Shown: piece after piece, positions 1-56,545 of the stretch
Position numbering within the stretch: position 1 is the stretch's first letter
Layout of the letters: every line of letters begins with the position of its first letter
Assembly (NCBI GenBank): GCA_024641125.1
Contig: JAHEDQ010000003.1
Coordinates: 1-56,545, forward strand
Length of the DNA: 56,545 bases
Source: Candidatus Competibacteraceae bacterium
Lineage (GTDB): Bacteria > Pseudomonadota > Gammaproteobacteria > Competibacterales > JAHEDQ01
Direction: 5' to 3'
Made by a program: the position numbers and the translations under genes
Notes under the pieces: model-generated
The model's input: the letters and a program-made list of their open reading frames with translations, nothing else
The model's database searches: none
What the model was told of the DNA's origin: nothing

Positions 1-825
1 CGTACCCCTTGGCCGGTTGCCGGCGCGGCAACTTGACATCCCGAACCTCCAGCGGTGTATACGGCACCGAGACAGCAAGTGGGAAATGATGTTGAGCCGA
101 CCGCGCTTCTTGTCGTCGGTATTTGCGACAAACCAGGGAGCCCAGGCCGTATCGGTATTCTCGAACATGGCGTCGCGGGCACGCGCATAGTCGTACCAGC
201 GGCTGTATGACTTGAGATCCATGTCGGACAGTTTCCAAACCTTACGCGGGTCTTGGATACGGCTCTTGAGGCGCCGGGTCTGTTCATCCGCACTGACCTC
301 CAGCCAGTACTTGATCAGCAAAATACCCGAGTCCACCATCGCACGCTCGACCCCAGGGGCCCGCAACAGGAATTGTTCGGTCTCTTCGGGCGTGCAGAAC
401 CCCATCACCGGTTCGACGCCGGCACGGTTGTACCAGCTGCGGTCGAAGATCACCACCTCGCCGGCAGCGGGAAAGTGCGCTACGTAACGCTGCAAATACA
501 TCTGGGATTTTTCCCGCGGATTCGGCGCGGCAAGCGCCACCACCCGAAACACGCGTGGACTGACTCTTTCGGTGATTCGCTTGATGGTGCCGCCCTTGCC
601 AGCCGTGTCCCGGCCTTCGAACACGATGCATACCTTGGCGCCGGTGGCCTTGACCCACTCCTGCATCGCCACCAACTCAGCATGGAGCCGCTCAATTTCG
701 GCTTCATACTCCTTGCGCTTCATCTTTGGTTTGGGCGTGCCGTCATCGATAGCAACGGCATTTGCGGCAGGCCCACCATGCTTGGAATGCTTATGCTGCT
801 TACCCTTCTTGAGCTTCTTACCCAT
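1..825 (-). CDS. ppk2: polyphosphate kinase 2 (PPK2); 3' end runs off the window
   Basis: My own minus-strand translation from the ATG at 825-823 gives MGKKLKKGKQHKHSKHGG...KRKEYEAEIERLHAELVAMQEWVKATGAKVCIVFEGRDTAGKGGTIKRITE...VIFDRSWYNRAGVEPVMGFCT...WLEVSADEQTRRLKSRIQDPRKVWKLSDMD. The P-loop GRDTAGKGG and FDRSWYNRAGVE are PPK2 signatures. It is absent from the ORF track because there is no stop codon before position 1. Confidence 0.85.
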   Translation of the reverse strand, partial: MGKKLKKGKQHKHSKHGGPAANAVAIDDGTPKPKMKRKEYEAEIERLHAELVAMQEWVKATGAKVCIVFEGRDTAGKGGTIKRITERVSPRVFRVVALAAPNPREKSQMYLQRYVAHFPAAGEVVIFDRSWYNRAGVEPVMGFCTPEETEQFLLRAPGVERAMVDSGILLIKYWLEVSADEQTRRLKSRIQDPRKVWKLSDMDLKSYSRWYDYARARDAMFENTDTAWAPWFVANTDDKKRGRLNIISHLLSRCRIHRWRFGMSSCRAGNRPRGT

Positions 826-1079
826 CCGTCAAATCCTCTCGCTGGTGTTCTAAACCGAAGTCAGTCGAACCTATTCGGGGCGAATTCTAGATCGCCCACA
901 TGCGTCAATCAAAATCTGTAGACGCGGCCGCGGACATCAGCCCTGAAAAGGCGCCATGCGCCGTGCGCCGCCCAACCGGCAGATCGGTGTACGCCCCAGC
1001 CCTTTGCCTGGGCGATCTCCCGGTCTATGCTTCTCGGCCCTGCTACAGGGCCGACGGGGCAACCACAGGAGGCTAACAC

Positions 1080-2150
1080 GTGAAACGCTACAGCATCGCC
1101 GTTCTGCCCGGCGACGGGATCGGCCAGGAAGTCATGCCCCAGGGTATTCGGGTGCTGGATGCCGTCGCCGGGCGCTTTGGCATCGAACTCGATTGGGCGC
1201 ATTTCGATTGGAGTTGTGAGACCTATCACAACACCGGCCGGATGATGCCGGAGGACGGACTCGACCGTCTGGCACGGCACGACGCGATCTATCTCGGCGC
1301 GGTGGGATTTCCCGGGGTCCCGGACCATGTATCACTCTGGGGTCTATTGATCCCCATTCGACGCACCTTTCAGCAGTATATCAATCTCCGCCCGGTACGC
1401 ATGCTGCGCGGTATGTCCAGCCCGTTGCGGGATCGAACGCCGGCAGACATCGATTTTTACGTGGTGCGGGAGAATAACGAGGGCGAGTACTCGGAAATTG
1501 GTGGGCGTCTGTACCAGGGCACCGACGCTGAAATGGCGCTGCAGCAGAATGTGTTTACCCGCATGGGGGTCGATCGGGCGCTCAGATTCGCCTTCGATCT
1601 GGCCCAGTCACGCCCGGCCCGGCACCTCACCTCGGCCACCAAATCCAACGGCATTATTCACACCATGCCCTTTTGGGACGAGCGGGTGGCCGAAATGGCC
1701 AGCCAGTACCCCGATGTGCGCACGGACCAGTACCACATCGATATTCTGACCGCACAGTTCGTGCTCCATCCGGACTGGTTCGACGTGGTGGTGGGCAGCA
1801 ACCTGTTCGGGGATATTCTGTCCGATCTCGGGCCCGCAGTCGCCGGCACCATAGGCGTTGCGCCCTCGGCAAACCTCAATCCCGAGCGCATCGCACCGTC
1901 CATGTTTGAGCCGGTGCATGGCTCCGCCCCGGACATCGCCGGGCGCGGCATCGCGAACCCGATCGGTCAGATCTGGTCCGGGGCCATGATGCTGGCCCAC
2001 CTGGGTCACGAGGACGCCGCCAAGGCCATAGAGCTGGCCATCGAGGACGTGCTGGAAGAGGGGTCCACACGCACCCCGGACCTGGGTGGCACGGCCGACA
2101 CCGAAGCCTTGGGCGCCGCCATCGCCGATCGGGTGGCGTCAGCGGACTGA
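1080..2150 (+). CDS. dmlA: tartrate dehydrogenase/decarboxylase or D-malate dehydrogenase (isocitrate/isopropylmalate dehydrogenase family)
   Basis: 356-aa ORF with a GTG start 7 nt after AGGAGG (1067-1072). It is collinear by eye with E. coli DmlA/YeaU: IAVLPGDGIGQEV, DFYVVRENNEGEYS, TSATKSNG, NLFGDILSDLGPAVAGTIGVAPSANLNPE, EPVHGSAPDIAG. Confidence 0.85.
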   Translation: MKRYSIAVLPGDGIGQEVMPQGIRVLDAVAGRFGIELDWAHFDWSCETYHNTGRMMPEDGLDRLARHDAIYLGAVGFPGVPDHVSLWGLLIPIRRTFQQYINLRPVRMLRGMSSPLRDRTPADIDFYVVRENNEGEYSEIGGRLYQGTDAEMALQQNVFTRMGVDRALRFAFDLAQSRPARHLTSATKSNGIIHTMPFWDERVAEMASQYPDVRTDQYHIDILTAQFVLHPDWFDVVVGSNLFGDILSDLGPAVAGTIGVAPSANLNPERIAPSMFEPVHGSAPDIAGRGIANPIGQIWSGAMMLAHLGHEDAAKAIELAIEDVLEEGSTRTPDLGGTADTEALGAAIADRVASAD

Positions 2151-2170
2151 CGCGCCAGACCGGGCGGCCT

Positions 2171-2337
2171 AGGGAGCCGCTGATCTATTCCTGAACGTGC
2201 ATCTTGGGATTGAAAGGCACACCTTCAGCGTTGCAAATCTTGGCAATAGTAATGACTATTACCCGCGATCTGCGCCTTCAAGTTGCACATTTCACCCTCC
2301 AATCTGCTTGATCCAGAATAAATCAGAGACTCCCTGG
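2171..2337 (+). mobile_element. MITE-like hairpin element, copy A (full length, TIR about 20 bp)
   Basis: Left end AGGGAGCCGCTGATCTATTC; reverse complement of the right end GGGAGTCTCTGATTTATTC. The two halves are imperfect reverse complements of each other. The same sequence recurs at 4586-4754, 39049-39128, 49228-49396 and 53875-54042. It sits between the convergent stops of dmlA and the 2390-3265 gene. Confidence 0.8.
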
Positions 2338-2389
2338 TCGCCACCCGGTGGTGCTTTCCTGCAAATCGTGTTTGATCGACTGGCGTGGT

Positions 2390-3265
2390 TCAGGAACCTG
2401 CGGCGCCCGCTGCCGGCGGTGGCATCATCGGCCCAGGCCCGTATCCAGGACCCGGACCATAACCAGGCGCCATACCGCGCCCGGGGCCGTAACCGGGACC
2501 CCATTGCGGCCCTGGACCAGGCCCATAGCCATACCCCGGGCCATAGCCGGGACGAGGTCCGGCGGCCGGTCCAGAATAGGGTCCGTAACCGGGTCCGGGC
2601 CCGAGGCCGCCGCCAGCTGGGCCGTAGGCCTGCGTGCGGGCCCGCCGCGCCTCGAAACGCTGTTCCATCTCAGCCCGCCGGGCCTCGAAAAACGCGTCTT
2701 GCTCCTCGGCGTCCATGGCGGCGAATCGAGCCCGTTCGGCCTCGATGTCGGCGCGCATCCTGTCAGCCTCGTCACGCATCTGCTGGTGACGCTCGATCAT
2801 TTCAGCCGTGCGCTGCTCCGCCTGCTCACGCATGGTCTGGTAACGCTGAACCATTTGTTCTTCCATCAGCTTAGCCTGGCGCACCTGCTCTTCCCGGGCC
2901 TGCGCCAACATCTCTTCGTAGGCACCCGGCAGACCTGCACGGCGCTCTTCGGCTTGTTCGAGCATTTGCTGGTGGAACTTGGCCTGTTCAGCAGCCCGCT
3001 GCTCGGTGAGTTCAAGCATCTCCTGGTAGCGCTTGGCGCTGTCCTCGGCAAATCGCTGTTGCATGGCCGCGTGATGCTCTGCCATGTAGGCCTGTCTCTC
3101 TTCCCCACTCAGGGAATGCATCTTGGCCATGTGGGCGGTCCGTTCCGCCTGCGTCATCATAGCGCCGGCTTGGCCGTGGCCGGCTTGCGTTTCTGCGACG
3201 ACGGATTGCCCCGCCATCAGGAAAGCCGCAGTCGCAGCGGCGATTAGTGGTTTTTTGAACATCAC
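2390..3265 (-). CDS. secreted coiled-coil protein with a C-terminal Gly-Pro-Tyr low-complexity tail
   Basis: 291-aa ORF. Signal peptide MMFKKPLIAAATAAFLMAGQSVVA. About 190 aa of E/Q/R/A/M-rich heptad-like sequence, then a PGYGPGYGYGPGPGPQWGPGYGPGRGMAPGYGPGPGYGPGP tail. The opposite-strand ORFs are low-complexity mirror artefacts. Confidence 0.7.
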   Translation of the reverse strand: MMFKKPLIAAATAAFLMAGQSVVAETQAGHGQAGAMMTQAERTAHMAKMHSLSGEERQAYMAEHHAAMQQRFAEDSAKRYQEMLELTEQRAAEQAKFHQQMLEQAEERRAGLPGAYEEMLAQAREEQVRQAKLMEEQMVQRYQTMREQAEQRTAEMIERHQQMRDEADRMRADIEAERARFAAMDAEEQDAFFEARRAEMEQRFEARRARTQAYGPAGGGLGPGPGYGPYSGPAAGPRPGYGPGYGYGPGPGPQWGPGYGPGRGMAPGYGPGPGYGPGPMMPPPAAGAAGS

Positions 3266-3300
3266 GTCTCTCCTTTACTCGAAAAACAGCCCGCCCTGAA

Positions 3301-3837
3301 TCACCAGGGCGCCATGTTGTTCATAAAATTCATCGGCCGGGACACGTTGTGCAGATTCCAGCTCATGGTGGCCACATCCTGTCGCATCAAGTGCATGGCT
3401 GCGGTCATGGACTCCATACTGGCGGCCATCCCGAGCATCGTGCCGGACTCCTCGTCGACACCGGCGGCGACCCGATCCATATCCGCCGCCACCCGATTCA
3501 GATCACCCGCCACCGCAGAAAAGTTTGCGGCGATGGACTCCATCCTGCCGGTGCTTTCCGCAATGCTGTCCATGTAGGCGATCTGGATCGAAATCGCGTC
3601 CATCCGATCCGCGATACGCGACACGCTGTCGGTCAGGCTGTAGACCAGATAGAACCCATAGGCGGCGAGCACGATAAAGGCGACCAGAGAAGGATAGACA
3701 ATCAGCTCCCACCGCCGGGCGCTGGCCTCGAAGGTGCGGGAAAACTGGTCCATGCATTCCGCCAGACCCTGCTCCGGACCCGGTTGCGGCAACGCGTGCC
3801 GACCGTCCTTGAACTGTTGTGTGGTTGTGTCCGACAT
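3301..3837 (-). CDS. single-pass membrane protein with Met/Asp-rich repeats (function unknown)
   Basis: 178-aa ORF with GAGGA upstream of the ATG. One TM helix (WELIVYPSLVAFIVLAAYGFYLVYSL). Then repeated ..RMDAISIQIAYMDSIAESTGRMESIAANF..DMDRVAAGV..MESMTAAMHLM.., ending in PMNFMNNMAPW. Confidence 0.6.
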   Translation of the reverse strand: MSDTTTQQFKDGRHALPQPGPEQGLAECMDQFSRTFEASARRWELIVYPSLVAFIVLAAYGFYLVYSLTDSVSRIADRMDAISIQIAYMDSIAESTGRMESIAANFSAVAGDLNRVAADMDRVAAGVDEESGTMLGMAASMESMTAAMHLMRQDVATMSWNLHNVSRPMNFMNNMAPW

Positions 3838-3944
3838 GGGCTGTCCTCATTGTCATCTGTGGCGTCACGCTTCTGGGTTCGTTGGCCTGAGTCCCGGCGT
3901 AAGGTTGCCTTCCGCGGGGAAAGCGCCCACCGGGCCCTGGATGT

Positions 3945-4577
3945 TCACGGACGGGTTGTCCTGATGGTGTTGATTTCCCGGGCCAGGGTCTGGCCCCCCT
4001 GAGGATCCAGTCCGCCCACGATGGCCACCATGTGCATGGCTTGACCAAATCGTCTCAAACGGGCCAGATTCAACGCCGCTTCCCGGTAGACGCCAGCCGC
4101 GTCTCGCCAACGCCCCTGTGCGAAGTAGATGTTGCCGAGTTCTCCGGCGGGGTTGGGATCTCCCGGTCTTTGCTCCATCAGGCGCTGATAGAGAACTTCG
4201 GCCTGGGTGTACTCCTGCCGCCAATAGGCCTGACGGGCCATGGCCAGCCCATCCTCGGACACATTGCGTGCCGGCGCGGGCTCCGGCAATGACGGCAGAC
4301 CCGCACCGTACACGGGTCCATAGGCTTGAGGCTGCGCTTGAAACGATTGCACCGCGGCCGGTTCCGTTCCGGTGGTTTGCATGATTTGCCGCTGGGCCCG
4401 TTCAGCCGCTGCGATTTCCTCCGGGCTGAGTGGGCGATAAACCGGCGATTCATCCGGCGCGGTCGCGGCTTCAGCAAAACACGATGCCGACGCCAACACA
4501 CCGGCAAGCAGACTCACCGCGCAACAGGCAAGGCTCTGCGCCCTGTGGGAACATCCATGCACTGGGCTTTCGCTCAT
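3945..4577 (-). CDS. secreted TPR-repeat protein
   Basis: 210-aa ORF with an N-terminal hydrophobic signal (SLACCAVSLLAGVLASASCFAEA). The C-terminal half is TPR-like (ARQAYWRQEYTQAEVLYQRLMEQRPGDPNPAGELGNIYFAQGRWRDAAGVYREA). Confidence 0.6.
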   Translation of the reverse strand: MSESPVHGCSHRAQSLACCAVSLLAGVLASASCFAEAATAPDESPVYRPLSPEEIAAAERAQRQIMQTTGTEPAAVQSFQAQPQAYGPVYGAGLPSLPEPAPARNVSEDGLAMARQAYWRQEYTQAEVLYQRLMEQRPGDPNPAGELGNIYFAQGRWRDAAGVYREAALNLARLRRFGQAMHMVAIVGGLDPQGGQTLAREINTIRTTRP

Positions 4578-4585
4578 ATCGCGTT

Positions 4586-4754
4586 CTCCCTGGGGCGCCT
4601 CTGGTTTATTCTGGACGAATCAGATTGGAGGGTGAAATGTGCAGCTTCAAGGCGCAGATCGCAGGTCATAGTCGTTCTATTGCCAAGATCTGCAACGATG
4701 AAGCTGTGCATTTGAATCCCAAGGTGCAGGTTCATGAATAGATCAGAGGATCCC
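4586..4754 (-). mobile_element. MITE-like hairpin element, copy B (full length, inverted relative to copy A)
   Basis: Its reverse complement aligns end to end with copy A (GGGATCCTCTGATCTATTCATGAACCTGCACCTTGGGATTCAAATGCACAGCTTCATCGTTGCAGATCTTGGCAATAG...CACCCTCCAATCTGATTCGTCCAGAATAAACCAGAGGCGCCCCAGGG). One end overlaps the ParA stop codon (4754-4756). The other end lies 9 nt from the TPR gene ATG. Confidence 0.8.
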
Positions 4755-5404
4755 TAAATCGGGGCCAGTCCGGGATACAGATCCCGGGCGAGCGTATCGA
4801 ATTCCACCGCCGCTTTACTGCGCCGCGCCATTTCATACACCGCCAGACCCTCGCTGAGCGATCTGCGATAAACCGTCCGGTTGCAGAGCCGATGGGGCAG
4901 CAGATGGACCCCGCCCATCATGCCCAAGGCTTCCACTGTCTCATCGGATTCGCGAATCTGGCGATGGGTATCCGCTCGATTGACGAAAGCAAGCACTTCG
5001 ATCCGACGCCCGTCCGGCACCGCCTTGCGCACAATGCTGAGGAACCGCTGGGTCGCCCACACATCCGCCTGGCTCGGCGGAACCGGGATCACCACGCGAT
5101 CGGCAACCTCGATGGCCGACTGCATGGCCGCGATGTTTGCCGCCCCTACATCCACCAGAACCTCGCCGGCGAAGGCCTGGAGCTGTTTTCCGTTGACCTT
5201 GTGCAGTTGATGCACGGTCAGAGCAGGCTCGTGGCCATCCTCGCACCGTACCTGGTTGACATCGGTCAAAGTGCACTGGGGATCCAAGTCATAGGCGACC
5301 ACCGCTTCGGAATGCTGCGCCAGCCATACGCCAAGATTGAAAGCCAGCGTGCTCTTTCCAGACCCGCCCTTAAGATTGCCGATCACCGTGATCACGCCTT
5401 TCAA
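4754..5404 (-). CDS. orphan ParA/MinD-family P-loop ATPase
   Basis: 216-aa ORF. It has the deviant Walker A VIGNLKGGSGKST and overall ParA-like architecture. No parB or parS is recognisable nearby. Confidence 0.85.
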   Translation of the reverse strand: MKGVITVIGNLKGGSGKSTLAFNLGVWLAQHSEAVVAYDLDPQCTLTDVNQVRCEDGHEPALTVHQLHKVNGKQLQAFAGEVLVDVGAANIAAMQSAIEVADRVVIPVPPSQADVWATQRFLSIVRKAVPDGRRIEVLAFVNRADTHRQIRESDETVEALGMMGGVHLLPHRLCNRTVYRRSLSEGLAVYEMARRSKAAVEFDTLARDLYPGLAPI

Positions 5405-5449
5405 CCCTCCAGCATCATGGTTTGCCGACCCATGGCATGTTTGCGCCCG

Positions 5450-6244
5450 TTATTGAATCCGAAGCGCTGCCGGCGGCGCCGGGTTGGCCAACCGGGTGTA
5501 GTCGGATGGCACTTCAAAAAGCGTGTCCGGTTGAGGGCCGAGCTGAATGTTTCGCAGTTCTCGAACCATGCCGCCGGGCAAGGCCTCACGAATCGCAATC
5601 TGAAGCTCGGGATCGAACCATTGCCAGGCCTCCGTGGCCTGACCGTCGGGTCGACTGACCCGCGTCAGCCATTTCTCCACCGGACGATTGTCCAGGGTTT
5701 CCAGACCAACCAGACTCAGCTCAGTGACTGTGCCATCCGGTGCAAACACCTTCAGCGGGAGGCTCCGCTCCCGGTCCAGCCAGTACAGCATCCGATACTC
5801 GCGGCCGTCTCGAGCGACAACCATCTCCCATTTATCCGCGTCACGGCCATTGACGGTTTCGCTCCCCAGTGATTTGCAAACCGCGTCGGGCAGAGTGCCA
5901 CAGGGCCCATTTTCGGGATCCTGAGCACTCGCCTGATCCGGCAAGGGCGGCGGCGCTGGACGTACCAGGTACTGTTTCTGCTGGGGCAGGAGCATCACGA
6001 ACAGCCCCTGTTTGGGGACCGAAATCTCCACGGCGGGCTGACCATTGGCCTCGAACTCCAGCCGCGTGCGGCCATCCCCCACGAACATCCGACTGACTCT
6101 GGGTGGGGATGCCGGGTGCATCTGATAGGCATCGGCGGAGAACTCAATCCGGGTTTGATCCGCAGCAACGACAGTCCCGCTCGCCGTCATTAGCAGCAGT
6201 CCGATCAAAAACGCAATGTTGCCAGCAGCGCGCGGTGTGTTCAT
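5450..6244 (-). CDS. periplasmic LolA-fold / DUF4412-like protein
   Basis: The track ORF runs 5450-6397. I chose the internal ATG at 6244 (GAGAGG upstream) because it gives the signal peptide MNTPRAAGNIAFLIGLLLMTASGTVVA. The body has the pattern typical of LolA-like lipoprotein-sorting folds (..GETVNGRDADKWEMVV...LFEVPSDYTRL). Confidence 0.5.
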   Translation of the reverse strand: MNTPRAAGNIAFLIGLLLMTASGTVVAADQTRIEFSADAYQMHPASPPRVSRMFVGDGRTRLEFEANGQPAVEISVPKQGLFVMLLPQQKQYLVRPAPPPLPDQASAQDPENGPCGTLPDAVCKSLGSETVNGRDADKWEMVVARDGREYRMLYWLDRERSLPLKVFAPDGTVTELSLVGLETLDNRPVEKWLTRVSRPDGQATEAWQWFDPELQIAIREALPGGMVRELRNIQLGPQPDTLFEVPSDYTRLANPAPPAALRIQ

Positions 6245-6365
6245 TTCGCCTCTCTGGGTGGTGCCAGCCCGGTTGGGTACGGTGGGTAACGGTGCTATGG
6301 CGACCTGTCCCACGTTTCGCCCGAAAGTACGTCCAAGCGGGACGCCCGTTGCCGGGCAAGGCCCG

Positions 6366-6397
6366 ATGTATTCGACACAGGGTCGTGTCGAATACAT
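6366..6397 (-). terminator. perfect 13-bp stem hairpin 18 nt downstream of the Gly/Tyr-rich gene; no U-tract (attenuator or mRNA stabiliser candidate)
   Basis: ATGTATTCGACAC-agggtc-GTGTCGAATACAT, read directly from the sequence. Confidence 0.45.
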
Positions 6398-6414
6398 GGG
6401 CTGCTCGATGCCGC

Positions 6415-6867
6415 TTACTGGGCGGGCTGTGCCTGAGGCTGCGGCTGTTGCGGCGCGGGCGCACCGTATCCAGGCGGTGCATAACCCGGGGCCGGAGCGC
6501 CGTAGCCATAGCCGGGTGCACCATAACCGGGTGCACCATAACCATAGCCCGGGTAACCGTAACCAGGCGCACCATAGCCGTAGCCCGGATAGCCGTAGCC
6601 GGGGTAGCCGTAGCCGTAGCCCGGCTGGCCATAACCCCGACCGTAGCCGCTGCCGGTTCCGTGGCCGCTGAAGCCCATGTTGAAGCTGCCGTCGCCCATC
6701 ATGTCGCCCAGGCCGTTACCCCAGCCCGGACCACCCCAACCGGGTCCACCCCAGCCAGGACCGCCCCAGCCCGGACCGCCCCACTGAGCCTGGGCGGAGG
6801 ACAAGGGCAGGGCCATGGCGCCGGCAATCGCGGCGGCAAGAATCGCTTTCTTGAAATTGCTCATCAC
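6415..6867 (-). CDS. secreted Gly/Tyr/Pro repeat protein resembling sulfur-globule envelope proteins (Sgp-like)
   Basis: 150-aa ORF. Signal peptide [27 protein letters not shown], then (WGGPG)x4, then [27 protein letters not shown], then about 12 (P)GYGY(G/A)(A)P units. The composition and the GDG..FNM..SG.G.GSG.GRGYG block match my recollection of purple-sulfur-bacterial SgpA/SgpB. Confidence 0.7.
6721..6783 (-). repeat. four tandem 15-nt coding repeats (WGGPG) that differ only at synonymous positions
   Basis: The minus strand reads TGGGGCGGTCCGGGC TGGGGCGGTCCTGGC TGGGGTGGACCCGGT TGGGGTGGTCCGGGC TGG. All four units encode WGGPG. Confidence 0.9.
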
Positions 6868-7004
6868 TGTTTACCTCAGGTGAAGTACATCTATCGGACG
6901 TCAACACGACGGCGTCCGGTTATCTCCCTGTCTGGTGAAACCATGGTGAACGCAGGGAGTCCCGTTCAGCCTCGCTTCGTCTTCCCTCAAAACACGCCGC
7001 GGCT

Positions 7005-7574
7005 TTACCAGGCCGGGCGGATCTGAGGCCGCCAGTAGGGCGGCCGCATGGGCGCCACCCCGGGTGGCGCGCCCAATCCGTATGTCCCGTACCCTGGCCA
7101 AACAGGCGGATACGGCGACGGGTACTCTGCTCTTGGATAAATCGGCGTCCGGCTGTAGTTGCGCGGTACGGATGGATAGCCCGGCGTCGCAGGAACCCAG
7201 GATCCGGCACGCTGGCGGGACTGGAAGCGCATGCCGGCTGACCCGTGGACAGATGCGCCGACGCCGCCGGACAGGATCCCCGGCCCGGCAAACGTGTTGG
7301 GGCCGGAATACGGCGCCATACCCGGGTCGCTGTCCGTCGCCATTGCCCCGGTGAGTGCGTCCGGTATGGGTGTATAGGGCCCGGGCGGCGCGGACGGCAA
7401 AACGGACCAACCCGGAACGGTAGCGGTGACCGGAGGGCCCGCCACCTGCGCAGGATCGTCCGGCTGTGCCGCATCGACCTGTAGAATCAGCCCCGCCTGC
7501 AACAGGGCAAGTGCACAGACACAGGCAGCAAGTGCCCCACCGGTTGGGATTTGCTTTGCGGGAAAGCGCGTCAT
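7005..7574 (-). CDS. secreted or membrane-anchored Pro/Gly/Tyr-rich low-complexity protein
   Basis: The track ORF runs 7005-7601. The ATG at 7574 has GGAGG 9 nt upstream. N-terminal hydrophobic segment GGALAACVCALALLQAGLILQV. The remainder is P/G/Y/S-rich (..PGYPSVPRNYSRTPIYPRAEYPSPYPPVWPGYGTYGLGAPPG..PPYWRPQIRPAW). Confidence 0.6.
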   Translation of the reverse strand: MTRFPAKQIPTGGALAACVCALALLQAGLILQVDAAQPDDPAQVAGPPVTATVPGWSVLPSAPPGPYTPIPDALTGAMATDSDPGMAPYSGPNTFAGPGILSGGVGASVHGSAGMRFQSRQRAGSWVPATPGYPSVPRNYSRTPIYPRAEYPSPYPPVWPGYGTYGLGAPPGVAPMRPPYWRPQIRPAW

Positions 7575-7611
7575 GGTGCGCTGCCCTCCATCTCGAGCCA
7601 TGACCAGATTC

Positions 7612-10600
7612 TCATTCGAGGTCCTTTTTCAATCGAATCCCGCGGCGCCCACGGGGTGCGGTGACGCCTGGCCTTTCCGCCTGCCGCTCGGGCCCCTTGG
7701 CCTCATCGACAGCGGCCTTACGGATGGTTTTGGCTTTCCGGGGCTTGGCTTGGGATGGGTTTGCCGGGGTGCTGTCTTTGCCCCGTGTCCCGCGCCCCCG
7801 GGCCGTCGTTTTTACCTCGACCCTGGCTGTGTTGTCAGCGGGCGCTGCGGCGGGTTCCTGGGCTGAATCGGAATCTTCTCTGAGCGCCGACTTGCCGCCC
7901 CCGGTGGATGTGCGCGAGCGACTGGGCCGTTTGCGCGCCGGGCCACGCCGCTTGGCTTCGGCCGTCCCGCCCGATGGAGCGGAAGCTTCGGGGCGGGAAG
8001 TGCGCGCGGCTTCCGAACCGGTCGAGGCCGACGACGCATCGGTCCCGACGGGCGCTTGATCAGTGAACGACGGGGGCTGCCAGCCAGGCACTGCCGCCGC
8101 CGAACCGGCCGCCTGCGGGACGACCGCCCCAGGTGCATTGGACCCAGCTGGCGTCATCGTGGAATCCGAACCGCCGAACCGGCCGTACAGAGACCGCACT
8201 GCGCTGAACAACAGGATGAACACGGCGCGGACAAGATAAAACGCCATGCTCAAGACCGCGAGCGCTCTGGACCAGATGCTCAACCACAGAGGCTCGCGCG
8301 GGCCTGTGGGCTGAACCGCTTCCGGGGCAACGCCGCTTACATCCAGGGCGCCGCCATCCGGTGCGCCCCCGGGCATGAACTGCTTGGCGGCGGTGATGCA
8401 GCCCAGAGGAATCACCACCAGGGTCAGGATGGTGGCCACGCCGGTACCGAACAACAGTGAAACTGCCATGCCTTGGAAAATCGGGTCGGTGATGATGGCG
8501 GCCGAACCCGCCATCAGGGTCAGGGCGGTGATCAGAATCGGCCTCATGCGGGTGCGTCCGGCCGCAACCACCGCCTCGCGGATTTCAGCGCCATTGGCCA
8601 CCTCGATGCGGACAAACTCCACCAGAAGAATGGAATTGCGGACGATGATCCCTGCCAGCGCGATAAACCCGATCATGGAGGTGGCGGTGAATTCCGCACC
8701 GGTGACCCAGTGGCCGGGGACGATGCCGATCAGCGTCAGCGGGATCGGCGCCATAATCAGCAGGGCGACGTTGAAGTTGCGCGACTCCCAGACGATGAGG
8801 GCGTAAATCAGCAACAGCGCCGCCATGAACGCCAGGCCCATGTCGCGGAAAGTTTCGTAGGTGACGGTCCATTCGCCGGCCCACTCGAAACCACTCTCGA
8901 AGGTATTCGCCGGCGGGCCGATCAATCCCCAGGGCATGCCTGAGATGGTGTTTCCATCGGGTGTGGTGTAGTCGAGCAACTGATCCTCGACTGCGAACAT
9001 GCCGTAGATGGGCGCACCGAGGCGGCCCTCCATCTCGCCGGTCACATACTCCACCGGCCGCAAATCCTTGTGATAGATGATTGGATCGTCCGTCACGGCT
9101 ACGAAACGGCCTAGCTCGGACAGGGGCACAAAGCTGCCGTCATTCCCCCGGATCGGCAGATTGGACAAGCGGCCGAGTTGCGAGCGCACCGCCAGCGGCG
9201 TTTGGATCACGATGTAGGTCGGCTCCAGCGGTGCTGCCCGCTTTACATCGCCCAAAGTGTGACCGCCCATGGCCATGGCTATGCTGCGGTTGATGGCCTC
9301 CACCGAGATTCCCCGGCGCACCGCCTTCTCGCGATCCACTTCGAAACGCCAGTACTGTTGCGGATCGGCCATCAGCGTGTCCACGTCCACCAGGCCCTGG
9401 GCGCGGTCGAACATCCCACTCATGTCGGCCGCCACCCGGCGCCGGGTGGCGGCGTCAGGTCCATAGACCTCCGCTACGACGGTTTGCAGCACCGGCGGAC
9501 CCGGTGGCATTTCCACCACCTGGATCCGTGCCCCCAGATCCCGGGCAACGGGTGTCAGCAGGGCACGCGCAGCCACCGCAATCTGATGGCTGCTGCGCTC
9601 GCGTTCCGCCTTGTCCACCAACATCACCTGTATGTCCGCTTCCCAAGGGGCTGCACGCAGATAGGTATGCCGCACCAGACCGTTGAAGTTGAACGGCGAG
9701 GCAGTCCCCACATAGGTCTGCAGGGCGGTGACCTCGGGCAGCTTATTGAGTTGTTCGGTCAGGGCACGGGTCACGTTGGCGGTGACCGGCAGGGCAGTCC
9801 CCTCGGGCATGTTCACCACGACGTTGAATTCAGGTTTGTTGTCGAAGGGCAGCATCTTTACCGCCACCGACTGGGTGTAGAACAGCGCGCAGGCTGCGAA
9901 GGTCAGACCGATCAACACAACCAGAAAAATCCTTCGGAGCGTACGGTTTCGGATCAGCGGCCAGATGATCGGCTCATAGATGCGGACGATCAGCTGCCGG
10001 GAGCGCGCCTCACGGCGCTCGGCCTTTTCCAGCGCCGCCAGCTTGGGGCGCAGCTTCCAGGCCACCCACGGCGTGAAGATAAAGGCCGCCAGCAAAGAGA
10101 AAAACATGGCCGAGGAACCCAGCACCGGGATTGGCCGCATATAAGGTCCCATCATGCCGCTGACAAAGCCCATAGGGAGCAAGGCCGAGATGATGGTGAG
10201 GGTCGCCAGAATCGTGGGGTTACCCACCTCCCGCACCGCGTCCACCGCGATGCGGATGGTGGTCTTGCCCGCCAGCAACCAGCGGCGGAATATGTTCTCC
10301 ACCACCACCGTGGCGTCGTCCACCAAGATACCGATGGCGAAGATCAGCGCGAACAGACTGACCCGATCTATGGTGTACCCCATTACCCAGGCCGACCAGA
10401 CGGTGATCAACACCACGATGGGAATCACCGTAATCACCACGAAGGCGGCCCGGGCACCCAGCCCGATAAGACACAGAATGGCTACCGCGACGGCGGCCTC
10501 ACCCAGGGCGGAAAGCAGTTCGTTGACTTTGTCGTTGGCGGTCTGGCCATAGTCCCGGGTGATGGCAAGCTCGACGTTGTCCGGGATGAGTTGTCCGCGC

Positions 10601-11634
10601 AGCTGATCCAGACGGGCGAGAATGGCCCGGGCCACGGTGACGCCATTGGCGCCCTCTTTCTTGGCCAAGGCAATGGTGACGGCCGATGCACCCTCGGCCA
10701 TCAAGGCGTCCGCCGGTGCCGCCGGACCGGTGTAATACCCGACCATGTGCCGGGTTTCCTCGGGGCCGTGGAACACGCTGGCCACATCACGCACATAGAC
10801 CGGCGCACCGGCGCGGGTCCCGACCACCAGCCGGGAGATTTCTTCGGCCGTGCGCAGAAACGAGCCGGTGTACACATTGAAAAGGGTATTGCCCGACTCC
10901 AGGCTTCCGGCCGGTTGCTCCGCGTTGGCCGAGCGAATGGTGTTGGCGATTTCCTCGAGGGTAATGCCATAGCCGCTCAGGCGCTCCGGATACACCTCGA
11001 CACGGATCTGCTCGGCGCGGCCGCCGACCACGTATCCCTGCCCGGTATTCGGCACCTCCTGCAAACGCTGCAGAACGTCCAACGCCAGGGTGCGCATAGC
11101 CCCGTCGTCCACGTCCTGGGACCACATGGTCACGGTCACCACCGGCACGTCGTCGATCCCCTTCGGCTTGACCAGGGGCATAGCGACACCGGGGGGAATC
11201 TTGTCCAGGTTGGACTGAAGCTTGTCATGCACCTTGACTATGGAGGGTCCAAGCTCTTCTCCGACACGAAACCGCACGGTGACCATGGCGCCGCCGCGAC
11301 GGGTGGCGGAATAGACGTGCCGGACACCGGGGATCTCACTCATGATCCGCTCCAGGGACTCGGTCACCAGGCTGGTTACCTGCTCGGCCGACGCACCCGG
11401 GTACTGCACGAACACATCCACCATTGGCACCGATATCTGCGGATCCTCCTGGCGCGGCGTAAATATCAAACCCAGCACACCAACCGCCAGGGCCGCCACC
11501 ATCAGCAGCGGCGACAGCGGTGAGTCGATGAAACTCCGGGCGATCCGCCCGGCCAGGCCGAGATCGACCGCCTCGTCGATGTTCGACGCGTTGGGTTGCA
11601 CCGTCCCGATGTCTTTCTGGTTGTCTTCAGCCAT
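7612..11634 (-). CDS. RND efflux permease (AcrB/AcrD/AcrF superfamily) with about 255 extra C-terminal residues
   Basis: 1340-aa ORF. It has a canonical RND N-terminus (..FIDSPLSPLLMVAALAVGVLGLIFTPRQEDPQISVPMVDVFVQYPGASAEQV..) and a 12-TM body that ends near ..IPLGCITAAKQF (about 8376). After that come an extra hydrophobic helix (about 8196-8289) and a 186-aa basic disordered tail. Confidence 0.9.
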   Translation of the reverse strand: MAEDNQKDIGTVQPNASNIDEAVDLGLAGRIARSFIDSPLSPLLMVAALAVGVLGLIFTPRQEDPQISVPMVDVFVQYPGASAEQVTSLVTESLERIMSEIPGVRHVYSATRRGGAMVTVRFRVGEELGPSIVKVHDKLQSNLDKIPPGVAMPLVKPKGIDDVPVVTVTMWSQDVDDGAMRTLALDVLQRLQEVPNTGQGYVVGGRAEQIRVEVYPERLSGYGITLEEIANTIRSANAEQPAGSLESGNTLFNVYTGSFLRTAEEISRLVVGTRAGAPVYVRDVASVFHGPEETRHMVGYYTGPAAPADALMAEGASAVTIALAKKEGANGVTVARAILARLDQLRGQLIPDNVELAITRDYGQTANDKVNELLSALGEAAVAVAILCLIGLGARAAFVVITVIPIVVLITVWSAWVMGYTIDRVSLFALIFAIGILVDDATVVVENIFRRWLLAGKTTIRIAVDAVREVGNPTILATLTIISALLPMGFVSGMMGPYMRPIPVLGSSAMFFSLLAAFIFTPWVAWKLRPKLAALEKAERREARSRQLIVRIYEPIIWPLIRNRTLRRIFLVVLIGLTFAACALFYTQSVAVKMLPFDNKPEFNVVVNMPEGTALPVTANVTRALTEQLNKLPEVTALQTYVGTASPFNFNGLVRHTYLRAAPWEADIQVMLVDKAERERSSHQIAVAARALLTPVARDLGARIQVVEMPPGPPVLQTVVAEVYGPDAATRRRVAADMSGMFDRAQGLVDVDTLMADPQQYWRFEVDREKAVRRGISVEAINRSIAMAMGGHTLGDVKRAAPLEPTYIVIQTPLAVRSQLGRLSNLPIRGNDGSFVPLSELGRFVAVTDDPIIYHKDLRPVEYVTGEMEGRLGAPIYGMFAVEDQLLDYTTPDGNTISGMPWGLIGPPANTFESGFEWAGEWTVTYETFRDMGLAFMAALLLIYALIVWESRNFNVALLIMAPIPLTLIGIVPGHWVTGAEFTATSMIGFIALAGIIVRNSILLVEFVRIEVANGAEIREAVVAAGRTRMRPILITALTLMAGSAAIITDPIFQGMAVSLLFGTGVATILTLVVIPLGCITAAKQFMPGGAPDGGALDVSGVAPEAVQPTGPREPLWLSIWSRALAVLSMAFYLVRAVFILLFSAVRSLYGRFGGSDSTMTPAGSNAPGAVVPQAAGSAAAVPGWQPPSFTDQAPVGTDASSASTGSEAARTSRPEASAPSGGTAEAKRRGPARKRPSRSRTSTGGGKSALREDSDSAQEPAAAPADNTARVEVKTTARGRGTRGKDSTPANPSQAKPRKAKTIRKAAVDEAKGPERQAERPGVTAPRGRRGIRLKKDLE

Positions 11635-11669
11635 GGTTCAGCACCGCTCGCAGAAGTCCATCGACAGGT

Positions 11670-12908
11670 TCACTGTGGCCGGGTGCCCGGCTCACGCCGG
11701 GACCAGCTCGAACCCATGCCGGGCGGCGGGTTTGCGTAAATGCGCTCACCCACGCGCAGGCCGGACAGCACCGAAACCGTGCCTGTGCTTACGTAGTCGC
11801 CCAGGCGCAAAAGCCGGAGCTGCGTTTCGTTTTTTGCACCGACAACGAACACGCCGGGCAGGCTGCCGCGCCAAACCACCGCACTCTCGGGAATAGCGGG
11901 CAGGGTATTCATCGGGGCATTGATGTCGGGGATCATGACCTCGGCGTACATACCCGGGCCTCCGGGCACACCCTGGGGCAGGTCGAGCTTGACCCGGACC
12001 GTATGTCGCTCCGCATCGGCGGCAGGGAAGATCTGCGCAACCCGGGCATCTACCCGGGTATTGCCCACGTCAAGCCGCGCCGGCACCATCATGCCGACAC
12101 GCAGGCCAGGCATCAGGCGGGCCGGGATCTCCAGGGTGATCTGCAGGTAGCGGGTGTCGGCGAACTCCAGCAGAGGCTGCCCCGGCTGAACCGGATCACC
12201 CACTTCCACCAGTTTGTGCAGAATGACCCCGTCAAAGGGCGCGACAGAACGCGCGTCGCGGACCCGGGCATCCACCTCGCGCAACTGCGATCGGGCTGCT
12301 TCGATGCGGGAGATGGCCTGATCGATCTGGGTACCTCGGTTCACCAGATCCGCCTGACGGTCGAGCCAGGGACTGCCGCCGATGTTGCCCGGCATCATGT
12401 TGGCGAAACCCTGGCTGAACATCTGGTCGAACATGGACGGCAAACCCATGCCTCGGCTGCCGTAGATGCTGCGGCCCTGGGGCGAATACAGTTCCCGGGA
12501 ATACTGCATCTGTGCATTTCCCAGCGCCGCCTCCGCATTGCGTATCTCCGCCAGCGCCGCTTGGCGCCGGGCCAAAAGATCGTCGTCGTCCAGAGTCACC
12601 AGATCGGTCTGGGATTCGAACCAGTCGCCTTCGGCTCCGGCAATAAACACCACCCGTCCGGGCGACTGTGCGGTAAGGGTCACCTCCTTGAAGGGCACCA
12701 CCGTTCCGCCCAGGGTGACCGTGGATCCGCGCCGACTGGCCATGACGGTGACGATGTCGCCGCCGACGGCGGGCTGGGACACGGGGACAACCGGCGCGCC
12801 CGACCGGGCAATTGGCGCATCGCCCTCAACAGCCCGGCCGGCCCACAAGTACCAGCCCACCAGCACCAGTGCTGCAAACGCGGCCATTTTCAAGGGGGCA
12901 TGCTTCAT
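11670..12908 (-). CDS. RND efflux periplasmic adaptor (MFP/HlyD family)
   Basis: The track ORF runs 11670-13136. I chose the internal ATG at 12908 because it gives MKHAPLKMAAFAALVLVGWYLWAG and avoids overlapping the SCP2 gene. It has a coiled-coil hairpin plus barrel-sandwich pattern, and its stop lies 36 nt upstream of the RND start. Confidence 0.8.
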   Translation of the reverse strand: MKHAPLKMAAFAALVLVGWYLWAGRAVEGDAPIARSGAPVVPVSQPAVGGDIVTVMASRRGSTVTLGGTVVPFKEVTLTAQSPGRVVFIAGAEGDWFESQTDLVTLDDDDLLARRQAALAEIRNAEAALGNAQMQYSRELYSPQGRSIYGSRGMGLPSMFDQMFSQGFANMMPGNIGGSPWLDRQADLVNRGTQIDQAISRIEAARSQLREVDARVRDARSVAPFDGVILHKLVEVGDPVQPGQPLLEFADTRYLQITLEIPARLMPGLRVGMMVPARLDVGNTRVDARVAQIFPAADAERHTVRVKLDLPQGVPGGPGMYAEVMIPDINAPMNTLPAIPESAVVWRGSLPGVFVVGAKNETQLRLLRLGDYVSTGTVSVLSGLRVGERIYANPPPGMGSSWSRREPGTRPQ

Positions 12909-13014
12909 GTTGTTTTCCACACGATTGCCTGTCCCAAATGCAACGGCACGGTGCCGGACCGCGCTGTCACGGGCGCGAACGAACTCGCCGTTCTCAGGCC
13001 AATGGGCGTCAAAG

Positions 13015-13410
13015 CTAGACCCGCCCCATGGCGGCGAAACTCTTGATGAACGGACCCGCCATGCGCGGATCCTTGACCATGGCCGAGTAGTCACCCACCT
13101 CGAATTTGAGCTTGCGTGCGGTGTAGGCCATACCAAGACCCATCATCCCGGGCGGCTTTTTCAGCCATTTCTGCCAGTTTTCCGGCGTTGCCCGCAGGTC
13201 CCAGTTTAGGGCCTGGCCGTCGTAGCTGCCCGCCGCGACCGCGCGGCCATTCTCGATCATCAGAACCCCACGGGGCTGAGCTTCACCGTCAAAGCCGTAA
13301 CCGATATTGGAGTTGAACCCGATTTTGGCCAGGGCATCGGCCAACTCGGGGTCGGCATTCCACTGGTCCATCAATCCGGACATCCATTCGGCTGAAAAAA
13401 GATCCGCCAT
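13015..13410 (-). CDS. SCP2 (sterol/lipid carrier) domain protein
   Basis: 131-aa ORF with GAGGAGG upstream. SCP2-type pattern: FSAEWMSGLMDQWNADPELA...VLMIENGRAV...DLRATPENWQKWL...ARKLKFEVGDYSAMVK. No signal peptide. Confidence 0.7.
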   Translation of the reverse strand: MADLFSAEWMSGLMDQWNADPELADALAKIGFNSNIGYGFDGEAQPRGVLMIENGRAVAAGSYDGQALNWDLRATPENWQKWLKKPPGMMGLGMAYTARKLKFEVGDYSAMVKDPRMAGPFIKSFAAMGRV

Positions 13411-13696
13411 GGTCTTGTCGCCTCCTCAAACAACTGAACCAAAACGCGCCGGGACGTCGGTCGCCCAGGTCGTCATTCGCGCAAACGTGGTTGCGGCCAA
13501 TTCCGGACGTCACCAGGGGATTGGAGACAGGGCCGCCGAAACCATGGGGGCAGACATACTGCAGCAACCCGGCCCTGAATCCGCGCTTGGCCTAGAAATC
13601 CTCCTGGTTGATGTGCTCGATACGACACCGCGTCCGAGTCCGGAACCCTCCTGAGTCACCGTTGCGACCCGGGTAGCCCACTTTTTTTATTGTTAT

Positions 13697-13712
13697 TGCA
13701 AGCGCCGGGCCA
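13697..13712 (-). promoter_or_regulatory. candidate sigma54 (-24/-12) promoter directed at the SCP2-MFP-RND string
   Basis: The minus strand reads TGGCCC-GGCGC-TTGCA. The GG and GC dinucleotides have the canonical spacing (consensus TGGCAC-N5-TTGCW). An AT-rich tract sits immediately upstream, and a sigma54 activator gene lies 200 bp away on the other strand. Confidence 0.5.
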
Positions 13713-13840
13713 GCCAATAAACTGCATATTTTTCATATATTTACACGTTTCCGAACTGTTGCACCGAAACGCCGCGCAACCCCTGAAACCGGCAGTTCGT
13801 TTACACAAGGCCGGTGATTTTGTTAGGTTTTCGGCGACAA

Positions 13841-13875
13841 GCAACGGGTGTGCAACAGCTTTGCAACGCTGCAAC
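13841..13875. promoter_or_regulatory. four (T)GCAAC direct repeats spaced 11, 11 and 8 bp; candidate activator-binding (UAS) sites
   Basis: GCAAC at 13841, 13852, 13863 and 13871. There is also a GTTGC-N13-GCAAC palindrome at 13758-13780. Both lie 45-165 bp upstream of the candidate -24 element relative to minus-strand transcription. Confidence 0.3.
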
Positions 13876-13908
13876 GCTTTTGGGCTACTCAAAACCGGCC
13901 GAGGTCCC

Positions 13909-15270
13909 GTGGAAGCAGTTGCCATCGAGAGCGCAGTCGGGGAACTTCGCCCCATCGTTGACGTGCTGGTATCGCAAATAGACGAAGGAGTCATCCTGTC
14001 CGAACTCGGGGGGATGGTTGTCTGCAGCAACCCGGCGGCCAGATCCCTTTTGGGGCTGCCGGCTGGCACCCGCCTGCAGGACCTGCGCGACCTGGGCGGC
14101 CTGAATCTGCAACGCATGATCGACCGCGCCGAACGGGACGCGGCCACCCTAGGGTCGGTCATGTCCGAGGCCGGCTTCGTTGGGTTCGAACGGCCCCTGC
14201 ACATCGATCAGCAGGTGCACAGCCTCGAGTTCCGCAGCGGACAGGTACATCTGCCGGACAAACCCGGCGTGGCCCGCCTGACCATCATCCGTGACGTCAG
14301 TGATCGAAACCGGCTTCGTGCTGTCCTCGACTCCGGGCACCGGGGCACTTTGGTCACTCAGGACAGCCACACGCTGGACATCATCAGCCGTCTGCAACAA
14401 ATTGGCCCCACCCAGGCGACGGTGCTGATTCAGGGCGAATCCGGCACGGGCAAGACCCAGATCGCCCGGCTGCTGCACGAGCACAGCCAGCGTGCCGGGG
14501 GGCCCTTGGTGGAAATCAATTGCGCGGCCATACCCGAGACCCTGATCGAATCCGAATTGTTCGGTCATGTGAAAGGGGCTTTCACCGGCGCCCAGGAAGC
14601 ACGCCAAGGGCGTTTCCAGAGCGCCCACGGCGGCACCCTGCTGCTGGACGAGGTGGGCGAACTGCCGCTGCACCTTCAGGCCAAACTGCTGCGGGTTCTA
14701 CAGGATCACCGATTCGAGAAAGTGGGTTCTGACAAGAGCATCGAAGCCGACGTGCGGGTGATCGCCGCGTCCAATCGCAACCTGCGCCAGGCGTTGGACG
14801 AGGGGGCGTTCCGGGCCGACCTGTACTACCGTCTTGCAGTCATTCCCATCAACGTGCCGCCGCTGCGGGAACGCCCCGGGGATATCCCCTTACTGATTCG
14901 GCACTTCCACGGCCGGCTGGCGGCCAAGGGGTATTCCGACCAGGTACGCTTCGGGCCGGAAGCCATGCAAATGATGATGGACTACCCCTGGCCCGGCAAT
15001 GTCCGGGAACTGTCCAATGCGGTGGAACACGGCATCATCTGTGCGGTGGACGGTTGGGTGCTGCCGAGCAGCCTGCCACAGGACATCCGCAATGCCATGC
15101 CCGGCGCTAAGCTCGAAGCCGCGCATGAGGCGGAACTGGACGATCGTCGAGCCATAGTCGATGCGCTGGACGCCACCGGCGGAAACAGGGCGCAAGCGGC
15201 GAAGCGCCTGGGCATAGATCGCAGCACCTTGTGGCGGCGGATGAACCGGCTGGGTATCGACACAAAGTAG
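13909..15270 (+). CDS. sigma54-dependent transcriptional activator (PAS sensor, AAA+ domain, Fis-type HTH; no receiver domain)
   Basis: The frame is open from 13690 (TTG). I prefer the GTG at 13909, which is 4 nt after GAGG. AAA+ core signatures: VLIQGESGTGKT, GAFTGA, LLLDEVGELPLHLQAKLLRVLQ, RVIAASN, YYRL. C-terminal HTH: GGNRAQAAKRLGIDRSTLWRRM. Confidence 0.85.
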   Translation: MEAVAIESAVGELRPIVDVLVSQIDEGVILSELGGMVVCSNPAARSLLGLPAGTRLQDLRDLGGLNLQRMIDRAERDAATLGSVMSEAGFVGFERPLHIDQQVHSLEFRSGQVHLPDKPGVARLTIIRDVSDRNRLRAVLDSGHRGTLVTQDSHTLDIISRLQQIGPTQATVLIQGESGTGKTQIARLLHEHSQRAGGPLVEINCAAIPETLIESELFGHVKGAFTGAQEARQGRFQSAHGGTLLLDEVGELPLHLQAKLLRVLQDHRFEKVGSDKSIEADVRVIAASNRNLRQALDEGAFRADLYYRLAVIPINVPPLRERPGDIPLLIRHFHGRLAAKGYSDQVRFGPEAMQMMMDYPWPGNVRELSNAVEHGIICAVDGWVLPSSLPQDIRNAMPGAKLEAAHEAELDDRRAIVDALDATGGNRAQAAKRLGIDRSTLWRRMNRLGIDTK

Positions 15271-15289
15271 GCTGGATTTTGGCGTGGGG

Positions 15290-18200
15290 TCAGTGGGCCG
15301 AGGCCGAACGCTGGGCCACTGTCTGGCGCTCCAGCACGGCTTCCAGCGCCCGCGCCGACAAAGGCTCGCTGAGCAGGTTGCCCTGCAGCAGATCACAGCC
15401 CTCCTCACTCAGAAAACTGCGCTGCGCCTCGGTTTCAACGCCCTCGGCGATGACCGTCATTTGCAGGCTCCGCCCCAGTGCAATCACCGCCCGTGCGATG
15501 GCTTCGTCATCCGGGTCGTGGGGTATGTCCCGGACGAACGACTGGTCGATTTTCAATCGGTGGATGGGCAGGCGCTTGAGATAGCTCAACGAAGAGTAGC
15601 CGGTTCCGAAGTCATCGATCGACAGGGTGATGCCCATGCGACGCAGCGTCTCCATGGCTTCGATGGCTTCCTGAACCTGGTCCATGATGAACCCTTCGGT
15701 GATCTCGAGCTCCAGCGCCAGCGGATCAATGCCGGTGCCGCGGATGGTATCGCGCACGGTCTCAACCAGGTTGCCCCGGGAAATCTGAGCGGCGCAGAGA
15801 TTCACCGCCAGACGCGGCACCGGCAGACCCGCATCCCGCCACGCCGCCCACTGCCGGCAGGCTTCGAACAAGGCCCAGTCACCCATAGGCTTGAGCAAAC
15901 CGGTCTCCTCCGCCACCGATAGAAAGCGCGCCGGGGTCAACAGACCGAATTCCGGGTGCTGCCAGCGCAGCAAAGCCTCGATGGCGACCAAAGCCCCGGT
16001 GTGGGCCGAATACTGAGGCTGATAGAAAACAAGGAACTCGGTGCGGTCCAGAGCCCGCCTTAGTCCGGTCTCCAGCATATAGCGCTCGAAAGCGGTTTCA
16101 GTCAGTTCGCTGACGTAGAACTGATAGTTGTTCCGGCCCAGGCCCTTGGCCCGATACATGGCGGCATCGGCGTTCTTGACCAGAGTGGCCACGGTTTTGC
16201 CATCGTCAGGGTAGACGCTGATGCCGATACTGGTGGAAATGTACAGATCGCGCTCGGCCACCTGGAACGGCTGTACGAAGCAGTCGATGATCTTCTGGGC
16301 CAGCACCGCCGCGTCATGGGCGTGTTCGATGTCCTCCGCCACAACGGTGAACTCGTCGCCGCCGAGCCGAGCCACCGTGTCCTGCTCCCGAATCGAACTC
16401 TTGAGCCGCTCGGACACCGATTTCAGCAGATCATCTCCGGTGTGATGACCGAACGAATCGTTGACGATCTTGAATCGGTCAAGGTCCAGGAACAAAAGCG
16501 CGGTGTGCCCCCCGTGCCGCTGAACCCGGTCCAGTGCGTGCTGTAGGCGGTCATTGAACAGCAGCCGGTTGGGCAGGCCGGTCAGCGCGTCGTGATGGGC
16601 CAAATGGTTGAGCAGATTCTGCGATCGCTTGATGACCGTAATGTCGGAAAACACGCTGACATAGTGACTGACCCGTTTGTCATTGGTCCACACGGTATTG
16701 ATGTTGACCAGGGCCGGAAACGACTCGCCGCTTTTGCGGCGGTTCCAGATCTCCCCCTGCCAGTGGCCGGCCTCCGCCAGAGATTGCCAGAGCTGTTCAA
16801 AAAACGCCGTATCGTGCCGGTCCGATTTCAGCAGTGACGCGGGCTGACCAAGCGCCTCGGATTCGGCATAGCCGGTAATCTCGGTAAAGGCTTTGTTGAC
16901 GGCGGTAATGCAGCCATTGGGGTCGGTGATCAACACCCCTTCGCTGGTACTCTCGAACACCGTCGCCGATTCACGCAGACGCGCCTCTGCCCGTTTCAGT
17001 TCAGTGACGTCCAGACAGGATGCCATGATGGAAAAGGCGCGCCCCGAGTCGTCGCGCACCCAGTTAACCGACACACGGGCGTCGAAACGGCCAGCGTCGA
17101 TTCGCAGAGCCAGCAGCTCACCCGACCAGTCATCGCCTCTGGCCAGAGACGCCTTCAGCGCGGCCATCGCCGCCTGGTCGGGCTCGAACAGGCTGTCGGT
17201 GCTGCGCCTCAGCATCGTGTCCCCATCCATCGCCCCCCACATCTGGGACAGGGCGGGGTTGACATAGGTGATGCGTCCCTGCAGATCCGCCAGAACGATC
17301 CCCACCAGAGAGGATTCCACCGCGCAATGCCTTTCACGCAGCTCTTTTTCTACCAGTTTGCGGTCGGTGATATCGCTGTAAACACCCACTGCCCGTTGTG
17401 GGCGCCCTTCGTTGTCGCGCTCCACCACCTTGCCCCGGTCCAGCACCCAGATCCAGTGTCCATCGGCGTCGCGCAGTCGATGCTCGCTGTGGTAATCGTT
17501 GGTCGCGCCATCCAGGTGGCGCTGCAGGGCTTGCTCGACCTGGGACTGGTCGTCCGGATGTATCAGGTGCAGCCATTCCTGATAGCTGAAACCGGGTTCG
17601 CCGTGAATGAGTCCAAGCCGGCCTTTCCATAGGGGAGTGAGATAGCGCTCATCCGCCCGGATGTCCCAATCCCAAACCCCGTCACGGGCTCCCTCCAGGG
17701 CGAGTTTTAGTCGTTCCTCGCTCTGACTGAGCTCGTGTCGGAGCTGGACCGCGCCCAGAGCCTCGGCGATTCGCTCACCCACATCGCGCAGCAGGCGACG
17801 CTCGGTCGCCGTCCACACACGATCGTGTGCGCAGTCCTGCAGCCACAATAGCCAGGGCTGCCCGAAACGGGGCCGGACTGCAATCAGCATCTGGGCCCGG
17901 ATGCCGAGCAATTCACGCAAAGGGGTACCCTCGGCAAACCCGCAGCCGGTGCTGGGCCCCCGTTGGGTCAGCGCCTGATGCAAAGTCTCATGCACGGCTG
18001 GTTGGTCCGGCAGCGGATCGCCCTTGGCCACCACCGGCACGCAGCTCCGGCGGGCCGCCTCCGCACCCAGCAGCCAATGCTCATGCTGCAGTTCATCCCG
18101 GTGTAAGACCCAGGCCCGATCAAGCTCGAACATCCGGCGCAGGGTCCGGGCGAGGTTTTCCAGCAGATCGGACGCGTCATGGGAACGACCCATAGCGTCG

Positions 18201-19066
18201 GACAGATTGCGCATGCTTTCCAGGTAACGCAGCTGGACGGTACGGGCGTGTTCCGCCAGCCGCCGATCGGTGACATCGTGAAACACGATCATCAACAATC
18301 GCCTTTCGCACTCGTCGATTGGGGTCAGGCTGAGGTCGGCATAGAAACGGACCCCGTCCAGCCGATGGCAGGCCACGCTTTCCAGCTCCACCCGTTCCCC
18401 GGCACCGGCCCGTGCCTGGATCGCGCTGACCTGTTCGCTGTTGGTTTGGGTCACCACCTGGGCAAGGTGCATCCGGACCAGACTCGCTGCATCGCAGCCG
18501 AGCATGTCCAGCATGTGGGGATTGGCGGACAACAGACGGCCATCGGTCACATCTGCGACCAGAATGCCGACGCCCGCATGCTCGAAAATCGCCTTGAAGC
18601 GCTGCTCGCTCTCTCGCAGGGCCCGTTCGGTGACGGCCGCAGTAGGCAACCCCTGCTGCGCGGCGGCCGAGTGGGAGTCCGGTTCACTGCTGTGCCCGGC
18701 GACCGTGGCGTCGATGGCCTCGATCAGTATCAGCATCCCGTCCGAATCCGTCAGACCCACCCGTCGGGCGCGCAGGCGCACGGTGCGACCCGCACCGTCC
18801 TGCCCGGCAACGTCAACAATCACCGATCGCGCCCGTGCAGCCAAATCCTCGAAATCGGGCATCGGATCGGATCTCAGCCATGCCGGCAGTGACTCGAGTG
18901 ACCGTCCATTCCACTGATCCAGGGGCCAGCCCAGGCAATGGGAAGCAGCCGGGCTATGGGCACGAAGACGGTTGTCACCGGGGTTCAGCAGCAATACAGC
19001 GGTATCGGCGACGGCCGCAAACGCAAGCCAGCCTTGACTCGTTTCGAGCTTGGGAACGTCGTGCAT
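15290..19066 (-). CDS. multi-PAS GGDEF-EAL c-di-GMP signalling protein
   Basis: The track ORF runs 15290-19225 from a TTG. The first ATG is at 19066. It contains several PAS/PAC units, a GGDEF domain (RLGGDEF) and an EAL domain (..EALLRW.., DDFGTGYSSLSYL). Confidence 0.85.
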   Translation of the reverse strand: MHDVPKLETSQGWLAFAAVADTAVLLLNPGDNRLRAHSPAASHCLGWPLDQWNGRSLESLPAWLRSDPMPDFEDLAARARSVIVDVAGQDGAGRTVRLRARRVGLTDSDGMLILIEAIDATVAGHSSEPDSHSAAAQQGLPTAAVTERALRESEQRFKAIFEHAGVGILVADVTDGRLLSANPHMLDMLGCDAASLVRMHLAQVVTQTNSEQVSAIQARAGAGERVELESVACHRLDGVRFYADLSLTPIDECERRLLMIVFHDVTDRRLAEHARTVQLRYLESMRNLSDAMGRSHDASDLLENLARTLRRMFELDRAWVLHRDELQHEHWLLGAEAARRSCVPVVAKGDPLPDQPAVHETLHQALTQRGPSTGCGFAEGTPLRELLGIRAQMLIAVRPRFGQPWLLWLQDCAHDRVWTATERRLLRDVGERIAEALGAVQLRHELSQSEERLKLALEGARDGVWDWDIRADERYLTPLWKGRLGLIHGEPGFSYQEWLHLIHPDDQSQVEQALQRHLDGATNDYHSEHRLRDADGHWIWVLDRGKVVERDNEGRPQRAVGVYSDITDRKLVEKELRERHCAVESSLVGIVLADLQGRITYVNPALSQMWGAMDGDTMLRRSTDSLFEPDQAAMAALKASLARGDDWSGELLALRIDAGRFDARVSVNWVRDDSGRAFSIMASCLDVTELKRAEARLRESATVFESTSEGVLITDPNGCITAVNKAFTEITGYAESEALGQPASLLKSDRHDTAFFEQLWQSLAEAGHWQGEIWNRRKSGESFPALVNINTVWTNDKRVSHYVSVFSDITVIKRSQNLLNHLAHHDALTGLPNRLLFNDRLQHALDRVQRHGGHTALLFLDLDRFKIVNDSFGHHTGDDLLKSVSERLKSSIREQDTVARLGGDEFTVVAEDIEHAHDAAVLAQKIIDCFVQPFQVAERDLYISTSIGISVYPDDGKTVATLVKNADAAMYRAKGLGRNNYQFYVSELTETAFERYMLETGLRRALDRTEFLVFYQPQYSAHTGALVAIEALLRWQHPEFGLLTPARFLSVAEETGLLKPMGDWALFEACRQWAAWRDAGLPVPRLAVNLCAAQISRGNLVETVRDTIRGTGIDPLALELEITEGFIMDQVQEAIEAMETLRRMGITLSIDDFGTGYSSLSYLKRLPIHRLKIDQSFVRDIPHDPDDEAIARAVIALGRSLQMTVIAEGVETEAQRSFLSEEGCDLLQGNLLSEPLSARALEAVLERQTVAQRSASAH

Positions 19067-19270
19067 AAATCGTGAACCAGACACCGATGGGTTTGCAGCG
19101 CTTTCGTTACAGCCGCAGATCGAAGGCTGCGGCCCCGACGCCTCTCCGTCAACCCCTGCTGGAGTGGTGTCGCTGGTCTTGTTCCGGGCGCCCGCGTCGC
19201 GACCAAGGCGACCCCCGGCCCACAACTTTAGGAAACTCGGACGCGACCCTGAGAACGGGTCAATGCTTAC

Positions 19271-21256
19271 TCAATACTCTAAGTGATTTTCATGGGACCA
19301 GTGAGGGTCGTCGCTGCCAAGATCGCCGATGGGCGCCGCGAACGCATCGGCCACCAGCCGCGGAACCGAATCACCCGTGAGAGCGCGCAAGAATGCGACC
19401 AAAGCCTGGGTGTCCGGGGCCGGCAGATTCAGCGGACGGACACGCGGGTCAAGCAATGGATGCGAAACCCCGCCGCGATTGTAGAACGCAACCACTGCCT
19501 CCAACGTCGGCAGACTGCCATCATGCATGTAGGGCGCGGTGAGATCGACATTGCGCAAACCCGGGGTCTTGTAGCGCCATCGATCAGCGGGATTCTGGCT
19601 GATCTCATAGAGGCCAAGATCGCTCGCCGGCGGCTCCGCAACCGCATCGATAAGGGCGGTGTCGACCGAAACGAATACGCCCGGGGCAAGCTGCACCTCT
19701 GTGGTGCTGGACCGCGGCAGCATGCTGTTACGCCAGCCGATTCCGGTGTTGTGAAATGTGCCGTCGGTAAACAAGGCGTGTTGATCGCCGACCAAATGGC
19801 ATGCTGAACAGCCGGCCGCACCTCGAAACAGCTCAAATCCGCGCTTGACCTGCTCATTTACCGCCGCCTCGTCACCTCCATAATACCAGCGATCAAACGG
19901 TGAACCACCGGAAATCAGCGTCCGTTGATAGGCCGCCAGGGCCTTGCCCACGGTCTCCATTGTGGGCCCAGGGGTGTCGAACGCCGATTGGAACGAACCG
20001 GCATAGTCGGGCAAGCGGCCGATCTTCTCGAGCACCGCCCCGACCGAGGGGTTGGCCATCTCATTCTGGGCAACAAGAGGTTGCCACACCTGGGTCTCCA
20101 AGCTGGTTTCGCGCCCATCGTGGAACAAACGATGCTGGAAGCCCACGTTGTACAGGCTGGGCGCATTGCGCCGGACGGTGCGGCCTTCAAAGCCGATCGA
20201 AGTGGCCAGCTCGTTGTTGGTGAAACCCTGCTCCGGAATATGGCACATGGCGCAGGATACCGTATCGTTGAGAGACAGGCGCCGATCGAAAAACAGCTTT
20301 CGACCCAGGGCGACCCGGCTGGGTGTGAGCGGGCTGGATTCAGGGACCGGCAGCTCGGGCAACCCCAGGGCGCCGGACTGGGCAAGTGCAACCAGGTCGG
20401 CGGGTCGGCCCAAACGGTGCTCCAGGCTAAGTGCACGGCTTTCGTAGGCGGCGTCCGAGTAGGCGCGGCGGTCGTCCCCGGGCCCGAACAGGGGGGATCG
20501 GGCAGGGGCCTTCTGGCCGGATTCGGGACTCTTGGTCAAGCTTGCTCCACCCTCGGCACCCGGCTCGGACGCCATCAGCAAGGTGCGCACATCCGCCAGC
20601 AAGACGTCTCGATGCAAGAACGCAACGCTGTAGATGTTGCGTATCCGACGCTCGTGGTCCACCAGATAGACCTTGAGCAGGTGATTGAACGCATCGGTGG
20701 GCGCGCCGTCTGCATCCAGCATCACCTGGATGGGCTGGTTATAGCCCGACAGGATTGGCGCCAATCCTGCGCTTGACGCGGTGGTTGCGAAAAGCCATTC
20801 GCCGGTTCCACGTCCCAAGGCGCGGCCATAGAGCGACATCACCTCCGGTGTGTCGTGTTCCGGATCGAAACTGAGTGTAACCAGACGCAGATTTGCGGCC
20901 AGAGAGGGGTCTTTGGCCATGGCTTGCTTGACGCCCTGCAACACCGCGGTCGCCAACGGACAGCCGTTGACGTCGCTGCAATTGGAGTAAATGAAGCTGA
21001 GCAGAACCAGTTTGTCGCCCAGCAGGTCATGAAGCCGTGCCGGTTCGCCGGATGACAGCAAAATGTCCCCATCGGCGGCCTGCTGCACGATGGGAAGCGC
21101 GTAACTGCCGGGGACCGGGGGTTCAAAACCAAGCGGGCCATAGCCCGGCGCAAGCGGCAGCGGGCTGTCCGCCCAGGCCGCGCCCGCCAAGCTCAGCAAC
21201 AGGCCCAGAAGCGGGCCTGAAACCAGCGAGATGGCACCGCGCGGTCGCACCGGCAC
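19271..21256 (-). CDS. fused SCO1/SenC copper chaperone and MauG/di-haem cytochrome c peroxidase
   Basis: The track ORF extends to 21658 and overlaps mtoX. The GTG at 21256 (or 21250) follows the mtoX stop and gives a signal peptide (..RPRGAISLVSGPLLGLLLSLAGAAWA). The N-terminal half is thioredoxin-fold SCO1-like (LLSFIYSNCSDVNGCPL). The C-terminal half has two haem motifs (CAMCH, CSACH) in MauG/CCP context. Confidence 0.75.
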   Translation of the reverse strand: MPVRPRGAISLVSGPLLGLLLSLAGAAWADSPLPLAPGYGPLGFEPPVPGSYALPIVQQAADGDILLSSGEPARLHDLLGDKLVLLSFIYSNCSDVNGCPLATAVLQGVKQAMAKDPSLAANLRLVTLSFDPEHDTPEVMSLYGRALGRGTGEWLFATTASSAGLAPILSGYNQPIQVMLDADGAPTDAFNHLLKVYLVDHERRIRNIYSVAFLHRDVLLADVRTLLMASEPGAEGGASLTKSPESGQKAPARSPLFGPGDDRRAYSDAAYESRALSLEHRLGRPADLVALAQSGALGLPELPVPESSPLTPSRVALGRKLFFDRRLSLNDTVSCAMCHIPEQGFTNNELATSIGFEGRTVRRNAPSLYNVGFQHRLFHDGRETSLETQVWQPLVAQNEMANPSVGAVLEKIGRLPDYAGSFQSAFDTPGPTMETVGKALAAYQRTLISGGSPFDRWYYGGDEAAVNEQVKRGFELFRGAAGCSACHLVGDQHALFTDGTFHNTGIGWRNSMLPRSSTTEVQLAPGVFVSVDTALIDAVAEPPASDLGLYEISQNPADRWRYKTPGLRNVDLTAPYMHDGSLPTLEAVVAFYNRGGVSHPLLDPRVRPLNLPAPDTQALVAFLRALTGDSVPRLVADAFAAPIGDLGSDDPHWSHENHLEY

Positions 21257-21275
21257 GACCGCGCGGCCAGGGATC

Positions 21276-22643
21276 TCAGTCGATGATGCCTGCCACCCGC
21301 GTCGCGGCGGGTTCGGCCGTGTTGCTGTAAAGCGAATAGGCACCGAACCGCATCTGGTGTGGACGTCCGAGTTTCTCGGCATAGAAGTCGATCTCAAACT
21401 GCTTGGTGGCCTGCTTGCCATCCCAACTGTATGCCTTGAAGAACTGCTCGTCCGCATCGCCCTTCTTGTCCCACTGCGACAGCAGCGATGAAGTGTAGTA
21501 GAGACGCGAACCGTCCCAGCTTTGCGAGAGCATATTGAGCTGCGACCCGATCTTATGGGAATAGACCTCTTTCGGATTGAAAGGATCGCTGATGTCGAAT
21601 GCCCGGCTGGTGCCGTCCATAAACGTGTCGACCCAGAGCAAGCCGTCGTCCGCGGCAATGGAGATATCCACCGGCAGCGGTACTGCGCTGGGATCGCCGA
21701 TGTCCGCCACCGCCTTGGCCTGCCACTCGCCGGACTCGTCCTCGTAAATCAGCCAGATCTTGGAGGTCAACGCCGTGGTGGTGAAACAATAGTTGTTCTG
21801 AGAGCCCCAGGCACATCGAACTTCGAGAGGCGCCCCCGGCACGTCCAAGACCTTCTTGGCCTTACGGCTGTGCAGATCCCAGACAACGACGGTGTTGCCG
21901 AAGCGTTTCATGGCCTCGCCATCCTGCAGCATTTTGCCAAAATCCATCATGTAGTTGGACCATCCGGTGAAAGACGATGACACGAGAACGTTGCGGCGCG
22001 GCAACGCCCGCACGTCGTAGCCATAGCCATCGGCAAACTGACCGGCTTTGGTGGCGCCGCGCAAGTCCTCGTCGGTGGGCATCCAGTGGGTGGCGACGTA
22101 CTTGCCCTCGTTGGTGTACTCCACCATCGCGGTGCGTCCACCGTTATCCCGGTTGTTGGACAATCCGGTGATCAGCATGCGGCCGGGCAAGGCGTAGGTG
22201 GTATGCGGGCCGACAACACCACCGCTGCTTTCGACAAAATCCGTGATCACCTGGCTCAAGCTTGGTTTGGCCGGGTCGGTGTGGACGTCGAAGACGAAGA
22301 TCTTGTTGGTGTCCAGACCGCCAGCCCAGAGATAGCGGCGATCGTCGGTCAGTCCGGAGTGGTGGGCTTCGTTCCGCCCACCCACCGAAAGGCTGTGCAC
22401 CACCTTGCCATAGTCCTCCGACGCCGGATTGACCGCGATGGTGACGAGTTTGTCCTGTTCGTCGCCCACACCTTCCTGACCCAGCGTCCAAACGTAGACA
22501 AAATCCTCCTGGCCGACGATCTTCGCCATGTAGGGCGACATGCAGGTCTCGTCAGCAAACGCCGCCCCCATCATCAGACACACGGACGAGGCAAAGGTGA
22601 ACCAAACGGTTCGTGTCCGGGTCGGAATTCCGAGTAGTCTCAT
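21276..22643 (-). CDS. mtoX: selenium-binding protein 56 family / methanethiol oxidase
   Basis: 455-aa ORF with a signal peptide. It shows full-length SBP56-type sequence (..YVWTLGQEGVGDEQDKLVTI..GRNEAHHSG..GPHTTYALPGR..SSSFTGWSNYMMDF..VRCAW..LYYTSSLLSQWDKK..). Confidence 0.8.
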   Translation of the reverse strand: MRLLGIPTRTRTVWFTFASSVCLMMGAAFADETCMSPYMAKIVGQEDFVYVWTLGQEGVGDEQDKLVTIAVNPASEDYGKVVHSLSVGGRNEAHHSGLTDDRRYLWAGGLDTNKIFVFDVHTDPAKPSLSQVITDFVESSGGVVGPHTTYALPGRMLITGLSNNRDNGGRTAMVEYTNEGKYVATHWMPTDEDLRGATKAGQFADGYGYDVRALPRRNVLVSSSFTGWSNYMMDFGKMLQDGEAMKRFGNTVVVWDLHSRKAKKVLDVPGAPLEVRCAWGSQNNYCFTTTALTSKIWLIYEDESGEWQAKAVADIGDPSAVPLPVDISIAADDGLLWVDTFMDGTSRAFDISDPFNPKEVYSHKIGSQLNMLSQSWDGSRLYYTSSLLSQWDKKGDADEQFFKAYSWDGKQATKQFEIDFYAEKLGRPHQMRFGAYSLYSNTAEPAATRVAGIID

Positions 22644-23036
22644 GCTCTATCCCCCTGTTGGCATACCTGAATGGTAAACATAGACGATCGGCAAGGTGGC
22701 TGCCCGGCAATCCACGAAGATACTTTGGCGGGACGGGAACCGTTGGCCACGGCTCTGGGTGATTTCTACCCACATGCTGCCAACATAAAGAGTAGTGCAT
22801 CATTTCGACCCCGGCACTGTCGTGCGAGCGCGACATCGCGTGGAGGCTGGATTCAGCGGGGCCAGAGGCGACGACGGCAATACTGTCGCCTCAAGAGAAC
22901 AGATGAAGTATCGGGAAAGCGCCCCGGTTCGGGACATTCCGCGACAACGGAAGGTAAGTTGCTGCGCATTTTTCACTGTATTTTCAATCCGGGCCGGCTA
23001 CCCTTGAAGTCGCCAGCGGCGTTCATTCCATGCGGC

Positions 23037-23052
23037 TGGCACACATCCTGCT
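23037..23052 (+). promoter_or_regulatory. candidate sigma54 (-24/-12) promoter upstream of the MlaC-like/SCO1 pair
   Basis: TGGCAC-ACATC-CTGCT with canonical GG/GC spacing, 115 nt upstream of the ATG at 23167. Confidence 0.5.
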
Positions 23053-23166
23053 GTCAGCCACCGGGCGGCCACGCCTGCGTGTCCAGGCTACGACAGCGCA
23101 CGTTGGCGGTGCGGCCGGGAATAAAAACAATCCGGCTAGAAACGGAAAGTAGGAGGTCATGGATCG

Positions 23167-23835
23167 ATGAAGTTCGACTCACCAGTTCGTTCGCGACGTA
23201 ACGACATCCGCACCCGGCTGTGGCTTGCCCGACTGACCGGTCTTCTGGCCATGCTGGTGCTGCCGACGGTTTGGGCCGCGTCGCCCGAGGCAACGGTTCG
23301 AGATGCCACACAGGCACTGATCCAGGCGGTGGAAGCCAATCGGGACGCAATACAGCGTAACCCGGACCAGGTCAAAACGCTGATCGAGGAATTTGTCGCC
23401 CCGCAAATTGATTTCGAGGTCATGTCCCGGGTCATTCTCGGCCAACACTGGCGTACCGCAACGCCGGATCAGCGGGTGCGGTTCGTTCAGGCTTTCCGGG
23501 GCTTTCTGATCCAGTTCTACACCACGGCGATCAAGGAGTATGTGGTCCAGGAGGGCATCCCCGAACAGGTGAGTGTGGAAGTAATCCCCCTCCGCGCCGA
23601 GCCGACCGGGCGATCCACCCGAGTGATGAGCCGCATTCTTCAGAACGGCCGCGCCCCGGTGGAGGTCAGCTACGGACTGTATCGCACCGACCAGAACGGC
23701 TGGCGGCTAATCGATATTCAGGTACAGGGCATCAGTCTGGTGATCAACTACCGGCAGTCGTTCTCCCGCGAACTGCAGACATCGGGATTGGACGATCTGA
23801 TAGCCAATCTGGAAGCCAGGGACAACCCGGCCTGA
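23167..23835 (+). CDS. MlaC/Ttg2D-family periplasmic phospholipid-binding protein
   Basis: 222-aa ORF with AGGAGG 10 nt upstream and a signal peptide (..LTGLLAMLVLPTVWA). Family pattern: ..FVAPQIDFEVMSRVILGQHWRTATPDQRVRFVQAFRGFLIQFYT....WRLIDIQVQGISLVINYRQSF. Confidence 0.7.
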   Translation: MKFDSPVRSRRNDIRTRLWLARLTGLLAMLVLPTVWAASPEATVRDATQALIQAVEANRDAIQRNPDQVKTLIEEFVAPQIDFEVMSRVILGQHWRTATPDQRVRFVQAFRGFLIQFYTTAIKEYVVQEGIPEQVSVEVIPLRAEPTGRSTRVMSRILQNGRAPVEVSYGLYRTDQNGWRLIDIQVQGISLVINYRQSFSRELQTSGLDDLIANLEARDNPA

Positions 23836-23846
23836 TCAATGCGCCG

Positions 23847-24434
23847 GTGCAAACCATTCTGACATGGGGTTGGGGCCACCCGGGCCTCTTCCGTCGCGGC
23901 CTGCTAACGGCCGTATTGCTTGCCGGGCTGATTGCGGCCGCCCAGGCAGCGAGCGTGGGCGGGATAGAATTGACCGATCAGAACGGCCACCGGTTCCGCT
24001 TCGAGAACCATAGGGATCGCACTGTCCTCCTTTTGTTCGGCTACACCCACTGCCCCGATGTCTGTCCCCTGACCCTGCAAAACTTGCGCGGCACACTGGA
24101 TGCGTTGGGTGATGAGGGCGAGGCCTATATGCCGGTCTTTGTCTCAGTCGACCCGAAACGGGACCCTCCCGGCCGGCTGGCGGCATATCTGGCGTACTTC
24201 CATAAGGACATTGTTGGACTTACCGGCGAACCGGACGATCTCCGCCGGCTGGCCGACCAGTGCCAGACCAGTTTTCAGGTTCACGACCAAGACGACGATC
24301 CGCACTATGCGGTGGACCACAGCCCGAATCTGTACATCATTCACCCCGGCGGCGAGCTGGCCGGCATCATACCCCACGGCATTACGCCAACCGACAGCGC
24401 GGACATCGTTCGCTCGCTGGCTGCAAAACCCTAG
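23847..24434 (+). CDS. SCO1/SenC family copper chaperone
   Basis: 195-aa ORF with a GTG start. Contains the CxxxC motif FGYTHCPDVCP and a downstream DHS.. histidine context. Confidence 0.8.
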   Translation: MQTILTWGWGHPGLFRRGLLTAVLLAGLIAAAQAASVGGIELTDQNGHRFRFENHRDRTVLLLFGYTHCPDVCPLTLQNLRGTLDALGDEGEAYMPVFVSVDPKRDPPGRLAAYLAYFHKDIVGLTGEPDDLRRLADQCQTSFQVHDQDDDPHYAVDHSPNLYIIHPGGELAGIIPHGITPTDSADIVRSLAAKP

Positions 24435-24726
24435 TCCGCATCATTTCGGGTGGCGGCGTTCGCACCAGGGCGTTTCGCTCTGGTCGATGTTGGTCCTTTT
24501 CGGGCTCAGGCGGCGCAGCACTTCAACGAGTTGACCAGGCACCGCTGGCTGCACCGACCTCGGGACGCGCGGGGAAGTTGGCGTGGGGACCGCGCAAGGC
24601 GGCGGATGCAAACTCCGCAAAGTCCTCTATTATGCTCATACGGGACCGGCCCCCAGGGGCCCGAGTCGGCCGTACAATCATTTCGTCGTCGACGCATAAT
24701 CAATGACTTAAGTGAGGACAAAGACC

Positions 24727-26316
24727 ATGAACAAGATGCTCGCCGCCGCAGCGGGGCTGGCACTATCCGCCATTGCGGTCGGGGCTCAGGGTAAAACCCT
24801 GGTGTTCTGCTCGGAGGGAAGCCCCGAAGGCTTTAACCCGCAATTGTTTACCGCAGGCACGACCTTCGATGCCAGTTCCCGGCAGGTCTACGATGGTCTG
24901 GTGCAGTTCGAACGCGGAACCACCAACATCATGCCCGGCCTGGCCGAATCCTGGACCGTCAGCGACGATGGTCTGGTCTACACCTTCAATCTTCGCAAGG
25001 GCGTCAAGTTTCACTCCAGCGAGGGATTCACCCCGAGCCGCGACTTCAATGCGGACGACGTCGTGTTCAGCTTCGAGCGCCAGTGGAAGCCGGACAACCC
25101 CTACCACAAGGTTTCCGGGGGGACCTACGAATACTTCAACGGCATGAGCATGCCGGATCTCCTGAAGGAGATCGAGAAGGTGGACGACTACACGGTACGC
25201 TTTCATCTGAATCGGCCTGAAGCCCCGTTCATCGCCAACCTGGGTATGGACTTCGCGTCCATTCTTTCCGCCGAGTACGCCGATGCCATGCTCGCAGCCG
25301 GGACGCCGGAAGTCATCGACCTTGAGCCGATCGGCACCGGTCCCTTCCAGTTCGCGGCCTATCAAAAGGACGCGGTCATCCGCTATCAGGGGTTCGAAGA
25401 TTACTGGCAGGGCAAGCCGGCAATCGACAAGCTGGTGTTTTCCATTACACCAGACGCCTCGGTCCGCTACGCCAAGCTGAAGGCCGGCGAGTGTCATGTC
25501 ATGCCCTACCCCAATCCAGCAGACCTGAAGGCCATGGCTGACGAGGCCGATATAAACCTGATGCAACAGGAAGGCCTGAATGTGGGCTATCTGGCGTTCA
25601 ACGTGGAGAAAAAGCCGTTCGACAACCGTGAAGTGCGCCAAGCGCTGAACATGGCCATCAACAAGGAAGCGATCATAGAGGCTGTGTTCCAAGGTGCCGG
25701 AACGGTGGCGAAGAATCCGATTCCACCCACCATATGGTCTTACAACGAGGCCACCGTGGACTATCCCTACGATCCCGAGAAGGCCAAACAAATGTTGGCC
25801 GATGCGGGCTATCCAGACGGCTTCGAGACCAATATTTGGGCGATGCCGGTGCAGCGGCCATATAACCCGAACGCCCGAAGGATGGCGGAAATGATTCAGG
25901 CCGATTGGGCCAAGGTCGGGGTGAAAGCCGATATCGTGACCTACGAGTGGGGCGAGTATCTGAAACGGTCCAAAGACGGCGAACATGACACCGTGTTGCT
26001 GGGGTGGACCGGGGATAACGGCGACCCGGATAACTTCCTGGCGGTGCTGCTGGGCTGTGACGGCGTCGGCGGCTCGAACCGCGCCCGCTGGTGCTATCAG
26101 CCGTTCGAGGACTTGATTCAACAGGCCAAGGTTGTGAGTGACCAGGCGGAGCGCACCAAACTGTATGAACAGGCGCAATTGGTGTTCAAGGAAGAAGCGC
26201 CCTGGGTCACGGTGGCCCACTCCGTTGTGTTCAAGCCGATACGCAAAGAAGTAATCGACTTCCGCATCGATCCGTTTGGGGGTCATCCCTTCTACGGAGT
26301 CGACCTGGCGGAGTAA
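24727..26316 (+). CDS. dppA: dipeptide ABC transporter substrate-binding protein
   Basis: The track ORF starts at 24712 (GTG). The ATG at 24727 has GAGGA upstream. It is near-collinear with E. coli DppA (KTLVFCSEGSPEGFNPQLFT, FSITPDASVRYAKLKAGEC, VQRPYNPNARRMAEMIQADWAKVGV, GWTGDNGDPDNF). Confidence 0.9.
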   Translation: MNKMLAAAAGLALSAIAVGAQGKTLVFCSEGSPEGFNPQLFTAGTTFDASSRQVYDGLVQFERGTTNIMPGLAESWTVSDDGLVYTFNLRKGVKFHSSEGFTPSRDFNADDVVFSFERQWKPDNPYHKVSGGTYEYFNGMSMPDLLKEIEKVDDYTVRFHLNRPEAPFIANLGMDFASILSAEYADAMLAAGTPEVIDLEPIGTGPFQFAAYQKDAVIRYQGFEDYWQGKPAIDKLVFSITPDASVRYAKLKAGECHVMPYPNPADLKAMADEADINLMQQEGLNVGYLAFNVEKKPFDNREVRQALNMAINKEAIIEAVFQGAGTVAKNPIPPTIWSYNEATVDYPYDPEKAKQMLADAGYPDGFETNIWAMPVQRPYNPNARRMAEMIQADWAKVGVKADIVTYEWGEYLKRSKDGEHDTVLLGWTGDNGDPDNFLAVLLGCDGVGGSNRARWCYQPFEDLIQQAKVVSDQAERTKLYEQAQLVFKEEAPWVTVAHSVVFKPIRKEVIDFRIDPFGGHPFYGVDLAE

Positions 26317-26330
26317 GGCAGGACCGAAAC

Positions 26331-26359
26331 CCCGGCCGGGATCAGAGCTCCCGGCCGGG
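26331..26359 (+). terminator. strong intercistronic hairpin between dppA and dppB (partial terminator or mRNA stabiliser)
   Basis: CCCGGCCGGG-atcagagct-CCCGGCCGGG. Each arm is self-complementary, so a 10-bp GC stem can form. It begins 15 nt after the dppA stop. Confidence 0.45.
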
Positions 26360-26457
26360 CAAGGAGAGAAATCTCGACCCGCGGTCGCGATCGCACCTAT
26401 GATAAGGGCTCAGTTCACAGCACGGCCCTCTCGGGCCAAGGCGAGACCCCCGGTTAA

Positions 26458-27468
26458 ATGCTGCAATTTCTACTGAAGCGATTGGCCCTGGTGATTCCCG
26501 CCTTTTTCGGGGTCACGCTGCTGACCTTCGCTCTGATCCACCTGATCCCGGGTGACCCGGTGCTGCTGATGGCCGGCGAACGGGGCATTGCCCCGGAAAG
26601 GCACGAGGAACTGCGGCGTGAGATGGGACTGGACCGACCCATGGTCATCCAGTATCTGCATTACATCGGCGGTGTTTTTCAAGGGGACCTGGGCAAATCT
26701 CTGATCTCCAAGAAACCGGTCATGGAAGAGTTCCTGACCCTGTTTCCCGCCACCATCGAGCTGTCCCTATGCGCCATGATTTTCGCCGTGACCATCGGCC
26801 TGCCAGCCGGCATTCTGGCGGCGGTAAGACGGGGAACGGTGTTCGATCACAGCGTGATGGCGGTATCCCTGACCGGCTACTCCATGCCGATATTCTGGTG
26901 GGGACTGCTGCTCATCCTTTTGTTCTCGGTGCAGCTGGGCTGGACGCCGGTGTCAGGACGCATATCGGCCCTGTACTGGGTGGATACGGTGACCGGATTC
27001 ATGCTGATCGACAGCCTGCTGTCGGATGAGGCCGGTGCCTTCACTTCCGCCGTTCGGCATCTGATCCTTCCGTCAATCGTTTTGGGGACCATCCCGCTGG
27101 CGGTCATCGCCCGCATGACGCGATCCGCGACCCTGGAAGTGCTGCGGGAGGACTATATCCGCACCGCCCGGGCCAAGGGCTTATCCCCGATGCGGGTGAT
27201 CGGGCTGCATGCCCTGCGCAACGCCTTGATCCCGGTGATCACCGTCATCGGACTGCAGGTGGGTGTGCTGTTGGCCGGCGCCATTCTGACGGAAACCATT
27301 TTTGCCTGGCCGGGGGTCGGGAAGTGGTTGGTGGAGTCCATCGGACGGCGCGATTATCCGGCAGTGCAAGGCGGCATTCTGCTGGTGGCAACGGTGGTCA
27401 TCCTGGTCAACCTCGTGGTCGATATCCTGTACGGTGTCATCAACCCGCGCATTCGGCACACACGCTAA
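26458..27468 (+). CDS. dppB: dipeptide ABC transporter permease
   Basis: 336-aa ORF. MLQFLLKRLALVIPAFFGVTLLTFALIHLIPGDP is the typical DppB/OppB N-terminus. Confidence 0.9.
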   Translation: MLQFLLKRLALVIPAFFGVTLLTFALIHLIPGDPVLLMAGERGIAPERHEELRREMGLDRPMVIQYLHYIGGVFQGDLGKSLISKKPVMEEFLTLFPATIELSLCAMIFAVTIGLPAGILAAVRRGTVFDHSVMAVSLTGYSMPIFWWGLLLILLFSVQLGWTPVSGRISALYWVDTVTGFMLIDSLLSDEAGAFTSAVRHLILPSIVLGTIPLAVIARMTRSATLEVLREDYIRTARAKGLSPMRVIGLHALRNALIPVITVIGLQVGVLLAGAILTETIFAWPGVGKWLVESIGRRDYPAVQGGILLVATVVILVNLVVDILYGVINPRIRHTR

Positions 27469-28364
27469 TGAGTGAAACCGTCCAAGTCTCCAGTTCCGAG
27501 GCACCCCCCCATCCATTGCAAGAGTTCTGGCACTACTTCAGCCAGAACGCCGGTGCCGTGGCCGGGCTTGTGTTCATTTGCGTGATTGTTGTGGTGGCTG
27601 TTCTGGCCGACGTCCTGGCCCCGCATCCCCCCTTTGAGCAGTACCGGGACGCCCTGTTGGTGCCGCCGTTCTGGCAAGACGGGGGCAGCACCCGATTCCT
27701 GCTGGGTACCGACGACGTGGGCCGCGACATCCTGTCGCGGTTGATGTACGGGGCACGCCTGTCGCTGATGATCGGTGCCATGGTGGTCACTCTGTCCCTG
27801 GCGGTGGGCATTCTGCTGGGCCTGGTAGCGGGCTACTTCCGGGGCGCGACCGAGGCCATCATCATGCGCATCATGGATGTCATGCTGGCCCTGCCGAGCC
27901 TGTTACTGGCCATCGCCATTGTCGCCATTCTGGGGCCCAGCCTGTTCAATGCGGCCATCGCCATTGCCATCGTCGTGCTGCCGCATTACGTGCGCCTGAC
28001 CCGGGCCGCCGCCATTTCGGAGGTCGGCAAGGACTATGTTACGGCCTCGAGGGTGGCGGGGGCGGGCCGTATGCGCATCATGTTCATTACCATCCTGCCC
28101 AACTGCATGGCGCCCCTGATCGTGCAGGCTACGCTTGGCTTTTCTTCAGCCATTCTGGACGCTGCGGCCCTGGGCTTCCTCGGTCTGGGTGCGCAACCGC
28201 CTACGCCGGAATGGGGCAGCATGCTGGCCAACGCACTGCAGTTCCTGCAACGGGCCTGGTGGGTGGTCACATTCCCGGGCCTTTCGATTCTGCTTACGGT
28301 TCTGGCCTTCAATCTCATGGGCGATGGGCTGCGCGACGCCCTGGATCCGAAGATGAAAGTCTGA
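27468..28364 (+). CDS. dppC: dipeptide ABC transporter permease
   Basis: The ATG overlaps the dppB stop (TAATG at 27466-27470). Begins MSETVQ..., with a DppC/OppC-type permease body (..[20 protein letters not shown]..). Confidence 0.9.
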
Positions 28365-29341
28365 TGGCGCTGGTCGAAATCGACAATTTAACGGTGGAGT
28401 TCGGCGCCAAGGGAGATGCCCTGCGGGCGGTGGACGGTGTATCGCTGAGTTTGTCGGAGGGTGAACTGGTGGGCATCGTCGGTGAATCCGGTTCCGGGAA
28501 AAGCGTGGCCTCCCTGGCGATGATGGGGTTGATCGACTTTCCGGGACGGGTCAGCGCCGACCGGATGCAGTTCGACGGTCAAGACATGCTGGCCCTGCCC
28601 CAGAAAGAGCGGCGCGCCATCACCGGCCGTGAGATGGCGATGATTTTCCAGGAACCCATGACCAGCCTGAACCCCTGCTTCACCGTCGGCTTCCAGATCG
28701 GCGAGGCGCTGAAGGTGCATCAGGGCGGCGATCGCCAATCCAGGCGCAAACGGACGTTGGAACTGCTGGATCAGGTCGGCATTCCGGAACCGGCTCAGCG
28801 CATGTCGGCATTCCCCCATCAACTTTCCGGGGGCATGAGCCAGCGCGTCATGATCGCCATGGCCATCGCCTGCAATCCACGGCTGTTGATCGCCGATGAA
28901 CCCACCACCGCGTTGGACGTCACCATTCAATTCCAAATCCTGGAATTGCTGCTGTCGCTGCAGCGGGAACGGGGCATGGCCATGATTCTCATCACCCACG
29001 ATCTCGGACTGGTATCGGAGGCCGCCCAGCGCGTGATCGTCATGTACGCAGGGCAGGTGGTGGAAACCGGCCCCGTGCCTGGCATGTTCCAGCAGCCGCG
29101 CCACCCCTATACCGCGGCGCTGATGAAGGCGTTGCCGGGCGAGGCCCGGGGCCAAGCCCGATTGGAGACGATTCCCGGGGTCGTACCCGGCAAATACGAT
29201 CGGCCCACGGGTTGCCTGCTCAGTCCGCGCTGCAAATTCGCCACCGATCGGTGCAAAACCGCACAACCCAGTCTTATCGGCCCCGACGGCCGCCAAGTGC
29301 GCTGCCATACACCGCTGGATGCGGACGGGCGGCCCACGTGA
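28364..29341 (+). CDS. dppD: dipeptide ABC transporter ATP-binding protein
   Basis: The ATG overlaps the dppC stop (TGATG). Walker A GESGSGKS, signature LSGGMSQR, Walker [13 protein letters not shown]. Confidence 0.9.
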
Positions 29342-30348
29342 GCGCAGACACCAACGCTACCCCGGTGCTGGCCGCACGCGAGCTGACGAAACACTATGAG
29401 GTAGCCAAGGGCTGGGGGAAACCGAAAGCCCGGGTCAACGCACTGAACGGCGTGAGCTTTGACCTGGCGAGTGGTCAGACCGTTGCCGTGGTCGGTGAAT
29501 CAGGTTGTGGAAAATCCACGCTGGCTCGACAGGTTACCCTGATCGAGCGACCCAGCAGTGGTGCTTTACTGATCGACGGACAGGATATTGCCGCTGCGGA
29601 CACCAGCCAGATCAAAGTGGCCCGGCGCAAGGTGCAGATCGTATTCCAGGACCCGTTCGGATCGCTCAACCCTCGCAAGAAGGTCGGCACCATCATCGGA
29701 GAACCGCTGGCCATAAACACCACCTTGAGCCGGGCGGAGCGTCGGGAGAAAGTGCGCTGGATCATGGACCGGGTGGGCCTCAGGCCCGAACACGCCGGGC
29801 GCTACCCGCATATGTTCTCCGGTGGGCAGCGCCAGCGTATCGCCGTGGCCAGAGCCCTGACCCTGCAACCCAAGATTGTGGTTGCCGACGAACCGGTGTC
29901 TGCCCTGGATGTGTCAATCCAGGCTCAGGTACTGAACCTGCTGATGGACCTTCAGGACGAGTTCGAGCTGGCATACCTGTTCATTTCCCACGACCTTTCG
30001 GTGGTGGAGCATATCTGCGACCAGGTCATGGTGATGTACCTGGGACGTGCCGTGGAATTCGGCGCCAAGGAAACCGTGTTTGCCCAACCCAGGCACCCCT
30101 ATACGCAGGCGCTAATGGCGGCAACACCTCACATCGATCCGGAAAAGCGAAAGCGACGAATCGTGCTGAGCGGCGAACTCCCCTCGCCCATGAGTCTGCC
30201 CGACGGCTGCGCGTTCCACGCGCGCTGCCCCTATGCACGGGATGACTGCACGACACTGCGGCCTGAACTGCGCCTGGTGGATGGCCGCGAAGTCGCCTGT
30301 CACCACGCCGAAAACATCGACGCACCCGGTCGAGACTCGGCCCGGTAA
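29338..30348 (+). CDS. dppF: dipeptide ABC transporter ATP-binding protein
   Basis: The GTG overlaps the dppD stop (GTGA at 29338-29341). Walker [10 protein letters not shown], signature FSGGQRQR, Walker [12 protein letters not shown]. Confidence 0.9.
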
Positions 30349-30570
30349 GTCAGTGACCGGTGGCGACCCGTAAGGCTGGCAATGGACGGGCCAGGCCCAT
30401 GCATGCGTGGATGCGAGATCGACCAGAGATTTTGGACGATCACGACACAAGGGCATGAAGTGGCGTATCATCTCGACGCTACTCAGGCATAACGGTCGGT
30501 CCATCGTGCACCTTGACCGCGCTACTCAAGCCCTCCCAATGAGCGAACCTTTGGTCGATGCGGCACACCT

Positions 30571-32028
30571 ATGAAAGCGCCAACCCCGGTTGACCCCGGT
30601 CGTAGGGCACGGCTCACGGTCTATCAGTACACCGGGCTCATTTTCGGCATCGGCGCGCTGATGCTCACTGCGCTGGCCTTGTTCACCGCCCGGGAGGTGC
30701 AGCAGTTCAATACCCTGTCCGAGCAGAGCCGGCACACAGCGGCCCGTCGGGATCTTGATCAGGCGGTGCAGACGTTGCTGGCGGATGCCCGCGGCATACT
30801 GCGGGAAGTGACCCTGTGGGACGAGACCTCAAGGCAGATCGAGAACCCGGGCACCTATCAGTTCTGGTGGCGCAACACCCTGATGAACCCGGCGCGAGTG
30901 CCGCACTATGTTCAGGCCATGGAGGTGTACGACGCGGATGGCAACAGTCTGAACCAGGTCAAGGAGACCCCGATGCCGGAATCGGTGGCCGGTCCCGGCG
31001 CCTATGTCAGTTGGGACGGCTACGGCGACAGCCTGTTTCAGGTGGTTCCGATTCTGGACGCCCGCGGCAACTGGCCACCAATCGGATTTCTGGGCGTGCG
31101 GATCTCTCTGCTTCTGGCCATCGCCGACCTGTATGAATTCGATCATCTGGTTGGCGACAGCCTGGAATTCGATCTGCTGTCAGACGAACAGCTTGCGCCG
31201 GATCAACTCACCGAACGCACGACCTATCGCTTGCGACCCCATTCGGAATTGCAGGGACTGGTAGCAGCGGTCAATCAGGGCACGTTCCGTCTGGTGGCGC
31301 TGAACATGCTAATACTGATTCTGGGGGTATGGGGGTTGCACGCGCTGATCGCCCGGCCGCTGCACCGTCTGGAACGCGAGGTATCGCGCCTGGACTCCGA
31401 CAAGGAAATCTCATTAGCCCAATTTCCGCCGTTTCGGGTTCGCGAGCTCGACCAGCTGGGAAAAACAATCGACCGCTATCACAGCGCATTGAGTGAGATG
31501 GCGGAAGACCTGGATCGCAAGAACGCGGAGTTGTGGAGTCTGGCACACCTGGACCCACTGACCGGCGTTCGCAACCGACGGGCATTTGAAGAGGACTGGG
31601 AAAAAATCCTGATCGGTTCGCATGATCAGACTCTGGCGGTGAGCTTTATCATGTTCGATTGCGACCAGCTCAAATCGATCAATGATGCATTCGGCCACGA
31701 AACCGGCGATCAGGTCATTCGCACCGTTGCCGACCAACTGTCCGCACAACTGCCTGCGGGGGCCCATCTGTACCGGTTGGGCGGTGACGAATTCGCCACC
31801 GTGCTGTGCGGTGCCGATGCAGATCAGGCCAAGGCCCTGGCCATGCGCTGCGAAACAGCCCTGGCCAGTCAGTCGGTTCACGGCCTGGAACTGGATGAGC
31901 CGCTCACAATCAGCACCGGCGTGGCCCAGCACCCAGGCGGTGACCGGGCCGCGCTGGAAAAGCTGCCGCGGGAAGCCGATGTGGCCATGTACCGGTCCAA
32001 ACGCTCCAATCGAGTGGCCAAGGCTTGA
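30571..32028 (+). CDS. membrane-anchored diguanylate cyclase (GGDEF)
   Basis: 485-aa ORF with two TM segments flanking a periplasmic-type sensor region. C-terminal GGDEF domain (RLGGDEF, ..DCDQLKSINDAFGHETGD..). Confidence 0.85.
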   Translation: MKAPTPVDPGRRARLTVYQYTGLIFGIGALMLTALALFTAREVQQFNTLSEQSRHTAARRDLDQAVQTLLADARGILREVTLWDETSRQIENPGTYQFWWRNTLMNPARVPHYVQAMEVYDADGNSLNQVKETPMPESVAGPGAYVSWDGYGDSLFQVVPILDARGNWPPIGFLGVRISLLLAIADLYEFDHLVGDSLEFDLLSDEQLAPDQLTERTTYRLRPHSELQGLVAAVNQGTFRLVALNMLILILGVWGLHALIARPLHRLEREVSRLDSDKEISLAQFPPFRVRELDQLGKTIDRYHSALSEMAEDLDRKNAELWSLAHLDPLTGVRNRRAFEEDWEKILIGSHDQTLAVSFIMFDCDQLKSINDAFGHETGDQVIRTVADQLSAQLPAGAHLYRLGGDEFATVLCGADADQAKALAMRCETALASQSVHGLELDEPLTISTGVAQHPGGDRAALEKLPREADVAMYRSKRSNRVAKA

Positions 32029-32478
32029 CCAGCGCGCGGGCAAGGCTCAAGCTCCCGCACCGGAACCTAGGAAGGTCTGATCAATTGCAGCGACCGCGCC
32101 GGGGTTTTTGCGCTCTCTTGTACAAGGCGCAGCGAGCGCAGTTGGCCCATGGCAAATAGGTGAGTTGCCAATGAGCGAGGTGTAGCGCGCTACCAAGGGC
32201 GCAAAGGCCGGCCCCGCTGGGGTTTCGCCCACAAAAGCGCATCTGCCTCATTTCCCGGCTTGGCCATAGAATAATTATGGCGCTGCGCCGGAGGCCGTGT
32301 GTTTGCGCCCTTGTGGACCGAAACGCGATTCGTATCATTTGACCAGACCTTATCCTAACAACAGGGTGAATGTCCGTTGCCTTGCTACACTGGTGACAGC
32401 GGCTCGTTATGCCCGCGACCGTCAGGATGTGCGGTCGACCAAGCTTCCGGATGGAATCCGGCGCATGGCAGAAGAACT

Positions 32479-33420
32479 GTGGTAGAAGAAATCAAAAACG
32501 GCACCCGCAGGACGCTGAATGGCAGTCTGTGCGTTTACTTCGATGGCTACTGGATACGCTGCTACATACCGCCAAAGGACACGCTGGCGGAACGTAAGCG
32601 TCTGATCGATAACCTGACGCGGCGCACATTCCACCACACCGAGCCTGGCATCAACACGCCGGGTGATCGTCTCGAACTTGCGCGCGCGGCGCATGATCGC
32701 GAGACAGAACCCAAGCGAAAACGGATCAAGGCTGCGATGCTCGCCGGTGCCCTCTTTAACCGGGCAACGGATATTTTCACCTCGGTGGTAGACCTGGCCG
32801 AGCGCGGCGTAACCGTGAGCCAGGACAATGAACTGATGCGCGAGTGCGGTGCCTGTTTTCAGGAGGCCCTGGCACTGGGCAAACAGGTCAAACACTACAG
32901 CGGACAAGAAGGTATAGACGAGCTCTGGGGCGAGCCCTTCAAGGCGTTTACCCTGCCGGTGGAGAAATTCTATGAGAGCCGCTACATCAAAATCGCCCAG
33001 AGCATGCGCGACATCGACCGGGTGGCGGACCGGCTGGTCGATCTGTTCGACAACGATCCCAGTTTCAGCGGCCTGACGGCGCTGATAAGGACCTACGCAG
33101 GCGCTGCCAAAAGCGAATGCGAGACCATGAAGAGCGATGTCGATATTTTTGATATCTGGGCCAACTTTACGGCCTCGGGAGAAGCCGTTGTCGAGTTCCA
33201 ACCCAGAACGGTGGAGTCCATGTCCAAACGCAGGATTCGGCGCATCATGGAGGGCCGCACCCTGGTCCGAGAGGGTAAGGAACTGATTGCTTACGTGGCC
33301 GGTGCGCGGGTGCCCATGCCCAAGAGCACCCAGGCTTTTCTGGATCGATGCGAAGCTTATCAGCAGGCTGCGGTCCGAATTGGCGACGACCCGGCCACCT
33401 CCAGTCTGGCGGCGCGCTAG
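32479..33420 (+). CDS. conserved-looking hypothetical protein (no family recognised)
   Basis: The frame is open from 32377 and has no in-frame ATG before residue about 110. I chose the GTG at 32479. Amino-acid composition is normal (K/E/D/I/F/Y), whereas the 360-aa antisense ORF is R/G/A-rich. Confidence 0.55.
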   Translation: MVEEIKNGTRRTLNGSLCVYFDGYWIRCYIPPKDTLAERKRLIDNLTRRTFHHTEPGINTPGDRLELARAAHDRETEPKRKRIKAAMLAGALFNRATDIFTSVVDLAERGVTVSQDNELMRECGACFQEALALGKQVKHYSGQEGIDELWGEPFKAFTLPVEKFYESRYIKIAQSMRDIDRVADRLVDLFDNDPSFSGLTALIRTYAGAAKSECETMKSDVDIFDIWANFTASGEAVVEFQPRTVESMSKRRIRRIMEGRTLVREGKELIAYVAGARVPMPKSTQAFLDRCEAYQQAAVRIGDDPATSSLAAR

Positions 33421-33555
33421 CCCGCGGAAACTGCCCGACGCCAGCGCCTGCGGTGGAGCAACCAGCCCCACCCTCGTTGTAGAATCCGCCCGGTCGGGAA
33501 CCACGACTCTTCCTTCACCGCGTCACCCGTCGAGCATTCAGTCCAGGAGACACGC

Positions 33556-34743
33556 ATGAGCGACCATGGGAAACCCCAATTCGATTGGCAGGATCCGATG
33601 TTGCTGGACCATCAACTCAGCACCGAGGAGCACATGGTGCGGGACAGCGCCCGCAGCTACTGCCAGGAGCAACTTATGCCTCGGGTTCTCGAGGCCAACC
33701 GGCATGAGCATTTCCACCGGGAGATCATGACCGAAATGGGCGAGCTGGGCCTTCTGGGCTGCACCATCCACGGTTATGGCTGTGCCGGTCTGAACTACGT
33801 CAGCTATGGCCTGATCGCGCGCGAGGTCGAACGGGTGGATTCGGGCTACCGCTCGGCCATGAGTGTTCAATCCAGTCTGGTCATGCATCCAATCCACGCG
33901 TACGGAACCGAAGCCCAGCGCGAGCGATACCTGCCCAAACTGGCCACCGGGGAATGGGTGGGGTGCTTTGGCTTGACCGAACCGGACCACGGCTCCGACC
34001 CGGGCGGAATGACCACTCGGGCCCGCGCCGTTGACGGCGGCTATCGGCTGAACGGAAGCAAGATCTGGATCACAAACAGCCCCATCGCGGATGTGCTGGT
34101 GGTGTGGGCCAAGGACGATGAAAACGCGATCCGCGGCTTCGTGCTGGAGCGCGGCATGGAGGGTCTGACGACCCCCAAGATCGAGGGCAAGTTCGCACTC
34201 AGGGCCTCGGTCACCGGAGAGATCGTCATGGATGACGTGTTTGTGCCAGAGGAAAATCTGCTGCCCAATGTACGCGGACTCAAAGGGCCTTTCGGCTGCC
34301 TCAATCGGGCGCGCTACGGCATCGCATGGGGATCCCTGGGCGCGGCCGAGTTCTGCTGGCATGCGGCCCGGCTTTACACGCTGGAACGGAAGCAGTTCGG
34401 GCGACCACTGGCCGCCACCCAGTTGGTGCAACGCAAGCTCGCGGATATGCAGACGGAGATCACCCTGGGTCTGCAGGCCGTGCTCCGGGTCGGTCTGTTG
34501 ATGGATCAAGGGACGGCGGCACCGGAGCTGATTTCGCTGGTCAAACGCAACAACTGCGGCAAGGCGCTGGATGTGGCCCGGGTTGCCCGGGATATGCACG
34601 GCGGTAACGGAATTTCCGACGAGTACCATGTGATCCGGCACACCATGAACCTTGAGGCGGTCAACACCTACGAAGGCACCCATGACATACACGCACTGAT
34701 CCTGGGTCGTGCTCAAACCGGCATCCAGGCTTTTACCGCATAG
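33556..34743 (+). CDS. gcdH: glutaryl-CoA dehydrogenase
   Basis: 395-aa ORF. Acyl-CoA dehydrogenase fold with a GcdH-type sequence ([48 protein letters not shown]). Confidence 0.85.
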
Positions 34744-34751
34744 GCATCCGG

Positions 34752-35987
34752 ATGATGGATCAACCGACGGGTGCACTGTCGCATGTCCGGGTGCTGGATT
34801 TGAGCCGGGTGCTGGCCGGACCCTGGTCCAGCCAGGTTCTGGCCGATCTGGGTGCCGAGGTGATCAAGATTGAGCGCCCGGAAACAGGCGATGACACGCG
34901 CGCCTGGGGCCCACCCTACGCACCGGATGCCAAGCACGGCGGTCCCGCTGAGTCGGCCTATTTTCTCAGCGCCAATCGGGGTAAGTCTTCGGTCACCATC
35001 GATATCACCCGGACCGAAGGCCAAGCTTTGGTCCGGGAGTTGGCCACACACTGCGACGTGGTGATCGAAAACTTCAAGGTGGGCGGGCTGCGCAAATACG
35101 GCCTGGACTACGACAGTCTGTCCACCTCGAATCCGGCACTGGTCTATTGTTCCATCACCGGATTCGGTCAGACCGGACCCTACGCCCATCGGCCCGGCTA
35201 CGATTTCATGATTCAGGCCATGGGCGGACTCATGAGTGTAACCGGTGAGCCGGATGCTGTGCCGGGAGGCGGTCCGCAGAAAGTGGGGGTGGCCCTGGCC
35301 GACATCCTGACCGGTCTGTATGCCACAATTGGCATTCTTGGCGCACTGACACATCGTGATCGAACCGGGCAAGGCCAGTACATCGACTTGGCACTGCTGG
35401 ACGTGCAGGTGGCGTGTCTGGCCAATCAGGCCATGAATTATCTGATATCAGGGCAGCCACCTGGGCGGCTGGGCAACGCACACCCCAATATCGTGCCGTA
35501 TCAGACTTTCGCCGCCACCGATGGCCATTTCATACTCGCGGTGGGAAACGATGCCCAATTCGAGCGCCTCTGCGGACTGCTCGGAGAGCACGGCTGGGCC
35601 CGGGATCCACGCTTTTCCAGCAATTCGGAGCGGGTGGAGCAGCGCGCGGAACTGGTGCCGCTGCTGCAGAAACACTTCGAGCGCCACCCGGTGGACCGAT
35701 GGCTGGCGGACCTGGAGCGGATCGACGTTCCCTGCGGGCCGATCAATACCCTGGACCGGGTGTTCGCCGATCCGCAGGTACAGCATCGGGGCATGCGTCT
35801 GAACCTGCCGCATTGCCTTGCGGGATCGGTGCCGCAGGTGGCCAATCCATTGAACATGTCATATTCGAAAGTGGGGTCGGGTAAGGCACCGCCTGCGCTC
35901 GGTGAGGACACCGAATCGGTACTCGCCCGTCTTCTGGATCTATCGCCGGATCGACTGCGTATGCTGCACGAAACCGGCATCATATAA
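34752..35987 (+). CDS. family III CoA-transferase (CaiB/BaiF; glutarate or succinyl-CoA transferase-like)
   Basis: 411-aa ORF with LSHVRVLDLSRVLAGPW, VIKIERPETGDDTRAWGPP and ENFKVGGLRKYGLDY. Confidence 0.8.
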   Translation: MMDQPTGALSHVRVLDLSRVLAGPWSSQVLADLGAEVIKIERPETGDDTRAWGPPYAPDAKHGGPAESAYFLSANRGKSSVTIDITRTEGQALVRELATHCDVVIENFKVGGLRKYGLDYDSLSTSNPALVYCSITGFGQTGPYAHRPGYDFMIQAMGGLMSVTGEPDAVPGGGPQKVGVALADILTGLYATIGILGALTHRDRTGQGQYIDLALLDVQVACLANQAMNYLISGQPPGRLGNAHPNIVPYQTFAATDGHFILAVGNDAQFERLCGLLGEHGWARDPRFSSNSERVEQRAELVPLLQKHFERHPVDRWLADLERIDVPCGPINTLDRVFADPQVQHRGMRLNLPHCLAGSVPQVANPLNMSYSKVGSGKAPPALGEDTESVLARLLDLSPDRLRMLHETGII

Positions 35988-36015
35988 ACCAAACACCACC
36001 GGGAGGACAGATTCA

Positions 36016-37473
36016 ATGCAGCTTCAGGATCCGAAACTATTTCGGCAGCAGTGCTATGTCGGCGGCCGTTGGATCGATGCGGACGACGGGGCCACCCTGA
36101 ACGTCAACGACCCCGCAAGCGGCAATTCGCTGGGAACGGTGCCGCGCCTGGGCACCGCGGAGACGCGGCGGGCGATCGAAGCGGCCAACGAGGCGTGGCC
36201 GGCCTGGCGGGCGCTGACGGCCAAGGAGCGCAGTCAGCGGCTGAGGCGCTGGTTCGACCTGATGATGGAGCATCAGGAAGACCTGGCCATGATCATGACC
36301 CGGGAACAGGGCAAATCCCTCACCGAGTCCCGGGGCGAGATCGCCTATGCGGCCTCGTTCATCGAATGGTTTGCCGAGGAAGGCAAGCGGGTTTATGGCG
36401 ACACCATCCCCAACAGCCTGCCGGATCGCCGGATTGTGGTTCTGAAAGAGCCCATCGGCGTATGTGCTGCCATCACACCCTGGAACTTCCCGGCGGCGAT
36501 GATCACGCGCAAGGCCGGTCCGGCCCTGGCTGCAGGCTGCCCCATGGTGATCAAACCGGCCAGTCAGACCCCCTACTCCGCCCTGGCACTTTGCGTGTTG
36601 GCGGAGCGTGCCGGCATCCCGCCCGGGGTATTGAATGCGGTGACCGGGTCGGCCCGCGAGATCGGCGCCGAGCTGACCGGCAACGCCAAGGTGCGAAAAC
36701 TCACCTTCACCGGATCCACCGAGATCGGCAAAATGTTGATGGCGCAATGCGCCGAAACGGTCAAAAAGGTGTCCCTGGAACTGGGGGGAAATGCGCCTTT
36801 CATCGTTTTCGACGACGCGGATCTGGACTCCGCTGTGCTGGGTGCCATGGCCTCGAAATACCGCAATAGCGGCCAGACCTGCGTCTGCGCAAACCGGATA
36901 CTGGTGCAGGACGGTGTGTACGACGCGTTCGCCGGCAAACTCGCCCAGGCCGTTTCGGAACTCAAGGTGGGTAACGGGCTGGACGAAGGCGTGAACCAGG
37001 GCCCTCTGATCGATATGGCCGCGGTGGAAAAAGTCGAAAGCCACATCGAGGATGCGCTGGCCAAAGGCGCCCGGGTTGTGGCCGGCGGCAAGCGCCACGC
37101 CTTGGGCGGCTCGTTCTTTGAGCCTACCCTGTTGGCCGATGTCACCACCGACATGCGGGTGACACACGAAGAGACTTTTGGCCCGGTGGCGCCACTGTTC
37201 CGTTTCAACTCGGAGGCAGAGGCCATCACCATGGCCAACGATACCGAGTTCGGTTTGGCCGCCTACTTCTACAGCCGGGATCTTGGCCGTGTCTGGCGGG
37301 TTTCGGAGGCCCTGGAGTACGGCATCGTCGGCATCAACTCCGGCATCATCTCCACCGAGGTTGCCCCCTTTGGCGGCATGAAGGAATCGGGCATCGGGCG
37401 CGAGGGCTCCAAATACGGTATCGACGATTTTCTCGAGATCAAGTACCTGTGCATGGGGGACATCGAGGCCTGA
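36016..37473 (+). CDS. gabD: NAD(P)-dependent succinate-/glutarate-semialdehyde dehydrogenase
   Basis: The track ORF starts at 35902. The ATG at 36016 has GGGAGGA upstream. Aldehyde dehydrogenase motifs: ITPWNFP, ELGGNAP, catalytic Cys in GQTCVCANR. Confidence 0.85.
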   Translation: MQLQDPKLFRQQCYVGGRWIDADDGATLNVNDPASGNSLGTVPRLGTAETRRAIEAANEAWPAWRALTAKERSQRLRRWFDLMMEHQEDLAMIMTREQGKSLTESRGEIAYAASFIEWFAEEGKRVYGDTIPNSLPDRRIVVLKEPIGVCAAITPWNFPAAMITRKAGPALAAGCPMVIKPASQTPYSALALCVLAERAGIPPGVLNAVTGSAREIGAELTGNAKVRKLTFTGSTEIGKMLMAQCAETVKKVSLELGGNAPFIVFDDADLDSAVLGAMASKYRNSGQTCVCANRILVQDGVYDAFAGKLAQAVSELKVGNGLDEGVNQGPLIDMAAVEKVESHIEDALAKGARVVAGGKRHALGGSFFEPTLLADVTTDMRVTHEETFGPVAPLFRFNSEAEAITMANDTEFGLAAYFYSRDLGRVWRVSEALEYGIVGINSGIISTEVAPFGGMKESGIGREGSKYGIDDFLEIKYLCMGDIEA

Positions 37474-37574
37474 TTGCGGCCAAGTACGAATCGCCCACCG
37501 GACGGGCGTCCGCGTGGCGGATGCCCGAGTGCATCAACGCTCGCGGCGCAACACCCTGAGTGGCAGATGGGAGG

Positions 37575-38354
37575 TCAGTAGGTGCCGGGATAGGCGCCGC
37601 CGTCGATCAGCACATTCTGGCCGGTCATGAAACCCGCCTGGCGGCTGCACAGGTAGGCGCAGGCCTCACCGAACTCTTCCGGATCGCCAAAGCGGCCGGC
37701 AGGAATGGTGGCGCGGCGGGCGGCCCGGGCTTGATCCACGGTGATGCCCTGAGCCTCGACTGCGCCCTGAATGATGCCCACCAGCCGATCGGTATCGAAT
37801 ATACCGGGCAGCAAATTGTTGATGGTGACGTTGTGCTGCACCGTTTCTCTGGCCAGGCCCGCTATGAATCCGGTCAAGCCCGAGCGTGCGCCGTTGGACA
37901 GGCCCAGAATCGGGATCGGCGCCTTCACCGCACCGGAGGTGATGTTCACGATGCGGCCAAAACGGCGTTCGATCATCCCATCGACGGTGCGCTTGATGAG
38001 TTCGATCGGGGTCAGCATGTTGGCATTCAGCGCCGCCATCCAATCGTCGCGATCCCAATCGCGAAAATTCCCCGGCGGCGGCCCGCCCGCGTTGTTCACC
38101 AGGATGTCCGGATCGGGACAACTCGCCAGCAGCGCCTCCCGCCCGGCCTCGGTGGTGACATCGGCGCATACCGTGGTCACCTGCGAGCCGGTGGCGGTGC
38201 GGATGTCATCGGCTGTCTGTTCAAGCGGCCCGGGGGTCCGCGCGGCAATGGTCACGGCGACCCCCTCACGGGCCAAAGACATGGCGCAGCCGCGTCCCAA
38301 ACCCTTGCTGGCGGCGCAGACGATGGCCCGACGACCGGCGATTCCAAGATCCAT
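37575..38354 (-). CDS. short-chain dehydrogenase/reductase (SDR)
   Basis: The track ORF extends to 38729. The ATG at 38354 has GGAGAA upstream and gives MDLGIAGRRAIVCAASKGLGRGCA (Rossmann motif), plus NNAG and a C-terminal SDR body. Confidence 0.8.
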   Translation of the reverse strand: MDLGIAGRRAIVCAASKGLGRGCAMSLAREGVAVTIAARTPGPLEQTADDIRTATGSQVTTVCADVTTEAGREALLASCPDPDILVNNAGGPPPGNFRDWDRDDWMAALNANMLTPIELIKRTVDGMIERRFGRIVNITSGAVKAPIPILGLSNGARSGLTGFIAGLARETVQHNVTINNLLPGIFDTDRLVGIIQGAVEAQGITVDQARAARRATIPAGRFGDPEEFGEACAYLCSRQAGFMTGQNVLIDGGAYPGTY

Positions 38355-38523
38355 ACCTGTTCTCCGTGTGAGATGCGTTGGGCGCGCCCCGAGAGCGGAC
38401 GAGGCGCGCCAATACTGAGAGCCTGATGATTTCCTGGTGTCAAAGCTTCCCGGCAGAGTGTAGCGGCCCGGCCGACGAGCGTGAATCGGTTTCCGCCTCT
38501 GCCGTTGGGCGCAGGCCATCGTT

Positions 38524-38910
38524 TCAGGTACAAGGCTCCGGCGGGTCCCGACGTCCGTCCAACCAGTCAAGCCAATGGCCGTAGTCCGGGCACATGCGAT
38601 AGGTCTGTGCGCCTGGCGTATTGTAGATGAACCCACATAAGGTGAGGGTCCGCACAAGATGCCGGGGAACCGCTGACGGCGACGCGGAACCGACCCGCGC
38701 CCGGTCCACGGCCAGGTCGCAGTCCACACCCCACTGCGCCTCCATATGCAGGCGGTTTACCGGTAAACGCTCGTTGGCCAGCGAATCGGTATCGTCTGCG
38801 GTCGCCACGTTACCCACTCCCAGCATCACACCAATTAAGCAACTTGCGTATGCGCGCACCGTTGGTCCCTGCGGCCGGACGCCATCTGTTTTACGGTACA
38901 AAATGAACAT
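38524..38910 (-). CDS. small secreted Cys-containing hypothetical protein
   Basis: Internal ATG at 38910 gives MFILYRKTDG..AYASCLIGVMLGVGNVATA, which looks like a signal peptide. No family recognised, and coding status is uncertain. Confidence 0.35.
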   Translation of the reverse strand: MFILYRKTDGVRPQGPTVRAYASCLIGVMLGVGNVATADDTDSLANERLPVNRLHMEAQWGVDCDLAVDRARVGSASPSAVPRHLVRTLTLCGFIYNTPGAQTYRMCPDYGHWLDWLDGRRDPPEPCT

Positions 38911-39048
38911 GATCCGTGGCGAACAGAGTGTTGAAGACGCCGCAGAGTGCCGAATCAAAGACCGCCGCGCGCTCCACCCTCCCCGGGCCTGGCGATCCGA
39001 TGCCCACCGATACGCAACCTGGACCTTGAGTTCGAGTGCCGGGCACTT

Positions 39049-39128
39049 GAGGCGCCTCTGATTTATTCGTGAAGGTGTATCTTGGGACTGAAATGCACAG
39101 CTTCGGCGTTGCCCGGCTTGGCCGCGAC
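39049..39128 (+). mobile_element. MITE-like element, copy C (left half only)
   Basis: GAGGCGCCTCTGATTTATTCGTGAAGGTGTATCTTGGGACTGAAATGCACAGCTTCGGCGTTGC... aligns with the left arm of copies A, B and D. Similarity then fades 6 nt before the fabR stop, and there is no right arm. Confidence 0.65.
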
Positions 39129-39134
39129 CCAGCC

Positions 39135-39770
39135 TCATTCAGGCCCGGGCGAAATCTGCTCGCGACGCGCCATGGCCTCGGCACCCAGCGCGATCATACG
39201 CAACTGCTGAACCATTTTCTGCGTAACATCTTGAACATTTTCCTCTTTATTATCGATGAACTCTAACCCTTCATTAAACACGATTGTCACCATAGACTCA
39301 GCCACGATGGAAATGTCGCTCATGAGAATACCCCGGTCTCGGCACTCCCGTTCCAGATCACACGCCAACTCGTCAATGAAGTGGTCGATCTCCCGCCGAA
39401 TGGCCCGTCGAAAAGCTGGCGATCCCACCGCCCGCTCCCGCGACAGCAGATAGAACAGATTTGCGTTTCCGATCAGAAACTGAATAAAGGTGTCCACCGA
39501 CGCGCGAACCACCCCACCTTCGGTACCGAACCGCTGGCGCGCCTCCCGCATCCGCCGCCTCAATTCCGTACCGGCCTCGTCCACCAGCGCCAGACCCAGC
39601 GCCTCCAGATCCGGGAAGTGGCGATAAAATGACGTGGGTGCAACCCCGGCCTCACGCGCCACCTCACGCAGACTCAGATTGCTAAACCCACGTTCCGCGC
39701 TGATTTGCCCCAAAGCCGCGTCGATCAAGGCCCGACGTGTTCGTTCCTTCTGTTGTGCCCGGACAGCCAT
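39135..39770 (-). CDS. fabR: TetR-family repressor of unsaturated fatty-acid synthesis, FabR
   Basis: The ATG at 39770 gives [52 protein letters not shown].... This is collinear with E. coli FabR ([20 protein letters not shown]...[20 protein letters not shown]) through to ..LQLRMI...RREQ. Confidence 0.85.
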   Translation of the reverse strand: [211 protein letters not shown]

Positions 39771-40055
39771 CGGTCCCCCGTCTTGGCATCCGCCCGACAT
39801 ATCGCGGGTGTCACCAACAATTGCGATTCAGAATACGCGCTGCAACGGACTGCAGGCGTGCTCCCCCAGATATCGTGCCCATCGATCCACGGCTCGGCCG
39901 CAAAGAACTTGACCGGGTGAGGCGATGTCGCTAGATTCAGCGAACACTTGTACGCTGAAACCCCTCTGGCGCACAAGAAAAAGACTGCTGTATGGGGCAA
40001 TTTCAACGCCACCCGCCGGTGAGGCGGGCCAAAAAGCGGATCAGAGGACCTAGGG

Positions 40056-42509
40056 ATGACGGCTTTCATGGTAGTGATCTTTATCCTGCTGGGGGCGCTG
40101 ACCCTGGCCTATCTAAACGCCACACTTTTGATTTGGACCGGGGCCAGCGGTGTCGCCCTGCTGACAGCGCAGCTCGCCGGCTTCGGTGTGACCCTGGCCT
40201 GGCTACCCTGGCTGGCCCTTTTGGCCCTGAACTGGACGCCGCTGCGCCATCGCCTGCTGGCTCGGCCCGCGCTGCGCGCTTTTCGCACCGTGCTGCCAGC
40301 CATGTCCTCAACCGAACGCGAAGCGCTGGAAGCCGGCAGCGTCTGGTTTGAGGGCGAATTGTTCTCTGGGCGACCCAACTGGAATACCCTGCTGAATACG
40401 CCCAAACCCGCCCTGAGCGAGTCCGAACAGGCATTCCTGGACGGCCCGGTGGAAATTCTTTGTGAGATGCTGGACGAATGGCAGATTACCCACGAATTGC
40501 GTGACCTGCCGCCAGAGGTGTGGTCGTTCCTGAAGCAGAATGGCTTCTTCGGGATGATCATCCCCACCGCAGATGGTGGGCTGGGTTTCTCCGCCCAAGG
40601 GCACTCGGCGGTGGTATCGAAGATTTCGACACGCAGCATCACCGCGGCCGTGACCGTCATGGTTCCCAACTCGTTGGGGCCGGCGGAACTGCTGCACCGC
40701 TACGGCACCGACGACCAGAAACACCATTATCTGCCCCGGCTGGCCAAGGGACAGGAGCTGCCCTGCTTTGCCCTCACCGGACCCTATGCCGGTTCCGATG
40801 CGGCCTCCCTGCCGGATCACGGGCTGGTGTGCTATGGCGAGTATCAAGGGGAACGGGTGCTCGGCCTGCGCATCACCTGGGAGAAACGCTACATCACCCT
40901 GGCGCCGGTTGCCACGGTACTGGGTCTGGCCTTCCAGGCCTCGGATCCCGACCATATTCTGGGCGCTGATACCGAGCTCGGCATCACCCTGGCGTTGATC
41001 CCAACCGACCACCCCGGGGTCAACATCGGCCGACGTCACTATCCCTCGGGGCAGGCGTTTATGAACGGCCCCAACTGGGGCAGGGACGTGTTCATCCCAA
41101 TGAGCATGGTCATCGGCGGCCAAGAGCAACTCGGCCAAGGGTGGCGCATGCTGATGAACTGTCTGGCGGCCGGTCGCGCAATTTCACTGCCGGCCATGGG
41201 CACATCCGCAGCCAAGCACGCGGCTCGCCTAACCGGCGCCTATGCCCGCATCCGCAAGCAATTCAAACTCCCCATAGGCAAGCTGGAGGGCGTGGAAGAG
41301 GCGCTGGGCCGAATCGGCGGCGAGGCCTACTCGCTGGAAGCGGCTCGGCGTCTGACCTGCGTGGCGCTGGACCAGGGGCACGAACCGGCGGTGGTGTCCG
41401 CCATGCTCAAGTACCGCGCCACCGAGGGCATGCGCAATACCCTGACCGACGCCATGGATGTGCATGGCGGCCGCGGTATTTGTCTCGGGCCCAGCAACTA
41501 CCTGGCAGCGGGTTACCAGGGCATTCCCGTAGGCATTACCGTGGAAGGCGCCAACATCCTGACACGCAGCCTCATCATCTTCGGGCAAGGCGCCATGCGC
41601 TGTCACCCCTGGCTGCTCAAGGAGATCCAGGCGGCGCAGAACCCGGATCAGGAACAGGGGCTGAGCGAGTTCGACGCTGCGCTGGGCGGCCACACGCGCT
41701 ACTTCGTCCGCAATCTGGCCCGCGCCATCGTGCTCAACCTCAGCGGCGGTCGCCTGCTGCCCGCACCGGTCGCGGGACACAATAGCCGCTGGTACCGGGA
41801 GGCAACCCGATCGAGCACCAATTTTGCCCTGGTTTCCGACCTGGCGCTGATGATTCTGGGCGGCGAACTCAAACGGCGCGAAAAGCTGTCCGGACGCTTT
41901 GCCGACATCCTGGTGGAGCTCTATCTGGTCAGTGCGGTTCTCAAGCGATTCGAGGACGAGGACCGACCCCAACAAGACCAGCCACTGGTGGATTGGGTGT
42001 GCCAGAACGCCCTCTACACCATTCAGCACCGCATGGACGAAATACTGGCGAATTTTCCCTCGCGCGCAGCGGGCTGGATATTGCGGCGCATCGTGTTCCC
42101 CTGGGGTCGCCACCGCCGACTGCCCAATGACCGAGTGAGTCATAAGATCGCGCAACTGTTGATGCAGCCGGGCGCGGCCCGCGATCGGTTGACCGCCGGC
42201 GTGTATGTCAATCACCGGCCAGACGACACCACCGGGCGTATGGAACACGCTCTGGACTTGACCGTACGTGCCGAGCCCATTGAACGGCGTATCCGGGACG
42301 CGCAACGTGATGGGCGCCTGGCACTGGCGCCGCGCGCTGATCCACTGACGGACGCACACACCGCGGGCGTGATCGACGGCGCCGAGTTGGAGCTGCTGCG
42401 CCGCACCGAAGCCGCCGTCCGTCTGGCCATCGATGTGGATGATTTTGCTCCGGAAGCACTCTCCGCCGTGGCTGGCACTGCACCGGACAAGAATGCCGAA
42501 GCGGCCTGA
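40056..42509 (+). CDS. fadE: long-type acyl-CoA dehydrogenase
   Basis: 817-aa ORF with N-terminal TM segments and an ACAD body, which is FadE architecture. Confidence 0.85.
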   Translation: MTAFMVVIFILLGALTLAYLNATLLIWTGASGVALLTAQLAGFGVTLAWLPWLALLALNWTPLRHRLLARPALRAFRTVLPAMSSTEREALEAGSVWFEGELFSGRPNWNTLLNTPKPALSESEQAFLDGPVEILCEMLDEWQITHELRDLPPEVWSFLKQNGFFGMIIPTADGGLGFSAQGHSAVVSKISTRSITAAVTVMVPNSLGPAELLHRYGTDDQKHHYLPRLAKGQELPCFALTGPYAGSDAASLPDHGLVCYGEYQGERVLGLRITWEKRYITLAPVATVLGLAFQASDPDHILGADTELGITLALIPTDHPGVNIGRRHYPSGQAFMNGPNWGRDVFIPMSMVIGGQEQLGQGWRMLMNCLAAGRAISLPAMGTSAAKHAARLTGAYARIRKQFKLPIGKLEGVEEALGRIGGEAYSLEAARRLTCVALDQGHEPAVVSAMLKYRATEGMRNTLTDAMDVHGGRGICLGPSNYLAAGYQGIPVGITVEGANILTRSLIIFGQGAMRCHPWLLKEIQAAQNPDQEQGLSEFDAALGGHTRYFVRNLARAIVLNLSGGRLLPAPVAGHNSRWYREATRSSTNFALVSDLALMILGGELKRREKLSGRFADILVELYLVSAVLKRFEDEDRPQQDQPLVDWVCQNALYTIQHRMDEILANFPSRAAGWILRRIVFPWGRHRRLPNDRVSHKIAQLLMQPGAARDRLTAGVYVNHRPDDTTGRMEHALDLTVRAEPIERRIRDAQRDGRLALAPRADPLTDAHTAGVIDGAELELLRRTEAAVRLAIDVDDFAPEALSAVAGTAPDKNAEAA

Positions 42510-42525
42510 CTCGAGCACCCTTGCA

Positions 42526-44523
42526 ATGCGTAAAACCGACTTCCCAACCGACCCTATACAGTCAGTCCTGGCGCTGACACACTGGCGACTGGAGCGGGAC
42601 GCGGACGGCGTCGCCTTCCTGATCCTGGATCGGGAAGGCGAAAGCACCAACTCCCTGTCCCGAGCGGTCCTGGCCGAACTGGGCCAGGTGCTCGACCATC
42701 TGGAATCCAATCTGCCCACGGGTCTGGTGCTGCTGTCCGGCAAAGCCAACGGGTTTATTGCCGGCGCGGATATACGGGAATTCGATGATGCGGACGATGC
42801 TCGACTCATCGCCGAACAGATTCGCAGCGTGCATCATCTGTTTGGCCGCCTGGCATCGCTGCCACGCCCCACGGCCGCTGCGATCAGGGGATTCTGCCTT
42901 GGCGGAGGCCTGGAGCTGGCCCTGGCCTGTGACTATCGTCTGGCCCAGGATACCGACGACACACGAATCGGCTTTCCCGAGATCCAACTCGGCATCTTTC
43001 CCGGCTTTGGCGGAACCGCACGCAGCACACGCCTGATCGGCGGCCGTCAGGCGATGGAATTGATGCTCACGGCGCGCTCGTTGCGGGCGCGGCCGGCCCG
43101 GGCAGCCGGGCTGGTCGACGAGGTGGTGGGCGCCCATGCTTCCCTGCGCTGGGCGGCACGGCGCGCGGTGCTGGCCAAGCGCAAAAGCCGGGGCGCGGGC
43201 CGCCTGGAGCGCCTGACCAACGCCCTGCCCTCAAGGGCGCTGTTGGCGCCGATCATGACCCGGCAGGTGGCCCGCAAGGCCCGGCCCGAACACTATCCCG
43301 CCCCCTATCGGCTGATTGAACTCTGGCGTCGCCACGGCGGCAATTTCAATTCGGTTCTGGAAGGCGAGGCTGTCGGTGTGGGCGAGCTCATGGTAGGCCC
43401 GACGGCGCGCAACCTGCGTCGTGTTTTTGGCCTCATGGAACAGCTCAAGGGTCTGGCAAAGGCCGGCCCGGAGGCCAAAAGTTTCAAACCGCAGCGGGTC
43501 CATGTGATCGGCGCCGGCGTGATGGGCGGCGACATCGCGGCCTGGTGCGTGACGCGGGGGTTGGAGGTCACGCTGCAAGATCGCGGTCTGGAGTACATTG
43601 AACCGGCTCTGGTCCGGGCCCGGACACTGTTCCGCAAGCGGCTCAAAAAAGCCCAGCTGGTGAAGTCGGCGGAAACGCGGCTGATCGCCGATCCCGAGGG
43701 CAAAGGCATACCCAGGGCCGATGTCATCATCGAAGCCATTTACGAGAACGCCGAGGCAAAACAGGACCTGCTCCGGAGTATCGAATCCCGGATGCAGGCC
43801 AATGCGGTGCTGGCCACCAACACCTCGGCCATTCCCTTGGCGACATTGGCCTCGGTGCTATCGCGGCCCGAGCGCCTGATCGGCCTGCATTTCTTCAACC
43901 CGGTTGCGCAGATGCCCCTGGTCGAGGTGGTACGGGACGAGCAGACCGAGGCGGAATCCGTCAGTCGAGGCTGCGCATTCGTGGGCCGAATCGGCAAATT
44001 CCCTCTTACCGTTCGCAGCGCGCCAGGCTTTCTGGTGAATCGGGTGCTGGCGCCCTATTTGATGGAAGCCCTCACCGCGCATCAGGAGGGTGTACCCAAG
44101 GAAACCCTGGACGAAGCCGCGCTGGCTTTTGGCATGCCCATGGGTCCAGTGGAGCTGGCCGATACAGTTGGGCTGGACGTGTGCCTTCAGGTGGCGGGAA
44201 TATTGGGCGACGATGCCAGCCCTGAGGCACGGGACCATTTGCGCAAACTGGTGGACGCGGGGCATTTGGGCAAGAAATCCGGCCAGGGTCTGTATCGGTG
44301 GGACAAGGGCAAACCGGTCAAACAGAAACCGGTCCCGACCGCGGTGGACAAGGTGGCGCTGGGCGAGCGCCTGATCGAGCCGCTGCTGCGGGAGTGTCAA
44401 CAGTGTGTAGAGGAGCAGATCGTCGAAAGCGCCGACTTGCTTGACGCCGGCGTTGTCTTCGGAACCGGTTTTGCGCCGTTCCGCGGCGGCCCGCTGCACT
44501 ATCTTTCCGAACGGACGGCGTGA
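42526..44523 (+). CDS. fadJ: fatty-acid oxidation complex alpha subunit (enoyl-CoA hydratase / 3-hydroxyacyl-CoA dehydrogenase)
   Basis: The track ORF starts at 42433. The ATG at 42526 follows the fadE stop. Crotonase motif (GFIAGADIREF, GFCLGGGLELALACD) followed by an NAD-binding motif VIGAGVMGGDIA. Confidence 0.8.
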   Translation: MRKTDFPTDPIQSVLALTHWRLERDADGVAFLILDREGESTNSLSRAVLAELGQVLDHLESNLPTGLVLLSGKANGFIAGADIREFDDADDARLIAEQIRSVHHLFGRLASLPRPTAAAIRGFCLGGGLELALACDYRLAQDTDDTRIGFPEIQLGIFPGFGGTARSTRLIGGRQAMELMLTARSLRARPARAAGLVDEVVGAHASLRWAARRAVLAKRKSRGAGRLERLTNALPSRALLAPIMTRQVARKARPEHYPAPYRLIELWRRHGGNFNSVLEGEAVGVGELMVGPTARNLRRVFGLMEQLKGLAKAGPEAKSFKPQRVHVIGAGVMGGDIAAWCVTRGLEVTLQDRGLEYIEPALVRARTLFRKRLKKAQLVKSAETRLIADPEGKGIPRADVIIEAIYENAEAKQDLLRSIESRMQANAVLATNTSAIPLATLASVLSRPERLIGLHFFNPVAQMPLVEVVRDEQTEAESVSRGCAFVGRIGKFPLTVRSAPGFLVNRVLAPYLMEALTAHQEGVPKETLDEAALAFGMPMGPVELADTVGLDVCLQVAGILGDDASPEARDHLRKLVDAGHLGKKSGQGLYRWDKGKPVKQKPVPTAVDKVALGERLIEPLLRECQQCVEEQIVESADLLDAGVVFGTGFAPFRGGPLHYLSERTA

Positions 44524-44550
44524 TCCGGTCCCAATCAAGGAATCGAACAG

Positions 44551-45831
44551 ATGAATCAATCCCTGCGCCGGGTGGCCATCGTGGGCAGCATCAGGATTCC
44601 GTTCTGCCGCTCCAACGGCGCCTATCAGGACCTGAGCAACAAGGACATGCTGGCTCACACTCTACAGGCACTGAGCACCCGGCTTGGCCTTGCCGGTCAG
44701 CGCATCGACGAAGTGGCGGGGGGCGCGGTAACCACCCATGCGGCGGACTGGAACCTCACCCGTGAGGCTTTGTTGAGCACCGATCTGGCACCCGCCACGC
44801 CGGGCATTACCCTGCAGCAGGCCTGTGGCACAAGTCTTCAGGCCGCCATGCTGCTGGGGGCGAAAATTGCAAGCGGCCAGATCGAAACCGCCATTGCCTG
44901 CGGCTCCGACACCACCAGCGACGTACCTATCGTATTCTCGCAGCGCTTTGCCAAGCGCTTGATCGCCCTGTCCCGGGCGCGAAATCTGACGACCCGCCTG
45001 GGCGCATTCAGGGGCATGAGCCTGGGCGAACTGAAACCGTTGCCGCCCTCGCCCCAGGAACCTCGTACCAAGCTGTCCATGGGTCAGCATTGCGAACTCA
45101 TGGCCAAGCAATGGCGGATTGGCCGTGCCGATCAGGACGCTCTCGCTCTGGCCAGCCACCGCAAGGCTGCCGCCGCCTATGAGCGTGGCTTCTTCGACCA
45201 CCTGGTGACGCCCTGTGAGGGCGTCGCCCGGGACAACAATATTCGGACCGACGCCAGCCTGGCGAGTCTGGCTGCGCTGCGCCCCGCCTTTGACCGCGGC
45301 GAGCATGGCACACTGACGGCCGGCAACAGCACCACCCTGACCGACGGCGCAGCGGCGGTGATGCTGGCCTCAGAGTCCTGGGCCGAGAAACACGGTCTGC
45401 CGGTTCTGGCCTACCTCACCCACAGCCGCGCGGCGGCGGTGGATTTCGTGTCCGGCGAGGGGCTGTTGATGGCTCCCACGGTGGCGGTTTCCGAAATGCT
45501 CGACGCCGCCGGTCTGAATCTGCAATCGTTTGACTTCTACGAGATACACGAGGCCTTCGCTGCCCAGGTTCTGTGCACCCTCAAGGCCTGGGAATCGGAG
45601 GACTACTGTCGCGACCGACTGGGACGTGCCCAGCCCCTGGGGGCAATCGATCCGGACAAGATGAACGTGGTCGGGAGCAGCCTCGCGGTTGGCCATCCGT
45701 TTGCCGCCACCGGGGCGCGCATCCTGGGGGTGCTGGCGAAACTGCTGGCGGACCAGGGTCAGGGACGTGGGCTGATTTCGGTCTGTACCGCCGGCGGAAT
45801 GGGCGTCAGCGCGATTCTCGAGTGCCCCTGA
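44551..45831 (+). CDS. fadI: 3-ketoacyl-CoA thiolase (FadI-like)
   Basis: 426-aa ORF. VAIVGSIRIPFCRSNGAY, active-site context QACGTSLQA, C-terminal CTAGGMG. Confidence 0.8.
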   Translation: MNQSLRRVAIVGSIRIPFCRSNGAYQDLSNKDMLAHTLQALSTRLGLAGQRIDEVAGGAVTTHAADWNLTREALLSTDLAPATPGITLQQACGTSLQAAMLLGAKIASGQIETAIACGSDTTSDVPIVFSQRFAKRLIALSRARNLTTRLGAFRGMSLGELKPLPPSPQEPRTKLSMGQHCELMAKQWRIGRADQDALALASHRKAAAAYERGFFDHLVTPCEGVARDNNIRTDASLASLAALRPAFDRGEHGTLTAGNSTTLTDGAAAVMLASESWAEKHGLPVLAYLTHSRAAAVDFVSGEGLLMAPTVAVSEMLDAAGLNLQSFDFYEIHEAFAAQVLCTLKAWESEDYCRDRLGRAQPLGAIDPDKMNVVGSSLAVGHPFAATGARILGVLAKLLADQGQGRGLISVCTAGGMGVSAILECP

Positions 45832-45856
45832 CCCGCCGCGACGGCAGACGGTCGAT

Positions 45857-46747
45857 TCAGTCCTCGTCTACCCGAGCGACCTGCTCCAGTCGCGCGATCA
45901 GGCACGACGTGTCCCAGCGCCCGGCGCCCCGGGACTGCAGATCGGCGTAGAACTGATCCAACAGGGCCGTGATGGGCAGGCTGGCGCCGTTGGTGCGGGC
46001 CTCTGTGAGGCATATACCCAGATCCTTGCGCATCCAGTCCACCGCGAAACCGAAATCGAACACACCGTCCACCATGGTGTCGGCCCGGTTCTCCATTTGC
46101 CAGGACTGAGCCGCGCCCTTGGAGATCACCGCCATTGCCGCTTTGGCATCCAAACCGGCACGCTTGGCGAAATGCAGGCCCTCGGCCAGGCCCTGAACCA
46201 CCCCGGCAACACAGATCTGATTGACCATCTTGGTCAGTTGCCCGCTTCCCGACGGCCCCATCAACTGAACCCGCTGGGCAAACGCATCGATTACCGGCTG
46301 AGCCCGCTCGAACGGGCCCTCATTGCCCCCGACCATCACCGTCAAGACGCCGTTCTCGGCGCCGGCCTGGCCTCCGGATACAGGTGCGTCCAAAAAGTGC
46401 GTTCCCCGCCCCTCGGCGGCCGCCTGCAGCTCACGGGCGACTTCCGCCGACGCGGTGGTGTGATCAACGAACACCGTGTCCGGGCCCATACTTTGGAAAG
46501 CACCCTCGGGGCCGAGGGTGACCGCGCGCAGATCCGCGTCATTACCGACGCAGGCGAACACGAACTCAGCGTCAGCCGCGGCCAGGGCCGGGGTTGCCGC
46601 CGACCGGCCGCCATACTGGTCAACCCACCGCTCGGCTTTGGCCGCGGTCCGATTGTAGACCGTCACCGAATGACCGGCACCGGCCAAATGGCCCGCCATG
46701 GGATAGCCCATGACACCCAAACCAATGAATGCGACGTGGTGGCTCAT
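45857..46747 (-). CDS. NAD(P)-dependent 3-hydroxyisobutyrate/6-phosphogluconate-type dehydrogenase
   Basis: The track ORF extends to 46771. I prefer the ATG at 46747 (MSHHVAFIGLGVMGYPMAGHL), which lies 5 nt after the NUDIX stop. Confidence 0.75.
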   Translation of the reverse strand: MSHHVAFIGLGVMGYPMAGHLAGAGHSVTVYNRTAAKAERWVDQYGGRSAATPALAAADAEFVFACVGNDADLRAVTLGPEGAFQSMGPDTVFVDHTTASAEVARELQAAAEGRGTHFLDAPVSGGQAGAENGVLTVMVGGNEGPFERAQPVIDAFAQRVQLMGPSGSGQLTKMVNQICVAGVVQGLAEGLHFAKRAGLDAKAAMAVISKGAAQSWQMENRADTMVDGVFDFGFAVDWMRKDLGICLTEARTNGASLPITALLDQFYADLQSRGAGRWDTSCLIARLEQVARVDED

Positions 46748-46752
46748 GGAGA

Positions 46753-47289
46753 TCAAGTTCCTCGTTGGCATCGACCCCGTATGACACGCCAGTAGCGATC
46801 GAGAGCCTGACGGCTGTCCGGAGTCAGGGGTTGAAATTCACCGGCCAATACCGCGTCCGGCGAACAGAAGAAGCCGTCGGCTACCTCCTCCGGTTGGAGC
46901 ACGAATGGGCCATCGTGTCGGCACAGATAAGCCCGCCCAAAAATCCGGTTCGACGGGTCCTCGAAGTACAGATCGAACAGCGTTTGCAGCGGCGCCTGTA
47001 TGCCGAGTTCTTCGCCGAGTTCACGGGCGGCCGACTGCTCATAACTCTCATCCGCCACCAATACGCCCCCCGCAGCGGCGTCGTAGTAGCCCGGATACAT
47101 GTCCTTGCTCAGCGTGCGCTGTTGCAGGAACAGTTCATCCCGTTGGTTGAGCACGAGGATGTAGCTTGCCCGGTAGGCGTGGCCACCGGCGCGCATATCG
47201 CGGCGCGGCACGGTGGCGATGAGACGATTTTCGCGATCAACGATCTGCACCATTTCATCGGCGGGAGACCCAGGTTGTGAACCGCTCAT
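46753..47289 (-). CDS. NUDIX hydrolase
   Basis: The ATG at 47289 overlaps the upstream stop (ATGA). Nudix box GGVLVADESYEQSAARELGEELG. Confidence 0.75.
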   Translation of the reverse strand: MSGSQPGSPADEMVQIVDRENRLIATVPRRDMRAGGHAYRASYILVLNQRDELFLQQRTLSKDMYPGYYDAAAGGVLVADESYEQSAARELGEELGIQAPLQTLFDLYFEDPSNRIFGRAYLCRHDGPFVLQPEEVADGFFCSPDAVLAGEFQPLTPDSRQALDRYWRVIRGRCQRGT

Positions 47290-48179
47290 GCCGGCCTCTC
47301 CCCGCAAACCGGGAAGCTGCCGGCCAAAGCACGGGCAACGGCCTCGGGTCGTTCCATATGCACATGGTGTCCCCCATCCACATGGTGGATCTGCAGAGAC
47401 GGTGTGCAGGCGCAGCGGGCGGCCATCTGCGGACGATCCACCAGATAACCACGGCGCGCCAGGACCAACTGCACCGGGCACAGCACACGGGCGAGATAGG
47501 CAGCAACCTGATCTTCGCTGAAATAGAATGGCGAACGAACCCGCAACTTGGGATCACTGCGCCAAGCGAAGCCGCCTCGGTTCGGCCGCAGGCTCCTCGC
47601 CACCAGCAATCTCGCGTCCTCCAGCCGCAGATCACCAGCCCGGCTACGCGCCAGCGCAGCGGTTTCGATATCCGGGTATTGATGGGATACCCGACCGGGT
47701 AAAGCCAGCATCCGGGTGACCGATTCCGCCGCCTGAGCCGGGCCGTCTTCGGGCTTGGCGGTCAGCGGGCCGTAGCCGTCAATCAACCCCAGGCTCAGCA
47801 CCCGATCAGGGATCAGCGCGGCAACGAACAGCGCCACCGAGGCGCCCAGTGAATGACCCAGTATATGAAAGCGGCCCCAGCCCAAGGCATTCGCGGCGGC
47901 CACCACGTCCTGAACGTGGTCGAGAAAATGGTAGTGAGTGCCGGGCGGGCGGTGTGCGGACTGTCCGTGCCCGGCCAGATCCATGGCGATGAGTCGGCGG
48001 CCCTGAAAAAACGGAGCCAGCGGGACAAAACTGGCAGCGTTGTCCAACCACCCGTGCAGCGCCAACACCGGCGTCTGGTCTGGCGCGCCCCAGGCCAGGG
48101 CCGACAGATCCAGATAGGCTGTTTCGAGCACCAGGGAGCCCGGGGCAACGACTTCAATCGCTTTTGAAGTCAGCCTCAT
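47286..48179 (-). CDS. alpha/beta-fold hydrolase
   Basis: The ATG at 48179 overlaps the methyltransferase stop (ATGA). Contains HGWLDNAASF and the nucleophile elbow GHSLGA. Confidence 0.75.
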   Translation of the reverse strand: MRLTSKAIEVVAPGSLVLETAYLDLSALAWGAPDQTPVLALHGWLDNAASFVPLAPFFQGRRLIAMDLAGHGQSAHRPPGTHYHFLDHVQDVVAAANALGWGRFHILGHSLGASVALFVAALIPDRVLSLGLIDGYGPLTAKPEDGPAQAAESVTRMLALPGRVSHQYPDIETAALARSRAGDLRLEDARLLVARSLRPNRGGFAWRSDPKLRVRSPFYFSEDQVAAYLARVLCPVQLVLARRGYLVDRPQMAARCACTPSLQIHHVDGGHHVHMERPEAVARALAGSFPVCGERPA

Positions 48180-48844
48180 TGCGGCGTCGCCACGCCCCAG
48201 GAGTTGAACGCGAGCGGCCTGAACCAGCCGGCCATTCCAGGGAAATATCCCTGCTCCAACCGATCGATCCGAAAACCGCTTTCCCGCAACATTTCCGGCA
48301 CATTCCGGTTCAAATGACAGCCCCCGGCAATCGCCCGCCACGGTGGCGTCAGCCGGTGCTGCCAACCCTGCACACTGGGCTCGGGTGCCAGTCCGTGCTC
48401 GCTGAACAAAAGCCGGCCGCCGGGTTTGATCACGCGGCGCATCTCGCCCAAGGCCTGTGTCACATCCGGAATGCTGCACAAGGTGTACGTCACCAGAACG
48501 GTATCGATACTGTCGGTCTCCATGGGAATCTCTTCCCCGGAACATCCGATGAGTTCCACGTCCAGATCCAATCCCGCGATCCGCGCCAGCGCTCTGCCCT
48601 GCATCTCCACTCCGGGGTCCAGTCCCCACAAACGCTCGATCCGATCCACAGCGTAATAAGGCAGATTGAGCCCGGTGCCAAACCCAACTTCCAGGACCCT
48701 TCCCGTGGCTAAAGGCACGACGGCACGCCGGTACTGTTCCAATACGGGCAGGGCGCACACCCGATCCAGCACGGCTGGCATCACAACCCTCCGATACAGA
48801 CTCAAACCACGCCACCCCGTTGAGTTCGAATCATCCGCACACAC
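48176..48844 (-). CDS. class I SAM-dependent methyltransferase
   Basis: 222-aa ORF with a GTG start. SAM motif VLEVGFGTGLN, and RVIKPGGRLLF. Confidence 0.75.
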   Translation of the reverse strand: MCADDSNSTGWRGLSLYRRVVMPAVLDRVCALPVLEQYRRAVVPLATGRVLEVGFGTGLNLPYYAVDRIERLWGLDPGVEMQGRALARIAGLDLDVELIGCSGEEIPMETDSIDTVLVTYTLCSIPDVTQALGEMRRVIKPGGRLLFSEHGLAPEPSVQGWQHRLTPPWRAIAGGCHLNRNVPEMLRESGFRIDRLEQGYFPGMAGWFRPLAFNSWGVATPQ

Positions 48845-48849
48845 CCGAA

Positions 48850-49227
48850 CTGCAATCCACTCGGGTCTGCGGGCGAGAATACATCAGAGCCGTCCAGGGC
48901 ACACGGTGGGGATTGGCCCAACCGTCTGAAAAAGCCGATCCACGGCTGCATGTCCTGCTCAATGTCATTGGCGATCCGGTTCGCCAGTTCCGGTCTGCAG
49001 ATGATCAAACCGGTCTCGAAATTCAGGTAGACAGAGCGAAGATTGAGATTGAATGACCCAGCGAAGACGCCCTAACTACCGTAGACGATCGACTTCGCAT
49101 TCAGACCAGTGAGCGTGTACCGTTCGCACCGAAATGGATGCCCATAAGCCGCAGGCTCGCCGCGGTATCGAATCGGAACTGACACAGTGCTACGCCACTC
49201 TCGAGCATTTTGCGACGACATCTGGCC
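48850..49227 (-). pseudogene. remnant of a phospholipase D / cardiolipin-synthase family gene (second HKD motif decayed)
   Basis: The minus strand reads ..YTLTGLNAKSIVYGS*GVFAGSFNLNLRSVYLNFETGLIICRPELANRIANDIEQDM.. This matches the family pattern LHAK..VVDG...VGS.NLD.RS..LN.E..L.I, but with His changed to Asn (49099-49101) and an in-frame TAG (49072-49074). Upstream residues need frameshifts. The 5' side is cut by MITE copy D. Confidence 0.55.
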
Positions 49228-49396
49228 CAGGGAACCTCTGTTCTGAAAGTGAAACTGCATCTTGGGCCGGAACTGCACAGCTTCATCGTTGCAGATCTTG
49301 GCAATAGAACAGCAATTACCCGCGATCTGCGCCTTGAATGTCCATATTTCACCCTCCAATCTGCTTCGCCCAGAAAAAAATCAGAGGCTCCCTGGG
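49228..49396 (+). mobile_element. MITE-like hairpin element, copy D (full length)
   Basis: CAGGGAACCTCTG...GCATCTTGGGCCGGAACTGCACAGCTTCATCGTTGCAGATCTTGGCAATAG...CGCGATCTGCGCCTTGAATG...TTTCACCCTCCAATCTGCTTCGCCCAG...ATCAGAGGCTCCCTGG. Confidence 0.8.
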
Positions 49397-49601
49397 CATG
49401 ATTGGTGGTGAGGTCATTGGATGCCAATGGATTGTGCGAAGCCCGGAATCAGAGCCACTTTGCCACCGACCTGGTCAACATCATCACCCCGCTGCCCCAT
49501 CCTGACTGGTTGGGTTGTTGGCGCGCCGGGTTTTCTTTTCCACTCTCCGCCCCCAACACCGATTCGTGCTTGCGGGCACTTGGATGGAACCACGTTGACC
49601 C

Positions 49602-50372
49602 GTGATGAGCATCTTGATTCAACACATCAGCAACGTGATTTGTGTGATCAGGTCAAGGCTTGCCAAGTTGTTGGCTTGGAAACGCCAGCATGACCTGAAC
49701 CTTCTTTGGGAGCAGTCGTCGCGTCGGATACACGAGCCAAGCCGCAGTCTCAAAGGACGTGGCAGCAACGCGACTGGGGTGGTTTGCGACGTGGGCCGAT
49801 ACACTGAAGTTGCCCAGGCGGTTGATCGATGCCATGAAGCGTTCGGCGGTTTGGACATCCTGGTCAACAACGCCGGTGTCATAGAGCCCATCGCGCATCT
49901 TGCAGACTCCGATCCGGAACAATGGGGACGTGTCGCGGATGTGAACTACAAGGGCGTCTACCACGGGCTTAGAGCGGCCATACCGGTCATGCTGGCACAA
50001 GGATCGGGCGTTATCGTCAATATCAGTTCTGGCGCCGCCACCGGTGCACTGGAAGGCTGGAGCCACTACTGCTCAAGCAAAGCCGCGGCACTCTCACTCA
50101 CCCGCTGCGCCGACAAGGAGTACCGCGCCCACGGCATCCGGGTACTCGGACTCAGCCCCGGTACCGTTGCCACCGACATGCAGATCGCCATCAACGAATC
50201 CGGTATCAACCCGGTCAGCCAACTCGATCCGTCGGTCCACATCTCGGCCGTTTTGGCGGCCCGGGCTGTGGCATGGCTGTGCACCGCGGCGGCGGCCAAG
50301 TTCGCTGGCACCGGTTTGTCACTCAGGGACGAGGATGTCCGCAGGAAAGTCGGACTGATCGCAGACGCATGA
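49602..50372 (+). CDS. SDR-family oxidoreductase whose N-terminal cofactor-binding glycine motif is missing (possibly decaying)
   Basis: 256-aa ORF. It has NNAG, the S..YxxxK catalytic context (SSGAA..YCSSKAA) and an SDR C-terminus. However, where TGxxxGxG is expected it reads LIQHISNVICVIRSRLAKLLA. Confidence 0.55.
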   Translation: MMSILIQHISNVICVIRSRLAKLLAWKRQHDLNLLWEQSSRRIHEPSRSLKGRGSNATGVVCDVGRYTEVAQAVDRCHEAFGGLDILVNNAGVIEPIAHLADSDPEQWGRVADVNYKGVYHGLRAAIPVMLAQGSGVIVNISSGAATGALEGWSHYCSSKAAALSLTRCADKEYRAHGIRVLGLSPGTVATDMQIAINESGINPVSQLDPSVHISAVLAARAVAWLCTAAAAKFAGTGLSLRDEDVRRKVGLIADA

Positions 50373-50689
50373 AAATCCCAGTGTCCCATCCCACAAGTTC
50401 GTTGCATCTCAGCAGGGCGATAAGTGCCCGGTCCCCAGGCGGGCGGGCGCAGGACTGTACGGCGTTCATTCAAGCGCGCCCAACATCGCGCGGGTGGGTG
50501 CTTATCGCCTTGCCCGTTGAGAGCGCCCCAGATCCACCACTGCAAGCCGCGGTTACGAAGGCACGGCAGGCACTGTCAATCATCGAAAAGGGCGCCGCGA
50601 CGAAATGAGGATGCGCAGCGGACAGTACCGTACAATACGAGGCATCCGGGGGCGCTCTGCCCTTCCCGGCCCAATACGAGAAAGGTTTC

Positions 50690-51667
50690 ATGGCAAAGGC
50701 AATTCGATTCCACACGACCGGCGGCGCAGAGGTTCTGAGTTGGGAGGAGGTGCCGATAGCCCCACCAGCGGCCCATGAAGCACAGGTGCGCCATACGGCG
50801 GTCGGTTTGAACTTTATCGACGTCTATCACCGCAGCGGTGTGTATCCGGTTGCCGCTCTGCCCAGCGGCATTGGCCTGGAAGCCGCCGGCGTCGTGGAGG
50901 CGTTGGGAGCGGATGTTACCGGGCTGACGGTGGGCGACCGGGTGGCCTATGCCAGCCCACCTCTGGGTGCTTACTCCGAAGTGCGATGCATCGCTGCGGA
51001 CCGTCTGGTGAAACTGCCCGACGACATAGATGATCAGACCGCCGCTGCCATGATGCTGAAAGGCATGACCGCTCAATATCTGCTGCGTCAGACTTATCGG
51101 GTGGAGGCCGGCGACACGGTTTTGATGCATGCTGCCGCAGGTGGTGTCGGACTGGTGCTATGCCAATGGGCAAAACACCTGGGGGCGACTGTCATCGGCA
51201 CGGTGGGAAGCGACGAAAAAGCAGCTTTGGCGCGGGACCATGGGTGTGACCACACCATTGTGTACACCCGGGAGGACTTCGGCGAGCGGGTGAGGGAACT
51301 GACTGACGGCACCGGCGTGCAGGTTGTGTATGACGGGATCGGCAAAGACACCTTTTTCGGTTCGCTGGACTGCCTGACCCGGCGTGGCATGATGGTGAGC
51401 TTTGGAAACGCGTCGGGCCAGGCACCCCCGATCACTCCGGCGGAGCTGGGGAAGCGGGGATCCCTGTTCCTGACCCGACCCTCGATAATGGACTACACGG
51501 TCACCCGGGAGGAGACTGAGCGGGCCGCGACGGATTTGTTCCAGGTGGTGCAGGCAGGAGCTGTAAGCATCAATATCAAACAAACCTACCCGCTGGCCAA
51601 TGCCGCAGACGCACACCGGGATCTCGAGACCCGTCAGACGGTGGGCTCCACCGTACTGCTGCCCTGA
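50690..51667 (+). CDS. qor: NADPH:quinone oxidoreductase (zeta-crystallin type MDR)
   Basis: 325-aa ORF. MAKAIRFHTTGGAEVL, GLNFIDVYHRSGVYP, AAGGVGL. Confidence 0.85.
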   Translation: MAKAIRFHTTGGAEVLSWEEVPIAPPAAHEAQVRHTAVGLNFIDVYHRSGVYPVAALPSGIGLEAAGVVEALGADVTGLTVGDRVAYASPPLGAYSEVRCIAADRLVKLPDDIDDQTAAAMMLKGMTAQYLLRQTYRVEAGDTVLMHAAAGGVGLVLCQWAKHLGATVIGTVGSDEKAALARDHGCDHTIVYTREDFGERVRELTDGTGVQVVYDGIGKDTFFGSLDCLTRRGMMVSFGNASGQAPPITPAELGKRGSLFLTRPSIMDYTVTREETERAATDLFQVVQAGAVSINIKQTYPLANAADAHRDLETRQTVGSTVLLP

Positions 51668-51805
51668 CGGTTGTTCTGCGGGGGCAGTGCCGGATGAGAT
51701 GCCCCGAACGAATTACCCGGAGTCAGATACCGACTGCACAGCGCACTTAAACGCAACGACAGTCAGCCCCCGATCTGAGATGTCAGGATGCAGCCAACCC
51801 GTGGC

Positions 51806-52246
51806 TCAGCGGGTGAAATGCTGCTTCAGACGTTCCAGCTTCGCGTCGGTGACCGCCTCGCGCCGGGGATTTTTTCTGGACTTGCCGCGGCCGCCAACCG
51901 CCTTGGCCACCGTCTGCCGGGCGAGTTCCGCCTGATCGGCGGTTACCTCACCGTTTGGTTGTCCGTCCAGACTGACCCGCGCACCCCCGCCGGCCAAGGC
52001 CTTTTGATAAGCGATGCCCGAGGTATAGATACGCATCGCACCCGCGATGACGTGACGCGCCTCATCCGGGTAGCAGGCACGTATCTCCTCGTGTACGCCT
52101 ATGCTCAGGGGTACCGGATAGCGACCACCGCCCCGGGCGACAAACGCGTGCGGGTATGCTTCACACAATCGGGCGAGCAATTCCAGCGCCCGTTCCGTTT
52201 TGCGACTGCGCTTCTTCTCTGCATCATCCAAGGTGTTGCGCCCCAT
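51806..52246 (-). CDS. proQ: small FinO/ProQ-domain RNA-binding protein
   Basis: 146-aa ORF. ..ALELLARLCEAYPHAFV......PLSIGVHEEI...EARHVIAGAMRIYTSGIAYQKALAGGGARVSLDGQPNGEVT fits the ProQ/FinO N-terminal domain pattern, followed by a basic tail. Confidence 0.7.
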   Translation of the reverse strand: MGRNTLDDAEKKRSRKTERALELLARLCEAYPHAFVARGGGRYPVPLSIGVHEEIRACYPDEARHVIAGAMRIYTSGIAYQKALAGGGARVSLDGQPNGEVTADQAELARQTVAKAVGGRGKSRKNPRREAVTDAKLERLKQHFTR

Positions 52247-52324
52247 CTTTAGACCCGGCCCGGGTTCATCCTAGGGCCTGATCATACGCTTGCAAGCCGA
52301 TCGATTTGTCTCATCGGCGTTATG

Positions 52325-53740
52325 TTAGTGCATGACCTTTCCTGACGCTGCCGCAGCCTCGCCTGCCCGTCGAATCCGCTCGATCTCCTCAGACACGGGG
52401 AACAACCGCGTTCCGTAGAATCGCTCGGTCCCGCAGTTGATCGATTCTAAACGCAATTCGACCAGGCGCACCGAACCGTCGGCGCATATCTGGCGCCCAG
52501 CCAGGGCTTCAATTCCGCTACCGGGGTCAACTCGCGCGCTCAAGCGCTCCGACAGCGTTTGTACTGAGTGCTCGGTGTAATCGGTTAATTTCGTTCCGAC
52601 CAATTCCCGGAGCGATCGACCTACGGCCTGACAGGCTCTGGGATTGGCGTAAACCAGCGCCAGCCCCTCGACCTCGAATATCATAGTTTCCAGGTCAGTC
52701 TCCGCCATCAACCTTGCCAACTCTTCGCCGGCTCGAACCTGACCTTCCCACAACGTCAAATCCGATACCATGGCCACCGTGCCGATTACCCGGCGCTTTG
52801 CATCACGAAGCAGAGAAAGCGACAAATGTCCGCTGAATCGGTGCCGCGCGTGGTCAACCATGGGCAAAGTGGCTTCATACCAACCCTGCTTCCAGAGGTC
52901 ACGATACACCTCCCCGAGACGCGCTCGGACATTCAAATCGCTGGGATAGATCATGGATAAGTGCTGACCGATAGCGGCCTGGGCGGGCAGGCCGAACAGC
53001 CTTTGCGCGCCTTGATTCCAACTCACCACCCGCTCTTCCAGGTCGCAGACAATGACGGCGCTGTGAATCTGGTCGATGATCTGCGCCTGCTGCCGGGACA
53101 AATCGTCTCCCCGCAGCCGCGTCGTCATATCCCGAGCCTCAAACAGTACCAGCACGACCTCATCGTCCCTGTCGCGTATCGGTTTCAGCGACAAATCCAC
53201 GTGCGCAAGTTGACCATCCCGTCCACGGAGTTCCGCGGCAAACCGGGCCACTTGGCCCTTGACCGCGCCGCGCAGGGCCGTCTGCAACTGGTGTTGGGTA
53301 CGGTCAGAGCCGAACCACCAGTGGGTGCGCCAGAAAGGTCTGCCGACAACATCATCCTGTTCCAGGCCGGCGAAATCGAGCATGGTCTGATTGACCTCGA
53401 TCAAGTGCCCGTCCGGCGCCAGCAGGGCCATATGCTGGAATGCTGAATCAAACGTGGCATGGAATCGACGCTGGCTGTCCAACAAATCACTGTGCGCGTC
53501 CTGCAAGCGCCATGCGCGATGCCGTGCCTGCCTCAGGCGCACCATCGCGATCACCGACAACACCAGAACCACGCCCAGTCCAACAACCCACCATGGCCCC
53601 AGACGAACTGAAGCAAGATAAGCCTCGCCACCCGCCGGCGGCCGAACCAGTGCATACAAAAGACCACTGGCCGCCAGAAACAAAGCCAGAATCGTCAAAA
53701 GGAATAATGCGCCATCCAAGTGGCGGCCATTTTCATGCAT
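52325..53740 (-). CDS. membrane-anchored triple-PAS protein with no recognisable output domain
   Basis: 471-aa ORF with two N-terminal TM segments followed by three PAS-like units (..FHATFDSAFQHMALLAPDGHLIEVNQ.., ..IIDQIHSAVIVCDLEERVVSWNQGAQRLFG.., ..MIFEVEGLALVYANPRACQAVG..). It ends without a kinase, GGDEF or HTH domain. Confidence 0.7.
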   Translation of the reverse strand: MHENGRHLDGALFLLTILALFLAASGLLYALVRPPAGGEAYLASVRLGPWWVVGLGVVLVLSVIAMVRLRQARHRAWRLQDAHSDLLDSQRRFHATFDSAFQHMALLAPDGHLIEVNQTMLDFAGLEQDDVVGRPFWRTHWWFGSDRTQHQLQTALRGAVKGQVARFAAELRGRDGQLAHVDLSLKPIRDRDDEVVLVLFEARDMTTRLRGDDLSRQQAQIIDQIHSAVIVCDLEERVVSWNQGAQRLFGLPAQAAIGQHLSMIYPSDLNVRARLGEVYRDLWKQGWYEATLPMVDHARHRFSGHLSLSLLRDAKRRVIGTVAMVSDLTLWEGQVRAGEELARLMAETDLETMIFEVEGLALVYANPRACQAVGRSLRELVGTKLTDYTEHSVQTLSERLSARVDPGSGIEALAGRQICADGSVRLVELRLESINCGTERFYGTRLFPVSEEIERIRRAGEAAAASGKVMH

Positions 53741-53874
53741 CGGTCTGGCAGACTCCCGTTACGCTGGATCAGCCAAGATATCACTCTACACAGTTTACAA
53801 TTGGGCCCGCCGCCCATCCCGCTCGCGCCGAAGTTTGGATGATCTGGCGACCACAATATAGTCGTTGGGCCCTC

Positions 53875-54042
53875 AAGGGAGCCTCGGATCTATTCGTGAA
53901 CGTGCATCTTGGGATTGAAATGTGCAGATTCAAGGCGCAGATCCTGGGTAATAGTTGTTATATTACCGAGATTTGGAACGATGACGCTGTACGTGTCCCC
54001 CTCCAATCTGCTTCGCCCGGAATGAATCAGCGGCTCCCAAGG
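53875..54042 (+). mobile_element. MITE-like hairpin element, copy E (outer arms oriented as in copy A, central segment inverted)
   Basis: AAGGGAGCCTCGGATCTATTCGTGAACGTGCATCTTGGGATTGAAA | TGTGCAGATTCAAGGCGCAGATCCTGGGTAATAG..ATATTACCGAGATTTGGAACGATGACGCTGTACGTG | TCCCCCTCCAATCTGCTTCGCCCGGAATGAATCAGCGGCTCCCAAGG. Confidence 0.8.
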
Positions 54043-54245
54043 TAACATGACCTTGCGGACAAGAATGCGACTCGGGCCTAAACTGTGCAGCAGATGTATC
54101 TGTTGAGGCCGGCATCACGGCGACCTGTAGCCAAAGGCCCAACGCCGCTCAGTTCGTGCAAAGTATCCGCCGCGATCGCGCAATTGGCTCAGCGCTTAAG
54201 AAACGGACGCCACCCGAACACACTGCCCTGCTCCGACTGGGTTGT

Positions 54246-56318
54246 TTAGATCTGATCCATCATGCTCTGCTGTTCCTTAACCACGCCCGGATTGGACAGC
54301 AACCAGACCTTGAACTCAGCGCCGGCACCCACCCTGGAGTTCACGGTGAGGTTTCCGCCGTATCGTCTGATCAAGCCATAGCTGATGGACAAACCAAGGC
54401 CGGTGCCCTGTCCTTCCGGCTTGGTGGTATAGAACGGATCGAACAAACGCGAACACACACGGCTCGGGATGCCGGGACCGTTATCGCGAACGGAGATCAC
54501 GACGCCCCGGTCGCCCCAGTCCGCGGCGCTGATTTCGATCCTGCCCCGTCCATGTGAGACCGCGTGACAAGCATTGACCATCAGGTTCACCAGCACCTGC
54601 TGCAATTCCTGGCGGTTGATGGCAATCGTTCGCTCGGTCCGGATGGATGTGGTTACCTTGACTGATCCACGCTTTACGGCATGGGCCACCAATCCCAAGG
54701 TGTCCGTGATCACCTCATCGATGGACACGTCGTCGATGCAGCCCGCGTACTCCGCAGGCCGGGCGTATTGCAGCAGATTGTTGATGATCTCACGGATGCG
54801 ATAGACCTGGGCGACGATCAAGTCGACCTCTTCGGAAACCGGTTCGATGGCCGGCCCCAACTCCGACACCAGCAGATCGAGATTGCCCAAAATCACGGCC
54901 GTGGGATTGTTGATCTCGTGGGCCACGCCGGCAGTCAACTCACCGATGGCGGCAAGCTTCTCCGCCATCACCAGTTGCTGCCGGGTCTGCTGCAAAAGCG
55001 CCACGGTTCTTTCCAGATCGGCGTTTTTCTCACGCAGTTCGCGGGTGCGCTGATCCACCTTGAGTTCCAACTCATCTGCGGCACGCTGAATCTGCCGATT
55101 GCGCTGCTGAAGAAGGTCGAGCATGACATCGAACTCGCGGGCCAATTCCCCAATCTCATCGCGGGATGCCAGCTTGCCGATGCGTCTGTCCTCGCCCCCG
55201 CGGGTCGCCCGAACCACCGTGCTCATTTCCTCTATGGGGCGAAAAATTGACTTGGCGCCGTAGAAGGCAAGGGCCGCGGAAAACCCCATGAAGGCCAAAA
55301 AAATCAGCGATATCAATTGGATGGTTCGCACCAGGCTGGCCCGAAACGGAGCCTCCAGGAATCCAGCGTACAGCATGCCGACACGTTCGCCGACAACGTC
55401 ATAGATCGGCTCATAACCCGACACATACCAATCGTTCACCACAAAAGCGCGGTTGATCCAGCGATCCCCCTGCTCCAGGACCTGGGTTCGCACTTCCGCC
55501 GAAACGCGGGTACCCAAAGCCCGTTCCCCCGGTCGCACCGGCACGTTGGTTGTGATGCGAACGTCGTCCAGAAACACGGTCACGGTGCCGAGGCTGTCCT
55601 CGGGCAAACTGCCCGGCCCGTAGACCAGATCCCGTATGGTGTCGACAATGGAGAAGTTGCTGTTCAGCAGCACCGCACCGTCCAACAGCGCGACCACGCG
55701 CCCACCAATGTCGGCGAGCGGATAAACCATGCGCATGGCCATCGCCCGATCCTCAAACGATCGCTGTATAGGCGTGGCCCTGGGCGTTTCCACAAGGGGA
55801 AGACGAACCATTGCGGCGAGTTCCGATGCGATGCCTGCCAGTTCATCGGGCCCGAACACCTGAATGCCGCTGACTGCCTCACCTGTTAGGGCGCGAGTAA
55901 GCTCACCGGGCAGATGAATCCCGCCGGCAAAATTCCGTTCCGGCGCACTCAGGTCTAAGCCGTCGAGATCCACCATGCGCAGATAAGCGAAACCGTGATT
56001 GCGGGCCAGATCATCGAGTTGGGCCTGTATCGCCCTGGTATCGCGATCAGCGAGATTGGAGCGAAAAAGATACGATTCACCAACACCGGCGAGGGTCGCC
56101 AAATAGTCCGCTCGGATTCGCGCGAACACGTCCTGAGCTACCGCAAGATCCGTGGCCACCTTGATGAACAACTGGTCGTATGTGGCTCTATCACTCCAGT
56201 AGACCGCCAAGCCAAGGGTGACGGGCATCACCAGCAGTATCGGAAACAAAACGAGCAGCAGAAGCTTGTAACGCAGGCTCCGCTCAACCCGGGCCACCAG
56301 GGGGAATCCCTTCAGCAT
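54246..56318 (-). CDS. sensor histidine kinase (periplasmic Cache-like domain, HAMP, HisKA, HATPase)
   Basis: The track ORF extends to 56456. The ATG at 56318 lies 17 nt after the upstream stop and gives MLKGFPLVARVERSLRYKLLLLVLFPILLV. H-box GVAHEINNPTAVILGN; G-boxes DNGPGI and GTGLGLSISYG. Confidence 0.85.
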   Translation of the reverse strand: MLKGFPLVARVERSLRYKLLLLVLFPILLVMPVTLGLAVYWSDRATYDQLFIKVATDLAVAQDVFARIRADYLATLAGVGESYLFRSNLADRDTRAIQAQLDDLARNHGFAYLRMVDLDGLDLSAPERNFAGGIHLPGELTRALTGEAVSGIQVFGPDELAGIASELAAMVRLPLVETPRATPIQRSFEDRAMAMRMVYPLADIGGRVVALLDGAVLLNSNFSIVDTIRDLVYGPGSLPEDSLGTVTVFLDDVRITTNVPVRPGERALGTRVSAEVRTQVLEQGDRWINRAFVVNDWYVSGYEPIYDVVGERVGMLYAGFLEAPFRASLVRTIQLISLIFLAFMGFSAALAFYGAKSIFRPIEEMSTVVRATRGGEDRRIGKLASRDEIGELAREFDVMLDLLQQRNRQIQRAADELELKVDQRTRELREKNADLERTVALLQQTRQQLVMAEKLAAIGELTAGVAHEINNPTAVILGNLDLLVSELGPAIEPVSEEVDLIVAQVYRIREIINNLLQYARPAEYAGCIDDVSIDEVITDTLGLVAHAVKRGSVKVTTSIRTERTIAINRQELQQVLVNLMVNACHAVSHGRGRIEISAADWGDRGVVISVRDNGPGIPSRVCSRLFDPFYTTKPEGQGTGLGLSISYGLIRRYGGNLTVNSRVGAGAEFKVWLLSNPGVVKEQQSMMDQI

Positions 56319-56337
56319 GGGTATGCCTGCAGACGCT

Positions 56338-56545
56338 TCAGGCAGTCCCGGTGTTCTCGAGACGCCAGGTCTTGAGTTTGCGGTCCAGCGTCTTGCGGGA
56401 AACCTCAAGACGCTGCGCGGCGCGGGATTTATTCCCGGAGCAACCATCCAGCACATGGAGAATGTAATGCTTTTCCACCTGTTGCAGCGTCATATCATCG
56501 CTGAACATGAGGCCAGACCGGTCCGATACTGCGGTCCGCATGTCC
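56338..56545 (-). CDS. sigma54-dependent (NtrC-family) response regulator; C-terminal Fis-type HTH only, 5' end off the window
   Basis: ..LQQVEKHYILHVLDGCSGNKSRAAQRLEVSRKTLDRKLK.. is the HTH_8 tail of NtrC-type activators. It lies directly upstream of the kinase. Confidence 0.7.
   Translation of the reverse strand, partial: DMRTAVSDRSGLMFSDDMTLQQVEKHYILHVLDGCSGNKSRAAQRLEVSRKTLDRKLKTWRLENTGTA

Follow-up and report, generated by a model that had tools for sequence, protein, structure and literature searches.

The question raised by this locus is what kind of element recurs in the gaps between genes of a 56,545-nucleotide contig of a Candidatus Competibacteraceae bacterium (JAHEDQ010000003.1, assembly GCA_024641125.1; the whole stretch is termed the window), and what has carried it there. 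The first-pass annotation, which worked from the letters of the DNA, had described a MITE-like family of hairpin-forming repeats at five places. A profile search of the whole window with nhmmer reveals five sites of the repeat and no more, and all five places were also recovered by a repeat search and a MAFFT alignment. Four of them hold full copies and one a left half of the same unit, a nearly perfect palindrome of 160 nt bounded by GGAGCCTCTGATCTATTC...GAATAAATCAGAGGCTCC. The pairwise identity of the window copies in the repeat search is ~65-88%. Two of the conserved blocks that had been pointed out, TTTCACCCTCCAATCTGCTT and GTGCATCTTGGGATTGAAA, were searched for at up to 3 mismatches; each matches four copies and nothing else in the window, against a chance expectation of 0.00-0.01 matches in dinucleotide-preserving shuffles. 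The copies are as follows, with the bounds given without the duplicated target bases.

2173-2333, plus strand: copy A, full, 161 nt; flanking 4-mers CTAG (2169-2172) and CTGG (2334-2337)
4594-4753, minus strand: copy B, full, 160 nt; flanks in element orientation TTAG (4754-4757) and CCAG (4590-4593)
39051 to ~39128, plus strand: copy C, truncated, left arm only (model positions 14-84); preceded by TTGA
49231-49391, plus strand: copy D, full, 161 nt, with a diverged left end GGAACCTCTGTTCTGAAAG; flanks CCAG and CTGG
53878-54037, plus strand: copy E, full, 160 nt; perfect non-palindromic target-site duplication CAAG (53874-53877 and 54038-54041)
~53916-53990: the central ~76 nt of copy E, in opposite orientation to copy E's own termini

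Three of the copies were said to lie close to stop codons, and this is the case for A, B and C. Copy A is situated between the 3' ends of two convergent genes, 1080-2150 (plus strand; isocitrate/isopropylmalate-dehydrogenase family) and 2390-3265 (minus strand), and its target-site duplication lies 18 nt past the TGA stop of the former. The TAG stop of the ParA-like gene 4754-5404 (minus strand) falls inside the TTAG flank of copy B, and a gap of 16 nt separates this copy from the downstream start codon (ATG) of the TPR gene 3945-4577 (minus strand). Copy C abuts the 3' end of the TetR gene 39135-39800 (minus strand), at a distance of 7 nt from the stop codon; the sequence past ~39128 resembles neither the family nor any other half copy. 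Copy D occupies a 757-nt gap between divergent methyltransferase and short-chain dehydrogenase genes (48176-48844, minus strand, and 49602-50372, plus strand), and copy E is placed between two minus-strand sensor genes, 52325-53740 and 54246-56318. Copy E had been matched to the family on its outer arms, which agrees with the inversion of its core: the core gives a local score of 56 in reverse and 14 in forward orientation, the sole such case among the 60 copies considered below. The element's inverted arms presumably allowed this flip, either by recombining with each other or through template switching between them.

No transposase domain was found among the 45 open reading frames of the window (Pfam, with frames lacking a hit rescanned at relaxed thresholds or against NCBIfam), so that the earlier statement that the family is accompanied by no transposase holds for the window. 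We also note that copies A (plus) and B (minus) stand in inverted orientation around three minus-strand genes, 2390-3265, 3301-3837 and 3945-4577, a layout like that of a composite transposon. On the plus strand, this segment has CTGG as both of its inner flanks and CTAG and CTAA as its outer ones. The first two of the enclosed frames, 2390-3265 and 3301-3837, were considered as transposases and gave nothing relevant in Pfam or NCBIfam.

The family extends well beyond the window. A first search pattern, TGCAYCTTGGGATTSAAAKG, is specific to the window subfamily, since most copies elsewhere read GGGACT; in one genome per species it gave one true match and eight chance matches. The true match belongs to an uncultured gammaproteobacterial MAG (L008) and shows 83% identity over the full length, with a 12-nt insert. 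A gapped pattern built from invariant columns retrieved 77 metagenome contigs, all of the JGI series Ga0316187-Ga0316196. A search with nhmmer over 887 kb then identified 114 sites, 97 of them full-length. With identical loci across samples merged, these represent 60 distinct genomic sites, spread over the window, a single MAG and 77 contigs from one JGI metagenome series; the count is pooled over however many genomes these sequences represent. The sites in independent metagenome and MAG contigs number 56 and support the MITE reading of the first-pass annotation. Copies other than the one by which a contig had been retrieved occur at ~1 per 50 kb in the fetched contigs. The window's own sites recur in none of the fetched contigs, and the repeat families alone are common to the window and these contigs, with the exception of the window's own Logan contig (L001). 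This indicates independent insertions in related organisms. The plasmid, phage and viral-contig collections gave no match, and the consensus element has none in 5,426 complete E. coli genomes (blastn, word size 11, E <= 0.01).

The consensus, GGAGCCTCTGATCTATTCGTGAAC...CCAGAATAAATCAGAGGCTCC, is 160 nt long. A 172-nt form arises from tandem duplication of the 12-nt motif GATCYGCSCCGC in the right inner arm. At one locus the form differs between samples, short in one and long in the other (L077 5156-5321 and L081 2711-2888), which suggests recurrent slippage or gene conversion between copies. Both forms lie within the size range of MITEs (about 50-800 bp), and a transposase gene would not fit in either. 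Identity to the consensus averages ~0.89 at the ends and 0.92-0.97 in the interior; with so small a deficit at the ends, the interior gives no clear indication of selection.

The palindrome spans the whole element, with 59 Watson-Crick and 8 wobble pairs among 77 opposed consensus positions, and folding bears out the earlier suggestion that each copy can form one long hairpin. The terminal inverted repeats consist of GGAGCCTCTGATCTATTC and, at the right end in reverse complement, GGAGCCTCTGATTTATTC, and have the length by which MITEs are recognised (at least 10-15 bp). The inverted repeats reported in the first-pass annotation are real, but their extent needs correction: the element proper begins with GGAG, and the (C/T)TAG that precedes it is duplicated target. 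The architecture of the element suggests that a single ~80-nt transposon end was duplicated in inverse orientation, as opposed to a pair of ends enclosing an unrelated core. Half copies are found at 39051-39128 of the window, at L015 3560-3627 and at L067 5534-5613 (the same locus as L069 4926-5005). All of them keep the left arm, up to model position ~70-84, and have nothing in common beyond it, which points to repeated loss of one arm of the palindrome. Half copies were also considered as the ends of a longer element, a possibility rejected on the lack of any common sequence past ~80 nt.

In 17 of 58 copies the 4-mers directly outside GGAG...CTCC agree exactly. A stricter anchor leaves 48 flank pairs, of which 13 are identical and 30 in all show no more than one difference; random re-pairing, repeated 2000 times, gave 4.3 identical pairs on average and never more than 12. 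Of the 17 exact matches, ten are non-palindromic direct repeats, namely TTAG (three copies), CAAG (two, including copy E), CTGG, TGAA, CTAA, AAAG and CTCA; non-palindromic inverted flanks occur in only two copies. The preponderance of direct over inverted pairs, ten to two, identifies the flanks as duplications and not as an extension of the inverted repeat. Both flanks follow the consensus C/T-T-A-G/A (YTAR), with C or T in 48/58, T in 41/58, A in 42/58, and G or A in 53/58 at the successive positions. The element thus inserts at 5'-YTAR-3', mostly CTAG or TTAG, with duplication of 4 bp. The duplications are imperfect in all but 17 of the 58 copies, and the imperfect ones require mutation after insertion as the explanation.

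The comparison with empty sites that had been proposed earlier yielded no allelic example among the loci examined. It did yield one paralogous example (83% identity), in which ...GGGACA-CTAG-GGAAG... in L019 corresponds to ...GGGGCA-CTAG-element-CTAG-GGAAGG... in L055. The empty junction in L019 is a single CTAG that links a further repeat to a second MITE family, described below. A different pair, L019 1339-2200 and the reverse complement of L079 1290-2151, shows 99.8% identity on the right side of an element copy and no relationship on the left side; it is unusable as an empty site, being a recombination or a metagenome assembly chimera at the repeat. Copies also stand head to tail in tandem with one common CTAG (L067 8247-8596, the same locus as L069 1943-2292), and in L077 5082-5321 a partial copy lies directly beside a full one. 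Such arrangements come from insertion of one copy into the target already duplicated by another.

The position of the copies relative to genes was assessed with a codon-usage gene finder trained on the long open reading frames of these sequences. None of the 60 copies lies inside a predicted gene, and 624 of the 1233 YTAR sites outside the elements are coding; genic insertions are subject to purifying selection. Multiple dispersed copies, here at 60 sites and all intergenic, are a mark of MITEs. The density of YTAR is 0.9 per kb in coding and 4.0 per kb in non-coding DNA. Since YTAR is rare in the coding DNA of a genome of ~62% G+C and contains TAG or TAA, many of the tolerated targets are stop codons or lie just downstream of genes, and for this reason copies abut the 3' ends of genes with the stop intact. 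In 19 of the 60 copies the TAG or TAA stop codon of the neighbouring gene lies within the duplication, which exceeds the 12% expected from random use of non-disruptive YTAR sites. We attribute this excess, as a conjecture, to selection against insertions in 5' regions. Orientation is unbiased, with 28 sense and 26 antisense copies downstream of a gene, and the genes on either side form 15 divergent, 14 convergent and 25 tandem pairs.

A hairpin at so many gene ends could also be a structured RNA selected by the host, such as a 3'-end stabiliser, a target of RNase III/E, a terminator or a small RNA, rather than a selfish element. Many copies lie just past stop codons, and the antisense RNA folds ~22 kcal/mol better than the sense RNA in 58 of the 60 copies (means of -81 and -59 kcal/mol); for copy A the fold z-scores are -7.5 for antisense and -3.9 for sense. 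Correia and ERIC elements, moreover, are known to affect transcripts (PMC10969869). The asymmetry nevertheless reduces to 6 versus 2 G:U positions in the consensus (binomial p = 0.29), which all copies inherited from a common ancestor. RNAalifold on the MAFFT alignment missed the hairpin due to the 12-nt indel, and the hairpin was hence given by hand. With the hairpin supplied explicitly, 92.8% of the cells are paired, as against 92.2% after column shuffles. The 27 cells with double changes are within the 22-35 of controls in which the partners were slid by 1-3 columns, and ten of the 27 fall in a palindromic target column. The proposed check by folding or covariance model has accordingly upheld the hairpin and returned no covariation beyond the controls. 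The lack of orientation bias relative to the upstream gene further disfavours a structured RNA, as do the absence of a U-run after the hairpin and the results from Rfam, which gave no match at the gathering score for the window and none even at E <= 1 for 2100-2400 around copy A. As the covariation is within controls and the asymmetry is inherited, there is no evidence of structure kept by selection; selection at the RNA level was rejected, and a host-selected RNA is very unlikely. The pattern among the copies is that of neutral decay from a palindromic founder.

A related proposal is that the family, once spread, was co-opted by the host, with copies at stop codons serving as orientation-dependent modules for mRNA 3'-end or inter-cistronic processing and stability. 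It draws on the hairpins at or just after stops (19/60 versus 12%) and on the far greater stability of one strand as RNA, and is analogous to the roles proposed for ERIC and Correia. Such a role would be unlikely; copy B, between the ParA-like stop and the ribosome-binding site of the next gene, would be a test case for it.

The long hairpin-forming palindrome, the strictly intergenic siting and the many copies would also suit an element of the REP/REPIN type, spread on single-stranded hairpins by a RAYT (IS200/IS605-like Y1) transposase. Y1 transposition is not known to make target duplications, and direct 4-bp duplications are present here. The unit measures 160 nt rather than the 20-40 nt of a REP, the window holds no Y1 transposase domain, and the 5,426 E. 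coli genomes in which the consensus has no match do carry REP/BIME and ERIC. This origin is extremely unlikely.

The element is instead a genuine non-autonomous transposon (MITE), very probably moved in trans by an IS5-group DDE transposase encoded elsewhere. The MITE reading of the first-pass annotation is supported by the small size, the terminal inverted repeats, the 4-bp target-site duplications, the intergenic siting, the lack of coding capacity and the many diverged copies. The transposase, encoded elsewhere in the genome, would bind the two ends, excise the element and integrate it through a 4-bp staggered cut. Surviving copies are all intergenic and decay without selection for pairing. 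An autonomous partner would be expected to show the layout GGAGCCTCTGATCTATTC...N(700-1600)...GAATARATCAGAGGCTCC.

The attribution to IS5-family transposases as the most likely mobilising enzymes is based on target, duplication length and short end similarity only. In E. coli, IS5 duplicates 5'-YTAR-3', as judged from 220 reconstructed events (PMC5009759), and ISXo1 duplicates CTAG or TTAG (bioRxiv 10.1101/2023.04.27.538605). MITEPsy1 of P. syringae, a 100-nt element with the ends GGAAGGTCTGAAAAAGCC and GTATCCTCTGAAAAAGCC and a 4-nt duplication of CTAG or YTAA, is thought to derive from the IS5-family element ISPsy2 and was caught transposing (PMC3189936). The first-pass annotation could not place the terminal repeat in any IS family; the 4-bp YTAR duplication together with the GGAnnnTCTGA ends would match IS5-group elements (PMC5009759, PMC3189936). 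The ends of the element agree with those of MITEPsy1/ISPsy2 at 9 of the first 12 bases, a stretch too short for a statistical test. The end of IS5, GGAAGGTGCGAATAAG, begins with GGA like the ends of the element.

The second MITE family, of ~285 nt, is represented in the window at ~32070-32354, between the GGDEF gene 30571-32028 and the open reading frame 32479-33420. Further copies are located at L055 444-744 and 13554-13836, L040 3499-3783, L041 8350-8634, and L023 1568-1840 and 4936-5206. It resembles the 160-nt element in its 4-bp YTAR duplications, its related ends and its presence on the same contigs, and differs in its length, its unrelated interior and the lack of a whole-length palindrome. 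The first 12 bases of its ends, GGAAGGTCTGAACAATTG, are identical (12/12) to the left end of MITEPsy1, and 12 of 18 positions match between GGAAGGTCTGAACAATTG and the element end GGAGCCTCTGATCTATTC. Its copies are 81-86% identical, carry perfect 4-bp YTAR duplications and are often arranged back to back with the 160-nt element at a common CTAG; there is no Rfam match at E <= 1. The MITEPsy1-like ends and the YTAR duplications of this second family support the link to IS5.

A partner element was sought in several ways. No InsH-like open reading frame was detected at E <= 10 by phmmer among the six-frame frames of at least 80 aa in 887 kb, with E. coli InsH as the query; a single IS5 protein of this kind would miss distant subgroups of the IS5 family. 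Neither end occurs alone beside a long open reading frame, a fuzzy search for the ends giving truncated copies only. A scan of the 887 kb for inverted repeats spaced by 600-3500 bp returned pairs of MITE copies and a few 18-26-nt pairs without MITE-type ends.

Other IS families too make 4-bp duplications, IS701, IS1380 and ISH3 being examples of families with duplications of about 4 bp. There is a small chance that the MITE was mobilised by a transposase of such a family and not by one of the IS5 group, given that no partner IS was found in the 887 kb and that the similarity to IS5-group ends amounts to just 9/12 to 12/18 bases (PMC3189936). The exact YTAR target with a 4-bp duplication is, on the other side, the published signature of IS5, ISXo1 and MITEPsy1 (PMC5009759; bioRxiv 10.1101/2023.04.27.538605; PMC3189936), and a MITE family with canonical GGAAGGTCTGAA ends resides in the same genomes' contigs, uses the same targets and often lies back to back with the element at a common CTAG. 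Both considerations favour an IS5-group transposase.

A third repeat family, of ~167 nt, was also observed in the window at 50377-50543, where it follows immediately on the stop codon of the gene for the short-chain dehydrogenase (49602-50372). It recurs at L016 74-239, L019 1062-1226, L026 2309-2472 and L029 6990-7153. It folds strongly (-67.7 kcal/mol), and one of its ends reads ...GAACTTGTGGGAYGGGACACTAG. Its terminal CTAG is a recurrent insertion site of the 160-nt element, forming a left flank common to the copies in L019, L045, L055 and L065.

With regard to the host, the gene 6415-6867 (minus strand) matches the Pfam sulphur globule protein family PF17228 (E = 1.9e-8) and contains 36-nt tandem repeats at 6491-6638, reading ...GCCATAGCC... 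on the plus strand. The sulphur globule gene suggests that the host is a sulphur-storing, sulphur-oxidising gammaproteobacterium. The main value of the element lies in the annotation and population genomics of this uncultured sediment gammaproteobacterial lineage, whose intergenic regions are marked by the family and at least two co-resident repeat families. The family breaks or chimerises metagenome assemblies and could serve as a strain marker. It also supplies inverted repeats for rearrangements, as in copies A and B, which bracket three genes. The element reveals no new mechanism; it does illustrate cleanly how stop codons in a G+C-rich genome come to be occupied by a transposon that targets YTAR.

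ERIC/IRU and Correia (CREE/NEMIS) elements are likewise imperfect palindromes of 100-200 nt, intergenic, present in many copies and co-transcribed with their neighbours. ERIC is not known to have a transposase or a defined duplication, and the element described here has no match in E. coli genomes, where ERIC is present. Correia elements have been reported to undergo inversion (PMC10969869), which may be compared with the inverted core of copy E; they differ in their TA duplication, their promoters and their IHF site (PMC10969869).

Prokaryotic MITEs are defined as small elements without a transposase open reading frame, with terminal inverted repeats, a target-site duplication of 2-10 bp, dispersed intergenic copies and a cognate autonomous element (PMC11602168, PMC10969869). 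Four of these features are present here: small size without a transposase, inverted ends, the duplication and a large number of copies between genes. The element has in common with E. coli IS5 and with ISXo1 from Xanthomonas oryzae the 4-bp 5'-YTAR-3' duplication and a bias toward non-coding DNA (PMC5009759; bioRxiv 10.1101/2023.04.27.538605); these two differ from it in being autonomous, ~1.2 kb long and equipped with a DDE transposase gene. MITEPsy1 and its presumed parent ISPsy2 offer the closest parallel: MITEPsy1 has no open reading frame, and the pair combine a 4-nt duplication at CTAG or YTAA with GGAnnnTCTGA ends (PMC3189936). MITEPsy1 also resides in a gammaproteobacterium (P. syringae pv. 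phaseolicola), inside or next to other mobile elements. It is 100 nt long rather than 160 or 172 nt, its interior is not a whole-length palindrome, and outside the ends the two have no detectable similarity. Strain 1448A holds six copies of MITEPsy1, compared with the 60 pooled distinct sites here. Its transposition was demonstrated experimentally and its parent IS is known, whereas the present element is known from sequence alone. Judged against the libraries searched, the family is undescribed; it is an element of a well-known kind, nearest in behaviour to MITEPsy1.

Follow-up and report, generated by a model that had tools for sequence, protein, structure and literature searches.

A conserved RND pump and ParA gene cluster of sulfur-storing Proteobacteria with a possible role in forming or positioning periplasmic sulfur globules

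An RND pump, an SCP2-fold protein, secreted low-complexity proteins, a LolA-like protein and a ParA ATPase are encoded side by side at positions 2390-15270 of contig JAHEDQ010000003.1 (GCA_024641125.1). This raises the question of whether these genes form one system and what such a system would do. The whole stretch of DNA analysed, hereafter the window, comprises 56,545 nt. All ten minus-strand open reading frames and the divergent activator of the original prediction were found where it had placed them, and nearly all of its family assignments held on checking, a PAS sensor being the sole exception. The features are the following.

15290..19225, minus strand: PAS-GGDEF-EAL signalling protein (Pfam annotation in locus L002)
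13690..15270, plus strand: divergent sigma54-dependent activator (Sigma54_activat 231 bits, AAA_lid_14, HTH_8), true start probably near 13909
13697..13712, minus strand: sigma54 promoter-like element of the -24/-12 type, TGGCCCGGCGCTTGCA, with the SCP2 start 287 nt downstream of it
13015..13410, minus strand: cytoplasmic SCP2-fold protein of 131 aa without signal peptide (AlphaFold model match)
11670..12908, minus strand: membrane-fusion (adaptor) protein, MFP (HlyD_3; RND_mfp 139 bits)
8293..11634, minus strand: RND permease core, aa 1-1114, with 12 TM helices by hydropathy, AcrB/TriC-like (ACR_tran 470 bits)
8185..8292, minus strand: extra hydrophobic segment after TM12, aa 1115-1150, PLWLSIW...FYLVRAVFILLF (KD19 2.38)
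7612..8184, minus strand: disordered A/R/S/G/P-rich tail of the permease, aa 1151-1340, more basic towards its end (composition, charge)
7627..7647, minus strand: C-terminal peptide RRGIRLK of this tail
7005..7601, minus strand: secreted Pro/Gly/Tyr-rich low-complexity protein (open reading frame, signal-like N-terminus), start probably at 7574
6415..6867, minus strand: SGP-family member (PF17228) with signal peptide, (WGGPG)4, (GYGYP)n and a P/Q tail
5450..6244, minus strand: periplasmic LolA-superfamily (DUF4412) protein with two invariant Cys (weak MucB_RseB and DUF4412 matches)
4754..5404, minus strand: ParF-like ATPase of the ParA/MinD family (KGGSGKST; ParA_partition 130 bits)
4589..4756, unstranded: MITE-like intergenic repeat of ~165 nt between the ParA and TPR genes (repeat comparison)
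3945..4577, minus strand: TPR protein (C-terminal domain; TPR_19 and others) that carries a VYRPL motif and is either anchored or secreted
3301..3837, minus strand: Met-rich bitopic membrane protein, a core member (RRWELIVYPSL TM region; C-terminal RPMxFMNxMAPW)
2390..3265, minus strand: secreted coiled-coil, His/Met-rich protein with a PGYG tail (composition, signal peptide)
2166..2334, unstranded: inverted copy of the ~165-nt repeat, bounding the cluster (repeat comparison)

Relatives whose genes run in the same order were detected in at least 403 to at least 589 species genomes by scans anchored on three different genes; the MFP-anchored scan, for which the Met/Phe-rich motif of the adaptor served as pattern, yielded at least 403 species. 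With the gene order shared by hundreds of relatives, chance does not account for this neighbourhood. The RND gene was present in 58/58 MFP-anchored loci of Chromatiaceae and Sedimenticolaceae, ParA in 57 and the Met-rich protein, downstream of the MFP, in 56. ParA-anchored loci had the pump upstream (44 of 47) and the Met-rich gene downstream (54 of 63), and SCP2-anchored loci contained MFP and RND in 38 cases and ParA in 36 out of 46. The invariant core consists of the MFP, the tailed RND permease, secreted low-complexity proteins, the ParF-like ParA and the Met-rich membrane protein, while SCP2, the LolA-like (DUF4412) protein, the TPR protein, a dynamin-like GTPase, the sigma54 activator, GGDEF/EAL proteins and the mtoX neighbourhood are lineage-specific additions. 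A literature search found no paper that describes the cluster or links these genes, in agreement with the original statement that no described system matches. These genes make up a single copy of a real, novel and conserved envelope module of sulfur-storing Proteobacteria.

The permease aligns over aa 43-1077 to TriC (6vej) and MexK, and its TM4 displays the HAE1-type (hydrophobe) signature GILVDDATVVVEN with an Asp pair, not the metal type. No close homologue characterised as a drug or metal pump was found; the RND match reaches 434 bits, whereas the NCBIfam cut-off is 1250. The tail had been described as basic, and its last 210 aa indeed hold 36 K+R versus 19 D+E; among relatives its length ranges from 142 to 355 aa and its net charge varies. 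The end of the tail is constant: of 158 unique tails, which come from all clades, 152 have RRGI[RKQ][LIM]. A 13th helix had also been proposed, and the corresponding hydrophobic segment is present in 139 of the 158 tails. It could be a true helix, in which case the tail would be periplasmic in most species; however, 6-7 tails keep the end motif without this segment, which argues for a cytoplasmic tail. Neither the RRGIRLK end nor the constant pairing of pump, ParA and Met-rich protein had been noted before, although these two features are the most revealing ones. Over its full length, ParA matches ParF (4dzz/5u1g) best among PDB structures, and no ParB/ParG-type partner gene was found, as expected from its earlier designation as an orphan. 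ATPases of the ParA/MinD family are activated by terminal peptides of partner proteins (review PMC11407121), and RRGIRLK is a candidate docking peptide for ParA.

The remainder of the cluster is more variable. The TPR gene was found in 41/63 ParA-anchored loci versus 1/58 of the MFP-anchored ones. In loci L002-L004 it is separated from ParA by 14 nt and the repeat is absent; the window contains five copies of this repeat, which had been called a MITE. Both the Met-rich and the coiled-coil/PGYG protein agree in composition and signal peptides with their first description and belong to no known family. The latter is specific to close relatives of the window (tblastn matches only in loci L002-L004 and L088), and its position is occupied in other clades by the dynamin-like gene. 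As for regulation, an orthologous activator occurs in a subset of relatives only, and the PAS sensor attributed to it was not recovered, as aa 74-230 gave no Pfam match. The predicted -24/-12 element does lie upstream of SCP2, and its position is kept in close relatives, with TGGCCTGTCGTTTGCA in loci L002-L004 (GG/GC kept, spacer varied), but the pattern is not above chance (25 matches versus 33 expected at ≤2 mismatches). A canonical TGGCAC-N5-TTGCT was detected at -60 to -85 in loci L015, L018, L039, L040 and L074, all of which except L018 carry the divergent activator in the tblastn table. Sigma54 control was seen only in activator-carrying loci, apart from the element in L018.

The original prediction had suggested elemental sulfur as the material handled by the cluster. 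Two observations speak for it. The Sgp-like protein matches PF17228 with 35.4 bits (cut-off 26.7), as do 7 of 20 orthologues (best 5.9e-17); homologues are named sulfur globule protein CV1, and the architecture recurs in 43 loci. Moreover, named carriers are almost all sulfur-oxidising lineages, the majority of them known sulfur storers: Chromatiaceae, Sedimenticolaceae and animal symbionts, Thiomargarita and Magnetococcales, including cultured Thiocapsa, Thiocystis, Marichromatium, Chromatium and Allochromatium palmeri/warmingii, as well as Thiodiazotropha and tubeworm symbionts. Common descent, and not function, could underlie this restriction. In Thiomargarita an SGP-like gene lies directly upstream of ParA; in Chromatiaceae canonical sgp genes are located outside the cluster. 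No dsr, sox or sqr gene was found within the window. The abundant proteins of the Riftia symbiont include a probable SCP2 orthologue, the level of which drops together with SgpA/B from small to large cells. The globule proteomes of Brune, from 1995, reportedly list Sgp proteins only. The model organism Allochromatium vinosum forms globules, but it was not among the carriers found by the scans and appears to be without the cluster, which is therefore not essential for globule formation and at most accessory. The function itself, and with it the sulfur link of the pump, ParA and the Met-rich protein, we infer from sequence.

The cluster may serve to form sulfur globules in the periplasm or to position them. 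We tentatively favour a machine anchored in the inner membrane that would load sulfur deposits in the periplasm, coat them and keep them spaced, the tail of the pump being engaged by ParA. From the periplasm or the outer leaflet the pump would take a hydrophobic species, zero-valent sulfur or a lipid-like primer being most likely, and pass it through the adaptor funnel, the tip of which would touch the deposit, not an outer-membrane channel. The Gly/Tyr/Pro-rich proteins, including the SgpA/B-family member, would coat the deposit, and the LolA-like protein would shuttle the ligand of the pump within the periplasm. In this genome the sigma54 activator would switch the cluster on. Globules of Beggiatoaceae lie in membrane-derived vesicles, and the dynamin-like GTPase fits the sulfur reading because membrane remodelling would be needed around globules. 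The hydrophobe-type TM4 signature of the pump, and the failure to find an outer-membrane factor in the Pfam-annotated neighbourhoods, also speak for this reading.

The same GTPase, a neighbour in 143/190 loci (Dynamin_N), also suits a system of envelope lipid trafficking and membrane remodelling, which we consider rather unlikely. Here the cytoplasmic SCP2, the RND pump and the periplasmic LolA-like carrier would move a hopanoid, carotenoid, quinone or lipoprotein-like molecule to the outer membrane or to invaginations, dynamin and ParA would organise the site, and the Gly/Tyr proteins would be structural elements of the envelope. Both predicted folds, which favour such a role, were confirmed. 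The SCP2 protein has no match in Pfam or NCBIfam, yet its AlphaFold model (pLDDT 85) matches T. thermophilus SCP2 (2cx7, TM 0.69, E 2.5e-6) and UbiJ-SCP2. The model of the LolA-like protein (pLDDT 86), homologues of which bear PF14371, matches LolA3, RseB and the LolA superfamily at E 2e-7 with low TM (0.2-0.39), LolA and LprG being among the matches. In mycobacteria RND pumps are paired with LolA-like lipid carriers (MmpL with LprG), a precedent for this arrangement, and Thiogranum possesses the SCP2 gene without the cluster, beside PqiAB/MlaD lipid-transport genes. Against it, the pump is AcrB/TriC-like rather than HpnN/MmpL-like, and a general lipid role leaves the restriction to sulfur oxidisers and the SGP-family member unexplained. 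In addition, both carriers are dispensable in whole clades: the LolA-like gene, like the TPR gene, is absent from entire clades, and SCP2 is encoded upstream in only 24/142 MFP-anchored loci and not beside the pump in Chromatiaceae, although no protein of the cluster is better conserved (2561 homologues, 70-93% identity).

It is less probable that the pump detoxifies, expelling hydrophobic sulfur or organosulfur compounds (polysulfides, dimethyl polysulfides, methanethiol products) or another toxicant through a TolC encoded elsewhere, with ParA merely localising it and the secreted proteins shielding the envelope. The complete AcrB-like core and the Asp pair of TM4 are compatible with this. 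No outer-membrane factor was found in the Pfam-annotated neighbourhoods, but many RND operons lack their own, TolC often being encoded elsewhere in the genome. The proximity of mtoX, pointed out in the original prediction, is real, since mtoX and SCO1/MauG adjoin the cluster in the window and the closest relatives, but it does not extend beyond very close relatives. Furthermore, the hairpin region of the adaptor carries a conserved Met/Phe-rich insertion, GMG(M/L)P(S/N)(M/L)FDQMFT in the alignment, at the would-be TolC contact. We also know of no drug or toxin pump that is inherited together with ParA, low-complexity secreted proteins and a membrane protein rich in Met, as seen here in 57/58 loci.

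It appears improbable that the cluster builds a protein matrix under c-di-GMP control, whether secreted or periplasmic, be it adhesive, capsule-like or a condensate. The Gly/Tyr/Pro/Gln-rich proteins would be the product, and the pump would export a small-molecule cross-linker or act as scaffold. Relatives carry 1-4 Pro/Gly/Tyr-rich open reading frames at the position of 7005..7601 with a common [YF]RP[LVI] motif, which occurs 203 times versus 6 expected in 306 unique signal-bearing low-complexity frames, and GGDEF/EAL proteins frequently adjoin, the PAS-GGDEF-EAL protein being a frequent upstream neighbour with tblastn matches upstream of SCP2 in many loci. However, the sulfur-oxidiser restriction and the SGP-family matches stay unexplained, no exported polymer is proposed, and no glycosyltransferase or polysaccharide-export family was found among the Pfam-annotated neighbours. 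Finally, an ordinary drug or metal efflux operon with unrelated genes adjoining by chance is most improbable. The MFP and RND genes do belong to efflux-pump families, but the conservation data already contradict this reading, as synteny is kept across families and even classes and the tail peptide is invariant; the scores, too, lie far under the curated multidrug and metal-pump cut-offs.

In the preferred sulfur-deposit machine, the terminal Arg-rich peptide of the cytoplasmic RND tail would engage a nucleoid-bound ParA dimer, by which the machines and their attached globules would be spaced along the cell and divided among the daughters. The proposed pair of RND tail and ParA would then resemble the flexible tail of ParG and its ATPase ParF, the likeness being that of a flexible tail which engages an ATPase.

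All open reading frames of the original prediction were found on the minus strand between positions 2390 and 13410, and the activator gene was found on the plus strand. The assignment of the gene at 3945-4577 as a TPR protein was borne out by a Pfam match. The distances between successive genes were as follows.

Intergenic distances in the cluster (all genes on the minus strand)
SCP2 protein (13015-13410) to RND adaptor (MFP): 106 nt
MFP to RND permease: 35 nt
RND permease to secreted Pro/Gly/Tyr-rich protein (7005-7601): 10-37 nt
Pro/Gly/Tyr-rich protein to SGP-like protein (6415-6867): 137 nt
SGP-like protein to LolA-like protein (5450-6244): 170 nt
LolA-like protein to ParA: 45 nt
ParA to TPR protein (3945-4577): 176 nt
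TPR protein to Met-rich protein: 107 nt
Met-rich protein to coiled-coil protein with PGYG tail (2390-3265): 35 nt

The element previously called a MITE copy proved to belong to an intergenic repeat of about 165 nt (MITE- or REP-like), of which five copies lie in the window.

Copies of the repeat of about 165 nt
2166-2334
4589-4756
39044-39127
49224-49379
53871-54042

The copies at 2166-2334 and 4589-4756 are mutually inverted and flank the TPR, Met-rich and coiled-coil genes; in the closest relatives the gap between ParA and TPR is 14 nt and free of the repeat. Weak terminator-like hairpins were detected at 12964-12946 (minus strand), in the gap between SCP2 and MFP, and at 3311-3292 (minus strand), just past the Met-rich gene. 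Both are possible attenuation points within the gene string, and the first would fit a higher expression of SCP2. Scans for Rfam families and tRNAs in the window gave no matches, and no dsr, sox or sqr gene was found anywhere in it. Pfam searches at E ≤ 5 returned only noise for the Met-rich, coiled-coil, Pro/Gly/Tyr-rich and SCP2 proteins. The top matches of the Met-rich protein (DUF948 and YphA at 0.015-0.02) were counted as such, and the 131-aa SCP2 protein matched no family at that threshold, SCP2 included. Elsewhere the window holds a fatty-acid beta-oxidation set at 40056-45831 on the plus strand (FadE-type acyl-CoA dehydrogenase, FadB and thiolase) and a peptide ABC transporter at 24712-27468.

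Conservation of the gene order was analysed by three scans with one genome per species, anchored on SCP2 (at least 589 species), on ParA (at least 534 species) or on the special motif of the MFP (403 species). All fetched loci were scored by tblastn.

Neighbours of each anchor (loci with adequate flanking sequence, mostly MAG contigs carrying NCBI labels; the three anchor sets overlap)
SCP2 anchor, 46 loci: MFP and RND 38, ParA 36
ParA anchor, upstream flank, 47 loci: pump upstream 44
ParA anchor, downstream flank, 63 loci: Met-rich 54, TPR 41
MFP anchor, 58 loci: RND 58, ParA 57, Met-rich 56, LolA-like 35, TPR 1

The neighbourhood is strongly conserved. These counts define an invariant core made of the MFP, the tailed RND permease, the secreted low-complexity proteins, ParA and the Met-rich protein. 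SCP2, the LolA-like protein, the TPR protein, the activator and a GGDEF/EAL protein are lineage-specific members, and SCP2 lies upstream of the MFP in just 24 of 142 MFP-anchored loci. The entire string, together with mtoX, SCO1/MauG, the GGDEF/EAL protein and the activator, was recovered in a metagenomic close relative with 93% SCP2 identity. A dynamin-like GTPase (Dynamin_N, PF00350, 480-508 aa) is a further member in 143 of 190 loci. Chromatiaceae and Sedimenticolaceae have it upstream in divergent orientation, and in the other clade it follows the Met-rich gene on the downstream side.

Dynamin-like genes in three relatives' loci
L208, 7844-9370, minus strand
L007, 8154-9674, minus strand
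L090, at about 12248, plus strand

No copy was found in the window, where the coiled-coil/PGYG gene holds that position. Taken as a whole, the module is very probably real, functionally coupled and undescribed.

The carriers of the cluster were identified in the following taxa.

Taxa carrying the cluster
Chromatiaceae: Thiocapsa roseopersicina, T. imhoffii, T. marina, Thiocystis, Marichromatium, Thiorhodococcus, Chromatium okenii, C. weissei, Thiobaca, Thiococcus, Rhabdochromatium, Lamprocystis, Thiodictyon, Allochromatium palmeri, A. warmingii, Ca. Thiosymbion
Sedimenticolaceae: Sedimenticola, Ca. Thiodiazotropha, symbionts of Escarpia and Lamellibrachia
Other families: Thiohalomonadaceae, Thioalkalispiraceae, Woeseiaceae, Granulosicoccaceae, Competibacteraceae
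More distant: Thiotrichaceae, Thiomargarita, Magnetococcales

In T. roseopersicina and A. palmeri the order was read directly as MFP, RND with the RRGIRLK end, a secreted protein bearing YRFRGDP/YRFRPL motifs, LolA-like, ParA and Met-rich. Two genome searches ranked on A. palmeri proteins yielded A. warmingii at 75-84% but not Allochromatium vinosum. A. vinosum probably lacks the cluster, and this absence from the model organism for globules may be the reason that the cluster has gone unstudied. Literature searches that combined Sgp with RND, ParA, SCP2, sterol or dynamin turned up no account of the cluster.

The interval between the pump and ParA encodes one to four proteins with a signal peptide or lipoprotein signal that are rich in Pro, Gly, Arg, Tyr and Gln. 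A motif, [YF]RP[LVI], occurs in them 203 times against 6 expected, in 102 of 306 unique low-complexity ORFs; its consensus is Y-x-F-R-P-L, also given as G-Y-R-F-R-P-L. The TPR protein of the window carries VYRPL (VYRPLSPEE, 4400-4420). The SGP-like protein at 6415-6867 matched the sulfur globule protein family PF17228 (SGP) with 35.4 bits, above the gathering score of 26.7, and displays a Sec signal peptide followed by QWGG and a (GYGYP)n body. Across 43 loci of the window's clade its architecture is fixed: signal peptide, WGGPWGG repeats, a short segment, (GYGGYP)n and a Pro-rich end. PF17228 was matched by 7 of 20 orthologues (best 5.9e-17), and some homologues bear the name sulfur globule protein CV1. 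Periplasmic sulfur globules are coated by Sgp proteins (PMC10386293).

The RND permease gave an ACR_tran match of 470 bits, and its residues 43-1077 align with TriC (6vej) and MexK; these matches and hydropathy analysis indicated 12 TM helices and two large periplasmic domains. For the proton-relay residues (Asp-Asp in TM4, Lys in TM10), inspection of the translation by eye located TM4 as GILVDDATVVVEN and TM10 as IIVRNSILLVEF, the latter with Arg at the position of the Lys of AcrB. Curated multidrug and metal models scored the permease below their cut-offs (RND_permease_2, the best, 434.6 bits for a cut-off of 1250; CusA/CzcA, 262.9 for 701). The MFP belongs to HlyD_3/RND_mfp, with 139 bits for RND_mfp against a cut-off of 94.9. 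Its hairpin region (aa ~195-250, window 12150-12330) bears the conserved motif GMG(M/L)P(S/N)(M/L)FDQMFT. The C-terminus of the Met-rich protein, RPMxFMNxFMPW, resembles this Met/Phe-rich motif in composition. No outer-membrane factor (TolC/OEP) was found in the window's cluster or in the Pfam-annotated neighbourhoods L002-4, L007, L314 and L315, and a distant genomic partner is possible.

Past TM12 the permease continues with a strongly hydrophobic segment (aa 1115-1150, KD 2.38) and a disordered tail rich in Ala, Arg, Ser, Gly and Pro, the final 210 residues of which count 36 K+R versus 19 D+E. The 158 unique RND tails are 142-355 aa long and vary in net charge between acidic and very basic, and 152 of them end in RRGI[RKQ][LIM], usually as (K/R)RRGIRLK. 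The tail variant RRGIKLK looks specific to one clade. The extra hydrophobic segment is present in 139 of them, and six or seven tails, including those of Magnetococcales, have no segment and keep the end motif. A tail without the segment would have to share the membrane side on which TM12 ends, the cytoplasm. By homology, the tail is predicted to be cytoplasmic in all members, and the extra segment would be re-entrant or interfacial. A role of the TPR domain as reader of the C-terminal peptide was rejected because clusters of Chromatiaceae and Sedimenticolaceae that have no TPR gene still keep the peptide.

The ParA protein displays the deviant Walker A motif LKGGSGKST with its signature Lys, which is invariant across 8 orthologues. 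Its closest full-length solved relative is ParF of TP228 (4dzz, 5u1g; E 1e-15; profile 7-205 versus residues 8-200), and it scored 130.2 bits with the curated ParA_partition model, under the cut-off of 180. No partner of ParB, ParG or McdB type was found among its neighbours, which are the LolA-like, TPR and Met-rich membrane proteins. ATPases of the ParA/MinD family form ATP-bound dimers on nucleoid or membrane and are released by short peptides, which lie in the flexible ends of partner proteins whose genes adjoin those of the cargo (PMC11407121). The same 2024 review of ParA/MinD cargoes mentions neither sulfur nor efflux pumps. In a Thiomargarita sp. MAG (L118, 9058-10253) the SGP-like gene directly precedes the ParA orthologue, and no pump lies within 9 kb. 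In that lineage ParA is tied to a globule-protein gene, not to the pump.

An AlphaFold model of the SCP2 protein (pLDDT 85.3) matched 2cx7 best (TM 0.69, E 2.5e-6), followed by 1wfr and UbiJ-SCP2 6h6o, and the protein is predicted to adopt the alpha/beta SCP2 fold. In Thiogranum and Thiohalobacter SCP2 is the only gene of the cluster. The lone gene of Thiogranum longum (L005/L006) adjoins the lipid-transport genes PqiA/PqiB(MlaD)/ABC_trans_aux. The Thiogranum context suggests a pump-independent role for SCP2. In the examined part of the proteome of the Riftia symbiont (PMC7787665, supplementary file 2), a 137-aa SCP2-domain protein, EGV50595.1, is encoded beside a GGDEF/EAL protein. Its abundance there is about that of ribosomal proteins and falls from small to large symbiont cells, as does that of SgpA/SgpB. 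By size, SCP2 annotation and GGDEF/EAL neighbour it is probably orthologous to the protein encoded at 13015-13410. A search for it by way of cluster members did not find it, and the other members were not found in the same part of the supplement.

The LolA-like protein gave weak matches to MucB_RseB (20.2 bits, cut-off 22.3) and DUF4412 (E 0.027), and its homologues carry PF14371 in precomputed annotation. Its sequence profile matched nothing in the PDB even at E 10. With a model of pLDDT 85.7, the top 50 Foldseek matches were almost all of the LolA superfamily, among them LolA3, RseB, NE2245, LprG and LolA, with E values down to 2e-7 and TM scores of only 0.2-0.39.

The activator is recognised by Sigma54_activat (231.5 bits) and HTH_8 (52 bits). 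The PAS sensor attributed to it could not be confirmed, as residues 74-230 gave no Pfam match at E ≤ 0.1 and none is listed for the orthologue in L002. The predicted -24/-12 element (GG-N10-GC) is present at 13697-13712 with one mismatch; as a bare pattern (≤2 mismatches) it does not exceed chance, and its weight lies in position and conservation, not in pattern statistics. The element stands 287-304 nt upstream of SCP2 in the window and in L002-4, with GG/GC kept and the spacer altered. Five other loci have a canonical sigma54 promoter 60-85 nt ahead of SCP2, and for four of the five the tblastn table shows a divergent activator. Since most loci have neither element nor activator, control by sigma54 is best described as a clade-specific overlay. 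On the minus strand at 19271-22643 the window also encodes mtoX (SBP56), then a fused SCO1/SenC-MauG-cytochrome c gene, an order known from methanethiol oxidase loci. The mtoX locus adjoins the cluster in the closest relatives only, and for this reason methanethiol was rejected as the key to its function.

What the data show is the set of parts, their joint inheritance, the invariant peptide and the range of taxa. A link of the cluster to sulfur storage is plausible, if just short of probable. The specific mechanism that would join ParA, tail and globule is tentative. Rather unlikely as it is in full detail, it would have a ParF-like ATPase on the nucleoid position and partition the periplasmic sulfur globule by gripping the RRGIRLK end of the RND tail, while the periplasmic adaptor, docked to the protein-coated globule, feeds hydrophobic sulfur into it. 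The pump-adaptor pair would be anchored at the globule and load hydrophobic zero-valent sulfur, or a primer, into the deposit. AcrB-like pumps bind substrates of hydrophobic or amphiphilic nature in the outer leaflet or the periplasm and send them outward via the adaptor. The LolA-like protein may ferry the same ligand through the periplasm, and the low-complexity proteins may coat the deposit. With the tail peptide as the putative partner of ParA, machines and globules would be spaced over the nucleoid. In Beggiatoaceae the globules sit within membrane-derived vesicles.

Lipid trafficking and membrane remodelling would be compatible with the SCP2, LolA-like and dynamin-like proteins; this function is considered unlikely and fits neither the taxon range nor the SGP member. 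Detoxifying efflux with a distant TolC is possible and quite improbable, and would leave the invariant partners and the adaptor motif unexplained. A protein matrix controlled by c-di-GMP is very unlikely. Chance juxtaposition is contradicted by the conservation data and hardly credible.

If the specific mechanism with ParA, tail and globule is true, the cluster would be the first biogenesis machinery known for sulfur globules, and the globule the first ParA/MinD cargo outside the cytoplasm. To our knowledge, the only known globule parts are the Sgp coat proteins, from A. vinosum, which seems to be without the cluster. The module would provide gene candidates for the delivery and retrieval of zero-valent sulfur and for the number, placement and inheritance of globules, in hundreds of sulfur-storing species, giant sulfur bacteria and major symbionts of animals among them. 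A membrane pump whose long tether has an invariant Arg-rich end would be a new class of ParA/MinD partner, and such a tether could couple the nucleoid to the periplasm. Cultured carriers (Thiocapsa roseopersicina, Marichromatium gracile, Thiocystis violacea and Allochromatium warmingii) allow direct testing.

Several known systems resemble parts of the cluster. The SGP-like protein shares with SgpA/SgpB (CV1/CV2) of A. vinosum the Sec signal peptide, the Gly/Tyr repeats and the PF17228 match, and differs by having an additional (WGGPG)n block at its N-terminus. Its gene lies within a pump/ParA cluster, whereas the sgp genes of A. vinosum are reportedly separate units. The secreted coiled-coil protein at 2390-3265 is similar, in architecture only, to SgpD of A. 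vinosum, a Sec-exported, possibly coiled-coil globule protein (PMC10386293).

With HAE1-type RND pumps (AcrAB-TolC, TriABC-OpmH, MexJK) the permease has in common its end-to-end alignment with TriC and MexK and the adjacent MFP gene, and, as far as inspection by eye suggests, the Asp-Asp pair in TM4. In contrast to these pumps, the cluster has no outer-membrane factor in the annotated neighbourhoods, its permease has the extra hydrophobic segment and a disordered tail of 150-350 aa ending in RRGIRLK, and its adaptor hairpin bears the conserved Met/Phe-rich motif. Moreover, the pump is co-encoded with ParA (57/58) and the Met-rich membrane protein (56/58 MFP-anchored loci). MmpL/HpnN lipid exporters with periplasmic LprG/LppX carriers combine an RND protein with a co-encoded LolA-superfamily protein, as the cluster may also do, and LprG is among the fold matches of the LolA-like protein. 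LprG/LppX-type proteins of this superfamily have a hydrophobic cavity. The permease of the cluster is, however, AcrB-like and not MmpL/HpnN-like, and the LolA-like gene is absent from Sedimenticolaceae-type clusters.

The ParF-ParG plasmid partition (TP228) and McdA-McdB carboxysome positioning systems likewise rely on a small ParF-like Walker ATPase whose gene lies beside that of the cargo, here a presumed one. The candidate partner presents an Arg-rich peptide on a flexible end, and activation in this family is known to work through such peptides. Unlike them, the cluster has neither a ParG/ParB/McdB-like adaptor nor a centromere, its candidate partner is an integral-membrane pump with a C-terminal instead of an N-terminal peptide, and its presumed cargo is outside the cytoplasm. 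BcsQ of bacterial cellulose secretion, thought to place the cellulose export machine in the cell, is also a ParA/MinD-family ATPase co-encoded with an envelope-spanning machine, and the ParA of the cluster has a partial match to the NCBIfam model cellulose_yhjQ (9e-14). This similarity is confined to the N-terminal P-loop, and BcsR/BcsE and cellulose synthase are absent from the cluster. Each part is of a known family, and the combination is without a described counterpart: an RND system and a ParA/MinD-cargo system occur together in an unfamiliar way, with a substantial chance that they form a new kind of organelle-biogenesis machinery.

Follow-up and report, generated by a model that had tools for sequence, protein, structure and literature searches.

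Inverted inner stem-loop in one copy of a palindromic intergenic repeat family from uncultured sediment Gammaproteobacteria

One copy of a palindromic intergenic repeat, here called copy E, has its centre inverted in place, while both of its outer arms keep the orientation of the family. The copy lies in the interior of the window (the whole stretch of 56,545 nucleotides that was analysed), a chromosome-like contig of 56.5 kb. The comparisons described below confirmed that the centre of copy E runs opposite to that of the rest of the family. The inner stem-loop of copy E, or of its progenitor, was probably inverted by a single rare event, leaving a stable mutation and not a programmed or replicative flip/flop.

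A full copy of the repeat is ~166 bp long and forms an imperfect palindrome over its entire length. The terminal inverted repeat reads (T)AGGGAGCCTCTGATCTATTC ... GAATAAATCAGAGGCTCC(C/T)TA, and the outer stem reads GTGCATCTTGGGAYTGAAA ... TTTCACCCTCCAATCTGC. The inner stem-loop of 73 nt is composed of TGCACAGCTTCATCGTTGCAGATCTTGGCAATAG, the loop AACAA, and CTATTACCCGCGATCTGCGCCTTGAAKCTGCACA. When one of the two halves is reverse-complemented, they are only ~65% identical in a global alignment, so that the orientation of a copy can be read from its sequence. Five copies are found in the window. Copy A (positions 2168–2337, plus strand) and copy B (4593–4756, minus strand) are of full length and have the majority arrangement, called flop. 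Copy C (39051–39112, plus strand) is truncated and comprises only the left arm and the beginning of the inner left arm, and copy D (49226–49396, plus strand) is a full-length flop copy whose left terminus is degenerate. Copy E (53876–54042, plus strand; 53875–54042 in the first-pass annotation) is of full length and has the opposite, flip, arrangement.

The repeat carries no ORF, and its copies sit between ordinary chromosomal genes. Copy E is flanked by a PAS-domain gene (52325–53740) and a Cache-HAMP histidine kinase gene (54246–56456), both on the minus strand. A scan of six neighbouring ORFs (48176–56456) detected no domain of the Rep, HUH, nickase, resolvase, recombinase, or transposase type. 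A search with the Rfam covariance models gave no match at the gathering score for the whole window and none at E ≤ 1 for copy B, and copy B was unmatched among the PLSDB plasmids (blastn, distant mode). Relative to the two neighbouring genes, 13 copies are in the same/same, 6 in the opposite/opposite, and 12 in a mixed strand configuration, a weak comparison that depends on crude GC3-based gene calls.

The inversion is directly visible in a repeat search of the window. Positions 53916–53990 of copy E are a direct repeat of positions 4633–4707 in copy B (84%), whereas the right arm of copy E (53982–54042) is an inverted repeat of positions 4589–4649 in copy B (79%). The left arm of copy E is direct with copies A, C, and D. 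The first-pass annotation had described the inner part of copy E as collinear with the plus strand of copy B and the arms as collinear with its minus strand, in agreement with these matches. Since the repeat is palindromic, identity in both orientations had been chosen beforehand as the comparison that could overturn the inversion, and the inversion withstands it. In global alignments of the 73-nt centre, the core of copy E in reverse complement matches those of copies A, B, and D at 58, 59, and 58 of the 73 positions, respectively, against 47/69, 47/71, and 45/69 in the same orientation. The cores of copies A, B, and D behave in the opposite manner among themselves (60–64 of 73 forward and 46–47 reversed). 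The core is 73 nt long in all four copies.

The same result is obtained site by site. Orientation sites were defined as the positions where the consensus of 36 non-redundant copies differs from its own reverse complement. In the arms of copy E, ~23 of the 24 orientation sites are forward-type and one is reverse-type. In the centre, 32 of the 38 sites are reverse-type and form one contiguous block, so the earlier statement that the inner part is inverted relative to the arms of its own copy holds. Each of the 47 other unique copies has at most eight reverse-type sites, and these are scattered. The remaining six sites in the inverted block of copy E are forward-type (e.g. the CT in GATCCTGGG and the A in TATTACC), indicating that the copying was not perfectly clean or that drift or partial homogenisation took place later.

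The left outer arm (53876–53915, plus strand), made up of the terminal inverted repeat and the GTGCATCTTGGGAT stem, is in the normal orientation at all of its orientation sites; positions 53876–53920 are matched by the left-arm profile of nhmmer (L+) and exactly by the left-arm probe. The last arm-type site is at 53915 and the first inverted-type site at 53923, and the switch interval between them (53916–53922, plus strand) reads TGAAATG. The inverted core (53923–53990, plus strand) is itself an imperfect hairpin with two 34-nt arms and the loop TTGTT, and is matched by nhmmer in the reversed sense (I−). On the right side, the last inverted-type site is at 53990 and the first arm-type sites are at 53999–54000. 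The switch interval between them (53991–53998, plus strand) reads ACGTGTCC, for which the consensus is ACATTTCA, and positions 53993, 53995, and 53998 agree with neither orientation. The right outer arm (53999–54042, plus strand; CCCTCCAATCTGCTTCG ... GAATCAGCGGCTCCC) is again normal according to its forward-type sites, the right-arm probe, and nhmmer (R+). The inverted block therefore spans at least 53923–53990 (68 bp) and at most 53916–53998 (83 bp), which is shorter than the 85–90 bp given by the first-pass annotation.

The heptamer TGAAATG of the left arm recurs in the right arm when the latter is read in reverse complement. In the consensus, the bracketed pair is the sole difference between the left side GAAATG[CA]CAGCTTCA and the reverse-complemented right side GAAATG[TG]CAGCTTCA. 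The junctions share a perfect inverted repeat of just 7 nt, or one of 16 nt with a 2-nt mismatch. Both switch points had been assigned to the motif GAAATG(T/C)(G/A)CA, said to be present in inverted orientation in both arms. The left switch lies in TGAAATG, upstream of the pyrimidine–purine dinucleotide of the motif, which already belongs to the inverted block. The pair TGAAATG/CATTTCA is a property of the consensus, and the right side of copy E reads CGTGTCC in place of the expected CATTTCA, with three substitutions in seven bases. A later mutation or an imprecise return switch must be assumed to account for this right junction, which is not a clean heptamer. The flip junctions at this locus read GGGATTGAAATGTGCAGATTCAAGG and GACGCTGTACGTGTCCCCCTCC. 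The core also has private variants (e.g. CCTGGG, ATATTACCGAG, and TTTGGAAC) and is ~13% diverged from the consensus, about the same as the right arm of copy E.

The source of the window is a sediment metagenome, and the flip was cross-checked against Logan contigs of metagenome runs. Contigs of runs X1, X2, and X3 cover positions 53892–54224 and beyond, including the core and the unique right flank, with zero mismatch. A 151-nt contig of X5, which belongs to another study, covers 53869–54019 and spans both junctions, also with zero mismatch. Locus E is accordingly flip in the contigs of four runs from two studies (2021 and 2024). This identity indicates that the flip is not an assembly artefact and that the locus is not visibly heterogeneous at the contig level, where minor forms may be missed. 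In addition, the 7-nt inverted repeat at the junctions is far below the assembler word size, so the flip cannot be produced by mis-traversal of the assembly graph. We therefore take the flip to be genuine and to be the prevailing form of locus E in all four runs. A flop ortholog of the locus was not recovered in X7, X8, and X9, where the intergenic sequence of the related strains is diverged or unassembled.

For a census of the family, GTDB representative genomes and JGI metagenome contigs were searched with the pattern CTTGGG-N78-92-CCCTCCAATCTGNTT, which uses the outer arms only and is blind to the orientation of the core. Almost all genuine matches are located in one long-read MAG, "uncultured Gammaproteobacteria bacterium MFD03804.bin.1.279" (CAWAOU01), which has more than 30 copies, and in the sediment contigs Ga03161xx, which largely duplicate the CAWAOU01 loci. 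Pattern matches in unrelated MAGs (Coriobacteriaceae, Odoribacter, Patescibacteria, and others) were discarded as chance matches with no repeat present. Besides the repeat, CAWAOU01 and the window share almost no similarity at the megablast level, indicating that the family is common to different species of one lineage.

The copies were typed by BLAST and nhmmer with separate probes for the left arm, the core, and the right arm. The 83 element matches were reduced to 37 non-redundant full copies from the window, the related MAG, and the JGI sediment metagenomes. The flip-versus-flop count proposed in the first-pass annotation, made here on ~700 kb of loci, gave 36 flop copies and a single flip, copy E. 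If the two forms isomerised at 1:1, the probability of finding one flip or fewer among 37 copies would be ~3e-10. The repeat is abundant in the community, with a depth of ~700 against ~5 for the flanking unique sequence (~140-fold), corresponding to more than 100 copy-equivalents.

The joints between matches of opposite strand within contigs are consistent with this count. When the flip copy E is used as the reference, 8–13 kinds of "opposite strands" joint are found per run, at 53913–53923 and 53988–54001, with the left cluster (53913–53923) around the TGAAATG interval; these joints are the flop copies. When the flop copy B is the reference, not one strand-switch joint is found in X1, X3, X7, and X8 (104–284 repeat contigs per run). 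The test picks up only flips that are at least 85% similar to copy B in the core, a level that copy E itself (84%) does not reach. A contig of 298 nt from X7 follows 53887–53959 of copy E collinearly with 10 mismatches, covering the left arm and half of the flipped core, and its upstream flank is unlike that of copy E even at the 80% threshold. The contig represents either a second flip-type copy or a copy in which the left inner arm has been homogenised to the right one. The flip may accordingly be present at further loci, where it either recurred or arrived when a flipped copy transposed.

A related rearrangement is found in another copy of the family, on the minus strand of locus L009 (5746–5943), which reads GCAGATCTTGGCAATAG-TTATT-CTATTGCCAAGATCTGC. 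The left inner arm of this copy is normal, and its right inner arm, CTATTGCCAAGATCTGC, is the exact complement of the left, replacing CTATTACCCGCGATCTGC. The loop of the family is AACAA, with a variant AATAA at another locus (L018), and the loop TTATT of L009 is the reverse complement of this variant. The inner stem of L009 has consequently become a perfect one of 17 bp with an inverted loop. A single event explains the 5-nt loop change, the four substitutions, and the 1-nt deletion. Intermolecular template switching between imperfect inverted repeats leads to homogenisation of the arms and inversion of the spacer (PMC8604942), and loop inversions through template switching are known in RNA hairpins, bacterial ones included (PMC8794818). 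The L009 copy is a classic template-switch product. By analogy, copy E would be a product of the same kind with its switch points further out. The two copies together indicate that the repeat family forms hairpins or cruciforms in vivo.

On these grounds we infer a template-switch or recombination mechanism for copy E, with breakpoints that would fall within the short inverted repeat TGAAATG ... CATTTCA between the outer and inner stems. The first-pass annotation had proposed that the two arms of a hairpin or cruciform recombined, or that synthesis switched template from one arm to the other, and this proposal is supported by the geometry, the conserved length of 73 nt, the heptamers that bound the core in the consensus, and the L009 companion. 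In the route that we judge most likely, DNA synthesis in replication or repair switched template twice. A nascent strand with TGAAATG at its end would anneal to CATTTCA on a strand of like polarity, either in the sister duplex or in the folded template. The inner hairpin would then be copied backwards, and at the second heptamer synthesis would resume on the original template. Alternatively, the two arms, each with its heptamer, could have recombined reciprocally, with an indistinguishable product. Judging from the family majority, flop was presumably the ancestral arrangement at the locus. A single crossover of two copies in the wrong palindromic register was also considered and rejected: it predicts a left arm, a flipped core, and a second left arm in reverse complement, whereas the right arm of copy E is genuine.

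The template may have been something other than the opposite strand of copy E itself. In such an ectopic templated conversion, a variant of the template-switch mechanism, the core of copy E would have been copied from another member of the family, either one that lies the other way round or one of like orientation that paired in the wrong palindromic register. Donors are plentiful among the more than 100 copy-equivalents, and the same heptamer microhomology could be used. The six forward-type sites and the ~13% divergence of the core also leave the donor unrevealed. No donor with variants like those in the core of copy E was found, however, and the other contigs that match 53916–53990 differ at 10–16 positions. 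The core and the right arm are about equally diverged, as fits one old copy that evolved as a unit, and a nearby template in cis is kinetically favoured in published models (PMC8604942). We therefore regard a foreign template as unlikely. The inner hairpin of 73 bp could instead be a small mobile unit that was inserted into an element consisting of outer arms only, and was inserted the opposite way in copy E. Core-less contigs do exist; they join ~53914–53926 to ~53999–54001, skipping 73–84 nt, with equivalents on copy B (73–87 nt over all such skips), and one of them comes from a metatranscriptome. Deletion, which is to be expected in long palindromes, explains these forms just as well. The ~700 kb of loci contain no free-standing inner module; an apparent one at L049:9435–9504 proved to be an old, diverged full flop copy. 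Moreover, the inner module continues the outer stem without a target duplication, and one orientation in 36 of the 37 copies is not what independent insertions would give. A modular origin is thus very unlikely.

Active flip/flop isomerisation through a hairpin or cruciform intermediate, in the style of parvovirus ITRs or poxvirus telomeres, or a recombinase-driven inverton would give the same geometry, in which an asymmetric interior is inverted between paired stems. The L009 product and the X7 contig, as a possible second flip, further show that the family has undergone rearrangements of hairpin type more than once. Several findings argue the other way. The ratio of one in 37 is far from ~1:1, the locus is fixed as flip in the contigs of the four runs, and the flop reference gives no strand-switch joints. 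The element is chromosomal and internal, away from any replicon end, and the six neighbouring ORFs have no Rep, HUH, recombinase, or transposase domain. The perfect flanking inverted repeat is merely 7 nt long and is destroyed on the right side of copy E. We consider active isomerisation highly improbable. The comparison with the flip/flop termini of hairpin-replicating elements made by the first-pass annotation is consequently not upheld, given the single flip at a fixed, internal chromosomal site with no Rep or nickase domain in the six neighbouring ORFs. The idea of a regular hairpin intermediate, or of processing in hairpin form, is not supported either, given also the absence of strand-switch joints on the flop reference. 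An assembly artefact, in which the palindromic repeat was threaded the wrong way, would be typical of a metagenome source with an abundant palindromic repeat. The reproduction of the flip with zero mismatch in the contigs of X1, X2, and X3 and in the read-length contig of X5, together with a junction microhomology well below the assembler word size, makes this explanation barely credible. A single in-place inversion of the inner stem-loop remains the preferred reading.

The flip is also reflected in the predicted stability of the two strands as RNA. Each of the 36 flop copies is more stable on the strand opposite to the left-to-right reading, by 11–32 kcal/mol (mean 23.5), with 7–8 G:U pairs on the stabler strand against 2–3 on the other. 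Copy E is the only copy in which the strands are nearly equal (−60.8 and −56.5 kcal/mol), as would be expected if the wobble-rich core now lies on the other strand. When the core of copy E is un-flipped in silico, the asymmetry returns (−48.5 and −67.2 kcal/mol). The symmetry of copy E and its loss on un-flipping confirm the flip independently. For a consensus copy, the calculated values are −85 and −85 kcal/mol in the flip form against −75 and −95 kcal/mol in the flop form.

In the RNAalifold consensus of the stabler strand, pairing survives 68 one-sided changes, mostly through G:U, and is broken as A:C by 5, where the copies are related and the changes are not independent. The pair-keeping pattern includes A>G as well as C>U changes and is therefore not explained by one mutational bias. 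These predictions point to a constraint on one strand of the repeat at the RNA level and suggest that copy E may be a compromised copy rather than a functional isomer. The stability of one strand (~23 kcal/mol, with G:U-compatible changes) suggests a role at the RNA level, for which copy E would be a natural core-flipped mutant. The strand-asymmetric RNA hairpin family is arguably more interesting than the inversion in copy E. Metatranscriptomes of the same samples gave three low-depth, strandless repeat contigs, in one of three runs, too little to argue for or against transcription. A further-reaching reading is that the repeat is an RNA element without an Rfam match, in which nested hairpin modules are kept pairable on just one strand and template switching through hairpins or cruciforms recurrently re-orients or perfects them. 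We consider this quite unlikely as a whole. If true, the flip would turn a one-strand hairpin into a two-strand hairpin; and if flip-type copies such as copy E and the X7 contig are kept or mobilised, the family would be a natural case of a mobile, RNA-structured repeat that is reshaped in vivo by cruciform extrusion and template switching.

Several known systems can be compared with the repeat family and with copy E. Among bacterial palindromic repeats of MITE-like form, ERIC/RU-1, YPAL/RU-2 (167–168 bp), and Correia/NEMIS act as RNA hairpins. The present family resembles them in its size of ~166 bp, long terminal inverted repeats, imperfect hairpin over the whole length, and intergenic dispersal, as well as in mostly TA ends, dimers sharing a terminal CTAG, and a difference between the strands in RNA stability. 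It differs in that no sequence similarity was detected (Rfam and plasmids) and in its host, an uncultured sediment gammaproteobacterium. As in MITEs, the copies are ~166 bp long, lack an ORF, end in (T)AGGGAGCCTCTGATC ... GATCAGAGGCTCC(C/T)TA, and are numerous and dispersed. TA adjoins most of the left and right ends, and head-to-tail dimers at two loci (L065 and L067) share CCCTAGGG. No empty insertion site was found among the ~700 kb of loci when flank pairs were searched with up to 3 errors, and no autonomous element with matching terminal repeats was noticed in these loci. The family is likely to be a MITE and resembles the TA-targeting (IS630/Tc1-like) kind.

Minute inversions at hairpins in chloroplast non-coding DNA were reportedly described by Kelchner and Wendel in 1996 and in later trnH-psbA work. 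They involve the loop or interior between stem-forming inverted repeats and are sporadic, homoplasious, and frequent between close relatives. Copy E belongs to another genome type, and its flip, a single case among 37 copies, does not change from sample to sample. In the flip/flop termini of parvovirus/AAV ITRs and poxvirus telomeres, the asymmetric interior of a palindrome likewise takes two orientations relative to the outer stem. Such termini, however, are located at the ends of linear replicons, undergo hairpin transfer in each replication round, occur in about equimolar forms, and depend on a nickase or resolvase; copy E shows no such feature. Invertons have an invertase or tyrosine recombinase beside them, inverted repeats of ~10–30 bp on either side, and both orientations in the population. 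Copy E is also different from an inverton in having no adjacent recombinase (six ORFs), a perfect repeat of 7 nt, and a single orientation in the contigs of four runs.

The closest counterparts are template-switch, or quasipalindrome-associated, mutations (the Ripley model; PMC8604942; PMC8794818; E. coli quasipalindrome assays, PMC7202029), in which a segment between short inverted repeats is likewise reverse-complemented in place. Copy E shares with them the conservation of length and the many changes that arise from one event, and the homogenised L009 companion is found in the same family. The loop and spacer inversions in the cited work are 2–8 nt, whereas the spacer in copy E is 68–83 bp and is itself an imperfect hairpin; the perfect microhomology of copy E is 7 nt, and its ancestral state is inferred. 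A block of apparent substitutions of 70–80 bp is then a single event, which matters for aligning, dating, and classifying repeats. Copy E is a new instance of this known mutational process, unusually large and clean, in a repeat family from uncultured sediment Gammaproteobacteria that has no match in Rfam or PLSDB.

The repeat copy at L009:5746-5943 (minus strand), in one of the loci drawn from the gammaproteobacterial MAG CAWAOU01 and JGI sediment metagenome contigs, should be noted. Its inner stem arms, GCAGATCTTGGCAATAG and CTATTGCCAAGATCTGC, pair perfectly over 17 bp without a mismatch, and its loop, TTATT, is inverted. The complement of the left inner arm now occupies the right inner arm. 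Judged from its sequence, this copy is a template-switch product, in which the arms have been homogenised. A 298-nt Logan contig from sequencing run X7 is collinear with window positions 53887-53959, namely, the left arm and the flipped half-core of copy E, with 10 mismatches in 73 positions, and its upstream flank differs from that of copy E. This contig may derive from a second copy that is either flip-type or homogenised and that lies at a different locus or belongs to a different organism.

The repeat also varies in length. In one subfamily, a 12-13-nt tandem duplication inside the right inner arm (...GCGATCTGCCCCGCG(A/T)TCCGCCCCTTGAA...) extends the repeat to approximately 178 bp; this form is found at L006:7117-7317, L012:6632-6836, L016:1439-1637, L023:2591-2800, L024:2054-2255, and L027:2413-2563, and in the second unit of the L065 dimer. 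Core-less variants, in which the outer arms directly abut each other and 73-87 nt are skipped, are observed in several runs as Logan contigs matched to window positions 53914-54001 and 4629-4725. One such contig is of metatranscriptome origin.

Head-to-tail dimers are present at L065:8232-8605, L067:1934-2307, and L069:5057-5329, and the termini of the two units overlap in CCCTAGGG in each case. Since TA also lies on both sides of most single copies, these termini suggest a TA target duplication for the family. No empty insertion site was found in a search of approximately 700 kb of repeat-bearing loci. A variant left terminus, in which an extra block TAGGGAGTCCATACCATCTGATC replaces TAGGGAGCCTCTGATC, occurs at several loci (L025:5773-5970, L040, L052:11636-11829, and L064) and at contig loose ends in runs X5 and X6.

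Elsewhere in the window, a ProQ/FinO-family RNA-chaperone gene (51806-52246, minus strand; Pfam PF04352, E = 2.9e-17) lies directly downstream of the PAS-domain gene that adjoins copy E. At 6491-6638, four units rich in GCCGTAGCC/ATAGCC follow one another in tandem with a period of 36 nt. This array probably corresponds to a Gly/Tyr-rich repeat encoded on the opposite strand.

The repeat family is predicted to be strongly strand-asymmetric as RNA. In all 36 copies with the majority (flop) core orientation that were compared, such as those at window positions 2168-2337 and 4593-4756, and including loci L001-L076, the complement of the left-to-right reading is the more stable strand, by 11-32 kcal/mol. 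There are 7-8 G:U pairs on the stable strand versus 2-3 on the other. The stable-strand pairing is kept across copies: 68 one-sided changes preserve the pair, compared with 5 breaks to A:C.
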